DNA of 46,252 nucleotides from a bacterium (GTDB lineage: Bacteria; Verrucomicrobiota; Kiritimatiellia; SPBP01), in assembly GCA_037134535.1 (NCBI GenBank), contig JBAXMA010000003.1:1-46252 (forward strand), given 5' to 3'. The position numbers and the translations under genes were made by a program. Shown piece after piece: positions 1 through 46,252 of this stretch (positions are counted from its first letter, which is position 1; every line of letters begins with the position of its first letter). The notes under the pieces were generated by a model. The model did no database searches and was not told the origin of the DNA. It saw only the letters and a program-made list of their open reading frames with translations.

Positions 1-1100
1 CTATTTAACAAAGACCCCGATATTATGGGGTATTTTGCAATATCGGAGGGCCTTATCATCATCCCCAGGTCAGCCTTGTTGAGAACTACTATTGTCCTCT
101 CGGGAGGCAGGCTATTTAGTTCCAGTCTGTCTGCATCGCTGAGCTGTTGGGATGCATCCAGTACATGAATGTGAAGGTCGGCTTTTTCAATCTGAGATCT
201 GGCACGGAGGACGCCCTGGCTTTCAACATCACAGTCAGTTGAGCGAAGGCCGGCAGTATCAACCAGACGAAGCAGAACGCCATCGAGCAGAAGATTCTCC
301 TCGATGGTGTCGCGAGTAGTTCCCGGCAAGTCGGCGACTATTGAGCGATCGACTCCAAGAAGAGCATTGAAGAGAGTGGACTTGCCCACATTCGGTTTAC
401 CTGAGATTACGGTCAATGCGCCATCTCTCAGGATGTGGCCTTCGTTCCAGGTGGAGAGCATATTCATCAAATTCGCGAGAAGGGCTTTTGCCTGAATAGC
501 TTTCTCGGAGATTAGAAGTGGCGGCATTTCGTCGTCAGCAAAGTCCAATGCCGCCTCAAGGGCTGTAATAAGCGAGAGTATATTAGCATAACTCGTTGCG
601 CACCAATCACTTAGCGCTCCATTAAGTTGTTCCACTGCTGCTGTAGCGGCACGATCTGAAGATGCGCGGATGAGGTCCAGCACGGCTTCCGCTTGGACGA
701 GATCGATCCGTCCATTGAGAAAGGCTCGTTTTGTGAACTCGCCGGGTTCGGCAAGTCGCGCACCAGAATCCAGTAGTCTTCGCAGAATGCGCTGTGCCGA
801 TATACTGCCGCCGTGACCCTGAATCTCAACAATATCCTCACGCGTGTAGCTGTGGGGTGCCCTGAAGATCAGAAGAAGCGCCTCATCAATATCGGGAGCC
901 GGGACCTGGTCGGAAGATGGGCCCATTACATAACCGTGGACGAACGTGCCGCCTTTTCGTCTGGACGGTGGCGGCTCACTGCAACGGAAGACTCTGTCCG
1001 CCACTTTCAGACTTTCAGGGCCCGATACACGGATCACGCTTATTCCGCCCTCGCCAGCGGCCGTTGCTATTGCTGCAATTGTGTCTTCAGAGGTTTTCAT
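1..1100 (-). CDS. mnmE: tRNA modification GTPase MnmE (3' end runs off the window)
   Basis: Manual translation of the minus strand from ATG at 1100 gives MKTSEDTIAAIATAAGEGGISVIRVSG. It also contains AEPGEFTKRAFLNGRIDL, G1 GKPNVGKSTLFN, GTTRD, DTAGLR and NKAD. It is absent from the ORF track because it has no stop in the window. Confidence 0.96.
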   Translation of the reverse strand, partial: MKTSEDTIAAIATAAGEGGISVIRVSGPESLKVADRVFRCSEPPPSRRKGGTFVHGYVMGPSSDQVPAPDIDEALLLIFRAPHSYTREDIVEIQGHGGSISAQRILRRLLDSGARLAEPGEFTKRAFLNGRIDLVQAEAVLDLIRASSDRAATAAVEQLNGALSDWCATSYANILSLITALEAALDFADDEMPPLLISEKAIQAKALLANLMNMLSTWNEGHILRDGALTVISGKPNVGKSTLFNALLGVDRSIVADLPGTTRDTIEENLLLDGVLLRLVDTAGLRSTDCDVESQGVLRARSQIEKADLHIHVLDASQQLSDADRLELNSLPPERTIVVLNKADLGMMIRPSDIAKYPIISGSLLN

Positions 1101-1316
1101 GGTTCAGTTACGATCATATCGGTATCCGCGACTGGCCGCAATAACCGCTTTCAACTATCCCCGGGCGTTTCGAGGTGGACCGTGCTTTGGTCCTTTCTTT
1201 CACGACCGGCCGACGATATAGTCCGTCAGTTTCCATGGGTATCTATACTCAACATCAGAAACGTGTGCGCGGAGTGGCAGTCTCTTTTGACGGTTTGCTG
1301 TAACGAGGATATCGAC

Positions 1317-2429
1317 ATGCACCACCAGGAACTGGATAGAGGACGTTTCTTGAGTTGGCCGTTGAAGGAGCGTGGCAACAGGGTCATGATCGAACGGGAC
1401 GTGGTCTCCGTGGATGCGGAACCGTGCGGCCTCTCCGCACAGGTGCTGGATACACTACACGAAACGGTCGCCAGGATTGTGAAGGCTCGCAAGAATGGCA
1501 AGTCGGTCATGTTGACCTTCGGTGCGCATGCCATAAAAAACGGGATGGGCCTGGTTCTTGGTAAACTGATAGAGGACGGCTGGGTCACACATCTTGCCAC
1601 CAATGGCGCCGGCGTTATCCACGATTGGGAAATAGCCTATCAGGGCGCAACAAGTGAGGATGTGCGAGCCAATATCGAGAGCGGCCGGTTTGGTGCCTGG
1701 CAGGAAACCGGATATTTAATCAATCTGGCGATCGCCGTCGGCGCATACGAGGGACTGGGCTACGGTGAGTCGGTCGGAAAGCTGATACAAACTGATAGTC
1801 TGCAGATTCCGAACACGTCTGATTTGATCAGCGTGGTGCAGCACGTCAGAACTGATCCGGACCAGAGCGCAGCTGCAGCTGACCTCCTCGCAACAATAAA
1901 GAGTCAATCGCTCGCGGCCGGTGAGCTTCAGGTGCTTCACCCGTTCAAGCAATATAGTATTCAGGCTGCGGCCTATCGTCTCAATGTTCCCTTTACCGGG
2001 CATCCAATGATCGGCCATGATATCATATATAACCATCCTGCCAATAATGGAGGGGCGATCGGGCGTGCCGGGGTGAGGGACTATCTGGCATTTGCGGATA
2101 GTGTTGCGAGGCTCGACGGAGGAGTTTATCTCTCCGTAGGATCTGCAGTGATGTCGCCCATGATTTTCGAGAAAGCCCTGGCTCTATGTCAGAACCTTTG
2201 CATGCAGAAGGGTGGACGCATCACGGATCATTTTGTTGTTGTTGTCGATCTTCTGCAAGCCGGCGGCGAATGGAAAGATGACAGAGAGCCACCTCCGTCA
2301 AGTGCATCATACTATCAGCGCAACGTGAAGACCTTCAGCCGGATGGGTGGGACGATGCGCTATGTATGCGCTGATGGCCGCGATGTGCTTCTGGCATTGT
2401 ACAGGGAATTACGGCGGGAGCAACGTTGA
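1317..2429 (+). CDS. Deoxyhypusine-synthase-like (GSU2086-type) protein of unknown function
   Basis: Start reassigned to ATG 1317 (GAGGA RBS); the track's 813 start overlaps mnmE. Motifs: FGAHAIKNG, HLATNGAGVIHDWE, TGHPMIGHDIIY, GGVYLSVGSAVMSPMIFEKAL. Confidence 0.7.
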   Translation: MHHQELDRGRFLSWPLKERGNRVMIERDVVSVDAEPCGLSAQVLDTLHETVARIVKARKNGKSVMLTFGAHAIKNGMGLVLGKLIEDGWVTHLATNGAGVIHDWEIAYQGATSEDVRANIESGRFGAWQETGYLINLAIAVGAYEGLGYGESVGKLIQTDSLQIPNTSDLISVVQHVRTDPDQSAAAADLLATIKSQSLAAGELQVLHPFKQYSIQAAAYRLNVPFTGHPMIGHDIIYNHPANNGGAIGRAGVRDYLAFADSVARLDGGVYLSVGSAVMSPMIFEKALALCQNLCMQKGGRITDHFVVVVDLLQAGGEWKDDREPPPSSASYYQRNVKTFSRMGGTMRYVCADGRDVLLALYRELRREQR

Positions 2430-2454
2430 CAGAAACAAGTCGGTCATATAGCAT
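2426..2454 (+). promoter_or_regulatory. Sigma70-like promoter for the pseudo-nuclease/cyclase operon
   Basis: TTGACA (2426-2431), 17 bp spacer, TAGCAT (2449-2454). Confidence 0.6.
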
Positions 2455-2588
2455 CGCTCTAAATCTGCAGGATTGGTACGGTCCTGGTACCGTACCGTCG
2501 ACTCCATCAGAGCGGACTTGAATTCTGGCTTTTTGTGATCGAGTGGCGGTTGCGGCAGGCCGAACCCATGACAAGGAGGACCAGTTTC

Positions 2589-3590
2589 ATGAGACGATTG
2601 TGTTGCGTTCTAGCTCTCTGTTTTGTGGCGACATGGCTGTTCGCGGCGGAAAGCGAGCACGTCATTCTTGGTAAGCCTGTGGGCGGATACTCCGTCAACC
2701 ATCTTGGATATTCCTGCGGTTACAGAGCAAAGCTGGGCTGTTCTGCCTGGGTTGCATACCATCTGAAGTCCGAGTATTTCGAACAGGACCGGGTTCTCAA
2801 AGGTGGACAGCAGTTGTATTCGGATCCTGCGATTACTGCATCCGGTCTGAATGCGCCTGGACCTGACGATCTGAAAGAGTCCAGTCTGATCCCGCTTTTT
2901 TTCCTGCCGCATGATAGCGCGCTGGGGCGGGGCCAGGCGTGCGAGAAGGAGGTCTACTCACTCGCAAATGTGGCGGCAGCCAGGGAGAGTGAGACCTTGT
3001 TCAAAGTATGGCGCGAACTCGATGCTGCAATCAGGCAGTGGGCGCAGGACTATAAGGAAGTATGGGTTATTGCCGGGCCGATTTTTGCGGAAGACCCGGA
3101 GAGAACCGCCTCGCGGAAGATGGCCATTCCAAGTGAGTATTATAAGATTGTTGTACGAAAAGATGGTGACACTATCAAGACGGTAGCGTTCAGAATTCCA
3201 CAGGACGCATCAGGAAACATCAGTCAGCATCTTGCGTCAATTGTGGACATTGAGAAACAGACGGACTTGGAATTCTTCCCGGATCTTCCGCGCGATCAGC
3301 GCAAAGCCATCAAATCGGTTGCTCAGCCCATGTGGGAACTTGCTGCCACGAAAGGTGGTGCTCCTGTGAAGAACAAGGGTTCGGCTGCCATGGGCGGCAG
3401 TGGGCCCGCCAAAGGCGGGGCCCAGGGGAGCGATGCCGGCAAGAGTGCTGCCGCGGCCGGAGGCGACGGAAAAGTGTGGGTCATCGGGGACAAGTTCTAC
3501 AAGGCGGGCTCCAAAGAATACGGCAAAGGCAACGGCACGACAATGGATTACGAGGCAGCTACCCAGCTTGGTTTTGTGCCGGGAAACTAA
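2589..3590 (+). CDS. Secreted DNA/RNA non-specific endonuclease (NucA/Serratia family) homologue, predicted catalytically inactive
   Basis: AAGGAGGA RBS before ATG 2589 and a signal peptide. Family motifs: GYSCGY..SAWVAYHL, WVIAGPIF, IPSEYYKIV, IVDIEKQTDLEFFP. DRGH is replaced by IPLF. A G/A/K-rich linker leads to a small C-terminal domain. Confidence 0.8.
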   Translation: MRRLCCVLALCFVATWLFAAESEHVILGKPVGGYSVNHLGYSCGYRAKLGCSAWVAYHLKSEYFEQDRVLKGGQQLYSDPAITASGLNAPGPDDLKESSLIPLFFLPHDSALGRGQACEKEVYSLANVAAARESETLFKVWRELDAAIRQWAQDYKEVWVIAGPIFAEDPERTASRKMAIPSEYYKIVVRKDGDTIKTVAFRIPQDASGNISQHLASIVDIEKQTDLEFFPDLPRDQRKAIKSVAQPMWELAATKGGAPVKNKGSAAMGGSGPAKGGAQGSDAGKSAAAAGGDGKVWVIGDKFYKAGSKEYGKGNGTTMDYEAATQLGFVPGN

Positions 3591-3611
3591 TGAGGCCTCG
3601 CAATAGTACTC

Positions 3612-5855
3612 ATGAAGAAGTTTTCTCCCGTAATAATTGTCGGTCTGCTCCTCACCCTGTTCTGCGCCGGACTTCACTTTTATGAGCCCGAATTCATCAG
3701 CGCAATCTCGCTCAAGACTTATGATGCATATATGAGGATCGCCAGAGTGCCGCCAAAGGCGGACCGTGTGGTGCTCATAGATATTGATGAGGAAAGTCTG
3801 GCAAGGTACGGGCAGTTCCCATGGCCACGGTACCTGCTTGCCGACCTCACCCGCAAGGTGCTTGATGGCAAGGCATCGGTGCTTGCATTTGACATCACGT
3901 TCGCAGAGCCGGACGGTCAGTCACCAAACATCTTGAAGGCTAATCTGAATTCAAGATTCAACCTTGATATCAAGCTGAATGGAATACCGGACAATCTGAT
4001 GGACTTCGATAGTCTTTTCGCAGGCGCTCTCTCAAAGGCTAAGAAACGTACGATCCTCGGATGTTTCATGTATCCGGCCACAAACATGACGGAGAACGTG
4101 GTTGAGGTTGATCCACACTACAGGCAGCACTTCTACACAAAAGCAGATAACAATACGGGTAAGATCAGCGACTTTCTGATGAAATCGAGCAAGATGACCA
4201 TTTCGATTCCGCGGCTTAGTGAAGCGGCAGGAAACAATGGTTTCTTCAACTCGTTTCCAGACGCGGACAATGTGGTGCGACGGATCCCTTTGTTCATAGC
4301 ATACGGGGCGAACAGATTCTATCCATCTCTTGCTGTTGAGGCTGTCCGGATAGACATGGGTATCGACAAGATCGGCATCGAGTGCGGATTTCAAGGGGTG
4401 GAGCGGCTACGTCTTAAAGACGCGGTCATTCCGACGGATCGTCACGGGCGAATGCTTGTGAACTTCAGGTCGTTCGCCATCAGCGGAGAAGAGAAAGGAA
4501 TTCGTTCCTTCCCATCCAGTCCTGCATGGAAGGTGCTTTCATCAGACTTCGACACAAAGTGGTTCTCAAACAAGATTGTGTTTGTCGGTACGTCAGCAGC
4601 GGGATTGAACGACCGGCGGGCTACGCCGCTGGCAACAGAGAAAGAGGCGGAAATCGCCGGCGTTGAAGTGCATGCAGCGATAGTGGACAACATTGTGAGC
4701 GGTGACGTTCTCTATCAACCGGAATGGCATATGTGGGTTGATCTGGCCACCATAATACTCATGGGAGTATTCCTGACAATTCTCATAGACCGGGGGAAAG
4801 CTCTGCTTTCATTCGTGGCAATGGTCCTTGTCCTCGGGTTGGTTCTGGGTGTGAGTTACTGGTTGTTCCAGTCGGTACACTTCGTATTTATCCCGGTAAA
4901 GCTGTTTGCTTCCACAATCATTATCTATCCGGTGCTCACCATGATCAGATTCTGGCAGGAAGAGCGCCAGAAAAGACATGTGCGCAATATGTTCGGTACC
5001 ATGGTTTCGACCGAAGTCCTGCGCTATCTCGAGAACAATCCGGAAAGCTTTTCGCTGACGGGATTCAAAGCAGAAGCAACAATGTTCTTCTCAGACATTG
5101 CCGGTTTTACCACAATCTCTGAATCTCTACAGCCCGGACGTCTATCAGAACTGCTCAACCAGTATTTGAGTCCTACAACAAAGATAATAATGGCGCGCAA
5201 CGGATACGTGGACAAGTACGAGGGTGATTTGATTATGGCAGAGTGGGGCGTGCCGTTTGCGACTGACGATCATGCGGTTCAGGCTTGTCTGGCGGCAATT
5301 GAACAGCAGGCCCTGCTGGATGAACTCAGACCGGTCCTCAAGCAGGAGTTCGGACATGAAGTTCACGTCCGGATGGGAATCAATACAGGAACCGTAACAG
5401 CAGGCAACATGGGGTCCGATAATAGATTTCAGTACACGGTAATCGGTGATGCGGTCAACCTCGCTCGACGGCTTGAACCCGCAAACAAAGACTACGATAC
5501 CAGGACTATTATCGGAGAAAGCACGTTTGAACGGGCGCGTAGTGCTATCGAAGCCCGACTGCTCGACAAGATAGTCGTAAAGGGGAAGAGTAAGCCCGTC
5601 CTGATCTATGAATTGCTCGGGAAAAAGGGCGAGGTTTCTGAACAGGTCTTGAGAACGGCAAAGTTGTACGAGGAAGCTCTGGCTCTCTACTTCAATCAGA
5701 AATGGGCTGAATCGATAGCCTGCCTCGAGGGTATTCTTGGAGAAAACCCTGCGGATGGGCCAAGTGCAACCCTGCTGCAGCGCGCAAAAGAATTCCTGCG
5801 CACAGCTCCGGGGCGGGACTGGTCCGGCGCGTATCGGCGTGAAGACAAGGAGTAA
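3612..5855 (+). CDS. CHASE2-domain class III adenylate cyclase
   Basis: CHASE2 motifs IDIDEESLARYGQFPWPR, DADNVVRRIPL and GVEVHA, followed by three TM helices. Cyclase motifs FSDIAGFT, VDKYEGD and YTVIGDAVNLARRLE, plus a helical C-terminal tail. Confidence 0.93.
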   Translation: MKKFSPVIIVGLLLTLFCAGLHFYEPEFISAISLKTYDAYMRIARVPPKADRVVLIDIDEESLARYGQFPWPRYLLADLTRKVLDGKASVLAFDITFAEPDGQSPNILKANLNSRFNLDIKLNGIPDNLMDFDSLFAGALSKAKKRTILGCFMYPATNMTENVVEVDPHYRQHFYTKADNNTGKISDFLMKSSKMTISIPRLSEAAGNNGFFNSFPDADNVVRRIPLFIAYGANRFYPSLAVEAVRIDMGIDKIGIECGFQGVERLRLKDAVIPTDRHGRMLVNFRSFAISGEEKGIRSFPSSPAWKVLSSDFDTKWFSNKIVFVGTSAAGLNDRRATPLATEKEAEIAGVEVHAAIVDNIVSGDVLYQPEWHMWVDLATIILMGVFLTILIDRGKALLSFVAMVLVLGLVLGVSYWLFQSVHFVFIPVKLFASTIIIYPVLTMIRFWQEERQKRHVRNMFGTMVSTEVLRYLENNPESFSLTGFKAEATMFFSDIAGFTTISESLQPGRLSELLNQYLSPTTKIIMARNGYVDKYEGDLIMAEWGVPFATDDHAVQACLAAIEQQALLDELRPVLKQEFGHEVHVRMGINTGTVTAGNMGSDNRFQYTVIGDAVNLARRLEPANKDYDTRTIIGESTFERARSAIEARLLDKIVVKGKSKPVLIYELLGKKGEVSEQVLRTAKLYEEALALYFNQKWAESIACLEGILGENPADGPSATLLQRAKEFLRTAPGRDWSGAYRREDKE

Positions 5856-5903
5856 CGATGTGCTCAAAGAGGTGTAATGTGGAGACTGTCAGTGCTTGCG
5901 GAA

Positions 5904-6728
5904 TCAGGTTGAACTGCTGAGAACCATGTTCTCCATGGCTGCTTTTGTGGCCGGGAAAAACTGCCTGGATTGCCGGACGATCTCGTCAATCTCGGTGTCT
6001 GTCCGGGTTGTCTCATGATGGGTGAGGATCAACTCGCTTACACCTGCCTCAAGGGCGAGGTGGACGCCCATCTGCCAATTGCCGTGTCCCCACCCGAGGT
6101 GTTCAATGTATTCGTCGGGCGTATACATCGCGTCGCAGATCAGAATATCAGCGCCGTGACAGAATTTCAGAAATCCAGCGGAAACGTCGGATTGAGTGTG
6201 TTCATGGTCGGTTGCGATAACGATGACTCTGTCACCGCATTCGACCTTATATGATAGGCAGCCCTGCGGGTGCGACACAGGACACCATGAGATCCGCACA
6301 CCATATATTTCAAGGAAGTTCCGGTCCAGCGGCAGGTGCTCAAAGCATCTGCCGGTACCGGAGGCCGTCAGACTGCCCGGCCAGTATGGCTTGGCGAACA
6401 ATGTCCTGAGAGTTGTCGGCCAGTCATCAGTGCGAGCCGGATCACCCATGAAGGTTATCTGCGTGCGAGAATCGTAGAGCGCAGACAAGGACGGCAGTCC
6501 GATAATGTGATCAAGATGAAAATGTGTAAACATGATCGTGATCGGTGGTATGGCGGAACAGCCGGCCAGATCACGGCTCACCGAGGATATGCCGGTCCCG
6601 GCATCGAACACGATCAGCCCCTTGTCTGTCTGCAGGCTGAAACAAGTGGTATTGCCGCCATGCCTGAGCATGTTGCGCCTGCAGACAGGCATGCTTCCTC
6701 GAGCACCGCGTATAATGAATTTGTGCAT
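5904..6728 (-). CDS. MBL-fold metallo-hydrolase (RNase Z/TaR3-like; possible phosphodiesterase)
   Basis: GARGSMP, GGNTTC, DAGTG, THFHLDHIIG (HxHxDH), TDHEH, WGHG, THHE. Confidence 0.88.
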   Translation of the reverse strand: MHKFIIRGARGSMPVCRRNMLRHGGNTTCFSLQTDKGLIVFDAGTGISSVSRDLAGCSAIPPITIMFTHFHLDHIIGLPSLSALYDSRTQITFMGDPARTDDWPTTLRTLFAKPYWPGSLTASGTGRCFEHLPLDRNFLEIYGVRISWCPVSHPQGCLSYKVECGDRVIVIATDHEHTQSDVSAGFLKFCHGADILICDAMYTPDEYIEHLGWGHGNWQMGVHLALEAGVSELILTHHETTRTDTEIDEIVRQSRQFFPATKAAMENMVLSSST

Positions 6729-6822
6729 GACAATACCGTCCCAATTTGGTCAGATACTGATGTGAACGCCATCGACAGTCAAGTCCTTGTGGCAACAAGT
6801 CCGTAGCAGGAGAGAAGTCGCA

Positions 6823-8466
6823 ATGGTTGATGTGCCCGACAAACAAGCCGGAAACTCGCAGCTGTCCGTATCCCAGAGAAGTTTCGCGTTTGTACAGGGA
6901 ATGGGACAGGTCTTCGGGCACAGCGCAATCTACGGGTTGTCTCATTCGGTAACAACCAAGGCAATGAACAACTGTTTCACTATTCTCAGCGAAGTCCTTC
7001 GCGAGAAAGCCGACATAAACATCTCCATCGCTGAGGATGAACTCCTCGTAGACGGTGTCAGGGTGGAGAAGGCACTTCCGGCCATATCTGCCATTTCAAA
7101 ACGATTATCGTCCCTCTCTATTGCCAGTTTCTCATTGACCCGCGGAATCACAGCCAAGGAGCTCGGGAATGTTTTCGAACTGTTACAGGCAACTCCCGAT
7201 GAAATGAGGGCTGCAGGCGGATTTGCTGTCGTGATCAGCACAGTTGGACTAATGCACGTGCGATCAAAGAGAGTAACCACCCAGCAGATCACTGAAGATG
7301 AAGTGGTTGTGTCAAGAAACAGACTGTCCGAAGTTGTCGGTAAGGCCGATATCGGGCATGTGGTCAAGTTCCTGAAAGGCGAGGTTGATTCTTCATCGCC
7401 AGGCCTCAGTGAGCAACTTCAAGCATGCGCAGACGATGTGCAGCAGGTTGGAGCAATGGTTATGCAGGCCGTGAAGCAGCCCGGCGGTTCTGATCCGACA
7501 GAATCGCCTGATAAGATAATCGCGGCAGTCCGGCGGCTATACGACAGCATGTCAGTGGGGGTGGGAAGCCGGACACAAAAAGGCAATAGAGCTCTGGTCA
7601 AATTTCTGGAACAGCTTGAAGGTACGCTTCTGCAGAATATGCGCAAGTCTCACGGAGGAGAGACGCCCCGGGCGGAGGCCATGCTGACACAGGGTCTTGA
7701 AGAAATGAAGGATGAACTAAGGATTGATTCTCTGGCGGGTGAATACGCACGAAAGCGCAGTGCAATCGTCACCAGCGAGAAGCGCATTCTCAGGTATATT
7801 GAGTCTGTAGGTTTGGATGTGGTGCAGAAGACAGGACTGAAAAGCCGATTGATAGAACGAGGGTTGACCGTTGATGAATGGGACGATCTTCTGGACAAAA
7901 GCGGTGTCGGGGACAATATTGCAGCATCGGCTGATCGGTTGGCTGAGGGCATGGCGAGCGCAGAAGTGATGACGGATCTCGCAAAAGCATTGTCGCTTCT
8001 CGCGGCTATGGGCAAAATCGATTTGACAGCCTCTGCTCCCACGGCCATTGCGGCGGCGGATGTCGACCGTGTGCTGGTGCAGGTCGGCGAGGCTGTCGCA
8101 AAGCTTGTCGATCAGACTGACCACAAAATAGAGGCATTCAAGCGCAAGGTAAAAGAACGCCGGCGGGGTAAGCGGGAGACGGGCATAAGCAGGAAGGCGA
8201 TTGTGGCATTTCTTGCCGAAATTGTGCAGGAGTTGCGTCAGCCGCTTGCAGTTATTATGAGTGTCGTTGACTCGATGAAATCGGGAATGCTGGGAGCCCT
8301 CTCGCCACAGCAAACCGCGATGCTCGGTCTGGCGGCGAGCAGTGCGGAGCGTCTCGATCTTCTGATCAGCAAAGTGGCTGATATTTCCGGAATGCCCGTT
8401 GGTTTGTCGCCTGACGCAACGATTCTAGATGCGGTTTACGAAGGTGGAAAGACTGACAAGCTATGA
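6823..8466 (+). CDS. Hypothetical cytoplasmic protein with C-terminal degenerate HisKA (DHp) domain
   Basis: AGGAG RBS before ATG 6823. The C-terminal FLAEIVQELRQPLAVI...AERLDLLISKVADIS resembles an H-box with H replaced by Q. No HATPase domain. ATGA overlap with the next gene. Confidence 0.75.
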   Translation: MVDVPDKQAGNSQLSVSQRSFAFVQGMGQVFGHSAIYGLSHSVTTKAMNNCFTILSEVLREKADINISIAEDELLVDGVRVEKALPAISAISKRLSSLSIASFSLTRGITAKELGNVFELLQATPDEMRAAGGFAVVISTVGLMHVRSKRVTTQQITEDEVVVSRNRLSEVVGKADIGHVVKFLKGEVDSSSPGLSEQLQACADDVQQVGAMVMQAVKQPGGSDPTESPDKIIAAVRRLYDSMSVGVGSRTQKGNRALVKFLEQLEGTLLQNMRKSHGGETPRAEAMLTQGLEEMKDELRIDSLAGEYARKRSAIVTSEKRILRYIESVGLDVVQKTGLKSRLIERGLTVDEWDDLLDKSGVGDNIAASADRLAEGMASAEVMTDLAKALSLLAAMGKIDLTASAPTAIAAADVDRVLVQVGEAVAKLVDQTDHKIEAFKRKVKERRRGKRETGISRKAIVAFLAEIVQELRQPLAVIMSVVDSMKSGMLGALSPQQTAMLGLAASSAERLDLLISKVADISGMPVGLSPDATILDAVYEGGKTDKL

Positions 8467-10004
8467 CTGATGCACAGAAGTCTTTGAATGCGGACACACA
8501 CCCTCTTCCTCTGCCGCCTGAAAACGATAATCCATATCAGCAGTTGCTCGACACAGTCTGCGACGCAGTTCTGATCAGCACAGTCACAGGAGATGTTACG
8601 GATGCCAATCTCAGCGCGGCTGCTGTTCTGCTCTATGACGTGGAAGAACTGAGGCGGATGTCCATTGCCAGTATCATCGCCATCGCTGACGCCAATCTCC
8701 TGCCAGCTATTCTGACGGGTCTTGATACGAACAGGCATGTCCTCCTTGAGGCAACGTGTACTCGTAAAGACGGCTCACGCTTTCCGGGGGAGATTGCCGT
8801 AAGCCGCATACACAATGGCGACAAGACGAGACTGTTTCTTTTCATTCGTGATCTGACAGTCCATAAGCAAACGGAAACAGCACTGCGGGAAACGCTTTCC
8901 CGGCTTGAGATGCAGGATCGGGCGAGGGCGCTGCTGGTATCGAATGTGACCCATGAGCTGAGGACTCCGCTTACGTCGATAATATATGGATTGTCAAACT
9001 TGCTGTCTGGAGTTGTCGGGCCGGTTACGCCGCCGGTCAGACAATATCTGGAGAGATTCAATCGTGAAGGCCAGAGATTACTGAGCACGGTAGAGGATAT
9101 TCTGTATCTGGAACGGATAGAGACAAAGACACTGCGTCTTTCCAGCATCATGGCGTCCGTCCCCAGGCTTGTGGCAAGAGCTATCGCAGCGCTTGAGCTT
9201 AGTGCCCGGCATAAACACGTCACCGTGAACCGCGACTATGCAGCAGATGCGATGTTCACCTGCTGTGATCCTGCGAAGATGAACAGGGTGCTGGTCAACA
9301 TTATCGGTAATGCCATCAAGTACACTCCCGGCGGAGGAACCGTAACGATTTCACTCGTGAAACACCCAGGCAAGTCTCAGACTCTCTCCGTTAGAATTGA
9401 AGACACAGGTGTCGGCATACCTCCTCACGCTATCAGCAGCGTCACGGACCGGTACTACAGGGTTGGAGATCAGGCTGACGGAGCAGGACTGGGACTTGCC
9501 ATTGCAAAGGATATCATCGAGATGCACAGCGGCAGTATCCAGATTGCAAGCCCGCCGCCCGGCAGAAACGCCGGAACCCTTGTCAGCATAAACATTCCGT
9601 TGGTCGACCAGCCAGATCTTCTAGTTCTGAGCACCGATGCCGCTACGACACAAAGAGTCATGGAACAGCTCATTCCTGCTGGTTATAATGTATCGGCAGT
9701 GACCGGCTCCAAAGAAGCAATGGACCTGGTCAGAGACAAGCATGTTGATCTGTTGATCGTCAATATTCCACTGCAAGATTCTGACGGAACAGGAACTATT
9801 GCCGCGATACACGGTAGCGAATATAAACGGCGAATACCAATTGTAGTGATCACGGCCGGCGACTTGAGCACTGCACAGAAGGAGATATTCTCCTGCCTCT
9901 CCATACCAATTCTGAAGAAACCATGGCAGCAGGACGAACTGCTTGATGGCATCGAGCGAGCCTTCCTTGCGTCGGCAGCGACAGCTGGAGAAGAGGACCT
10001 CTGA
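8463..10004 (+). CDS. PAS-HisKA-HATPase hybrid histidine kinase with degenerate C-terminal receiver
   Basis: PAS (RKDGSRFPGE), H-box THELRTPL, N-box NIIGNAIKYT, G1 DTGVGI, G2 GAGLGL. The receiver has LLIVN in place of the phospho-Asp. Confidence 0.92.
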   Translation: MTDAQKSLNADTHPLPLPPENDNPYQQLLDTVCDAVLISTVTGDVTDANLSAAAVLLYDVEELRRMSIASIIAIADANLLPAILTGLDTNRHVLLEATCTRKDGSRFPGEIAVSRIHNGDKTRLFLFIRDLTVHKQTETALRETLSRLEMQDRARALLVSNVTHELRTPLTSIIYGLSNLLSGVVGPVTPPVRQYLERFNREGQRLLSTVEDILYLERIETKTLRLSSIMASVPRLVARAIAALELSARHKHVTVNRDYAADAMFTCCDPAKMNRVLVNIIGNAIKYTPGGGTVTISLVKHPGKSQTLSVRIEDTGVGIPPHAISSVTDRYYRVGDQADGAGLGLAIAKDIIEMHSGSIQIASPPPGRNAGTLVSINIPLVDQPDLLVLSTDAATTQRVMEQLIPAGYNVSAVTGSKEAMDLVRDKHVDLLIVNIPLQDSDGTGTIAAIHGSEYKRRIPIVVITAGDLSTAQKEIFSCLSIPILKKPWQQDELLDGIERAFLASAATAGEEDL

Positions 10005-10041
10005 AAGGAGCAGCAGTTCTGAGTTTCACTGTTTTTGGGGG

Positions 10042-10070
10042 TTGCGTGACGGGTCTTCTTTTCGTATTGT
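10042..10070 (+). promoter_or_regulatory. Possible sigma70-like promoter for the double-receiver gene
   Basis: TTGCGT, 17 bp spacer, TATTGT in the intergenic region. Confidence 0.35.
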
Positions 10071-10144
10071 GTAAAGCAGAGGGTTGTTCTGGCGCAGGGA
10101 GCAGAGAGGTGCTGATACCATGATGCAAGATGAGGGCGATACCC

Positions 10145-10930
10145 ATGAGTGAACAGAAGAATTTGATTCTTGCGGTCGACGACGATACAGACTTACTGGC
10201 AACTCTGGGAGATTTCCTGCGCTTTGAAGGTTATGATGTGGAAGCGGTGTCGAGTGGAGAGGCCGGGATCGCCAGGCTGGCTGAAATCGTTCCTGATCTG
10301 ATAATGCTTGATATCAGCATGCCCGGAATGGGCGGGATAGGCTTCCTGAATGCAAAGGCTCAGATAGGGCGTGTTGCCAAGGTGCCTGTGATGGTCTTTA
10401 CCGCCCGGGCGAACATGGAGAAGTTTTTCCAGGATGTGGAAGTGGCGGGTTTCGTGGCAAAGCCGTGTGATCCCGTGGCGCTGCTGAATGAAATCACGAG
10501 GATAATCGGATCAACCTCCGCGCGGGCCGGGGGCGGAGGCGGGAAACGTGCATCCGCGGTCGGTCGGAAGGTTCTCATCGCAGAGGACGAAGCGGGCCCG
10601 CGTGAGTCACTGATACGTGCCTTTGTTGATGCCGGGTTTGAAGTTGTATCAGTATCGAGCGGTCCGGAGGTTGTTGAGAAAGCGATCGTGGAGAAACCTG
10701 ACGTGCTTCTCCTGAAGCTGGTAATGGAAAGAATGAACGGCGACGCGGCTGCGGCCATGCTGGGCGAAATGCCGAGCACCAGATCCATCCCGATAGTGTT
10801 GTTTGATGATACAGGGTCGCAACCGCGTGACCGTATTCTCAGCGAGGACAGGCCTGGCAGAAGACGGCTGATCAGGAGCCTCAAGCCGGACGACCTTATT
10901 GCAGCCGCAAGAAGTGTGTTGGATGTGTAG
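10145..10930 (+). CDS. Response regulator with two tandem receiver domains and no output domain
   Basis: REC1 is canonical (VDDD, MLDISMP, FTA, AKP). A Gly-rich linker precedes REC2 (IAEDE, LLLKLVM), which lacks the phospho-Asp. Confidence 0.88.
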   Translation: MSEQKNLILAVDDDTDLLATLGDFLRFEGYDVEAVSSGEAGIARLAEIVPDLIMLDISMPGMGGIGFLNAKAQIGRVAKVPVMVFTARANMEKFFQDVEVAGFVAKPCDPVALLNEITRIIGSTSARAGGGGGKRASAVGRKVLIAEDEAGPRESLIRAFVDAGFEVVSVSSGPEVVEKAIVEKPDVLLLKLVMERMNGDAAAAMLGEMPSTRSIPIVLFDDTGSQPRDRILSEDRPGRRRLIRSLKPDDLIAAARSVLDV

Positions 10931-10968
10931 CTGGCATCCGGATAATATTCATTGTTTTGAGATTTTAT

Positions 10969-11424
10969 ATGCGTTGTCCCAGGTGCAGTCATCTCGATGA
11001 CAGGGTTCTTGACAGCCGTTCTGCGCGGATGGGTGACACCATCAGGCGAAGGCGCATGTGCCTGGGCTGCGGGCACCGCTTTACCACCTATGAGGAAGTT
11101 GTCCGCACCAAGCTTCGTGTCGTGAAACGTGACGGGCGACATGAAGAGTTGGACCGGAATAAGCTCGCGGGCGGAATCGTGAGGGCGTGTGAGAAGCGAC
11201 CCATCAGTACCGAACAGATCGAGAACATGGTCCAGGGGATAGTTTCGGACCTGGAGAATGAATATGAGCGAGAGGTCCCGAGTAAGATTATAGGAATGAA
11301 GGTGATGGACTGCCTGGAAAAACTGGATGAGGTTGCATATGTCCGGTTTGCCTCCGTTTACAAAAGGTTTAAAGACGCGACGCAGTTCGTAAAGACGGTT
11401 GACGAACTCGCAGGACGCGAATGA
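10969..11424 (+). CDS. nrdR: Transcriptional repressor NrdR
   Basis: MRCPRC..DRVLDSR, IRRRRMCLGCGHRFTTYE, ATP-cone VVKRDG, DEVAYVRFASVY. Confidence 0.97.
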   Translation: MRCPRCSHLDDRVLDSRSARMGDTIRRRRMCLGCGHRFTTYEEVVRTKLRVVKRDGRHEELDRNKLAGGIVRACEKRPISTEQIENMVQGIVSDLENEYEREVPSKIIGMKVMDCLEKLDEVAYVRFASVYKRFKDATQFVKTVDELAGRE

Positions 11425-12080
11425 TAATATACAAAGACGATACAGCCGACTCATCGGGAACAGGATCTATTCCCACAATAATGCGGGAAATGGCCAGCCT
11501 GTGTGATCCCATGGATGAAGACGGGATCTACGAGATGCGTGCGGTTGCGGCAGGGGTGCAGACATTTCTGGATGAGGAAAACTGCGCCGGACGGGCTTCA
11601 AGCCATGTCAGGGCACTGGCTGCCAGAGCTCTGATATGTTCAGGCAGAAAAGACATGGCCAGCAGGCTTCTCCTCGTAGGTGGAGGACTGGTGAAAGCGT
11701 CTGAGTCCGCACTGGTTAATGCCGGTACCGTGCTCATACTGGATCTTAAGCCATTGGTGATCCATGACAAAGAGTGTCTCGATATGGTAATCCGGAGATG
11801 CGTGCTTCTGCTCATTGATTCCATGGCGCACATGTGGGATGAAGCCGCAGGCAGTGGAATGCTCGGTCTGCGTAATGTCCGGATTACAGCCGCAGCAGTT
11901 CTTGGCAAAGGCGTGCGGCCGGGGCAGGTTCAGGTCCTTGCCCGTGAAATCAAGTCACTTTGCGAAGGGAGACTGGACGTTTTACGGCATGGGCGGAACT
12001 GGAGGGAGCGGCCGATGGTGTTTGATATGGATTGGATGGTGGCAGCAGGAAAAAAGCGACGCAAGGGAAATGTCTCATGA
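11421..12080 (+). CDS. Hypothetical protein
   Basis: 219-aa ORF with ATGA overlaps to both nrdR and purC. No motif recognised. Confidence 0.75.
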   Translation: MIIYKDDTADSSGTGSIPTIMREMASLCDPMDEDGIYEMRAVAAGVQTFLDEENCAGRASSHVRALAARALICSGRKDMASRLLLVGGGLVKASESALVNAGTVLILDLKPLVIHDKECLDMVIRRCVLLLIDSMAHMWDEAAGSGMLGLRNVRITAAAVLGKGVRPGQVQVLAREIKSLCEGRLDVLRHGRNWRERPMVFDMDWMVAAGKKRRKGNVS

Positions 12081-13051
12081 TATCTGAAAACGTAATACGA
12101 TCATATCTCGGGACTGTACTGGAACAAGCGGACTTCAAGGGATTGGGCGAAGTCATCAGAGGCAAGGTTCGGGACAGCTATAAGCTCAACGATCGGAGGA
12201 TCCTTGTTACCAGCGATCGCGTGTCGGCATTTGACTGTATAATAGGAACAATACCATTGAAGGGTCAGGTATTGAACCAGCTTGCAACGTTCTGGTTTGA
12301 AAAGACCGCCTGCATAGCTCCGAACCATGTAATCGCAGTTCCGGATCCCAATGTCATGATTGTTGACGAATGCAAGCAGCTCGCGCTTGAGCTGATAGTG
12401 CGCGGCCATATTACCGGCGTGACTAAGACATCGGCCTGGTATAACTACCAGCAGGGTATTCGCAATTTCTGTGGCAATAAACTGGCCGAGGGACTCAGGA
12501 AAGATCAGGAGTTGGAAAGGCCGATTCTGACCCCGACAACAAAGTTTGAGAAGCATGATAGGCCGATTTCGCGGGAGCAAGCCATCTCTGAGGGACTGAT
12601 CGACGGGGATACGTTTGACAGGGCTGCGGCAATCTGCTTCCGGTTGTTTGCCGCCGGGCGCGAGCATGCGAAGAAGCAGGGGCTGATTCTGGTAGATACC
12701 AAGTATGAACTGGGACTTCGCGGCTCAGAGCTTGTTGTGTCTGACGAAGTGCACACACCGGACTCATCGAGATACTGGTTCGCCGACTCCTACCGCGAGC
12801 TGTTTGATGAAGGAAAGGATCAGAGAGAGATAGATAAAGAATACGTCAGGAAATGGCTGGTGAGCCAGGGCTTTCGCGGCGACGGGCCACCCCCGAAGCT
12901 GACTGACGAGGTGCGGATTGAAGCCGCAAGACGCTATATTCAGGCGTACGAAATCATTACCGGCAGCCAGTTTCAGCCCGGAGCTGTTCCTGTTGACAAA
13001 CGCATAGCCGCAGCTCTGTCGAAGGCAGGCTACGAGGCTAGTGTGGCGTAA
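12077..13051 (+). CDS. purC: SAICAR synthetase
   Basis: GKVRDSY, SDRVSAFD, KGQVLNQ, ILTPTTK, LILVDTKYELG, DEVHTPDSSRYW, DKEYVRKWL. Start set at the ATGA overlap. Confidence 0.96.
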   Translation: MISENVIRSYLGTVLEQADFKGLGEVIRGKVRDSYKLNDRRILVTSDRVSAFDCIIGTIPLKGQVLNQLATFWFEKTACIAPNHVIAVPDPNVMIVDECKQLALELIVRGHITGVTKTSAWYNYQQGIRNFCGNKLAEGLRKDQELERPILTPTTKFEKHDRPISREQAISEGLIDGDTFDRAAAICFRLFAAGREHAKKQGLILVDTKYELGLRGSELVVSDEVHTPDSSRYWFADSYRELFDEGKDQREIDKEYVRKWLVSQGFRGDGPPPKLTDEVRIEAARRYIQAYEIITGSQFQPGAVPVDKRIAAALSKAGYEASVA

Positions 13052-13088
13052 ATGCTGAGGCAGGTTCAGGAACGGAGGCGACTGGATC

Positions 13089-13343
13089 TTATTTCAGGTC
13101 GTCGGATGTCGCCTCTCTCGTCCGTTCATTGTGCGCGGCGGTAGCTTTGCGGGCTCTGTCTTGTACTGTTCTGCCGGCTTTCAGTGTATCGTATTGCAAC
13201 ATGGTTCCGATCGTGGCGCTAACTCCTGATTGCTCGACTGGCTGGTTTGTGCCTGTAGCAGCGGTTTGTGCCGGGGTTGCCTTCTCGCACCCGGATGTCA
13301 GGGCAAGAGCAAGCACTGCAGCAGCAAAGGCGGATATTCGCAT
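13089..13343 (-). CDS. Small lipoprotein, hypothetical
   Basis: MRISAFAAAVLALALTSGC has a lipobox-like end. RBS-like AGGA upstream; starts 13 bp after the kinase stop. Confidence 0.7.
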   Translation of the reverse strand: MRISAFAAAVLALALTSGCEKATPAQTAATGTNQPVEQSGVSATIGTMLQYDTLKAGRTVQDRARKATAAHNERTREATSDDLK

Positions 13344-13356
13344 ATCAAAGTTCCTT

Positions 13357-15321
13357 TTAACTCTTTTGCATTGCCCAGGAATCATCTTCGCGTTTTCCGG
13401 TAACACTGTCGCCATCCTGAATCATACGTTGTTCCAGTGCTTTTAACACGGCATGCAGAAGTTGAACTTTCTCGACTGGTTTCTGTACAAATCCCCAGCC
13501 TCCTTGTCCAAGGCGAGAGCGCACGAAGTCACGGGAGAACCCTGAAGTCATTATTACAGCTGCATCGGGATCCCGTTCGATAATCTTGCGGAAAAGCTCG
13601 CGCCCGTCGCTCTGCGGCATAATAAGATCTACAACCACCAGATCAATATCTTCAGACAGCTCATGCAGCATGCTTGCCCCCTGGGCACTGTTTGTGGCCG
13701 TGTGAACCTTGTACCCGCTCTCTTCAAGAATGGCCTGGAAAAGAGCGAGGTCGGACTCGCTGTCGTCTACAACCAGAATAGTCTCACCTCCCATTGGAGT
13801 TCCGGCGGCCGGCTGCGCGGGAATGTCTGCAATGGGAATATGAAAGCTTACAGTTGTGCCCCTGTTCAGCGCGCTTTGCACCGTTATCCAGCCGCCCCAT
13901 CCCAGAATGGTTGCGTGGGCGATTGTCATCCCCAGACCTTTTATGAGCCCAGGCTGTTTAGTAGTGAAGAAAGGCTCAAAAATGTGAGTCAAGGTTTCAC
14001 GGGACATCCCCTGTCCGGTATCTGTGATGCTTAGAATAGCATAGTGTCCCTTGCGGGCATCAGGATTCAGCCGTTGTTTCGGGTGCGAAAACTTCTTCAC
14101 GGATACCTGTACAGTCAGAGTGCCGCCATCCGGCATGGCATCCACTGAGTTATGAAACACGCAAAGCAACAAATCAAGAAGTTGGGCGGCGTCAGCCTTG
14201 ATGTAAGGCATTGTCCCGGGAACAGTAAAAAATGAAATGCGATGATCCGAGAATGTCTTATCAAGAACCTTTGCCGCATCAGTTATTACCTGAGCAATGG
14301 AAATGGGGGTAGTTGCATGGGGTGATCGCGGTTCGCTGGCCTGGGCCAGGTCGGCGAGATGGGCTGTAAGCTCCCTTGCTTCCTTTGTGGCCTCGACGAT
14401 CTTAACAGTGGCTTCGTAGGCTTTTGTCTTGGGAATCAGAGACTCTGCCAGCGAGGCTGCCTGGGTGTCTATTGCACTGATGATATTGCCGAAGTCGTGA
14501 GCAATGCTGCTCGCAAGCGTGCCTATGGCTTCAATCTTCTGTCTGGCAAGCGCACTGCGGGCCATGAGATAACGTTCTGTGATGTCCCGGAATACCAGTA
14601 CCAGTCCGACAGTTCTCATTCCCGTGCCCGATAAGGCGGCAACAGAGCCCTCTATATGCTTAGTGGCGTTCCCTCTTGAGGTCAGCATCATAAGTTCCGG
14701 CACGCATCCCGGCCGCCTGCGACTGATCTTCCCGGCGGGCAGGCTGAATGGCTGGCCGGACTCTACACCAACCGCTTTGAAGATCTCGGAGAGAGGACGT
14801 CCCGTGGCGTCATCAAGCGCCCAGCCGGTAAGCTTCTCGGCCGCCGGGTTAAGAAACACTGTCAGTCCTGACTTCTCAGTTATAATGACCGCATCGTGCA
14901 TGCTGCATACTACGGCTTGGCGCCAGAAGTCGTCTTTAAGAGGAGAAGTCTTCTTGCGATCATCTTTCAGGATTGTCTCAATGCTTTCTTGCAGTTCACG
15001 GTCCTTGAAGGGTCTGACAATGAACTCTGGCGAGGATATATGCCCAATACGAAGCAGCGTTGTTCTGCCCGCTGGATTGGTAAGGACAATAATAGGGATT
15101 CGGAAGCGGGCCTTCAATACTCCGGTAAGTTCCGCTATGTTCGTCGCGTGAGCTGGACCCATATCGATCAGGACCAGAGCGGGATGAGACTCGACGACCT
15201 TTCTGATTGCTTCTGTGGCTGTCGAGGAGACAACGTTATACCCGAGCCGTCCCAGCCGCATTCCGAGCTGGCTTCGCCGACCGACCTTGTCTTCCAGTAA
15301 CAGAAGTGTTGCCTTCGTCAT
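13357..15321 (-). CDS. Hybrid histidine kinase REC-PAS-HisKA-HATPase-REC
   Basis: N-terminal REC (LED, LIDMG), PAS (FLNPAAEKLTGW, FRDITER), H-box IAHDFGN, DTGQGM, IFEPFFTTK, C-terminal REC (VVDD, VVDLIMP, QKP). Confidence 0.93.
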   Translation of the reverse strand: MTKATLLLLEDKVGRRSQLGMRLGRLGYNVVSSTATEAIRKVVESHPALVLIDMGPAHATNIAELTGVLKARFRIPIIVLTNPAGRTTLLRIGHISSPEFIVRPFKDRELQESIETILKDDRKKTSPLKDDFWRQAVVCSMHDAVIITEKSGLTVFLNPAAEKLTGWALDDATGRPLSEIFKAVGVESGQPFSLPAGKISRRRPGCVPELMMLTSRGNATKHIEGSVAALSGTGMRTVGLVLVFRDITERYLMARSALARQKIEAIGTLASSIAHDFGNIISAIDTQAASLAESLIPKTKAYEATVKIVEATKEARELTAHLADLAQASEPRSPHATTPISIAQVITDAAKVLDKTFSDHRISFFTVPGTMPYIKADAAQLLDLLLCVFHNSVDAMPDGGTLTVQVSVKKFSHPKQRLNPDARKGHYAILSITDTGQGMSRETLTHIFEPFFTTKQPGLIKGLGMTIAHATILGWGGWITVQSALNRGTTVSFHIPIADIPAQPAAGTPMGGETILVVDDSESDLALFQAILEESGYKVHTATNSAQGASMLHELSEDIDLVVVDLIMPQSDGRELFRKIIERDPDAAVIMTSGFSRDFVRSRLGQGGWGFVQKPVEKVQLLHAVLKALEQRMIQDGDSVTGKREDDSWAMQKS

Positions 15322-15515
15322 GAGATGCGAGTCCTTCTTCTTCGCCAGCCCGATCGTATCAGCACGTGACAGGTCGATCGCGACGCTGGTCTTGTCTCAT
15401 AAACCAGTGCTGGAATCAAGGGAGATCTCAGCTCAGTCACGGGAAGGGGATGCCGCTCGTTGAGTCGCGGCACTGTCTTCTTGCGGCGGAATCGCGCAGG
15501 GACCGCGATACAGAG

Positions 15516-17186
15516 TCAATAGTCGCGCGACAGCAGCGATCTGCGTCCAAGCACGAGCGGAACAACCGAGGCAAGGGCGGTAAGAGCAAACAGCCATGCG
15601 TATGCGAGAATAATGCCATTGTGAAAATGGTGAGCATCTATCTTTTCCCATACACGCAGAGAGAACAATGAAGCAAACGGGATTTCGGTCAGAAGCATGA
15701 ACCCAAGGCTCATCACAAGGTTGAGTGTACCGCCGAATCCGGAGACTATTGCCGCAGGGTTACGCTCTTTGAGGTCAAGAAAGACGGCCCCGATCCCGGT
15801 GGACATTCCGGACACAGCTATGGACAGACAAAACGCCAGTGCAATAGCAGAGAGCTGCATGTCCGCTGACAACCTCAGCATGTGAGTCGACAGGAACATG
15901 AGGGAGACGCTGATGACCAGCATGCCCGCGAGTGCGATACCGAACTTGGTTAACAGAATTCTCCCCATGCTCGTCGGGGAGAGGCCCAGTATCCAGAAGC
16001 TTTGCCCTTCGAGGCTCACCTGAGGATAGACGAACCTGGAGGCAAGGGAACACAGAACGGTTGAGACACTGAAAATATTGAGAAAGGCTATTGCGGTTCT
16101 CCACTGCGGCAGCTGTTCGTCGTATCTGAACGTTCTCAAACTGGAAAAGTAGAAACCCAATAGGCCGAAGAAAATAAGAAATTGCGACCATTGCATGGGA
16201 TCTCTGAGAAAAGTCCTTGCGTCCTTCATAATGATGGCACGGACATCATGGGCAAGAAAGAAAAGTCCGCGTTCCGCCAACTCCAGAAGAGGCTTCCGGA
16301 TTACGACCCGTCCTGCTGCGCCAATGACCTTTTGCCAGCCATTGAAGAATGTCCATTTTCCAACCAATTCAACCAGCATGGTCAACATCAGGGCATTTGC
16401 CGTCAGAAATGTCAGAAGAAACAGGCCCCTGTTCCATGCACCTCTCCCGAAAGAAGTAATGCCCTCGGCAGTCCACCAGCTGGGCAGCAAAGGCGAGGCT
16501 GCCAGATGAAGGCCCGGTATCAGCTGGGAAGAGAGGATAAACATATTGGGATTGTCTGCATGCTTCGTGTCCCGCACGGTGATCGCCGTGGCAATGGCAA
16601 TGGCCACAAACACCATGACCACAAGATAACGGAGTAGATTGCCTCTGGGCGACCAGCGTACAAACAGCATCGCGACCAGTGCGCCGATTCCGGAGCAAAG
16701 TACGACAAACGGTATCGAGAAGAGCAGCGTCCACAGGGCAAACAGAAGACTGAGATGCTGAGACCACGCATAAGCGCTGATGAATGGAACTACAACAAAG
16801 AAGAATGCCCAGGAGGACAGAAGACAGGACTCCAGAAACTTAAGAACAACAATCTCGGAAATTGAATAAGGCCTGACGAGCAGAAACGGTATGTCGCGCG
16901 AGCGGTAGATTGTCGCATACGAAGTGAGCATGCTTGACAGGGCGAGCATGGTGCCCAGTCCGAGAAAAAACAGGGATAGAAGATTACCCACAAGCATGGA
17001 ACCTATGGGACCCATACGGCCGAGAAATTCGAATCCTGAAAGGAACAATATGAAGAGACCAACCTCGAGACCCGTAACGAAGAACACTATGAATGCCGTC
17101 TTGAAAAGTGATTGCCGTTGCATGTCACGGACCGTACCGCGCAGCATAAATCGGGTTTTCAATATCAATGACGACACTGTTGACAT
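15516..17186 (-). CDS. ABC exporter permease (multi-TM, internally duplicated type)
   Basis: Many hydrophobic helices. FLLVRP, KDARTFLRDPMQWSQ, VSLEGQSFWILGLSP. Adjacent to an ABC ATPase. Confidence 0.88.
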   Translation of the reverse strand: MSTVSSLILKTRFMLRGTVRDMQRQSLFKTAFIVFFVTGLEVGLFILFLSGFEFLGRMGPIGSMLVGNLLSLFFLGLGTMLALSSMLTSYATIYRSRDIPFLLVRPYSISEIVVLKFLESCLLSSWAFFFVVVPFISAYAWSQHLSLLFALWTLLFSIPFVVLCSGIGALVAMLFVRWSPRGNLLRYLVVMVFVAIAIATAITVRDTKHADNPNMFILSSQLIPGLHLAASPLLPSWWTAEGITSFGRGAWNRGLFLLTFLTANALMLTMLVELVGKWTFFNGWQKVIGAAGRVVIRKPLLELAERGLFFLAHDVRAIIMKDARTFLRDPMQWSQFLIFFGLLGFYFSSLRTFRYDEQLPQWRTAIAFLNIFSVSTVLCSLASRFVYPQVSLEGQSFWILGLSPTSMGRILLTKFGIALAGMLVISVSLMFLSTHMLRLSADMQLSAIALAFCLSIAVSGMSTGIGAVFLDLKERNPAAIVSGFGGTLNLVMSLGFMLLTEIPFASLFSLRVWEKIDAHHFHNGIILAYAWLFALTALASVVPLVLGRRSLLSRDY

Positions 17187-17206
17187 AAAGATCGAGCCTC
17201 TCGTTG

Positions 17207-17953
17207 TCAGGCGGATGCAGCCGAACCAGCCTGTCCGGGTCGTGTAAGTGACAGGAATATCTCCTCCAGGTTACCGTCCACGCCGCTCTGCTTCGTTAAT
17301 TGTGCCATCGTACCAATTGCCACAAGACGCCCTGCTGAAATTATTCCGATTCTGTGCGCAATGTCCTCTGCCAGAGCTAGGATGTGTGTGGTTAAAAACA
17401 CGGCAGTCCCGGCCTTTGCTTTTTCAATGAGGAGGTTCTTGATCATCCGGATGCTGTGGGGATCCAGGCCCACAAGCGGCTCATCAATGAAAAGCGCCTG
17501 CGGCGAGTGAAGAAACGTGCAACAGTATGCAAGACGCTGTCGCATACCGTGTGACAAGTCATTGATCAGCACATGGCGATGCTGTGCCAGATCGAACATG
17601 GCGAACGCCTCTTCCATCTCCTGATCCACGTGTTGCCTTGGCACGTTGTAAAGGTCTCCCGTAAAACGGAAGAATTCGGCAGGGGTGAGCCTTTCGTAAA
17701 GGAACGGCGTATCTGGAATATAGCCGATTATCTTCTTCACCGCTACGGAGTTGCTGCGGACGTCCAGACCGGCAATGCTCATGGTTCCACTCGAGGGGGT
17801 CACCAGGCCGGTCAGCATCTTCAGTGTAGTTGTTTTTCCTGCTCCGTTAGGGCCCAGAAAGCAGAATATTTCTCCAGCAGGAATCTCCAACGACAGATCC
17901 CGGACCGCGTAGAAATCGCCGAATCGCTTTGTGAGATTTTGTAAATGGATCAT
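17207..17953 (-). CDS. ABC transporter ATP-binding protein
   Basis: Walker A GPNGAGKTT, signature LSHGMRQR, Walker B LFIDEPLVGLDP, H-loop TTH. Confidence 0.96.
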   Translation of the reverse strand: MIHLQNLTKRFGDFYAVRDLSLEIPAGEIFCFLGPNGAGKTTTLKMLTGLVTPSSGTMSIAGLDVRSNSVAVKKIIGYIPDTPFLYERLTPAEFFRFTGDLYNVPRQHVDQEMEEAFAMFDLAQHRHVLINDLSHGMRQRLAYCCTFLHSPQALFIDEPLVGLDPHSIRMIKNLLIEKAKAGTAVFLTTHILALAEDIAHRIGIISAGRLVAIGTMAQLTKQSGVDGNLEEIFLSLTRPGQAGSAASA

Positions 17954-19449
17954 TTTCTCTCCTGAGCAAGTACCGTGACATTCAGTCTTCCTACCATCTG
18001 TGCCAGGGCGAATTGCTCGGCGAACTCGCCCTCAATAAGGGCGATATGGGCTGCATCCACCGCAGTTTGTCCGAAAGTAGGGTCCATTTCTATCCAGTCT
18101 CCAGCATAGACTGCCGGCCAGGCGTGATAGCAGAAGGCCTCATAGGCTTCGGAGTATGCCAGGCCGATCTTCACGCTTGCGGGTATGCCGGCCGCGCGGG
18201 CAAGCGCAACGAACAGGTATGTGTGCTCGTTGCAGTCTCCGCGCCGCGTGCGCAGTACTTCAGCCGCTGACGGCACGCCAGGTGAGGCGACTTTCTCGAT
18301 GTTCTTGTAGACCCAGTTGCAGATGGCGATTGCAGAATCCATCACGTTTGTCTTGCCGGCCGTCAGCGAGGTTGCCAGTTTCACGATATCGGGTTCTGTT
18401 GCTTGAATGAAGGGCGAGGAGCCCAGATAGTCTTTCATTCTTTCCGGCCCAGGGGGAACAGCCGCGACAGTAGCGGGTATTCCGGCGGCTCTTACTGTAA
18501 GGAGAAATGCCCCGTCTGCCTCGTCTTCAATGGTCTGCCGGTTGCTGAGAATTCCTGATGACTTGGATGAAACGCCTCGCACCCGGAGTTTCAGCAAGGT
18601 GCACTCCCTCGGATTTGTGACGGCGACGTTCGGGTGCACCGCCAGGGCGTTGAGAAGATCTTCTGCATCAGCTCCCGTAGACACCGATGCCATTGCTTCC
18701 TCGGCGCCACATGCCTCAACGACCAGATCTTTCAAGAGTGTCTCCGCCCTGAGAATTGTGCTGTTGTCACCGATCCAGGATTGTGAACTGCTTCCCATGT
18801 ATTCTACAGCAAACACGGCAACATTGGTTTTGCCTCCCCGGAATTCGATCGTTTCACGTGGTAATGCACGAATGGTGACCAGCGTCGGACTCAAGGTGAG
18901 AGGTTCAAGAGTGCGTGTGGTCATGCTTTCGCCGGGCTTCATCCGGCTCATGGCGAGATCCATTCCCGGCGAGTAGACCACAACATCGTCCGGTATTGAG
19001 AGTGATCGTCTGTCTTTGGCGCCACCGGCATCGACTGTAACGTCAAACGTATTCCCGGTACTGCGCCTCCCGTGGACAATCGTTGAGCTGTGCCTGGACA
19101 GTGCTGCCATCCGGAACGATGTGAGACGATACAAAACATCCAGCCTGACGTCTGTGCTTACAGTGATTGATTCCCGCATCCCCATGAGATTGAGATTGAG
19201 CATCAACAGGTTCTCGACTCGATAGCGGGATATGGCGTTGTCGTCGTCGGTTTCAATCCGTGAATGGCTGTATCCCACAGGAGAGTTCTTGAGGAGCAGC
19301 CTCATCCATGTGTCCTTCACGACGATGCCCTGGGGGATAATGTCACGGTATCCGTTCAGGGAATGCGTGAAGTATCCTGGAAAAGCTTCGAATCGCACAA
19401 ACCATGCCGTGGTACAAAACCACGCTACCAGTATGAGAAGCCGTTTCAC
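17950..19449 (-). CDS. Exported or membrane-anchored transglutaminase-like (Cys-His-Asp) protein
   Basis: N-terminal hydrophobic segment; RGDCNEH, ALARAAGIPA, YHAW, WIEMDPTFGQ. Confidence 0.9.
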   Translation of the reverse strand: MKRLLILVAWFCTTAWFVRFEAFPGYFTHSLNGYRDIIPQGIVVKDTWMRLLLKNSPVGYSHSRIETDDDNAISRYRVENLLMLNLNLMGMRESITVSTDVRLDVLYRLTSFRMAALSRHSSTIVHGRRSTGNTFDVTVDAGGAKDRRSLSIPDDVVVYSPGMDLAMSRMKPGESMTTRTLEPLTLSPTLVTIRALPRETIEFRGGKTNVAVFAVEYMGSSSQSWIGDNSTILRAETLLKDLVVEACGAEEAMASVSTGADAEDLLNALAVHPNVAVTNPRECTLLKLRVRGVSSKSSGILSNRQTIEDEADGAFLLTVRAAGIPATVAAVPPGPERMKDYLGSSPFIQATEPDIVKLATSLTAGKTNVMDSAIAICNWVYKNIEKVASPGVPSAAEVLRTRRGDCNEHTYLFVALARAAGIPASVKIGLAYSEAYEAFCYHAWPAVYAGDWIEMDPTFGQTAVDAAHIALIEGEFAEQFALAQMVGRLNVTVLAQERK

Positions 19450-20558
19450 TGACTTTGTAACTCATTACGAACTTCAGCCAGATCTTTTTCAATCGCCTTG
19501 ATTTCCGGATCACTTTCTATGGCGGCTGTGCGTCTGCCCGCCGCAGACGCTGCAATTTCTTCCGCCTTCTCAAGCTCCTGCTGACAGCGCAGCATCTGGC
19601 CTTTCATGCCACGCATTTCCTCCAGCACGTCGCTGCGCTTCTGGCCCGTGGAACTATTCATCGTCTCTTCGAGCTTCATGGCCCTGTCACGCAAGGCATT
19701 ATAGCGGAGTTGAGCTGAATCCCTGCTCCGTTCGACCTCGGTTACTGGCCGGCTATCTGTAAGAGTCTTGCGACGTGCCTTGCCGCGTGCAATCAGTTCG
19801 GCTTCCCTTGTTCGCAGTCCCTGCAGTTTTTGCTCCTGCGGATCCTCTATTGCTGACACTTCTTCGAACGTTCCGGCAGATCCGGGCGCAGCCTCCGGCG
19901 GCTTGACAATTGTGACGGCCGGTCTGATTGGCGGGCGCGAGGCTGTCGGTCGTGTCGGTTTGGGGGTTGCTGCACTGTGGTGCTCAATGATAGTCGGAGC
20001 ACGTTGCCGGTTTTCCACCTTTGCAAGCTGCTCTTTCGCGGCCTTATCAGCAGGATCATCTTCAAGTATCTTCTTTGCAATTGCTGTAAGTTGTTCGTAT
20101 TGCTCCTGCTTCCATAATTCATCGAGCAATATCAGGCGGCCCATATTGATATTCCATTCCTGCGAGGCGGGCGAGAGGGCTCCATACGCTGCGTTGATAG
20201 CCGAGTCGGGCCCATCGTGAAGAAAGGTTCTGCCCGAGTTCCGCGCGGTCTGCAGGGGCTGATTGTAACCCTGATGGACGACCTCGGCCACTCTCTTTGC
20301 CGAACCAATCTTTCCAAGCCGGACTTCGCTCTCTATCAACCGGCTCAAAATGTCCTGATGAATGGCGGGATGGTAGCGGGCCCATGTTTCGTAGCGAACC
20401 AGTCGGTTCTCGGCCGCTGAGAAGTTGCCGCGCTCAATTTCTGTTTTTGCCTCTGCGAGCTGAAAGAGGACAATTGCGCGTCTGATCAATGGCGTTACCA
20501 TTACAATGAGAATGCAGCCAAGCAGCGCAGCCACCAGAGTGCCGATCAATGCTTTCAT
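19446..20558 (-). CDS. Membrane-anchored hypothetical protein (TPR-like helices, Pro-rich linker, coiled coil)
   Basis: N-terminal TM, TPR-like AKKILEDDPADKAAKEQL, P/T/A-rich linker, charged heptad C-terminus. Overlaps both neighbours. Confidence 0.75.
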   Translation of the reverse strand: MKALIGTLVAALLGCILIVMVTPLIRRAIVLFQLAEAKTEIERGNFSAAENRLVRYETWARYHPAIHQDILSRLIESEVRLGKIGSAKRVAEVVHQGYNQPLQTARNSGRTFLHDGPDSAINAAYGALSPASQEWNINMGRLILLDELWKQEQYEQLTAIAKKILEDDPADKAAKEQLAKVENRQRAPTIIEHHSAATPKPTRPTASRPPIRPAVTIVKPPEAAPGSAGTFEEVSAIEDPQEQKLQGLRTREAELIARGKARRKTLTDSRPVTEVERSRDSAQLRYNALRDRAMKLEETMNSSTGQKRSDVLEEMRGMKGQMLRCQQELEKAEEIAASAAGRRTAAIESDPEIKAIEKDLAEVRNELQSQ

Positions 20559-22096
20559 TACTTCTTTCCCGGCTTGGTATCGTCTTCCTCGCTCGCCTTG
20601 GCTGTTTGCTTGAAACGCAGGTGCGGAATCTGGTAGGTGCGCATAATTCGCTTGTTCGCTTCTTCAAGAGTTGCCTGATCGAGGATAATGTCTATTGACA
20701 TGGACAGAAGCCGGAAGCTCCTGAGCCCTTTATCCCGTTCAACCAGCGTGAAAACATCATCAATGTTTCGTACCGGATCCCCGTTAATGTGTGTGATAAC
20801 CTGATCTCGCAAGTGCTGGTAGCTGACATTGATCGGATCAGGCAGGACGTGAGACATGATAACAACTCGGTCACCGGGTCTTTCCGGCTTGTCGGCACTT
20901 GTGAGGTAGAGATGTACAAGCCTTGCGTCAGCGCTGGAATTCCAACCTTCGCCATATGCCCGCAGATAATCGCCGGTTAGCTCCCTGATCAGAAAACCGC
21001 CATCGGCAAGATACGCGGCCTGTTCGCCGGATGTGTTGTCGGGAATAAGCAGCTGATCATCCGTCCGTCTCGTCATTTCTACACTCACTGCCTTTATTTC
21101 ACCATTTCGAACGATTTTCGCATTAACGAGGTCGCCGGGATAGCGGTGGCCCTTGATCAGGTAGGGGAATGCAAGCCGCCCGAATTCGCTGTCTTTGTAG
21201 AAACCAAGCTTATCAACCGCGCAGTTGTCCCATTCAAGTATCACGTCTTGAGGCAGCAGCGACTTGGCAGCTCCAGTTCCTGATCTGACTTTCAGCACAA
21301 CAATCCCGCCGGGGAGGCGGTCCACCTTCAGATATCTCCTCTCGGCTGGGTCGACGAGCGGTGCCCACGAGAATCCCGCGCCCGCAAAACCACGGTAAAC
21401 CGGCTGAGCCATGTCGTCTATGAAATGCCGGAGAACCGGATAAGGCAGAAGCGTTCCCATGCGTGTATTGTGGTCATACCACATGATCAGGCCGGCAACC
21501 TTGTTACTGTGCAGAACGACGGCGCCCTGACCATTCACATTCATGTCTGCCAGCGCCGTGAAGGCAAGTACGCCTCCAAGGCCGGCCGGAAGGTCTGCCA
21601 CGGAGATCTCGACGATTGTTCCGGAGCTACGTGAAATTCCGTCTGTGTCATTGAACTGGACGATCTGGACAGGTGAGTCCTTGAGAACCTTTTCTGCGAG
21701 ACCGAGCGGAACAAGCCGGGGCATCCGGGCAGAATCCGCGATCTTCAGTACGGCAAGGTTTGCGTCCTTGTCAGATAATTCCACTGTAGCGGTATATTTT
21801 TCACCGCTAAGGCTCTCTTGAAGCTCAATCAGAGTATGATTACGAACAAGTTGCGCAATCGTCAGTACCCTGTTGGTGCCGATCAGGTAACCATAACCCT
21901 GCCGGACCGCCGGATCGGTCTTCTGCCATGGCATGAATGCGTCAAATCCCTGGCTTGTTACCATGACACGGACAAGACTGTTCTCCATGTCGTCTGGATA
22001 AGCCCGGCCCGGAATCACCAGCAGAATGAACACGAGCATTCCTGCCGCAATTTTGACTGTGCGCGAGATAAGATAGCTTTGGTTGATGGGTGGCAT
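20558..22096 (-). CDS. Deg/HtrA protease-PDZ paralogue, catalytically inactive
   Basis: Co-linear with the neighbouring protease (PWQ motif, two PDZ-like regions). TNAH is replaced by TIAQ, DCDLA by DANLA and NPGNSGG by NVNGQGA. Signal peptide present. Confidence 0.85.
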   Translation of the reverse strand: MPPINQSYLISRTVKIAAGMLVFILLVIPGRAYPDDMENSLVRVMVTSQGFDAFMPWQKTDPAVRQGYGYLIGTNRVLTIAQLVRNHTLIELQESLSGEKYTATVELSDKDANLAVLKIADSARMPRLVPLGLAEKVLKDSPVQIVQFNDTDGISRSSGTIVEISVADLPAGLGGVLAFTALADMNVNGQGAVVLHSNKVAGLIMWYDHNTRMGTLLPYPVLRHFIDDMAQPVYRGFAGAGFSWAPLVDPAERRYLKVDRLPGGIVVLKVRSGTGAAKSLLPQDVILEWDNCAVDKLGFYKDSEFGRLAFPYLIKGHRYPGDLVNAKIVRNGEIKAVSVEMTRRTDDQLLIPDNTSGEQAAYLADGGFLIRELTGDYLRAYGEGWNSSADARLVHLYLTSADKPERPGDRVVIMSHVLPDPINVSYQHLRDQVITHINGDPVRNIDDVFTLVERDKGLRSFRLLSMSIDIILDQATLEEANKRIMRTYQIPHLRFKQTAKASEEDDTKPGKK

Positions 22097-22111
22097 GTGT
22101 GAGTGTTTGGT

Positions 22112-23599
22112 CTATTTTGAATTAATTTCCGGCTCTATTTCCTGTTGTGTCCTGTGAATGCCATACCGGCGTTCAACTTCTGCTTCTGCCTTCGCCGCGG
22201 CCCGGGCATCTATCACCAGTACGTGCTCCATGCCTTCGAAACTCAGAACGTGGAAGCCGTCCTGAGGCTTGGCGATCGCATTTCTGAGATCCTTCAGGTT
22301 CCCGATTTTCACTCCGTTCGCCATCGCCACTATACCGTGCATGAACTGCTGATGGTATGTGTTGACGGGGTGGGGCAGGCGCGCGGTTAAAACCACAAAC
22401 TCCTCGCGGTTGGCGGCAAGATTGTCCGTTTTGGCGTAAAGAGAATAGTAGAGAAGTTGTTGCGCATTGCCGGTCCCGACCCCCTGACCGAGAGTCTTGA
22501 GGTACTCTCGAGTCAAGGGCGAAAACACCAGGCCTCCAATAATGAAACAGTCCGGGGTCTCGTCGTAGAGATTCCTGAACACAAAAGGATCACGCGGATT
22601 GGTCAGTGGCACAACGGCATTAGTTGTCGCTCCGCCACGCCAAATCCGGAAGTTTACGGATTCGCCCCATTGCTTGCGTTCCAGCAATTCGTGGTACTCC
22701 ATTGTCGTATTATCAAGCCGTACCGTACCATCGCTGCGAATCTCATGATTGTCGATAGCCATCAATACATCGCCCGGTTTCAAGACTTTTGCTGCAGCTC
22801 CGTATGGGTCGAGATAGTACACCACGACGCCCATCAAGTCGTTCTTCAGCTTGTACTCCTTTACGAGGGCGGGATTTTGTATAGACAGGGTGGCCGCACC
22901 AAGCTCCGGATAGCCGTTGTATGTGCCGTCGGAAATATCTGCAAGAAAGTGCTTAATTACGGGCATGGGGATCGCATAGCCGATGTTGTCGGCGTGCATG
23001 AGGCCCTGAAACGCCATTCCAACCACCTTGCCCTGATAGAATACAGGCCCGCCGCTGTTTCCCGGATTGATGGCGGCATCGACTTGCAGCACAAGATGAT
23101 TGTCCACTCCGCTGTGGCTGTACTCACCATAGTCGATCCTGGAGACGACTCCTCTGGTTACCGAGAGTTTTGTGCCGCCGACCGGATAGCCCAGTACAGA
23201 CACCTCGTCATTCAATTGCGGCAGAATTTCAGAAAGAGGCGCGGGTCGTGTGCCTTCAAAGAAATCAGGTTCGTCAACTTCCAGGATGGCAAGATCGCAG
23301 TCGTGCCCTATGAAACTTACCCGTGCCGCATGAAGTGTGGCCTCCTGATTCTTCTGCACCTGTATGAAGCGCGCATTGGAAACCACATGTGCATTGGTGA
23401 GAATTCGTTTCCGGCTGATGACAAAGCCTGTGCCGCTGGCCTGCATCGGAGGGAGCGCCTGCCACGGCAGCGCATAGTTCCTGTTCTGAACTGAAACGTA
23501 AATTTTTATGACCGCACTTGTAAGCAGCTTTTCGGCCGAGACGGCAGTGAGCGGTGGGATAAGCACGGCAGCCAGGAGCAAAGCCAGCAACCGCCTCAT
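22112..23599 (-). CDS. Deg/HtrA-family trypsin-like serine protease with PDZ domains (plant Deg2/Deg9-like architecture)
   Basis: Signal peptide MRRLLALLLAA; SGTGF, ILTNAHVV, HDCDLA, TRGVVSRI, QVDAAINPGNSGGP, GGLVFSPL. Confidence 0.93.
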   Translation of the reverse strand: MRRLLALLLAAVLIPPLTAVSAEKLLTSAVIKIYVSVQNRNYALPWQALPPMQASGTGFVISRKRILTNAHVVSNARFIQVQKNQEATLHAARVSFIGHDCDLAILEVDEPDFFEGTRPAPLSEILPQLNDEVSVLGYPVGGTKLSVTRGVVSRIDYGEYSHSGVDNHLVLQVDAAINPGNSGGPVFYQGKVVGMAFQGLMHADNIGYAIPMPVIKHFLADISDGTYNGYPELGAATLSIQNPALVKEYKLKNDLMGVVVYYLDPYGAAAKVLKPGDVLMAIDNHEIRSDGTVRLDNTTMEYHELLERKQWGESVNFRIWRGGATTNAVVPLTNPRDPFVFRNLYDETPDCFIIGGLVFSPLTREYLKTLGQGVGTGNAQQLLYYSLYAKTDNLAANREEFVVLTARLPHPVNTYHQQFMHGIVAMANGVKIGNLKDLRNAIAKPQDGFHVLSFEGMEHVLVIDARAAAKAEAEVERRYGIHRTQQEIEPEINSK

Positions 23600-23683
23600 G
23601 TTTGTCTGAAAGTTGAGTCCGATTAACCGTCTCACGATCACTCCCCTGATACAGATCCTACTCCCGCATTGTCGGCGCGAAAA

Positions 23684-24238
23684 CTAGAACTTATAGGCGA
23701 CTTCAAGGCCAAACTCCAGCTGGCTTGCGTCGAAATCCCCAACATCACCCCATTCTCTGAAAGAGTAGTATGCCACGCCTCTCAACTCAAGAGTGGAGGA
23801 GAAGGGCACATGCAGTCCGGCCTCGAGTTCCCAGTAGAGATCCGACCAGTGATTGACTTCCTTGCCTTGTACGTAGTGCTTGAGCACGCCTATTCCCAGC
23901 AGTAGCAGGTTCTCTTCAAACACCAGGCGTATCTGGGGAGTTACGATAGACTCTATGTTCGGCACTATAGACTGAGCGTTTAGTACCACTGACGTCATGG
24001 TGGTGTTTGGCGTGAAGCTGACGCCGAATTGCCAGTAAGCTTTTGCTTCGTGGTATTCATAAGCAAGAAGATAGCTCACGTCGCCGTCCCCGAACGGAGA
24101 CGCCGTGTCTTCTGGATGACTGACGTACTGACGGATGCCACCGGTGATTGTTGATGATTTTGCTGACTGCGCCGGAGCGGAGCTGACTTGGATACAAACT
24201 AGAAAAGCGGCTGCACCTATCAATGTCTTAGTCGTCAC
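23684..24238 (-). CDS. Small outer-membrane beta-barrel protein
   Basis: Likely GTG start with GAAGGA RBS, signal peptide, amphipathic aromatic-rich strands, and C-terminal LEVAYKF (BAM-type signal). Confidence 0.7.
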   Translation of the reverse strand: MTTKTLIGAAAFLVCIQVSSAPAQSAKSSTITGGIRQYVSHPEDTASPFGDGDVSYLLAYEYHEAKAYWQFGVSFTPNTTMTSVVLNAQSIVPNIESIVTPQIRLVFEENLLLLGIGVLKHYVQGKEVNHWSDLYWELEAGLHVPFSSTLELRGVAYYSFREWGDVGDFDASQLEFGLEVAYKF

Positions 24239-24418
24239 AACGGTTCCTTCTCTTTGCAAACAGGCAAACTTGCAGGTTTACAGTCACAATATCGGCTGCA
24301 TAATGCACAGTATTCAGCGCGGACTCAAGCTGCAATTCCTATCGCTTCTTACTTGCAACAGGAAGACGTTTCTATAATACTCGCATCTTTCCGAAAACAA
24401 GTGCGTGGAGGCAGTCAG

Positions 24419-25213
24419 ATGCATCTCGTTGTGTGTATCAAGCAGGTCCCGGACACGACCAATGTCAGGATAAATCCGGAGACCAATACCCTTATTCGTG
24501 CAGGAGTGGCTTCTGTCGTCAATCCTTTTGATATGTATGCGATTGAAGAGGCCGTAAGGATTAAGGAAAAACTCGGCGGTAAAGTTACGGTGCTCACAAT
24601 GGGTCCGCCTCAGGCCGACGCCGTGCTGCGCGAGGCTATTTCCATGGGTGCTGATGAGGGCGTTCTTGTTTCAGACAGGGCTTTCGCCGGTAGTGATACC
24701 TGGGCCACCAGTTATACCCTTGCGGCGGCCATCCGTAAAATCGGTGACTACGGTATTATTATCTGCGGGAAACAGGCTTCAGACGGCGACACCGCACAGG
24801 TAGGGCCCGGTATTGCAACACACCTTGATCTTCCCCAGGTGACTTATGTCAGGAAGATCCATGAAATTGCCGAGGATCATATTGTCGCTGAACGCATGCT
24901 GGACGAAGGGTCAGAAGTCATTACCTGCCCGGTGCCATGCATTTTAACGGTTGTCAAGGAATTGAACGAGCCGCGCCTGCCGTCCCTTCGTGGAAAAATG
25001 GCTGCAAAGAAGGCGCAGCTTATTCAATGGGCGGCAAAGGATCTTGACTGCGATCCCAAGGGGCTTGGCCTGGATGGCTCACCGACCAAGGTGGTGCGGA
25101 TCTTCACTCCTCCGCCCCGCGGTGGCGGCGAGATTCTTGCAGGTGAAGCTGACGCGGCTGTCCGTGCTCTTGTTGAAAAACTCAAAGATGTGGTCATCGC
25201 GACCTCCAAGTAG
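24419..25213 (+). CDS. etfB: Electron transfer flavoprotein beta subunit
   Basis: GGAGG RBS; MHLVVCIKQVPD, NPFD, TMGPPQA, FAGSDTWATS, GKQASDGDTAQVGP, NEPRLPS. Confidence 0.96.
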   Translation: MHLVVCIKQVPDTTNVRINPETNTLIRAGVASVVNPFDMYAIEEAVRIKEKLGGKVTVLTMGPPQADAVLREAISMGADEGVLVSDRAFAGSDTWATSYTLAAAIRKIGDYGIIICGKQASDGDTAQVGPGIATHLDLPQVTYVRKIHEIAEDHIVAERMLDEGSEVITCPVPCILTVVKELNEPRLPSLRGKMAAKKAQLIQWAAKDLDCDPKGLGLDGSPTKVVRIFTPPPRGGGEILAGEADAAVRALVEKLKDVVIATSK

Positions 25214-25221
25214 GTAATGAA

Positions 25222-26427
25222 ATGACACAAGAACCAATCAAAGTAATTGCTGACAAGTGCGTTGGATGCAGCCTGTGTGTAAAGTCCTGCCCGTTCGGAG
25301 CTGTTGTGCTGGAGAATAAGCTCGCAGTAATCGATCTCACAAAGTGCACCCTTTGCGGCGCGTGTGTTCAGGCCTGCCGGTTCGACTCTATAGAAATGGT
25401 CGCTAAGACCGCTGAGCAGAAGGATCTCAGTCTGTTTCGTGATGTGTGGGTGTTCGCCGAGCATCACGAAGGCAAGATCAACACTATTACCTACGAACTG
25501 CTCGGAAAAGGCCGCAAACTTGCCGACGATCTCGGTATGGATCTCTGCGCAGTACTGCTGGGCAAAGATATCAAGAGCCGGACAGAGGACCTGATAGCCC
25601 GCGGAGCTGACAAAGTCTATGTGATTGACCGGCCTGAACTCGAATATTTCCAGGATGAGATCTATGCCGCTGTACTGATCGAGGTGGTGAACAAGTATAA
25701 GCCGAATATCTTCCTTTGCGGCGCAACCACCGTTGGACGGAGCCTTGCCTCCCGCGTCGCTGTTAAGGTACACGTCGGTCTTACGGCAGACTGCACCGGT
25801 CTTGATATCGACCCTGCGACCCGGAATCTTGTACAGACCCGGCCGGCCTTTGGCGGAAACATCATGGCGGCAATCATTTCACCTAATCACAGGCCGCAGA
25901 TGGCTACGGTGCGACACAAGGTCATGAAGGAGTCCGGCGTTGATTCAACCCGGAAAGGGCGTGTGTTTGTTGAGAAGATTGCAGAAGCGCTCCTTCAGTC
26001 ACGGGCAAAGAGAATCAGGTTCGAGAAAGATGTGTCGGTAACTGTCAACATCGCAGAGGCCAATATTATTGTTTCGGGTGGTCGCGGACTTCAAAAGCCG
26101 GAGAATTTTGCAGTCATACGCGATATGGCGGATGTTCTCGGAGCCGCAGTTGGAGCTTCCCGCGCTGCCGTTGATGCAGGCTGGATTCCTTACTCTCACC
26201 AGGTTGGCCAGACCGGCAAGACTGTGTGCCCCAAGATCTACTTTGCCTGTGGAATAAGCGGGCAGATTCAACATCTGGCCGGCATGTCCTCGGCCGACAT
26301 AATAGTGGCCATCAACAAGGATCCGGATGCGCCCATTTTCAAGGCGGCTACGTATGGAATTGTTGGTGACGTTATGACCGTTGTTCCGCTGCTCACTGCC
26401 GAACTCAAAAAACTCCTCAAGAAGTAG
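25222..26427 (+). CDS. etfA: Electron transfer flavoprotein alpha subunit with N-terminal 2x[4Fe-4S] ferredoxin domain
   Basis: CVGCSLCVKSCP and CTLCGACVQAC; GLTADC, TRPAFGGN, RPQMATVR, SGGRG, QVGQTG, GISGQIQH, AINKD. Confidence 0.96.
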   Translation: MTQEPIKVIADKCVGCSLCVKSCPFGAVVLENKLAVIDLTKCTLCGACVQACRFDSIEMVAKTAEQKDLSLFRDVWVFAEHHEGKINTITYELLGKGRKLADDLGMDLCAVLLGKDIKSRTEDLIARGADKVYVIDRPELEYFQDEIYAAVLIEVVNKYKPNIFLCGATTVGRSLASRVAVKVHVGLTADCTGLDIDPATRNLVQTRPAFGGNIMAAIISPNHRPQMATVRHKVMKESGVDSTRKGRVFVEKIAEALLQSRAKRIRFEKDVSVTVNIAEANIIVSGGRGLQKPENFAVIRDMADVLGAAVGASRAAVDAGWIPYSHQVGQTGKTVCPKIYFACGISGQIQHLAGMSSADIIVAINKDPDAPIFKAATYGIVGDVMTVVPLLTAELKKLLKK

Positions 26428-26430
26428 CCC

Positions 26431-26847
26431 ATGGATATTGAGGTATTTGTAATCTGTGATGCGGCCACCGACAGTGCCGGCAAGCTGAATGTACTCGGCG
26501 CATTCGATTCCATACTGGGTAGAAACCTGCCGGTTCTGCATCCGCAATGTACTGTGGCCTTAAGGATGCGATTTTCCCGGCCCGAGGAGGGCGAACACAA
26601 GATTAAGGTCGGTCTTGTGGACGCGGATGGCCACCCGGTAGTTCCAGATCTGGATACGGGTCTGCATGTGCGATTCCATGGACCGGAATCATCCCTGGCT
26701 GCTAATATGATAATGAATCTGCAACGCGTGCAGTTCAAAACAGCCGGAGAACATTCAATTAATCTGTCAGTCGATGGCAGATTTGAGCGGGCCATTCCCC
26801 TGACGGTCAGGCTTATAAAGCAGGATTCCGCCCAGGTGCAGAACTGA
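26431..26847 (+). CDS. Conserved hypothetical small beta-rich protein (DUF6941-like)
   Basis: FVICDAA..GKLNVLGAFD motif; starts 3 bp after etfA. Confidence 0.7.
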   Translation: MDIEVFVICDAATDSAGKLNVLGAFDSILGRNLPVLHPQCTVALRMRFSRPEEGEHKIKVGLVDADGHPVVPDLDTGLHVRFHGPESSLAANMIMNLQRVQFKTAGEHSINLSVDGRFERAIPLTVRLIKQDSAQVQN

Positions 26848-26862
26848 CAAGCGATTGAGCTA

Positions 26863-27447
26863 TCAGCTGTATTTTCTTACGAGACTTCGAACTACTCCAC
26901 CGATGACCAGCGAGTGCCTGGGCACAATAGGACTGTATTTCTTGTTGGCAGGCTCAAGCCGGATTGTCTCCTGATCCTTCACGTAGTACTTCATTGTCCA
27001 CTCTCCGTCCACCTGGGCAACCACAATGTCACCACTGACGGGAGCGCAGCCTTTCTCGACGAGGACAATGTCGCCAGGGTGGATGCCGGCATCCATCATC
27101 GAGTCGCCAGACACTGTGAGCATGAATGTGGCGTTGGGCCGGCTGACAAGAAACTCATCAAGATTGAGCACATCAACAAGTTCCTCCTCGGCAGGGGAGG
27201 GAAAGCCGGCTTGGACTGTACCGAGCAATCGGATGGCGCCAGTCAGCTTGCCAGTGGGCGCAATCTTGTGTCCTGTCTTCCTGATATAGCCCAGGTCGGC
27301 AAGCTTTGTCAGAAGACCATGAACCGCGTTCTTTGACTTATAGTCGAGAACCACCATCATTTCGGTGTAGCCAGGGAGGCGGTTTTCTTTCCTGAAGAAC
27401 GAACGAAGCTTGTTCACTTTTGATTTGATGTCAGTTTTTCTGGGCAT
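26863..27447 (-). CDS. lexA: LexA/UmuD-like S24 autopeptidase repressor
   Basis: N-terminal wHTH (LPGYTEM..KSKNAVHGLL..L..LGYI), cleavage site VQAGFPSPA, catalytic Ser (VSGDSM) and Lys (WTMK), LEPAN. GGAGG RBS. Confidence 0.85.
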   Translation of the reverse strand: MPRKTDIKSKVNKLRSFFRKENRLPGYTEMMVVLDYKSKNAVHGLLTKLADLGYIRKTGHKIAPTGKLTGAIRLLGTVQAGFPSPAEEELVDVLNLDEFLVSRPNATFMLTVSGDSMMDAGIHPGDIVLVEKGCAPVSGDIVVAQVDGEWTMKYYVKDQETIRLEPANKKYSPIVPRHSLVIGGVVRSLVRKYS

Positions 27448-27467
27448 AATTTGACCTCCGACATGAA

Positions 27468-27497
27468 ATGGTATGTGAACGTACGTTCATTTGTCAA
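27468..27497 (-). promoter_or_regulatory. Sigma70 promoter of the lexA-like gene
   Basis: On the minus strand: TTGACA (27497-27492), 18 bp spacer, TACCAT (27473-27468). Confidence 0.7.
27476..27489. promoter_or_regulatory. Putative LexA autorepression operator (SOS box) TGAAC-GTAC-GTTCA
   Basis: Perfect 14-bp palindrome in the -35/-10 spacer of the lexA-like gene; matches the GAAC-N4-GTTC pattern. Confidence 0.8.
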
Positions 27498-28303
27498 GGT
27501 TGAATACCCGACATTGGCTTCCCGGGGGAGCGCATGTCTCGAATTGTTAGAAAGCTTTTATAGCCAGAAGGCAGGTTCGTGGACCCTGCCACAATGATAT
27601 CTTTGATCATCCACACGTTGTTGATCTTCTTGAAGCTCTCTATTGAGAGCCGTCGGAGCATCTTGCTTCCGGTGCCGTATTCCTCAGCCTGTAGAAGCAT
27701 CCGGTACTCCTTGTCGATCCATACCCTGATAGCCATGGCACGACTTGTCTCGCCGTCCTCTGCCGCAGGTTCGACGTCGATGACAAAACAGTCACGCCCC
27801 CTGACGGAAGCGCTACCGGCAAGAGTTCCTTTGCGCCACCACAAGAAAGGTAGCGAGAGGTCCGCCCATGTCACTCCTGTATCGCGGATTCTGGAAAAAA
27901 CATCGGGCGGGGCAGCAGCAACCAGAGGATTGCCGGCAAAATACTCGTATCTGGGCTTCTGGCCGGCTTCCCGCGATACCCGGAACTGCTCCAGGCTAGG
28001 GCCTTTCGAGTCATACAGAGCGTAGCTGCCCGACAGAGATCCACCACTGATATGGAGGCTAATCTCCACATTGTAGGCGATCAGGACAGATTGCCCGCGG
28101 TCACGCACTCCAAGTCGTCCCGTAATCAGGATGGGCTCACCAGGCATCTGGGCTAACACCGAATCCAGAATACTCTTTACTGACGGCGGCTGATTTGTGG
28201 CTGCAGGCTGCTCTGCTAAGACGAAACAGGTACAAAGACATGCGAAAACGGATATCGCGCATTTCGACCCAGATCGAATCATACTCATTTGGTGTTGCTT
28301 CAT
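27494..28303 (-). CDS. LolA-like outer-membrane lipoprotein-sorting family protein
   Basis: Signal peptide; IRDTGVTWADL, VRGRDCFVI, VWIDKE..MLLQAE, SFKKINNVWMIKDI. Exact start uncertain. Confidence 0.75.
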   Translation of the reverse strand: MKQHQMSMIRSGSKCAISVFACLCTCFVLAEQPAATNQPPSVKSILDSVLAQMPGEPILITGRLGVRDRGQSVLIAYNVEISLHISGGSLSGSYALYDSKGPSLEQFRVSREAGQKPRYEYFAGNPLVAAAPPDVFSRIRDTGVTWADLSLPFLWWRKGTLAGSASVRGRDCFVIDVEPAAEDGETSRAMAIRVWIDKEYRMLLQAEEYGTGSKMLRRLSIESFKKINNVWMIKDIIVAGSTNLPSGYKSFLTIRDMRSPGKPMSGIQP

Positions 28304-28489
28304 TCAATGGAAGTTAAACCAACTCGGAGTCTTCTTCAATGTCTACTTTGCATCATGCCCACTGTGTGGCAGTAAAGGAAAACCGCATTGAGAGGTATTT
28401 GTCATTGAAAGCCCATTAGTGGCGAGCTACAGTCCATGATCCTTTTGTCGTGAAGTGTGTTTGCTGAAATAATAAAGAAAGGTGGCTAG

Positions 28490-31003
28490 ATGAATAGGAT
28501 TTTTAAGAGACTGTTTGCGGGCGCGTTTATGTTGGCAGCCATGTGTTCCATCGCAGTTGCCGGCGAGGCCGATATCAAGATTCCTGACCTGAGTCAGGTT
28601 ACGTTCAGCGGGCTTGGCGGCGTCAGTGGTCTCACCCTCATGTATATCGGTATAGCCATCTGTGCCATTGGCGCAATATTCGGAATTGTGCAATACCAGC
28701 AGACCAAGGCTTTGCAGGTCCACGAATGCATGAGCTCAGTCTCAAACATCATTTGGGAGACATGCAAGACCTACCTGTTTCAGCAGGGTAAGTTCATTGC
28801 CATTCTTTGGGCGCTTATTGCCGCCTGCATGGTGTACTACTTCGGTATTCTGACGGAATACAAGGACGCAGCCGGGCAGGCAATGGGCACCAGTCACGTG
28901 GTCGCCAATGTCGCAGTCATCCTCGCTGCCTCAGTTCTTGGTATTCTGGGATCCTACGGAGTGGCCTGGTTCGGTATCCGCATCAATACTGTCGCAAACT
29001 CACGGACAGCATTTTCCGCGCTCAAGGGCAATCCGTTCGCAACGCTTTGCATTCCGCTCCGCTCCGGCATGAGCGTGGGTTTGCTGCTCGTGGCAGTTGA
29101 ATTGTTCTTCATGATCTGCATTCTTGTGTTCCTGCCGCGCGAACTGGTTGGCCCCTGTTTCATCGGTTTTGCAATTGGTGAGTCGCTGGGTGCGTCCGTG
29201 CTTCGTATCTGCGGCGGTATCTTCACTAAGATCGCGGACATTGGTTCCGACTTGATGAAGATCGTCTTCAAGCTCCCCGAGGATGATCCCAAGAATCCCG
29301 GCGTTATCGCTGACTGCACCGGCGACAATGCCGGCGACAGTGTTGGTCCGACGGCTGACGGCTTCGAGACTTACGGCGTCACCGGTGTAGCGTTGATTGC
29401 GTTCCTTGCGCTGGCACTGACAGCCAGCCCGGCTATTTGCGCCACCCTCATCATCTGGCTGTTCGTGATGCGCGCTCTGATGATCGTAACATCGCTGGTA
29501 TCCTACTTTACGAACGAATTCATCAGCAAAGCCGCGTACGGCAGCAAGAAGGACTTCGATTTTGAAGCACCATTGACACATCTGGTGTGGATTACATCGG
29601 CTGTCTCGATCGGCATAACGTTCGTCGCAAGCAAGCTGCTGCTTGGTGACTTCAAGGATGCACTCGGCACGGCGCAACCCGACCTCTGGTGGGTCCTGTC
29701 CGCCATCATCAGCTGCGGTACAGTTGCCGGTGCGTTGATTCCCGAATTCACGAAGATATTCGTCAGCACCAACTCAACGCACGTCAAGGAAGTGACCAAC
29801 TGCTCCCGGCACGGGGGTGCGTCTCTGAACATTCTGTCGGGCTTCGTTGCCGGCAACTTCTCCGCGTTCTGGATGGGGCTGGTTATCATGCTACTGATGT
29901 CCACTTCCTACTATTTCTCCCAGAACATTGCGTTGCTTTCCATTATGCCAAGTGCTTTCGCATTCGCCGCGCCGATATTTGCATTCGGTCTGGTCGCTTT
30001 TGGCTTCCTCGGAATGGGACCAGTGACAATCGCCGTGGACAGCTACGGACCGGTCACGGACAACGCACAATCCGTTTATGAACTGAGTCAGATTGAAGGG
30101 CGCAAAGGCATCAAGGAGGACATTGAGAAGAACTTCGGCTTCAAACCGGATTTCGAAAATGCCAAGTTCCTCCTTGAAAAAGGTGATGGTGCAGGCAATA
30201 CATTCAAGGCGACGGCAAAGCCAGTGCTCATTGGCACTGCAGTTGTCGGCGCGACCACAATGGTTTTCGGCATCATCATGCTGCTGCAGAAGATGTTTGA
30301 CGCCCAGGAGGCTTCCGGCGTAGCCGGTCCATTCAAGCCGGTCGTTGACGCTCTCAGCATCGTGCAACCGGAAATCATCCTTGGACTTATTATGGGCGGC
30401 GCGGTGATTTACTGGTTTACCGGCGCATCCTGCCAGGCAGTCGTGACCGGCGCATATAGCGCGGTGGTTTATATCAAGGAGCACATGAAGCTGGACGCCA
30501 CCACGGCATCGGAGAAGGACAGTAAGGAAGTAGTTCGTATTTGTACTGTCTACGCGCAGAAGGGCATGTGGAACATCTTCATTGTGATATTCTGCTTCGC
30601 CCTCGCTCTGCCTTTCTTTAATCCCTACTTCTTCATCGGATACCTGATCGGCATCGCATTCTTCGGTCTGTTCCAGGCCATTTTCATGGCCAACGCCGGC
30701 GGGGCGTGGGACAACGCGAAGAAGATCGTAGAAGTGGATCTTCGCCAGAAGGGTACGGACTTGCACGCAGCTTGCGTTGTCGGCGACACGGTAGGCGATC
30801 CCTTCAAAGACACGTCATCAGTGGCGATGAACCCGGTGATCAAGTTCACGACGTTGTTCGGCCTGCTCGCTGTTGAGATTGCCGTGACGATGTCGAACCA
30901 GACTCTCAAGTATGCAATTGGCGGCGTATTATTCCTCATTGCTCTGGTATTCGTATACCGGTCATTCTACAGCATGCGGATTCCCGAAGACGCAAAGAAC
31001 TAA
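28490..31003 (+). CDS. hppA: Membrane-bound ion-translocating pyrophosphatase, K+-independent signature, divergent subfamily
   Basis: GGIFTKIADIGSDL, EDDPKNPGVIADCTGDNAGD, DSYGPVTDNA, GNTFKA, GGAWDNAKK, GDTVGDPFKDT; many TM helices. Confidence 0.96.
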   Translation: MNRIFKRLFAGAFMLAAMCSIAVAGEADIKIPDLSQVTFSGLGGVSGLTLMYIGIAICAIGAIFGIVQYQQTKALQVHECMSSVSNIIWETCKTYLFQQGKFIAILWALIAACMVYYFGILTEYKDAAGQAMGTSHVVANVAVILAASVLGILGSYGVAWFGIRINTVANSRTAFSALKGNPFATLCIPLRSGMSVGLLLVAVELFFMICILVFLPRELVGPCFIGFAIGESLGASVLRICGGIFTKIADIGSDLMKIVFKLPEDDPKNPGVIADCTGDNAGDSVGPTADGFETYGVTGVALIAFLALALTASPAICATLIIWLFVMRALMIVTSLVSYFTNEFISKAAYGSKKDFDFEAPLTHLVWITSAVSIGITFVASKLLLGDFKDALGTAQPDLWWVLSAIISCGTVAGALIPEFTKIFVSTNSTHVKEVTNCSRHGGASLNILSGFVAGNFSAFWMGLVIMLLMSTSYYFSQNIALLSIMPSAFAFAAPIFAFGLVAFGFLGMGPVTIAVDSYGPVTDNAQSVYELSQIEGRKGIKEDIEKNFGFKPDFENAKFLLEKGDGAGNTFKATAKPVLIGTAVVGATTMVFGIIMLLQKMFDAQEASGVAGPFKPVVDALSIVQPEIILGLIMGGAVIYWFTGASCQAVVTGAYSAVVYIKEHMKLDATTASEKDSKEVVRICTVYAQKGMWNIFIVIFCFALALPFFNPYFFIGYLIGIAFFGLFQAIFMANAGGAWDNAKKIVEVDLRQKGTDLHAACVVGDTVGDPFKDTSSVAMNPVIKFTTLFGLLAVEIAVTMSNQTLKYAIGGVLFLIALVFVYRSFYSMRIPEDAKN

Positions 31004-31812
31004 TGCCCGACAATAGATTGCCATCCGTACCGGTGCCTGGAGTGAAGGTTGTGTTTCTCGGCACTGGTACGTCGGTGGGCATACCGGCTATTGGTTGCAC
31101 GTGCCCGGTATGCCTGTCCGATGATCCGCGAAACAAGCGGCTGCGGACCAGTTTGTACCTGCAGGCCGGTGGCACGAGCGTAGTAGTTGATACTGCGCCT
31201 GACTTCAGGATGCAGGCAATCACCCACAAGATCCCCCGCGTGGACGCGCTGGTGTTTACGCATTCACATGCTGATCACATCCTGGGATTCGACGATATCC
31301 GACGCTATAACACCATGCAGGACGGCCGGATTCCGGCGTATGGGTCCGCCGACACCATCGCCGACATGAACAGGATCTTCGACTATATTCACCACGAACA
31401 TGCCCCCGGCGTTTACCGGCCCCGGGTGGATTTCCATGAGGTATCAGGGCCATTTCAGATCGGTGCCATTCAGGTTGAGCCTTTTCAAGTGGTTCATGCG
31501 CCTAAAATGACCTATGGCTACAGGTTTGAAGCAGCGGGTCGCTCACTGGGCTATTTTCCGGACTGCCACGAGATGGCTCCGGCGACAGTTCAGCGGTTGC
31601 AGGGACTGGATGTGATGGTTTTGGATGCCCTGAGACACAAACCGCACAGCACGCACCTGACGCTTGCCGAAAGCATTAAGACGCTCGAGAAGATTGGTGC
31701 CAGAAAGTCCTTTATCATCCACATGTGTCACGACCTGGATCATGAGCAGACGCAGAAAGCATTACCAGAGTCGATGTTTGTTTCGTACGACGGTTTGATT
31801 CTGGAATGGTAA
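31003..31812 (+). CDS. MBL-fold metallo-hydrolase, PhnP/YycJ-like
   Basis: FLGTGTSVGIPAIGCTCPVC, RNKRLRTS, THSHADHILGFDDIR, HSTH, IHMCH, YDGL. TAATG overlap with hppA. Confidence 0.92.
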   Translation: MPDNRLPSVPVPGVKVVFLGTGTSVGIPAIGCTCPVCLSDDPRNKRLRTSLYLQAGGTSVVVDTAPDFRMQAITHKIPRVDALVFTHSHADHILGFDDIRRYNTMQDGRIPAYGSADTIADMNRIFDYIHHEHAPGVYRPRVDFHEVSGPFQIGAIQVEPFQVVHAPKMTYGYRFEAAGRSLGYFPDCHEMAPATVQRLQGLDVMVLDALRHKPHSTHLTLAESIKTLEKIGARKSFIIHMCHDLDHEQTQKALPESMFVSYDGLILEW

Positions 31813-31846
31813 AAAGTGACCGGCGCCTGCAACGGAGAGGCGCCGG
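31811..31846 (-). terminator. Probable intrinsic terminator between convergent genes
   Basis: 9-bp stem CCGGCGCCT (31820-31828) / AGGCGCCGG (31838-31846), followed on the minus strand by TCACTTTTT. Confidence 0.6.
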
Positions 31847-31875
31847 GTGGCTTGGAGCAAAAGTCGCCAGGTCTG

Positions 31876-33648
31876 CTACTTGTTATCCGGAGGGACTGTA
31901 GAATCGTCGGGCATAGGCATCCCCTTCTTAACCCCGCCGCCCATTCCTCCCGTTGCCTGCTCTATGGTTTTGATCAGACCCTTTATTTCCGATTGTGGAA
32001 CGTGGAGGTTGAAGTATTGGGTCGTGCCCTGCATCCTCAGAGAGAATGTGACGAGGTCGCCTAGTACCGGAGCAGGTTGGCCGCTCGGCGCACCGGCTCC
32101 GGCCATCATGCGCGTTATCATACCGAAAGTGAAATGCGCATAGGCGGGAAGAGAAATCAGGCCCGCGAACGAAGCATCCTTAGGCACCCTGTCCAGAGCC
32201 GCAATCACCTTCGGGTTGGCTAAAAGGCCAGGAACTTGATTCTTTGATGCTTTGATTGCCCGAACCATGGTCTCTTTACCGCCCATACTGACGATAGCTG
32301 TGCGGCCCAGCAAGGCCATGCGCATTGTCATTCCTTCAGGGCCGTAGATGGATTCCATCATCTTCTGCGCCTCCTCTTTCTCTTCCGGTCCCATGTCGGG
32401 CGAAGAGAAGGCCATCTTTGTCTTGCTGATATCCACTGCCACGCCATCAATGGTTTCTGCGCCAGGCTTATAGTCCGCTGTCATTTCCATCGAGGGACTG
32501 CCCATGGGTCCCATGGCGGAGAATGCCTTGGTCAGATTGGCCGAAAGCGGTATCGTCTTAGCCAACAGCTTCCTGTACGCATCGGGATTCTTCACGGCAA
32601 TCGTCTGAGTCATCCGGTATGTCCCCTCACCGGCAGGTGCTGGTTCCATTATGAAGGCAAATTCGTTGCCGATGGTCCCGGCCCATTCGTCATAGATCGC
32701 CCATAGATCATCAATGCTTTTGCGGGCAACCTTGTTTGACGCCGGTGTGACGGCAGCAAACAGGGGCTTAAGTATGGACTTCGTCGGACCAATTGCTTTG
32801 ATCCAATCCATTCGCCCCCAGCCAGCCAGCAGAAAGCTGTCGGTTGCAGCCAGACCTGCCTTTGCCGGGACCATTGGCGTCCCTGAGGCGGCAATAAGGG
32901 CAAGTTGCGAATCTGGCGCATAGTCAAGTCCGACCGTCAGCAAAGCTGCATCCGTTTTGATATCGGCCGCTACTGTGAGAGAATTCACCTGATTCAGCAA
33001 ACCTACGGCCCAGTCAGCAATCATAGTTGGATTTGGCCCGCCTGCAGCAGTGTCATCGGCTGGAGGAGTTTTCGGTATTGCAGCCTTTGCTTTGGCAGTC
33101 AGGGCTTTCGTGTTCACCCAGGCCCAGATAGAGCGGCTGTTCAGGTCGGTTCTCTGCTGCTCGGTTATCTTCAAGCGCGCGGTTGCTGTGGAAATCGCCT
33201 TGACTGATGCGAGATTGTCGGACATCACGACCCACGGATCCATCTTCAGCATATAGGTCGCAGATCCTAATGCCGCGGCAACTTTTATGATTCCGCCTTC
33301 AATCTTCTCTCCTTCCAGTGCCGCACCTGATTTCATGCGACCCATGAGCACCATGTCGGGATGGACCTGGCCTGGCATGAGAATAGCAACAGCAGCACCC
33401 CTTAAGTCCACGCCAGCCGGCAGGGACATTTCCATCACAGCCAGAAGATCGGGTATCTTGTCGCCTTGACAACTCAGTTCTTTGAGATTGGTCCAGAGCT
33501 CCTTAATGTTTCGAGCGCCGGCTACGACCAGGGCATCGGCCGGGGCCTGAGACACCGCCCATGCCAAGTCTTTGTTTTGAGCATTGAGCCCGATAGTTGA
33601 AGAGAGCACTAGGCAGACAACGGATAGCAGAACGCGGCGAGCTGTCAT
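31876..33648 (-). CDS. Secreted hypothetical protein
   Basis: 590-aa ORF, AAGGAG RBS, signal peptide ending LNA-Q. No family recognised with confidence. Confidence 0.8.
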   Translation of the reverse strand: MTARRVLLSVVCLVLSSTIGLNAQNKDLAWAVSQAPADALVVAGARNIKELWTNLKELSCQGDKIPDLLAVMEMSLPAGVDLRGAAVAILMPGQVHPDMVLMGRMKSGAALEGEKIEGGIIKVAAALGSATYMLKMDPWVVMSDNLASVKAISTATARLKITEQQRTDLNSRSIWAWVNTKALTAKAKAAIPKTPPADDTAAGGPNPTMIADWAVGLLNQVNSLTVAADIKTDAALLTVGLDYAPDSQLALIAASGTPMVPAKAGLAATDSFLLAGWGRMDWIKAIGPTKSILKPLFAAVTPASNKVARKSIDDLWAIYDEWAGTIGNEFAFIMEPAPAGEGTYRMTQTIAVKNPDAYRKLLAKTIPLSANLTKAFSAMGPMGSPSMEMTADYKPGAETIDGVAVDISKTKMAFSSPDMGPEEKEEAQKMMESIYGPEGMTMRMALLGRTAIVSMGGKETMVRAIKASKNQVPGLLANPKVIAALDRVPKDASFAGLISLPAYAHFTFGMITRMMAGAGAPSGQPAPVLGDLVTFSLRMQGTTQYFNLHVPQSEIKGLIKTIEQATGGMGGGVKKGMPMPDDSTVPPDNK

Positions 33649-33874
33649 GAGTTATTTCTCCTTGTTGCGAATTAGAAGAAGACCTGCTTGCCTGAAATCT
33701 ACTTCAGGCGCGCGAACGCCGCAAGCCAAAAGCATTCACCGGTAACGGGAGCATTCGCCATGGCAATCTTCAGGCTTCCGGATTTTGGATGAGTCCGGGC
33801 TTGATAAAACGGTCAGACGTTGTCAGGATACTGATCCTTGTTGCCGGGATTTATTAAGATCGGGGAAGGAGACA

Positions 33875-34204
33875 ATGTTCATGAATATCTTTCGCGGGAT
33901 AGCATTGCTGGCTGCAGTGCTCTTGATTGCGGCATGCAGCGGGTGTTCTATGTCTACGGAACAAACAATGTATGACATTGGCCTGAAAGCTCTTAAGCAG
34001 GATCCGGCCTTCTCGAAAACGGAGGCAACCGCAGCTCCAAGGTCCAAGTGCACGTTTTACATCGGGAAAAGCGCTGCGAGTATGGAAATGCCTTACTCTG
34101 TAAGTGGCCAGGGGGCAACTGAAGGCACCTATGTAGTGTGGCTTAATCGCATCGGAACCCTGTGGGAGTTTAATCGAAGTTCCGTTGCGCCCAAACGGCA
34201 GTAG
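33875..34204 (+). CDS. Small lipoprotein, hypothetical
   Basis: AAGGAG RBS; hydrophobic signal ending IAAC/SGC. Confidence 0.7.
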   Translation: MFMNIFRGIALLAAVLLIAACSGCSMSTEQTMYDIGLKALKQDPAFSKTEATAAPRSKCTFYIGKSAASMEMPYSVSGQGATEGTYVVWLNRIGTLWEFNRSSVAPKRQ

Positions 34205-34229
34205 GCGCCCGTTTGTACCGGAGCGACCG

Positions 34230-35444
34230 ATGGAAGATCATCTGCGGGATATTATCCGGCTCAGTCTGGACAGTTCTCCAGAGAAGATGATGGAAAGGGC
34301 ACTTCAGGCCTGTATTGACATCTCCGGCGCCAGGGGTGGTTCAATTCTCGGCGAGGAGGGCCCCTATCTCCAGTTTCTATTTTCAGATGTCCCCGACCTT
34401 GTCGGCAAAAGAGTACCGCTGGAGAGTATTGCCGGTGCCACGATCCTCAAAGGGGTCATCATCTATACCTTCGCACCAAAGGACAGCAGGCATTTCAAGG
34501 AGATCGACGACACGCTGCCATCTCGAACGCGTTACCTTCTCAGTATACCAATACCCTCGATACACAGGTCCGGCGAGCAGCAGCAAAAGCAGAAGAACGC
34601 CGGCGCACTCCAGTTGCTGTTTGACGAGAATCTCTTTGCAGGCATTGCCGTGGATGAAAGTCTCAGGGAGTTTGAAGTGGATGCTTTCCGGGAGGATGAG
34701 TTCTGCCGTAAACATCTGAACGGGATCTTTGTGATCCTGCCCAATATTGCATTTGCAATGGAGGTGACGAAGCTGCGGCAGACATCATATCAGGCAATAC
34801 ATGAACTCAAGAACAAACTCATCTCGGCCTTGTCATGGCTTGATTACCTTAAGAGCGATATCCAGCCTGATCCGCAGGCAATGCTGGACCGTGACGCAGT
34901 AGAACAGGACATGGAGCTGGTGGAATCCGCTCTCCGCGAAGGCGCGGAACTGGCGAAGACCTATCTCACGCTCGCGTCGCTGTATGAGCCGCATTTTACG
35001 GATTGCGACCTTAATGCCGTGCTGAGAGATGTCGGAGCCTCTGCTCAGGCATTCGGGGATCTGCGTCGCCCCGGCGAGCTCAGGCTCGACACCGATTTGA
35101 ATCCAGCTCTGCCGGTTCGGAGACTTGATTCTGAGAAGCTCAAGATGGCCTTCTTCAACCTTTGCAAGAATGCTGTGGAAGCCATGCTTGATCACCGGGT
35201 TGCGGAGCCCTGCCTGACTATTGTGTCCCGCCTCGAGAATGACCGCCTCGTTGTTACTGTCGGCGATAACGGACCTGGAATGCCGAAGGAAATAGCAGAC
35301 AACCTTTTCATTCCGTTCAAGACCAAGAAGGAAGGCGGCACCGGCCTCGGGCTGACAATTACGAAGAAGATTATTGATATGCATGGTGGCAGAATTCAGT
35401 GCGGGACCGGGGCAGATGGAACGACCTTCACAGTTATAATCTAA
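34230..35444 (+). CDS. Soluble GAF-like histidine kinase
   Basis: GAF-like N-terminus (GSIL, SIAG, TRYLLSIPI), H-box IHELKNKL, FNLCKNAVEAM, DNGPGM, LFIPFKTKK, GGTGLGL. No TM segment. Confidence 0.9.
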   Translation: MEDHLRDIIRLSLDSSPEKMMERALQACIDISGARGGSILGEEGPYLQFLFSDVPDLVGKRVPLESIAGATILKGVIIYTFAPKDSRHFKEIDDTLPSRTRYLLSIPIPSIHRSGEQQQKQKNAGALQLLFDENLFAGIAVDESLREFEVDAFREDEFCRKHLNGIFVILPNIAFAMEVTKLRQTSYQAIHELKNKLISALSWLDYLKSDIQPDPQAMLDRDAVEQDMELVESALREGAELAKTYLTLASLYEPHFTDCDLNAVLRDVGASAQAFGDLRRPGELRLDTDLNPALPVRRLDSEKLKMAFFNLCKNAVEAMLDHRVAEPCLTIVSRLENDRLVVTVGDNGPGMPKEIADNLFIPFKTKKEGGTGLGLTITKKIIDMHGGRIQCGTGADGTTFTVII

Positions 35445-35458
35445 ACAGGAGGTGTGGT

Positions 35459-36016
35459 ATGGCTGAACATGCGAGTACGGATGCGGAAGGTGAAATACTT
35501 CACAGGCAGTACATTGATCTCGTTGAGACCATCAAGAGAAATATGGATCCGCGAAGCAACACCGTTCTGCTGGTGGATGACGAGCGCGGCATCCGGATGA
35601 AAGTTGCCCGTGATGTAAAGGCATTTGATCCCTCGATTGTGGTGTATGAGGCTGGCAACGGCAAGGATGCGCTGGAGAAGCTTACCCAGATCCGGAAGAC
35701 CCATGTGCGCGATCCGCTGTTCATTGTTCTGGATCTTAACATGCCGATCATGGACGGGTGGGCGGTTATCGCAAAGCTGAAGGAAGAATATGAAAGCAAA
35801 GGGCGGGCATCCGGAATACCCATCATTGTTCTATCATCCACAAGCGGCGAAAAGAATGTGGCCTTTATCATGAAGAAAAGCGTGCACGAAAGTAAATCAG
35901 GCTACATTCCGCTGGTGACTGTTGCTAAGGAGACGTGTGTTGACAAGCGTCGCTATGACGCAGCCGGAGAACCAGGTCTGATGAACTGGCTCGACTACTT
36001 TGTGAGGAAAAAGTAG
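35459..36016 (+). CDS. Stand-alone response regulator receiver protein with N- and C-terminal extensions
   Basis: AGGAGG RBS; LLVDDE, VLDLNMPIMDG, IVLSS. Confidence 0.88.
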   Translation: MAEHASTDAEGEILHRQYIDLVETIKRNMDPRSNTVLLVDDERGIRMKVARDVKAFDPSIVVYEAGNGKDALEKLTQIRKTHVRDPLFIVLDLNMPIMDGWAVIAKLKEEYESKGRASGIPIIVLSSTSGEKNVAFIMKKSVHESKSGYIPLVTVAKETCVDKRRYDAAGEPGLMNWLDYFVRKK

Positions 36017-36026
36017 AGGTCTGCAG

Positions 36027-36758
36027 CTAAGGACGGGTGGCAGCAGCAAGGAGTTCGCTCAGCGACACACAGTTTTCGTAGAGGGCCTTGCCTACGATGG
36101 CACCTGCAAGGTTGGCTGCCGCGAGATTCCGCAGGATGCGGATATCTTCAGCTGAGGCGATGCCGCCGGATGCAATGACATCGCATGATACAGCCTTGCA
36201 GACTGCCGCCACCTGACCTGCATTGACTCCGCGCAACATTCCATCCACTGCTGTATCAGTGTAGATCAGAGTCTTGATGCCGAGTGCGTCGAGTTGAACG
36301 GCAAGGTCCACTGCCTTTACGGCTGTTGTTTCGACCCAGCCTTTGACCTGAACCAGCCCGTTCCTGGCATCGATGCCTACTGCCAGCTTGTCGCCGAACT
36401 GCTGGATCAGTGGTGCGAGGGAGTCAGGAGTCATGCAGGCCTTTGTGCCGAGAATCACACGTCTGGCGCCCGCATCAATCAAGGTGGAGATATCTGTTTC
36501 TGTGCGGAGCCCGCCGCCAACTTCGATTGGAATGGCAATGGCGGCGGCAATTTTGGCGAGCAAAGCAGTGTGAACGGGCTTTCCCTGAAATGCGCCGTCA
36601 AGGTCCACGATGTGCAGAAGCTGGGCGCCCTCGGCTTCCCAGCGCTGAGCCATTGTTACGGGGTCTTCAGAGTAAACCGTGACTTCAGTCGCCTTGCCCT
36701 GCTTGAGCCTGACACATTTGCCGTCCTTCAGATCTATAGCCGGGATGATCGTGATCAT
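36027..36758 (-). CDS. hisA: ProFAR isomerase
   Basis: IIPAIDLKDGKCVRLKQG, HIVDLDGA, VGGGLR, IYTD..DGMLRG, IASGG, IVGKALY. Confidence 0.97.
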   Translation of the reverse strand: MITIIPAIDLKDGKCVRLKQGKATEVTVYSEDPVTMAQRWEAEGAQLLHIVDLDGAFQGKPVHTALLAKIAAAIAIPIEVGGGLRTETDISTLIDAGARRVILGTKACMTPDSLAPLIQQFGDKLAVGIDARNGLVQVKGWVETTAVKAVDLAVQLDALGIKTLIYTDTAVDGMLRGVNAGQVAAVCKAVSCDVIASGGIASAEDIRILRNLAAANLAGAIVGKALYENCVSLSELLAAATRP

Positions 36759-36814
36759 ATTTTCTGCATTCGTGCTGGTCGCTTGACCTGCTATTTAACG
36801 GGCATGAGCCTGTC

Positions 36815-37405
36815 TCAAAGTGTTCCTTTGCTGGAGGGAACACCTTTGACGCGGGCATCCTTGCTGCAAGCCATACTCAGAGCCTTTGCCATCGCCTTGA
36901 AAACCGATTCGTAAGCATGATGTGCATCCACGCCGTAAAGCTGTGCGACGTGGAGGTTCATCCTGCCCTGAACGGATAGCGCGCGCAGGAACTCTGGAAT
37001 CAGCCCCAGATCGAACTTCTCAATCTTCTTCCCGCGGTGAGCGAAGTCGCAAACGAGATATGGCCTGCCGCCCAGATCAATAACCGCGCGGGCAAGGGCG
37101 TCATCCATGGGCACATAGCTCCAGCCATAGCGTGTAATGCCTTTACGATCTCCGAGGGCCTTGTTCAGCACTTCGCCCAGAGTTAGTCCGATATCCTCAA
37201 CTGTGTGGTGGGCGTCTACTTCCAGATCGCCTTTGGCCACTATGACCATATCAATGCTTGAATGTTTGGCAAAAAGTACCAGCATGTGGTCAAGGAATGG
37301 CAGGCCGGTGGTAATCCGGCTCTTTCCGCAGCCATCAAGATTGATCTCAACCATTACATCTGTCTCTCTTGTGGTCCGCTTGAGCTTTGCGACGCGCTTC
37401 TTCAT
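36815..37405 (-). CDS. hisB: Imidazoleglycerol-phosphate dehydratase
   Basis: RTTRET, FLDHML, DAHHTVED, PMDDAL, HHAYESVFKA, VPSSKG. Confidence 0.97.
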   Translation of the reverse strand: MKKRVAKLKRTTRETDVMVEINLDGCGKSRITTGLPFLDHMLVLFAKHSSIDMVIVAKGDLEVDAHHTVEDIGLTLGEVLNKALGDRKGITRYGWSYVPMDDALARAVIDLGGRPYLVCDFAHRGKKIEKFDLGLIPEFLRALSVQGRMNLHVAQLYGVDAHHAYESVFKAMAKALSMACSKDARVKGVPSSKGTL

Positions 37406-38499
37406 AAGTTACCTTTCCGGTTACCGGTCCTGGATCCGCAGGCCGAAGGCGCCCTTGCCAGCTCCAGTTCATCAATTGCATTGATCAGTTTATCGACCTG
37501 CTGGTCAGTTCCGATCGTGATACGCACAAAATCGCGCGTTCTGGGACCGTCGAAGTACCTTACCATAATCAGTCGATTCCTCAAGCTTTCATAGAATACC
37601 CTTGCAGATACCACGGGAGGTCGCACCCAGAAGAAGTTTGTCTCGGACGGATAGACAAACACATCCCTTTCGGCGAGGAGTCCGGCAAGCCGTATGCGTG
37701 TGTTCTTGATTTGGCGGACATTTGCCCGCATGTGCCGCAGGTCGGACAGGGCGGCAAGTGCCAGATGTTGTGCGATGGTATCTGTGTTATATGAGTCCTT
37801 GAGTTTAAAGAGCGCGGCAATCAAAGGCTTGGCCCCTATTGTGTAGCCGACCCGCAGCCCGGCGAGCGAATAGGCTTTCGACAAGGTCCGGACAACCAGA
37901 ACGTTGGAACGTTTCATGGCCAGATCCATGCAATGCGCACTGGCAAAGTCCACATATGCCTCGTCTATCACGACAACACCGGGCATCTGTCTGCAGAAAC
38001 GGCTTACGGTTGCCTTGTCATGGAGCATGCCCGTTGGCGCATTGGGATTAGTCAGGAAGAAGAGCGAGGTATTGTAACCGCGCGGCATTTGCCAGGAGAA
38101 TCCGGCGGAGAGCTCGACCGGTCGGACAGGGACGTCACGGATAAGTGCCAGCACCGGATAGAGGGAGTAGGAGGGATTGAAAAACCCGATGGAACCGGTA
38201 TCTTCGACAAAAGCTCTTGTGCATAAGGCCAGTACCTCGTCAGACCCGTTGCCGACGAAGACGTTGTCCACATCGCAGCCGTGCACTGCCGCGATTCTCT
38301 GCCGCAATTTCAGTGCTGTGGGATTGGGATACAGGCGCAGTTCTTCAATGGATATGGCTTGCAAAGACTTCGCGACCATAGGTGAAGGAGGGTAGGGGTT
38401 CTCGTTTGTATTGAGTTTCACTATCCCGGGGTCCCTGGATTGCTCGCCGGGTACGTAGCCCTGCATTGTTTGAACCGATCTTTTTATCAGTTTCTTCAT
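37402..38499 (-). CDS. hisC: Histidinol-phosphate aminotransferase
   Basis: YVPGEQ, KLNTNENPY, GNGSDE, NPNAPTG, DEAYVDF, RTLSKAYSLAGLRVG, RITIGT. Confidence 0.96.
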   Translation of the reverse strand: MKKLIKRSVQTMQGYVPGEQSRDPGIVKLNTNENPYPPSPMVAKSLQAISIEELRLYPNPTALKLRQRIAAVHGCDVDNVFVGNGSDEVLALCTRAFVEDTGSIGFFNPSYSLYPVLALIRDVPVRPVELSAGFSWQMPRGYNTSLFFLTNPNAPTGMLHDKATVSRFCRQMPGVVVIDEAYVDFASAHCMDLAMKRSNVLVVRTLSKAYSLAGLRVGYTIGAKPLIAALFKLKDSYNTDTIAQHLALAALSDLRHMRANVRQIKNTRIRLAGLLAERDVFVYPSETNFFWVRPPVVSARVFYESLRNRLIMVRYFDGPRTRDFVRITIGTDQQVDKLINAIDELELARAPSACGSRTGNRKGNL

Positions 38500-38508
38500 T
38501 GCGACGCC

Positions 38509-39228
38509 TTATGGATTACTTGCTGCCGGCTTCAGGCCTGCACCCGATATTATTAAGACACCATCAGAGGGGAGTTCGCTTTTCCGGGATCGGCTCCCGT
38601 ACAATGCCCTCAGGACCGCTTCATTCAGTTCCGCACTTGCGGATGCGGTCTCCAAAAACACATGACTGACACTGCCGTGCTCGTCAACCTCCACGAAAGC
38701 CCGGATTGTCCATGCTTGTTCATGCTGCGGAAGTGTAGCCGCGACCAGAACCGAGGTGTCAAATTCTCTGACCTGTAGTTTGGCTGATACGTTGATGCGC
38801 ACCAATCCCGTAGTTGTTACTGCGGGAGCTTGAACGAAAACCGGAGTGTCAACATATGCACGTGTGAGCCGCGCAACGGGATCGTCCTGAAGGCTGAGCT
38901 GGAGAGAGGATGTCCCCGGGCCGGAAGACCGTTCCATCAGTTTTGTCAGATCAGTCCGGTCCTGAGTGGTGGCTTCTGTGTCATCGAAATCCTCACGGCC
39001 TATTTCGCCGGAGCCCAGTAGCGGACGTACCAGTGCAGTGGGGTCCCGCAGGTTGCTTGCAGGTGCCGATCTGAACACATATCTAGTGCCTTGAAAACTC
39101 ATACCGCCCGTTTGAGGAACTCCTTTGGTCGAAGGCCAGAGGAGCCATATCGCGAAGAAGGAACACGCCGTCATGACCGCTACAAGTGAGTCGACCGGAA
39201 TGGCGTGGACAAAACGGGTCTTATTCAC
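38509..39228 (-). CDS. TonB/TolA-like membrane-anchored protein with TonB C-terminal-like domain
   Basis: Probable GTG start overlapping the exbD stop. One TM (VAVMTACSFFAIWLLWP), a polar linker, and C-terminal VEVDEHGSVSHVFLETASASAELNEAVLRAL. Follows exbB/exbD. Confidence 0.6.
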   Translation of the reverse strand: MNKTRFVHAIPVDSLVAVMTACSFFAIWLLWPSTKGVPQTGGMSFQGTRYVFRSAPASNLRDPTALVRPLLGSGEIGREDFDDTEATTQDRTDLTKLMERSSGPGTSSLQLSLQDDPVARLTRAYVDTPVFVQAPAVTTTGLVRINVSAKLQVREFDTSVLVAATLPQHEQAWTIRAFVEVDEHGSVSHVFLETASASAELNEAVLRALYGSRSRKSELPSDGVLIISGAGLKPAASNP

Positions 39229-39736
39229 GAGGTCGCTCTCCTGTGCGTCTGCCGGCGAGATGAACGGTCTTGATGCCTGCCTTGGCCGCCACAGTGCAGA
39301 GCCTGGCAATGGTTCCATACTCAACGTGGACATCCGCTTCAATAACAAGAATGGTCTCAGGGTGCTCGCTTGCGGTCCTGAAAAAACAGCGTGTAAGTTC
39401 CTGCATCTGCAGCGGGTTATCAACCGCGAAGGGTTGATCAGCGAAAAAAATCAACTCGGAGCGCACGGCGCTTGCGGTGCTTTGTTTGTGCGAGAGGACA
39501 ACGGCAGTGACGCTGTGAGTTCCCGGCTGGGTGAGGGAACCCTCGGGTAATTCAATGCGCCGGCCAGGCGGAAGGACGAGCCGTGGGGCGAGCAGGATGA
39601 ATGCGCCGAGTAAAACAAGAAGATTCAACCAGGGCGCAGCATTAATCAAGCCCCCGCCGATCCTGGATCTGGGCCGGTATCTGGTGCGAAGGCCGTTGCG
39701 GCACCAGCCATATGTCTCTTCTGCATTTCTGATCAT
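39221..39736 (-). CDS. exbD: ExbD/TolR-family protein with Asn at the conserved TM Asp
   Basis: INAAPWLNLLVLLGAFILL TM, IELP, and LVIEADVHVEYGTI..AAKAGIKTVHLA periplasmic domain. Confidence 0.85.
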   Translation of the reverse strand: MIRNAEETYGWCRNGLRTRYRPRSRIGGGLINAAPWLNLLVLLGAFILLAPRLVLPPGRRIELPEGSLTQPGTHSVTAVVLSHKQSTASAVRSELIFFADQPFAVDNPLQMQELTRCFFRTASEHPETILVIEADVHVEYGTIARLCTVAAKAGIKTVHLAGRRTGERPRE

Positions 39737-40344
39737 TGTCGACTCGTGAGAAAAGCAACGATTTCTGAAGCCGTTCGCTCCATTTCAACTGTCAGTGCCT
39801 CAATCTTTCCTACTACGAGATTGTACGCGGCATAGCATGGTATGGCCACGGCAAGCCCCGTTGCGGTCGCGACAAGCGCCTGTTTGAGCCCGAGAGTGAC
39901 GGCGGCAGATTGCCACTGTGAGGCTTCCATGTCGCCAAGCAGTGTCATGAGTCCGAGCACGCTGCCCAGGAGTCCAAGCAGCGGTGCGATCTGGGCCACG
40001 GTGGCAATGATGCCGACACGAGCCTCAAGCCTTGATATCTCGGACAACCCTGAGTCGTTCACGGCGGCCTCCAGTATCTCCCGCTTCTCCGCTCTGTGAA
40101 GGATGGCCGTCTTTGTTATCCTGGCTACAGGTCCGGGTGTCTCCTCGCAGATTGTAACAGCCTCTTCCATATTTCCGGCTTTCAGGATATTCAGTATACC
40201 CTTCAGGAAGTCGTCAGACTTGATTCGTGCCCGGTGAAGATGAAAGCCGCGCTCCACGAAAGTGACAAATGCTGCTGCACCGCAAAGAAGGATCACCATG
40301 ACCACCCACAGCACAGGGCCGCTGCATTTCAGTATTTCCGACAT
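39733..40344 (-). CDS. exbB: MotA/TolQ/ExbB proton-channel family protein
   Basis: IATVAQIAPLLGLLGSVLG and QALVATATGLAVAIP; three TM helices. Confidence 0.9.
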   Translation of the reverse strand: MSEILKCSGPVLWVVMVILLCGAAAFVTFVERGFHLHRARIKSDDFLKGILNILKAGNMEEAVTICEETPGPVARITKTAILHRAEKREILEAAVNDSGLSEISRLEARVGIIATVAQIAPLLGLLGSVLGLMTLLGDMEASQWQSAAVTLGLKQALVATATGLAVAIPCYAAYNLVVGKIEALTVEMERTASEIVAFLTSRQ

Positions 40345-40400
40345 TCTATTTCTCCTCTCAACCAGCCGGTTCTGTACGCAACAGGCGCAAGAAACGCGGA

Positions 40401-42968
40401 CTAGGGTAATATCCAGAGCTGGAGCCGTATTTTGTCAATTCGCTTCTTCGCCTCGTCGGCCGCAGGAACACCTGCATCTACAATCCGCTTGAGTATCCTG
40501 ATTGCGTCCTGCCACTTCTTCTGAGTTTCCCGCCGTTCCACAATATCAAAGGCAGCCCTGGTAAACCAGACCTGGCATGCGGGATATTCACGCAGAATCT
40601 GCCTCGGATCGTCCAGATACGGGATCATTACCTTTGAATAGAGCTGCTCCATAGCTTCTTCATACCGCTGCATTTTTTGCAGGCAGGCGCCTATCTTGTA
40701 CTGGGCCTGAAGTTTGAGATCGGGAGGTGCAAGAGACTTCTCCGCAACGAGTTTGTATGATGCTATGGCAGATTCATACCGGTTGGTGTCGCCTGTTCCC
40801 AGTGCGAACTCACAGTCGGCCTTCCTGAACCAGGCCATCTCGACAAGATCGCTCCCTCCGTGCTTGTTTATGATCTCCTCGAATATCAGTATCGCTTTCG
40901 CGTACTCCCCAAGTTCAGTCGTGGCGTCTCCCTGTTCGTAGCGGGCCTTCGCCAGTCCCGGCCAGGATGGATATATCGTCACAAGTTTCGAAAAGTATTC
41001 TATAGAGTTGAGATACTCTTTCTGCTTTGCGGCCGATCGGCCGGCGGCGAGCAGGGCTGCCGGGGCAATGGTGCTGTTTGTGTAGACCGCTGCGATGTCC
41101 GCAAACTGCTTTTCAGCCTCTTTAAAGCTGCCATGGTTGAATGCGTACTCTCCGAGCCGGAACAGAACCTGAGGCGTCCATTTCTTTGAAGCCGGGTATG
41201 TGTGGAGGAATGTGCGCCAGGCAGCCAATGACTTCTCCTCCGGTCCGAGGACTTGAAGGCAGCGACAGCGCAAGTAGGCCGCCTGCTCCGCGGCTTCCGC
41301 CTGAGGGAAACGATTGACGAGCTTCTCAAAGTCGCCCAGGGCGGTTTCGAAAAGTAAACTCCGGTAGTTGATCAGACCGCGGGCGAGCAGAGCTTCGGCC
41401 CACAAGGCACTGTTGGTGTATGAGGTCATCAGTTGATCGTAAACGGCAAGTGCGGCGGTCAGTTCACCCTGATCCTCCTTGATCTCTGCGATTCGCAGAA
41501 GCGCCTGATCTGCGAATGGTCCGGCAGGATTGGTCGCGATCACAGTCCTGAAGAATTTCTCGGCGTCGACGGGTTTCTTTGTTCTCGCGGCACACTCGGC
41601 GATCTGGAACATTGCTTGCGGCACAAGAGTGGAATCGGGAAAGTCCGAGAGAACCTGTTCATACGCCTGAGCTGCAAGACCGAATTGGCCGTTACTGAAA
41701 CGGCAGTCGGCGGTCTTGATCAGGCACTTCACCTTGTCTGCGGGCGCTGTGAAAAGCAAATAGGCTTGCCGGAAGGCGTCGGCAGCCTCCTCGTAGGCCG
41801 GCTTCTGCCGGAGAAGCAGGGCCCAGCCCTTGCCGCTGAAGGCTTCTGCCCTGCCCGGTTTGTCCGAAAACGTCTCCAGATAGTGCTGGTAGGCCTCAAC
41901 TGCACGGTCGGCATCGCCTGCCTGAAGAAATGCAGCGGCCAGCTCAATCTGGAGCGCCTGTGCAGCCGGGTCCGGAGGATTCGCGGCAATATACGGCTTC
42001 AGCATTGCTGCGCCCTCATCCAATTGCTTCATCTTAAGCAACAGTCCGCCAAGTGCAATTTCACCCCGTCTCTTAAGCAGACGATCAGGGGCGAGACCCA
42101 CTGCTGTTGACAGGGCATTGGTTGCTTCTGCCAGTTTGCCCTGTGATTCCCGAATCCCTGCCAGAAGAATCAGGGCTGCGGTTTTATGAGCAGGTTCTAC
42201 GTCACCTTGTTCGATCAGAGGAGCGAGTACAGTCTCTGCTTCCTTCGGGTTGCCGGAGTTTGTCAGGATTCGACACAGGAGCAGCCGTGCCTGCCGGGAG
42301 TCATCGGTTTCCGGGGATCGCGCGATGAGCCTGCTGAGCACATCCTGCGCGCGCGCATGCTGTCCTGCGGCAGTGAGCGTCCTGGCCCAGTCCAGCGTGC
42401 TGGCCCCGTGGTCAGCCTGGTTGCCGGGCATCGCGTTGATTTGTGCGAACACCTGGAGCGCCTCGTTCGTATTTCCGTTTTGCAGATGACAATCCGCAAG
42501 AAGCCGGAGGGCATGAATGGCATATGAGTCATTCCGGTATTTACCGCTGAAGTCGGCGAGTGAAACAGCCACCTTGTCGTATTGCTTAAGCTCGTACTGG
42601 GCCATTGCGCGCCAGTAAGCCGACGCGGCGTCGCCCACCGGAGAAAGCAGAGCAATCATTTCGGTGAATTTCTTCTGACCATGATAGGCCTTGGCAAGCA
42701 GGATAGCGGCCCGGTCTGACTCGGGCGTGCCGTTTGTTGTGCTGGCAAGATACGACTGGAATATACCTTCAGCCAGCCCGTAGAAACCATCTTCCATTGC
42801 TGCCTGACCGGTCTTGAGAAATTCCGCGGGTGCCGGGTTAACTGCGTAGCAGGCAACAGCCGCCATAAAGGTCAGCACAGAGGCCAGTATCAACCAGGCT
42901 CTTCCGGCACCACTGTTATGGGGCCGGAACACTGGTCGCTCTATTTCAACTTTAGCCAGTTGTTTCAT
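40401..42968 (-). CDS. Large exported tetratricopeptide-repeat protein (CpoB/BamD-like repeats)
   Basis: N-terminal hydrophobic segment and many repeats of the type YEQVLSDFPDSTLVPQAMFQIAE or FEKLVNRFPQAEAAEQAAY. Confidence 0.88.
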   Translation of the reverse strand: MKQLAKVEIERPVFRPHNSGAGRAWLILASVLTFMAAVACYAVNPAPAEFLKTGQAAMEDGFYGLAEGIFQSYLASTTNGTPESDRAAILLAKAYHGQKKFTEMIALLSPVGDAASAYWRAMAQYELKQYDKVAVSLADFSGKYRNDSYAIHALRLLADCHLQNGNTNEALQVFAQINAMPGNQADHGASTLDWARTLTAAGQHARAQDVLSRLIARSPETDDSRQARLLLCRILTNSGNPKEAETVLAPLIEQGDVEPAHKTAALILLAGIRESQGKLAEATNALSTAVGLAPDRLLKRRGEIALGGLLLKMKQLDEGAAMLKPYIAANPPDPAAQALQIELAAAFLQAGDADRAVEAYQHYLETFSDKPGRAEAFSGKGWALLLRQKPAYEEAADAFRQAYLLFTAPADKVKCLIKTADCRFSNGQFGLAAQAYEQVLSDFPDSTLVPQAMFQIAECAARTKKPVDAEKFFRTVIATNPAGPFADQALLRIAEIKEDQGELTAALAVYDQLMTSYTNSALWAEALLARGLINYRSLLFETALGDFEKLVNRFPQAEAAEQAAYLRCRCLQVLGPEEKSLAAWRTFLHTYPASKKWTPQVLFRLGEYAFNHGSFKEAEKQFADIAAVYTNSTIAPAALLAAGRSAAKQKEYLNSIEYFSKLVTIYPSWPGLAKARYEQGDATTELGEYAKAILIFEEIINKHGGSDLVEMAWFRKADCEFALGTGDTNRYESAIASYKLVAEKSLAPPDLKLQAQYKIGACLQKMQRYEEAMEQLYSKVMIPYLDDPRQILREYPACQVWFTRAAFDIVERRETQKKWQDAIRILKRIVDAGVPAADEAKKRIDKIRLQLWILP

Positions 42969-45833
42969 TTACTTGCCTGTCTGCATAGCGGATTCATCAA
43001 ACCATCGGCGCAGCACCTGCCCCGTGTGGGATTCCACGCACCGGCTCACTGTCTCAGGGGTTCCGAAGGCGACCACTCTTCCGCCATCGTCACCACCCTC
43101 AGGGCCAAGATCAATAATGTAGTCTGCGTTCTTTATAACGTCGAGATTATGTTCAATGACCAGCACTGTGTTCCCGGCATCCCTGAGACGCATTAACACA
43201 AGAAGAAGCCGGTGAACATCGGCAAAATGAAGCCCGGTGGTGGGCTCGTCGAGAAGGTACATGGTCCGGCCGGTAGCAACCCTGCTCAGTTCTGCCGCCA
43301 GCTTGACCCGCTGCGCTTCTCCCCCTGAAAGCGTGGTTGCAGACTGACCGAGCTGCAGATAGCCGAGGCCGACCTCGGACAGTGTTCTGAGCTTCCGTTC
43401 GATTGCAGGTATGTTCTTGAAGAATTCAAGTGAATCATCAATTGTCATGTTCAACACTTCCGAAATGTTTTTCCCGTTGTACCTGATCTCGAGTGTCTCG
43501 CTGTTGTACCGCAGGCCGCCGCACTGCTCGCAGGTTATATAAACGTCCGGCAGAAAGTGCATTTCAAGGCAGAGCAGTCCGTCTCCCTTGCATTTCTCGC
43601 AGCGCCCGCCCTTAACATTGAAGCTGTAACGGCCTGGTCCGTACCCGCGGACTCGCGACGATGGAACTTCAGCGTAAAGTTTGCGGATGAAATCAAAAGC
43701 GCCGGTATAAGTGGACGGATTGCTACGCGGCGTCCGGCCTATCGGCGACTGATCAATGACGATGACCTTGTCGAGCCTGTTGATGCCGAGCATTTTCCTG
43801 TACTTGCCGGGCCGGTCGCGAGTCTTGTTCAACTTCTGAAAGAGCGCCCGTCTGAGGATGTCGTCGACAAGCGTGCTCTTTCCGCTGCCAGAAACCCCTG
43901 TAACACAGACGAAAAGTCCCAGAGGGATCTTTACATCAATATTCTTCAAGTTGTTTTCTGAGGCACCCAGAATCTCGATATACTGCCCCGATGGTTTGGC
44001 GCGCTCGCCGGGACAGCTTATTTTCAGCGCACCGCTCAAGTAACGGGACGTGAGTGACTTGTCGTTGGCAATAAGTTCGTCAAATGTGCCCTGGGAGACG
44101 ACCTGGCCGCCATGTCTTCCGGCTCCGGGACCAAGATCGATGATATAATCCGCGGCGCGCATCGTTTCCTCATCGTGCTCGACAATCACCACAGTATTGC
44201 CGCGATCACGCAGGCGCTTCAATGCATCCAGCAGGCGCTCATTGTCGCGGTGGTGCAATCCGATGGTCGGTTCATCCAGCACGTAGAGCACCCCTGTGAG
44301 CCCTGATCCGATCTGAGTTGCCAACCGGATCCGTTGTTCCTCGCCGCCGGAGAGTGTTCCACTTTCCCTATCGAGGGTCAGGTAGTCCAATCCGACGTTC
44401 TTCATGAAACCCAGGCGTTCCCGGATTTCCTTCAGGACCTCGCTGACTACCGACTGTTCCTGTGCGGGCAGGGGCAGGGAGGTGAAGAATGCGAAAGCCT
44501 GCTTGATGGACATTCTCGTTATGTCGACGATTGACTTGTCGCATACGGTACAGGATAGAATTTCGGGCTTGAGCCGCGCTCCGCCGCACGCGGGGCAGGT
44601 CTGCCGGTTCATATAGCCGCGCAGTCGCTGTCGCGTGAAGTCGCTTTCGGTCTCCTCGTAGCGTCGTTTCAAGTTGGGAATGATTCCCTCGAACGGCTTC
44701 TGGTACTTGCGGTACGCGCCCCCGCGCCAGAATCCGAACTCGACGGTATCGACGCCTGAACCGTAAAGGAGCGTCTGCTGAATCCCCGGCGCGAGATCCT
44801 TGAACGGGGTGTCGAGACTGAAGTCGTAGTGCTTTGAGAGCGCACGAAGGAGCCCGTTGTAATAGATGATCAGCCGCCGGCCGCCTCTACGCCAGGCATG
44901 TATGGCGCCTCCGGAGATCGACAGGGCAGAGTCCGGAATGATCATCTCCCTGTCGAAGAACAGATCGGTGCCGAGCCCGGCGCAGGACGGACAGGCGCCG
45001 TAGTGGCTGTTGAAAGAAAAATGCCGTGGAGTGAGCTCCTCGAAACTTATGCCGCAGTCCGGGCACGCGTGTTTTTCCGAAAATAGTTCTTCGAGCCACG
45101 GCCCCTCTCCGTCAGCCTGCTGGAGAGTGATCATGGTACCGCCACCTTGCTTGAGGGCCAGCTCCACTGAATCGGTCAACCTTGGCCTTACTTTGGTCGT
45201 AATGATCAGGCGATCCACTACGGCATCAATTGTGTGTGCCTGTTTCGGGTTCAATACGGGCAGGCTGTCGAGATCATGCATTTCTCCGTCAACACGCACT
45301 CGAACAAAGCCCTGCTGCCGGACAGTTTCGAAGATTGCTTCATGCCTGCCTTTCTTGCCGCGAATAAGAGGAGCAAGGAGAACCGCTTTTGTACGCACGG
45401 GGAGCAGCTGGAGCCTTTCGACAATCTGCTCCGCGCTCTGACGTTGGACCGCCCGGCCACACCTTGGACAGTGAGCATGGCCGATGTTGCCGAACAAAAG
45501 GCGGAGGTAGTCGTGCACTTCCGTGGTCGTTGCCACGATTGAGCGCGGATTAGAGCCGGCGGTGCGCTGCTCGATTGCGATCGCAGGCGAGAGCCCGTCG
45601 ATATAGTCGACGTCAGGCTTCTGGAGCCTGTCAAGGAACTGGCGAGCGTAGGCGGAAAGGCTCTCCACGTATCGCCGCTGTCCTTCAGCGTAAAGCGTGT
45701 CGAAAGCAAGAGATGACTTGCCTGAGCCGCTGAGCCCCGTAATGACTGTGAGCTTCTCTCGCGGTATTCGGACAGTAATATTCTGAAGGTTATGCTGCCG
45801 GGCTCCGGCAACAGTAATCCAGCCGCTACTCAT
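42969..45833 (-). CDS. uvrA: Excinuclease ABC subunit A
   Basis: [31 protein letters not shown], zinc fingers, [49 protein letters not shown] before ATG 45833. Confidence 0.98.
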
Positions 45834-45892
45834 ACAGGAATCCTCCACTGCTTTCCGGATGCGGAGACGTGACCTCGGGACCCGGTGGCTCG

Positions 45893-46252
45893 TCAGACGA
45901 TCTTGACAAGATGGAAGCTCTTCCTGCCGGAACGCATGACGAGGATGCGGCCATCGATAATCTGGTTTCTTTGCACAACAACATCAGCGGAGCTCGCCCG
46001 TTCGTTGTTGATGTACAGACCGCCGCCGGTCGCCAGGCGACGCGCTTCGCCCTTGCTTGCACATAGTCCGGCAGCAACAGCCACCTCGATGGCGGGACGA
46101 TCCGCCACCTTGTCGGGAGCAAGCTCAGTGGACGGAACGTCGGCGAAAATATCGACAAGGTCGGTTGCCTGCAGACCTGCCATTGATCCACCGAACAGTA
46201 CATCAGTAGCCCGTAAGGCCGCATCAAGACCGCTTTGACCGTGAACAAGCCG
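45893..46252 (-). CDS. tyrS: Tyrosine-tRNA ligase, C-terminal S4 domain (5' part outside the window)
   Basis: The frame is open to the window edge: RLVHGQSGLDAALRATDVLFGG...GLCASKGEARRL..GGLYINNER...LVMRSGRKSFHLV. Confidence 0.93.
   Translation of the reverse strand, partial: RLVHGQSGLDAALRATDVLFGGSMAGLQATDLVDIFADVPSTELAPDKVADRPAIEVAVAAGLCASKGEARRLATGGGLYINNERASSADVVVQRNQIIDGRILVMRSGRKSFHLVKIV

Follow-up and report, generated by a model that had tools for sequence, protein, structure and literature searches.

A putatively exported nuclease-fold protein with a lost active site, encoded directly ahead of a CHASE2 adenylate cyclase

The gene at 2589..3590 (+ strand) of the window—the whole 46,252-nucleotide stretch of DNA analysed here—encodes a 333-residue protein that keeps the Endonuclease_NS fold and has lost the family's active site, and it stands 21 bp ahead of a gene for a CHASE2 adenylate cyclase. 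This dead nuclease belongs to a small undescribed group. Our favoured account, which seems to us evenly balanced between right and wrong, is that it is a pseudo-enzyme serving as a binder in the cell envelope, in a role older than and independent of the cyclase, and that the cyclase gene was relocated behind it.

The fold is well supported. Pfam matches the protein to Endonuclease_NS (PF01223) far above the cut-off (E 1.9e-15, 57.6 bits; cut-off 23), with the match confined to profile positions 119–222, the part beyond the active site. An AlphaFold2 model that drew on 100 sequences (mean pLDDT 90.1), replacing a poor earlier one from 10 (pLDDT 55.8), gives a nuclease-like domain at residues 25–250 or thereabouts (2661..3338, +). 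Foldseek matched it to Serratia nuclease (1qae, E 1.7e-18, TM 0.78), NucA (2o3b, TM 0.80), the EndoG fold and autotaxin's dead nuclease-like domain (E 2e-16). The initial annotation, which had seen a NucA/Serratia-type fold in which the segment normally reading SGYDRGHLAP reads SSLIPLFFLP, aligned the two correctly: from DDxKxS through to GRGxxCExE the protein and its closest active relatives align gap-free, residues 101–104, I-P-L-F (2889..2900, +), occupying the DRGH position and F104 falling on the catalytic His. The Pfam alignment and the structure prediction that it had proposed uphold the retention of the fold, and the loss of the active site is upheld too.

This loss runs through the whole clade, as judged by column counts over its 17 members and 83 other relatives. 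The Asp, Arg and Gly of DRGH (70/83, 75/83 and 81/83 relatives, respectively), the catalytic His (80/83) and the Mg-ligand Asn (80/83; the L137 codon, 2997..2999, +, in the window) are each present in 0/17 clade members, and the Glu of WxxLE, found in 83/83 relatives, survives in 4/17 (it is D145 in the window protein). The conserved PQ is likewise gone, and the catalytic finger is now hydrophobic, made up of L/I/P/L/F residues. The structural core is kept in the clade (W141 17/17, N127 16/17, G163 17/17, P164 16/17, E222 17/17). The protein is a PF01223 homologue in fold but, lacking the His, Asn and Glu, does not qualify by sequence as an active nuclease, and it apparently cannot cut nucleic acid by the Endonuclease_NS family mechanism. 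That it might still be a nuclease by way of other residues, such as H108 in LPHD, an idea the initial annotation had raised against itself, is scarcely credible: a pairwise phmmer alignment to Serratia nuclease does set H108 under His89, but it requires a different loop length, and we rejected this placement since F104 takes the His column when the protein is aligned, gap-free, with nearer active relatives, and H108 is present in just 10/17 clade members and the metal-ligand Asn in 0/17.

The 17 known members form a single monophyletic clade (support 0.999), the sister group of which comprises P0021 (DRGH) and P0036 (DMGH), both with the His intact, plus P0018, which has degenerated separately. 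A hunt for dead nucleases through 401 genomes sampled from the class returned G000, G001 and G002 only, and one through 401 genomes sampled from the phylum returned G000 only, while genome contigs yielded one locus and metagenome contigs five, of which three end before a downstream gene comes into view.

A Shine-Dalgarno-like AAGGAGG (2573..2579, +), read from the sequence, lies 9 nt 5′ of the ATG at 2589. The protein opens with a signal-peptide-like N-terminus (residues 1–20, MRRLCCVLALCFVATWLFAA; 2589..2648, +), which in hydropathy windows is the sole strongly hydrophobic stretch of its 333 residues; throughout the family alignment, N-termini are hydrophobic and run into A-(A/S/G)-E. The leader that the initial annotation had called a signal peptide is thus present, and from it we infer export or secretion, with probable cleavage. 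Beyond the nuclease-like domain lies a Gly/Ala/Lys-rich linker (residues 251–293; 3339..3467, +), which varies in length and sequence within the family and is disordered in the AlphaFold2 model (pLDDT <50 at residues 263–285), and then a conserved C-terminal mini-domain of 40 residues (294–333; 3468..3587, +) with the pattern G-x-V-W ... Y-G-K-G-x-G ... A-x-x-L-G-F. In this tail W297, G314, G316, A324, G328 and F329 are invariant (17/17), and the model, with pLDDT about 90 here, folds it into a beta-hairpin, a strand and a helix.

By sequence, the tail mini-domain appears to belong to no known family. Pfam returned no match at E≤10 for any of the 17 tails, the window's included, a profile search against PDB gave chance-level matches only (E≥0.64), and a word-based search with residues 290–333 recovered only P0001 and P0002. 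Atlas offered sub-threshold leads to Ada_Zn_binding clusters (0.79–0.80); an Ada-type metal-binding tail (PF02805) was rejected, there being no Pfam match in the 17 tails, no PDB profile match and no conserved Cys. Structure leads from the same source set the tail against the tails of HHH_3 (ComEA-like helix-hairpin-helix) proteins (TM 0.77–0.81, below the bar). With Serratia/NucA-type endonucleases (PF01223) the dead nuclease has in common its fold homology, its putatively secreted location and its core residues; 17/17 clade members differ from them in lacking the whole of DRGH, its His included, as well as PQ and the Mg-ligand Asn, and in the extra linker and tail. Our search of the literature found no stand-alone, secreted bacterial clade with a remodelled hydrophobic ‘active site’ and a tail of its own.

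The gene that follows (3612..5855, +; 747 residues) was identified by Pfam and hydropathy. Its product carries a CHASE2 extracytoplasmic domain (residues 19–386; 3666..4769, +; PF05226, 5.7e-54), a hydrophobic block at about residues 372–445 (4725..4946, +), consistent in Kyte-Doolittle windows with three membrane helices, a further hydrophobic segment by hydropathy at residues 1–26, and a class III cyclase catalytic domain (residues 488–662; 5073..5597, +; PF00211, Guanylate_cyc, 9.9e-20). Across 55 homologues D495, K535, D539, N616 and R620 never vary, and D613 hardly does; we read the set as two metal-binding Asp, a Lys/Asp pair for the substrate, and an Asn and an Arg for the transition state. 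With the domains, hydropathy and catalytic residue set all found, the protein is, by architecture and residues, the intact CHASE2/3TM/class III receptor cyclase that had first been annotated, one with 969 homologues at E≤1e-20.

Nuclease and cyclase genes are closely set, with the stop codon of the former at 3588–3590, the ATG of the latter at 3612 and, as originally reported, a 21-bp spacer between (3591..3611, +), which contains neither a terminator-like site nor a good Shine-Dalgarno sequence. Contigs from two other sequencing runs bridge the junction with zero differences. We infer that the two genes are co-transcribed. The ‘good sigma70 promoter’ of the initial annotation exists as a sigma-70-like match, TTGACA-17-TAGCAT (2426..2454, +; 10/12 consensus matches), but it is a consensus match only, and promoter-like sites number five between 2300 and 6100 against 2.9±1.8 in shuffles. 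Upstream lies a GSU2086-family protein gene (813..2429, +; NCBIfam NF052581, 2.9e-95), which probably starts well downstream of 813, since the domain covers residues 174–531 of the frame. In G001 and G002 a member of this family lies two genes ahead of the dead nuclease, SppA being the one between, and SppA is upstream in 5/7 loci where upstream DNA is visible. A role for the dead nuclease tied to either gene was considered and rejected, both being conserved neighbours with no other link. Downstream, a convergent MBL-fold hydrolase (5904..6728, − strand; Pfam Lactamase_B_2), whose NCBIfam matches, to RNase Z and a cyclic-nucleotide phosphodiesterase, are weak and below threshold, also lies 3′ of the cyclase in G001 and L019 and is a conserved downstream neighbour in this lineage.

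The initial annotation had gone on to propose that the two proteins form a functional pair. Adjacency does recur: the cyclase directly follows the dead nuclease in 3/4 loci with a downstream gene visible (the window, G001 and L019), across which identity is 56% for the dead nuclease and, for the cyclase, 70% in G001 and 64% over the CHASE2 region. Of the 17 clade members, 11 have no visible context, and for three more (L021, L022 and L023) the context is the upstream side only. Against a pairing, however, the linked loci all fall in or near one genus, in one narrow lineage where the gene order may simply be inherited, and the gap differs from locus to locus, at 21 bp (window), 93 bp (L019) and about 248 bp (G001). 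The sister genus (G002), moreover, has the genes unlinked: contig C79 carries the dead nuclease, with genes for a Zn-dependent dehydrogenase and a PfkB kinase after it, and contig C31 carries the cyclase orthologue (58% identity), behind Slam and a FecR-domain protein. The gene order thus hints only weakly at a functional pair.

Cyclase neighbourhoods point the same way. Among the best 30 cyclase loci from the 401-genome class sample, 29 had enough upstream DNA, and in these the gene directly upstream was FecR-type in 19 and Slam-type in three (together 22/29), the dead nuclease in two, cNMP-binding/rhodanese in one and something else in three; one more locus has a FecR-type protein 1.3 kb away. 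The survey of DRGH-less homologues that had been suggested thus finds them linked to the cyclase in 3/4 loci where downstream genes are visible, while the cyclase orthologues are mostly linked to FecR or Slam. Since FecR and Slam genes are the usual upstream neighbours, and the dead nuclease an infrequent one, it was probably the cyclase that moved in behind the dead nuclease, and the existence of the clade with the cyclase elsewhere, together with SppA being the steadier neighbour, argues that the nuclease's role is independent of it. On the account we favour, then, the dead nuclease would be an exported pseudo-enzyme, its Endonuclease_NS fold intact and its metal-finger site turned hydrophobic, with a flexible linker leading on to a small C-terminal domain that is conserved. 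It would most likely be a cell-envelope protein that binds without catalysing, in a role older than the cyclase and independent of it, and in the window's genus the CHASE2 cyclase gene would have left its usual Slam/FecR-type site for one directly behind it.

The same loci bear on an alternative that we regard as unlikely, in which the dead nuclease replaced the FecR-type protein as extracytoplasmic accessory of the CHASE2 cyclase and presents or relays a signal to it, the hydrophobic former active site more likely holding a protein or non-nucleic-acid ligand. The dead nuclease does take the strand and slot of the envelope partner genes of orthologous loci, and holds them in three diverged loci (those of the window, G001 and L019); in the window and G001 it fills the slot that a Slam or FecR-type gene would have to occupy in a Slam/FecR-type/CHASE2 cyclase cluster. 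In the genus genomes G000 (83% complete) and G001 (92% complete), moreover, searches turned up no Slam (SlipAM) gene and no complete FecR-type partner; G000 has a single FecR homologue of partner type, on another contig and without the C-terminal domain. This absence fits partner replacement as well as it does chance relocation. Set against replacement are G002, which has both proteins while its cyclase retains Slam and FecR, the range of spacers, the confinement of the arrangement to a lineage where inherited gene order may explain it, and a CHASE2 domain that gives no clear signal of faster divergence (CHASE2/catalytic-domain identity ratio 0.66 in the dead-nuclease lineage versus 0.71 among FecR-linked pairs).

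Published systems speak for such a partnership. In the available portion of PMC5192318, a biofilm-regulating operon of Burkholderia joins a secreted FecR-domain protein to a CHASE2 sensor, the secreted protein lying directly upstream on the same strand, as in the window; the window differs from such FecR/Slam clusters in that its upstream protein is the dead nuclease rather than a FecR-domain protein, and Slam was not found in its genome. The CHASE2 class III cyclases CyaD1, CyaD2 and CyaK of Sinorhizobium meliloti are likewise signalled through a separate envelope protein, NsrA, an outer-membrane beta-barrel through which a plant protein is reportedly sensed, and the text of PMC13001267, as far as it was available, describes no nuclease-like component. 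It is nevertheless relocation of the cyclase behind an independent envelope binder that we prefer.

Dead His-Me-finger domains are known in animals, in ENPP/autotaxin, Smad MH1 and tsetse Tsal. The initial annotation had cast the protein as a periplasmic sensor that binds fragments of DNA or RNA, leaves them uncut and switches on the CHASE2 cyclase so that cAMP rises, a proposal we judge very unlikely. In its favour are a fold that is that of a nucleic-acid enzyme, a nuclease-like domain less acidic than those of relatives (median pI 7.8 versus 5.9), the retention in 15/17 clade members of R149, which aligns with Serratia Arg131, presumably a functionally relevant residue, and the Atlas leads placing the tail fold on ComEA-like helix-hairpin-helix proteins, at scores below the bar. 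Dead relatives that bind DNA are also known, in the available parts of the sources, from Smad MH1 (PMC5714182) and from tsetse saliva (PMC3479092), where Tsal1 and Tsal2, secreted PF01223 homologues without the general-base His, are high-affinity nucleic-acid binders. According to the same portion of PMC3479092, however, the remaining catalytic, cofactor and substrate residues are nearly all still in place in the Tsal proteins, which retain residual activity, whereas the clade has lost the Arg, Asp and Gly of DRGH, the Asn and PQ besides the His, and would not be counted as Tsal-like. Because these losses go beyond the His and the finger has turned hydrophobic (L/I/P/L/F), nucleic-acid binding seems less likely than first assumed; the tail matches no DNA-binding family in sequence, and every objection to coupling raised against partner replacement applies here as well.

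A further parallel is the nuclease-like domain of ENPP1-3/autotaxin, likewise a dead Endonuclease_NS-like fold in non-cutting use (Foldseek E about 2e-16) and described as inactive in the part of PMC5714182 available, although it is fused to a phosphodiesterase in animal ectoenzymes, whereas the dead nuclease is bacterial and putatively secreted, stands alone and carries a tail of its own. The classification in that part of PMC5714182 names just the Smad and ENPP groups as being without the catalytic residue.

The broadest version of coupling, that in this lake-water lineage the dead nuclease replaced the FecR-type partner and is now a CHASE2 co-sensor linking extracellular nucleic acid or another bound polymer to cAMP, we think distinctly unlikely. 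Were it true, CHASE2 would gain a defined input, and the first bacterial pseudo-nuclease to act as a signal receptor would be at hand. To our knowledge the inputs of CHASE2 domains are largely unknown, and the position of the cyclase orthogroup, mostly behind Slam/FecR-type genes (22/29), argues that CHASE2 works with protein partners. The one lineage with a dead nuclease in the partner slot is a natural experiment. Should the pair prove to interact, they would provide a tractable handle on the reception of signals by CHASE2; if they do not, the dead nuclease would still be a clean case of evolution from enzyme to binder in the bacterial envelope.

The 333-aa protein encoded at window positions 2589–3590 (+) is a dead Endonuclease_NS homologue. 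Its PF01223 match (Pfam, 1.9e-15) is limited to the part C-terminal to the active site, and its model, predicted with a 100-sequence alignment as input (mean pLDDT 90.1), matched Serratia nuclease (Foldseek, E 1.7e-18, TM 0.78), NucA, EndoG and EXOG, as well as the nuclease-like domain of autotaxin, itself catalytically dead. The closest active relatives share a GR(G/N)xxCExE segment with this protein and align to it without gaps from DDxKxS onward, placing F104 at the catalytic His, as in the initial annotation. When the protein was aligned pairwise with the Serratia enzyme, H108, of the LPHD motif, fell under catalytic His89, a placement overruled by the ungapped alignment; H108 is found in just 10/17 members of the clade to which the dead nuclease belongs. 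Across the 100-sequence alignment, no residue of DRGH was present in any of the 17 clade members, compared with 70 (Asp), 75 (Arg), 81 (Gly) and 80 (His) of the 83 other relatives. The Mg-ligand Asn was retained in 0/17 versus 80/83, the Glu of WxxLE in 4/17 versus 83/83, and the Pro and Gln of a conserved PQ in 3/17 versus 81/83 and 2/17 versus 80/83, respectively. Hydrophobic residues (L/I, P, L, F) stand in for those lost, and W141, N127, G163, P164, E222 and other core positions are retained. These counts bear out the active-site loss first read from the sequence.

A word-indexed search recovered 10 proteins of this type and an exhaustive profile search 5544 PF01223-type relatives, only ten representatives of which (P0008–P0017) were covered at full length including the C-terminal tail; the searches combined gave the 17 sequences. 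All 17 formed one clade (support 0.999), whose sister group comprises P0021 (DRGH) and P0036 (DMGH), both with the His intact, and the separately degenerate P0018. This last protein (405 aa) reads EKGD where its relatives have DRGH, carries K at the Asn position and has a different, longer C-terminal region; it may represent a second, independent loss of activity. Common to 17/17 sequences are a variable linker (residues 251–293), which the model shows as disordered, and a tail of 40 residues (294–333) in which W, G, G, A, G and F do not vary. The tail had no match in Pfam or PDB sequence searches, and its Atlas matches were sub-threshold leads only. The same genome (G000) carries a second PF01223 gene (L001, G000:C473:3–713, −), cut by the contig end, whose membrane-anchored product reads GYQLGH instead of GYDRGH and, since His and Asn are retained, is probably active. 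Possibly the remnant of a gene, a short Endonuclease_NS match (L003, G000:C75:8743–8928, −; profile positions 157–222) falls in an open frame of 74 aa that contains one in-frame TGA.

Separated from the dead nuclease by 21 bp, as initially reported, is a 747-aa ORF (3612–5855, +) whose sequence is that of an intact CHASE2 class III cyclase. That assignment stood on Pfam domains, hydrophobic segments at residues 1–26 and about 372–445, and the invariance in 55 homologues of D495, K535, D539, N616 and R620, residues with presumed catalytic roles in class III cyclases. Homologues numbered 969 at E ≤ 1e-20, their sources naming metagenome-assembled genomes of Lentisphaerae and Kiritimatiellae. Contigs from two further sequencing runs span the junction of the two genes with identical sequence, so the arrangement is no assembly artefact. 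AAGGAGG lies 9 nt 5′ of the ATG at 2589. The promoter proposed before both genes was present as TTGACA-17-TAGCAT at 2426–2454, but is a mere consensus match, the region holding 5 sigma-70-like sites versus 2.9 ± 1.8 in shuffles. Upstream lies a GSU2086-family gene (813–2429, +), whose domain occupies only residues 174–531 of the frame and whose first ~170 codons overlap the 5′ end of a divergent MnmE-like gene (3–1100, −); its true start is therefore probably much later than 813. A convergent MBL-fold gene lies 3′ of the cyclase, followed by two histidine-kinase-type genes, the first encoding a 559-aa HisKA-domain protein with no ATPase domain detected (6787–8466, +), the second, with a 4-bp overlap, a complete PAS/HisKA/HATPase/receiver hybrid kinase (8463–10004, +), and then by a receiver protein (10130–10930). 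In G001, a second genome of the genus, and on metagenome contig L019, the cyclase and MBL genes are likewise followed by the HisKA-only gene. Two tandem HtrA-like proteases (Trypsin_2 and PDZ_3), a protein matching no Pfam family, a transglutaminase-like protein, and an ABC ATPase plus its ABC_tran_2 partner occupy 17207–23641 (−).

Full-length clade members occurred in only three of 401 genomes of the class sample (G000, G001 and G002, of the sister genus) and in no further genome of the phylum sample (401 genomes); L019 and three short fragments came from metagenome contigs. The upstream gene was visible in seven loci: five had SppA, the window has the GSU2086-family gene, and L022 an FGE-sulfatase-like gene. 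In G001 and G002, SppA separates the GSU2086-family gene from the dead nuclease, and in L019, L021 and L023 it lies immediately 5′ of the dead nuclease; the window lacks it. Where the downstream gene was visible (four loci), linkage to the cyclase held in three (window, G001, L019) and failed in G002, which has a Zn-dependent dehydrogenase there. The single CHASE2 gene of G002 (58% identical) sits on another contig, preceded by the genes of a Slam-type outer-membrane protein and of a FecR-domain protein of 602 aa, the same order as in another genome, G007. We give roughly even odds to relocation by chance, after which the cyclase would have no partner, or one encoded elsewhere, and the dead nuclease a role of its own: G002 has both genes, unlinked; the SppA–dead nuclease link is steadier; spacers to the cyclase vary (21, 93 and about 248 bp); and the CHASE2 domain shows no clear extra divergence (its identity relative to that of the catalytic domain is 0.66, versus 0.71 among FecR-linked pairs).

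Cyclase orthologues (E ≤ 1e-100) were found in 63/401 genomes of the class sample. Among the best 30 loci, 29 had upstream DNA of 1.4 kb or more and were scored for genes directly 5′ on the same strand, FecR-type proteins being detected with a two-round profile that was built on the C-terminal regions of those in G002 and G007. A FecR-type protein was directly adjacent in 19/29 loci and 1.3 kb away in one; the others had a Slam-type protein (Pfam SlipAM or TPR_Slam; 3/29), the dead nuclease (2/29, window and G001), a cNMP-binding/rhodanese protein (1/29), or unrelated or opposite-strand genes (3/29). Among L013 and L064–L090, a FecR- or Slam-type gene lay upstream in 22/29 loci, and the complete Slam/FecR/CHASE2 cluster is conserved in L059 (G007:C1) and L060 (G002:C31). 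A C-terminal domain about 190 aa long, without Pfam match (0 families for the L067 and L069 fragments), is common to the FecR-type proteins (about 600–930 aa). In a second locus type (L061, G007:C3; L086) the gene lying 5′ of the cyclase encodes a cNMP-binding/rhodanese protein and may serve in cAMP feedback or as an effector; the G007 locus also holds an SH3b protein and an M48 peptidase.

That the dead nuclease has taken the place of the cyclase's old partner seems to us unlikely, though a serious candidate. Position and strand match exactly, and the loci surveyed here show a general pattern of CHASE2 sensors encoded behind secreted proteins, into which fit a Burkholderia operon with a CHASE2 sensor behind a secreted protein (PMC5192318) and S. 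meliloti CHASE2 cyclases acting through NsrA (PMC13001267). The nucleic-acid-sensing form of this replacement, proposed initially, is improbable. Tsal proteins, which bind DNA, are described as lacking the His only (PMC3479092), whereas the dead nuclease also lacks the phosphate-contacting Arg and metal site and has a hydrophobic finger, all of which argues against binding; for binding speak R149, which aligns with Serratia Arg131 and is retained in 15/17 members, and the lower acidity of the domain compared with its relatives. Binding is possible on these residues, with a weaker case than first assumed. The open-access literature searched held nothing relevant on a CHASE2–nuclease link or on bacterial dead DRGH nucleases.

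Neither G000 (83% complete) nor G001 (92% complete) yielded a SlipAM match, and the only FecR homologue of G000 is truncated, on another contig beside unrelated genes. In this genus the cyclase was relocated to behind the dead nuclease, its old partners no longer detectable, from an ancestral order of Slam, FecR-type protein and cyclase. This Slam/FecR/CHASE2 cluster seems to be the usual input module of the cyclase orthogroup.

What the first reader, a model, noticed from the sequence alone, without database searches (positions are those of the whole stretch)
20558..23599. Tandem active Deg protease and triad-dead paralogue, resembling an unfused Deg7/Nma111 layout
Two adjacent, similar-length, signal-peptide paralogues lie 15 bp apart. 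The first has an intact His/Asp/Ser triad. The second replaces all three (H>Q at 21851-21853, D>N at 21758-21760, GNSGG>NGQGA) yet keeps a full 512-aa frame with the PWQ motif and PDZ regions, which suggests selection rather than decay. Established: plant Deg7 and fungal Nma111 join an active and a degenerate protease-PDZ-PDZ unit in one chain. Inference: these two proteins form a hetero-oligomeric protease/chaperone cage with the dead subunit as scaffold or substrate adaptor.
Basis: partly seen in the sequence, partly recalled or inferred. Interest (0 to 1): 0.7.

Follow-up and report, generated by a model that had tools for sequence, protein, structure and literature searches.

The report
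Active Deg protease with conserved dead partner
A PVC-group bacterium encodes a working Deg2/Deg9-type quality-control protease directly followed by a sister gene that has lost its cutting residues yet is kept under selection in many related species, so it most likely serves as a non-cutting partner or chaperone.

Summary
Gene A (22112-23599, minus strand) has an intact His71/Asp102/Ser182 triad. Gene B (20558-22096) lies 15 nt downstream and reads Gln82/Asn113/Gln190 at those positions. Both have a Trypsin_2 + PDZ_2 + PDZ_3 architecture.

B is not decaying. A is followed by B in 60 of 64 fetched loci (Kiritimatiellia, Lentisphaeria, Verrucomicrobiae, Leptospiraceae). B's start overlaps A's stop by 4 or 1 nt in 45 of 56 loci. 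No B-type protein has a complete triad: 0 of 64 in the loci and 0 of 147 library representatives. B's dN/dS is 0.05-0.34. Its protease domain is relaxed (33% mean identity against 59% in A), but its PDZ domains are as conserved as A's. The Deg2 cage-locking residues (loop-LA Trp, internal-ligand Tyr, GG turn) are invariant in 53 of 53 B sequences. The B model (pLDDT 91) matches Deg9/Deg2 at TM 0.81-0.89.

Both proteins belong to the Deg2/Deg9 subfamily, so the Deg7/Nma111 likeness is an analogy and was not shown to be homology. One natural A-B fusion exists.

Physical A-B association remains an inference, because the complex predictor was unavailable.

The parts
22112..23599 (-). Gene A: active Deg2/Deg9-type HtrA protease of 495 aa. 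An upstream GTG at 23641 would give 509 aa. The triad is His71 (23387-23389), Asp102 (23294-23296) and Ser182 in GNSGG (23054-23056).
   Evidence: All 58 of 58 A-type sequences are HDS.
22097..22111 (-). 15-nt spacer between A's stop (TAG) and B's ATG. In most relatives the two genes overlap instead.
   Evidence: The overlap is 4 nt in 37 and 1 nt in 8 of 56 loci.
20558..22096 (-). Gene B: triad-dead paralogue (pseudoprotease) of 512 aa, with a protease fold, PDZ1 and PDZ2.
21851..21853 (-). B Gln82 (CAA) at the catalytic His position.
21758..21760 (-). B Asn113 (AAC) at the catalytic Asp position. Asn occupies this column in 108 of 147 B-type representatives.
21521..21535 (-). B NGQGA in place of GNSGG. 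Gln190 (21527-21529) sits at the catalytic Ser position.
21926..21931 (-). B Pro56-Trp57 of the PWQ motif. This Trp is the equivalent of loop-LA Trp-134 of Deg2 and is invariant in 53 of 53 B sequences.
   Evidence: Deg2 paper PMC3481350 (passages)
20996..21013 (-). B Tyr362...Gly366-Gly367. These are the equivalents of the Deg2 internal PDZ2 ligand Tyr-440 and its (A/G)G turn. Tyr and the second Gly are invariant in 53 of 53.
   Evidence: PMC3481350 (passages)
23684..24259 (-). Upstream same-strand gene of 191 aa: a small outer-membrane beta-barrel-like protein with no Pfam family. It is lineage-specific context for the pair.
15516..20558 (-). Downstream same-strand genes with overlapping stops and starts. 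They are a TPR/coiled-coil protein (19446-20558), a transglutaminase-like protein (17950-19449), an ABC ATPase (17207-17953) and a PF16949 protein (15516-17186). This is lineage-specific context and not part of the core pair.

Best explanation
A and B are the two products of an ancient duplication of a Deg2/Deg9-type (protease-PDZ1-PDZ2) HtrA gene, and they are inherited as one co-translated unit. A is the cutting enzyme. B has lost the His and Ser needed for catalysis. It keeps the whole Deg2-like protomer fold, both PDZ domains and the residues that in Deg2 lock the protomer and build the cage.

The most likely mechanism is as follows. Both proteins are exported to the periplasm and made in near-equal amounts. 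They assemble through their protease-fold domains and PDZ contacts into a mixed Deg2-like cage, for example an A trimer stacked on a B trimer. In that cage B binds or holds unfolded clients and gates or scaffolds the complex, while only A cleaves.

Shown: the gene arrangement, loss of the triad, purifying selection, the pattern of domain conservation, and the predicted fold. Inferred: export, equal stoichiometry, physical A-B contact, and the division of labour.
For: Conservation of the pair:
- A is directly followed by B in 60 of 64 loci fetched with a B profile. Three of the other loci are cut before A, and one Myxococcales locus holds a single A-type gene.
- The pair is also present in 11 of 40 sampled relatives.
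- A B orthologue at E <= 1e-60 occurs in 30 of 401 genomes sampled from the phylum, in 24 of 185 genera.

Coupling:
- B's start overlaps A's stop by 4 nt in 37 and by 1 nt in 8 of 56 loci.

Triad status:
- 58 of 58 A-type sequences are HDS. None of 64 B sequences has His at the His column, and 3 of 64 have Ser at the Ser column.
- Of the best 150 library representatives for the B profile, 147 are B-type and none has a complete triad. Six have His, 8 have Ser, and none has both.

Selection:
- In all listed genome pairs whose B copies are at least 60% identical and that gave a finite estimate, dN/dS of B is 0.05-0.34. For A in the same pairs it is 0.06-0.32.
- The window's B against the same-genus copy gives dN 0.24 and dS 1.87, near saturation.

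Where selection acts (36 paired genomes):
- Mean identity in A is 0.59 for the protease domain, 0.43 for PDZ1 and 0.41 for PDZ2.
- Mean identity in B is 0.33, 0.39 and 0.44 for the same domains.
- The loop-LA Trp, the internal-ligand Tyr and the Gly of the turn are invariant in 53 of 53 B sequences. In Deg2 these residues fix loop LA on PDZ2 and lock the hexamer (PMC3481350, passages).

Fold:
- The AF2 model of B has pLDDT 91.1 and pTM 0.85.
- The best Foldseek matches are Deg9 5il9 and Deg2 4fln, at TM 0.81-0.89 and rmsd 2.6-3.0 A over about 465 columns.

Shared history:
- All 26 B rows plus the C half of the fusion P0003 form one clade (SH-aLRT 96).
- The A and B subtrees show the same groupings, for example window+L045, L083-85, L051+L054 and the Verrucomicrobiae set.

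Rosetta-stone hint:
- P0003 (1020 aa, with a signal peptide) has an A-type active N half. The A profile scores it 502 bits and the B profile 246 bits.
- Its C half is B-type and dead. The B profile scores it 298 bits, and the A profile gives 109 and 52 bits for two stretches.

Precedents:
- The degenerate protease domain of DEG7 mediates its trimerisation (PMC3194040, passages).
- The pseudoprotease MamO promotes MamE-dependent proteolysis (PMC4794232, passages).
Against: - No direct test of A-B contact was possible.
- Co-inheritance, start/stop overlap and congruent trees show co-expression and co-inheritance. They do not show binding.
- In this window the genes are 15 nt apart and do not overlap.
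- The A-B fusion is a single metagenomic protein (1 member, 1 contig). A search with it found no second fused relative.
- B has its own N-terminal export-like segment and a complete protomer fold, so it could equally form homo-oligomers.
- The single B clade could be helped by long-branch attraction. B rows are long, the tree is a 'quick' search, and the tool warns that stars are less reliable with long rows.
- One in-frame stop lies inside the six-frame B match in G002 and in 4 of 30 matches of the phylum survey. For G002 the ORF scan gives an intact 559-aa frame. The other four were not examined.
- Many same-class genomes carry only a single A-type gene, so the protease works without B in those lineages.
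Confidence: 0.5

Rival explanations
1. B is a stand-alone periplasmic holdase or chaperone that forms its own Deg2-like homo-oligomers. It is co-transcribed with A only so that clients can be held or degraded by two separate machines.
For: B keeps a complete protomer fold and the cage-locking residues. It has its own N-terminal hydrophobic segment. Deg2 itself has both protease and chaperone activities (PMC3481350, abstract passage). That the E. coli DegP Ser-to-Ala mutant retains chaperone function is recalled and comes from no call.
Against: B was never found without an adjacent A in loci that extend far enough upstream. Start/stop overlap in 45 of 56 loci and a natural A-B fusion fit subunits of one complex better than two independent machines. 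None of this excludes the rival.
Confidence: 0.28
2. B is a negative regulator. It mixes into A trimers or caps A cages so as to lower or delay proteolysis, and it does not handle clients itself.
For: Replacing active subunits with dead ones reduces the number of active sites per particle. In Deg2 the hexamer is the locked resting state (PMC3481350, passages), and B keeps the locking residues.
Against: The PDZ1 and PDZ2 domains of B are as conserved as those of A. That suggests ligand binding, not mere capping. No data bear on activity.
Confidence: 0.12
3. The dead protease domain of B has gained a new function unrelated to A, such as metal or small-ligand binding as in MamO.
For: The precedent is MamO, a repurposed pseudoprotease (PMC4794232, passages). 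Asn at the former Asp column is kept in 108 of 147 B-type representatives, and a GxGAP-like remnant of the oxyanion loop is common.
Against: The protease domain is the least conserved part of B, at 0.33 mean identity. The residues at the former His and Ser columns vary widely. No newly invariant polar cluster was seen in the protease domain.
Confidence: 0.07
4. B is a decaying pseudogene that happens still to be open.
For: All three triad residues are replaced.
Against: B keeps an open 512-aa frame. Orthologues are present across several classes and in Leptospiraceae. dN/dS is 0.05-0.34. Structural residues are invariant. The fold is predicted with confidence.
Confidence: 0.01

Closest known systems
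Plant Deg2 and Deg9 (PDB 4FLN, 5IL9): HtrA proteases with protease-PDZ1-PDZ2 that form locked cages
   Same: They are the best PDB sequence matches for both A (E 5.6e-76 to Deg2) and the B profile (E 2.4e-71 to 2.1e-63). They share the same Pfam PDZ_3 domain. The B model superposes on whole protomers at TM 0.81-0.89. The loop-LA Trp and the internal PDZ2 ligand Tyr with its GG turn are kept.
   Different: Deg2 and Deg9 are eukaryotic, catalytically active and homo-oligomeric. Here a bacterial active copy is paired with a dead copy. In the tree, the two eukaryotic Deg9-like rows group with single-copy bacterial A-type genes (SH-aLRT 88) and not with B.
Plant DEG7 and fungal Nma111: one chain with an active and a degenerate protease-PDZ-PDZ unit
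   Same: The layout is active unit first and dead unit second. In DEG7 the degenerate domain has a structural role, namely trimerisation (PMC3194040, passages).
   Different: Here there are two genes and not one chain. A and B are of the Deg2/Deg9 type. No hit to the Nma111-type PDZ_1 family was seen at E <= 0.1; the assignment of PF12812 to Nma111 is recalled. DEG7 orthologues are reported only in plants and fungi and as a separate HtrA group (PMC3194040, passages). Homology of the two duplication events was not tested, because no Deg7 or Nma111 sequence was available.
MamE and MamO of magnetotactic bacteria
   Same: An HtrA-type protease works with a trypsin-fold pseudoprotease that is retained by selection and promotes the active enzyme's proteolysis. 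Pseudoproteases arose repeatedly by duplication (PMC4794232, passages).
   Different: MamO's activating function lies in a fused TauE transporter domain, and its protease domain binds metal. B has PDZ domains and no transporter domain, and it belongs to a different HtrA subfamily.
Deg5-Deg8 hetero-hexamer of the thylakoid lumen, and ClpP/ClpR cores of cyanobacteria and plastids
   Same: These are hetero-oligomeric protease particles built from paralogues. The Clp protease core of chloroplasts and cyanobacteria is cited as an oligomer containing inactive protease domains (both named in PMC3194040, passages).
   Different: Whether Deg5 and Deg8 are both catalytically active was not read in any call. 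ClpP/R is an unrelated fold. Neither is a two-gene operon of Deg2-type proteins.
Fused two-unit bacterial forms found here: P0003, P0006 (named Legionella massiliensis DegP precursor by its source) and P0039
   Same: Each is a single chain with one active and one dead Deg2/9-type unit. The P0003 C half lies inside the B clade.
   Different: P0006 and P0039 have the dead unit first. The two halves of P0006 are sisters (SH-aLRT 99), so they come from an independent duplication.

Membership tests
HtrA/Deg (S1C) proteases | Trypsin-fold protease domain followed by one or more PDZ domains | tested here: met
   Both A and B score Trypsin_2 plus PDZ_2 plus PDZ_3 above the Pfam cut-offs. The B model matches whole HtrA protomers.
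HtrA/Deg (S1C) proteases | Catalytic His-Asp-Ser triad | tested here: not met
   This feature is met by A (His71, Asp102, Ser182). It is not met by B (Gln82, Asn113, Gln190). None of 64 B sequences in the loci and none of 147 B-type representatives has a full triad. B is a member by fold and descent only, that is, a pseudoenzyme.
DegP/DegQ 'Do' subfamily (NCBIfam TIGR02037) | Score at or above the curated cut-off of 416.2 bits | tested here: not met
   A scores 118.2 bits and B 27.2 bits. The genome has a separate true member on contig C150 at 491.7 bits.
Deg2/Deg9 subfamily | Second PDZ of the PDZ_3 (PF17815) type | tested here: met
   A scores 1.7e-24 and B 7.7e-25. These are the only two matches in the genome, and there are none in 14 control genomes.
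Deg2/Deg9 subfamily | Loop-LA Trp stacking on the Tyr of an internal PDZ2 ligand that is followed by an (A/G)G turn (PMC3481350) | tested here: met
   At sequence level, PW is present in 53 of 53 B and 44 of 44 A sequences. The Tyr is present in 53 of 53 B and 41 of 44 A sequences; the window's A has Cys there. The second Gly of the turn is present in 53 of 53 B and 44 of 44 A sequences. The mapping to Deg2 and Deg9 comes from the alignments. The stacking itself was not inspected in coordinates.
Deg2/Deg9 subfamily | Trimer-of-protomers cage (hexamer or larger) | not testable with these tools
Deg7/Nma111 | One polypeptide of about 1000 aa with two protease units and four PDZ domains | tested here: not met
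   A and B are two separate ORFs with a stop codon and a 15-nt spacer between them. Fused relatives are rare: P0003 is a singleton.
Deg7/Nma111 | Common descent with the Deg7/Nma111 clade | not tested
   No Deg7 or Nma111 sequence was returned by any search, and none is in the PDB lists. The literature places DEG7 in a separate group restricted to plants and fungi (PMC3194040, passages).

The most novel reading that the evidence does not exclude
The A-B pair is a split, half-dead HtrA cage, for example an A3B3 hexamer. In it a dedicated pseudoprotease trimer acts as the client-binding, gating or scaffolding half for the catalytic trimer. This design would then have arisen independently at least three times in HtrA proteases: the PVC/Leptospiraceae B clade, the Legionella-type dead-active fusions, and eukaryotic Deg7/Nma111. 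That would point to a general functional advantage of cages with only half their sites active.
Probability: 0.4. Interest if true: 0.65.

Novelty: new variant of a known kind. Interest (0 to 1): 0.5.

Why it matters
HtrA pseudoproteases are so far known from a few special cases, namely the second domain of DEG7/Nma111 and MamO. This finding is a large, old bacterial family: at least 147 clusters at 50% identity, present in about 7% of genomes sampled from the phylum and also in Leptospiraceae. Its members are always encoded right behind their active paralogue. Because the two halves are separate genes, the contribution of a dead subunit to an HtrA cage could be studied cleanly. It also adds an envelope quality-control system specific to PVC-group bacteria, which have no studied Deg2-type enzymes. 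Full-text searches for HtrA pseudoproteases, for inactive HtrA paralogues and hetero-oligomers, and for the Pfam accessions returned no paper whose title or abstract start describes this pair. Only the four papers read and one passage were examined.

Tried and rejected
The queue was full, and the tool was declared unavailable. Nothing was folded.
- I considered folding the natural fusion P0003 as a stand-in. MAFFT placed the B sequences on the N half (alignment A4), and a search with P0003 found no other fused relatives to build a proper alignment. That fold was therefore not run. The second structure job went to the upstream beta-barrel gene instead.
- RNA evidence: no RNA holder was listed.
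- The promoter and terminator scan of 13000-25000 gave counts at the level of the shuffles (7 against 7.4, and 10 against 10.3). It says nothing on the transcription unit.
- The search of earlier findings was busy and returned nothing.
- A first MAFFT run timed out and was repeated with faster settings. The first tree call did not finish and was continued.
- The pseudogene reading was rejected.
- Reading B as a member of the DegP/DegQ 'Do' equivalogs was rejected, because it scores far below the cut-offs.


Full report
**Observation.**
The window holds two adjacent minus-strand ORFs. They are 22112-23641 (509 aa from a GTG, or 495 aa from the ATG at 23599) and 20558-22096 (512 aa). Fifteen nucleotides separate the TAG of the first from the ATG of the second. 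The two proteins, here called A and B, align over 460 columns at 23% identity, E 1e-35. Pfam finds Trypsin_2, PDZ_2 and PDZ_3 in both. The protease domain of B only just passes its cut-off, at 30.0 bits against 27.6.

A has His71, Asp102 and Ser182 (GNSGG). The one exception is the label "signal peptide", which rests on hydrophobic N-termini and a predicted N-terminal helix in B and not on a dedicated predictor.

**Genome context.**
The window is contig C3 of a 3.7-Mb assembly that is 83% complete. A and B are its only PDZ_3 genes, and none of 14 control genomes has one. A canonical DegP/DegQ-type gene lies elsewhere in the genome, at 491.7 bits against a cut-off of 416.2. A/B is therefore an additional system and not the housekeeping HtrA. 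Record titles of related loci name Kiritimatiellia, Lentisphaerae/Victivallales and Verrucomicrobiota MAGs.

**Is the dead copy conserved?**
- In 40 relatives, 11 genomes carry a B orthologue (36-68% identity), each next to an A orthologue (49-55% identity where full-length). Others carry only one A-like gene.
- A scan of species-representative genomes with a B profile returned 64 loci.
- A is directly followed by B on the same strand in 60 of them. Three are cut before A's position (L048, L066, L086), and one Myxococcales locus (L095) holds a single A-type gene.
- The 60 include Verrucomicrobiales/Limisphaerales loci (B 28-31% identical to the window's B) and two Leptospiraceae loci (24-25%).
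- B's start codon overlaps A's stop by 4 nt in 37 and by 1 nt in 8 of 56 loci with both genes complete.
- In a sample of 401 genomes of the phylum, 30 have a B orthologue at E <= 1e-60, in 24 of 185 genera.

**Triad status.**
- All 58 A-type sequences have His-Asp-Ser.
- None of 64 B sequences has His at the His column, and three have Ser at the Ser column.
- A profile search of 1.84 billion representatives gave 1766 hits at E <= 1e-30.
- Of the best 150, 147 score higher with the B profile than with the A profile. None of these has a complete triad: six have His, eight have Ser, and none has both.
- The former Asp column is Asn in 108 of 147.

**Selection.**
Nei-Gojobori estimates were made on genome pairs whose B copies are at least 60% identical. 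They give dN/dS of 0.05-0.34 for B and 0.06-0.32 for A. In most pairs with dS below 1, B is somewhat higher than A, for example 0.156 against 0.058 for L053/L058. In some pairs it is lower, for example 0.051 against 0.125 for L088/L090. The window's B against its same-genus orthologue gives dN 0.24 and dS 1.87, which is near saturation. This rules out neutral decay.

**Where selection acts.**
Mean pairwise identity across 36 genomes with both genes:

| Domain | A | B |
|---|---|---|
| Protease | 0.59 | 0.33 |
| PDZ1 | 0.43 | 0.39 |
| PDZ2 | 0.41 | 0.44 |

The protease domain of B is relaxed, while its PDZ domains are as constrained as those of A. Invariant in all 53 aligned B sequences are Pro56-Trp57, Tyr362 and Gly367.

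By the alignments to Deg2 and Deg9, these correspond to the loop-LA Trp-134, the Tyr-440 of the internal PDZ2 ligand and its (A/G)G turn. The Deg2 structure paper describes these as fixing loop LA on PDZ2, making the protomer rigid and locking the hexameric resting state (PMC3481350, passages found by term search).

**Fold.**
An AlphaFold2 model of B built on 53 sequences has mean pLDDT 91.1 and pTM 0.85. Foldseek ranks Deg9 (5il9), a Deg2/Deg9 chimera (5ilb) and Deg2 (4fln) first. These match at TM 0.81-0.89 and rmsd 2.6-3.0 A over about 465 columns. DegP and DegQ follow at TM about 0.45-0.6. Sequence searches of the PDB give the same order for both A and B. Neither protein reaches any NCBIfam equivalog cut-off.

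**History.**
An IQ-TREE 'quick' tree was built from 71 rows under LG+C20 PMSF and rooted on the genome's own DegP/Q.
- All 26 B rows plus the C half of P0003 fall in one clade (SH-aLRT 96).
- The same groupings appear in the A and B subtrees.
- Two eukaryotic Deg9-like rows group with single-copy bacterial A-type genes (SH-aLRT 88).
- B rows are long, and the tool warns that stars are less reliable in that case. A single origin of B is therefore likely but not proven.

**Fused forms.**
A search for longer relatives found the following proteins.
- P0003 is 1020 aa, a metagenomic singleton with a signal peptide. Its N half is A-type and active and its C half is B-type and dead. No second fused relative was found.
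- P0006 is 1031 aa and is named Legionella massiliensis DegP precursor by its source. P0039 is 1072 aa. Both have the dead unit first.
- The two halves of P0006 are sisters (SH-aLRT 99), which shows an independent duplication and decay.

**Mechanism.**
Taken together, B is a pseudoprotease that has kept what a Deg2-type protomer needs to fold, bind ligands through its PDZ domains and assemble. It has lost only catalysis, and it is made together with A.

The best-supported reading is a mixed Deg2-like particle in which B is the non-cutting half, acting as scaffold, client holder or gate. This parallels the degenerate domain of DEG7, which carries trimerisation (PMC3194040, passages). It also parallels MamO, which promotes MamE-dependent proteolysis (PMC4794232, passages). 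I give this reading 0.5.

A stand-alone chaperone (0.28), an inhibitor (0.12) and a new ligand-binding function (0.07) are not excluded.

**Relation to Deg7/Nma111.**
The layout, active unit then dead unit, is alike. However, A and B are Deg2/Deg9-type by domain family, sequence and fold. The DEG7 paper reports DEG7 orthologues only in plants and fungi, as a separate HtrA group that arose by internal duplication and fusion (PMC3194040, passages; PMC3473262, passages). I could obtain no Deg7 or Nma111 sequence, so common descent of the two dead units is untested. On present evidence the resemblance is convergent.

**Surroundings.**
- Upstream on the same strand, at 23684-24259, lies a 191-aa gene with no Pfam hit. 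A homologue sits directly upstream of A in 19 of 50 loci with enough sequence.
- Its model (pLDDT 89) is all-beta behind a signal helix. It resembles small outer-membrane barrels (OmpA transmembrane domain, NspA, OmpX, Ail) at TM about 0.5.
- Downstream, with overlapping stops and starts, lie a TPR/coiled-coil protein, a transglutaminase-like protein, an ABC ATPase and a PF16949 protein.
- The transglutaminase-like and ABC genes follow B in 7 of 41 loci with at least 4 kb downstream.
- Both neighbourhoods are lineage-specific and are not part of the core pair.

**Novelty.**
Three full-text searches returned no paper whose title or abstract start describes this bacterial pair. They covered HtrA with pseudoprotease; HtrA with proteolytically inactive, paralog and hetero-oligomer; and PF17815 with PF12812. 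I read only term-matched passages of PMC3194040, PMC3473262, PMC4794232 and PMC3481350, and one passage of PMC7539657. I rate the finding a new variant of a known kind, with interest 0.5.

Noticed in passing
window 23684-24259 (-): A 191-aa gene with no Pfam family sits just upstream of A. It has a signal-like helix, an all-beta model (pLDDT 89) that resembles small outer-membrane barrels (OmpA transmembrane domain, NspA, OmpX, Ail; TM about 0.5), and a C-terminal Phe. A homologue sits directly upstream of A in 19 of 50 loci. It could be a client or an anchor of the protease pair.
   Followed up: partly
window 15516-20558 (-): Four same-strand genes follow B with 1-nt or 4-nt stop/start overlaps: a TPR/coiled-coil protein, a transglutaminase-like protein, an ABC ATPase and a PF16949 'ABC_tran_2' protein. 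A hybrid histidine kinase follows at 13357-15321. The transglutaminase-like and ABC genes follow B in 7 of 41 loci with at least 4 kb downstream.
   Followed up: partly
P0006 (Legionella massiliensis, named by its source) and P0039: Both are single chains with a dead Deg2/9-type unit first and an active unit second. The two halves of P0006 are sister rows in the tree, so a half-dead two-unit HtrA arose independently of the B clade.
   Followed up: partly
P0003 (1020 aa, metagenomic singleton): This is a natural fusion of an A-type active unit and a B-type dead unit behind one signal peptide. A linker of about 40 residues replaces B's own N-terminus. No second fused relative was found.
   Followed up: yes
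P0007, P0010, P0013, P0014, P0017, P0020, P0023, P0024, P0036, P0038, P0041: These proteins of about 1000-1300 aa carry a shared N-terminal region of several hundred residues with no listed Pfam family. It has recurring motifs visible by eye. The region sits in front of a Deg9-like active protease-PDZ unit and an acidic, Ser-rich tail. Their origin is unknown.
   Followed up: no
G024 contigs C427 and C332 (L029, L034): One 11-Mb same-class genome with 6% contamination carries two A-B pairs. The second pair groups with the Verrucomicrobiae pairs in the tree.
   Followed up: partly
G371, G406, G203, G078; G002: The six-frame B matches contain one in-frame stop each. For G002 an intact 559-aa ORF covers the gene, so the stop probably lies upstream of the true start. 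The other four were not examined.
   Followed up: partly
B family, former catalytic Asp column (window 21758-21760): Asn is kept at this column in 108 of 147 B-type representatives, although the His and Ser columns vary freely. This suggests a retained structural role for this position.
   Followed up: no
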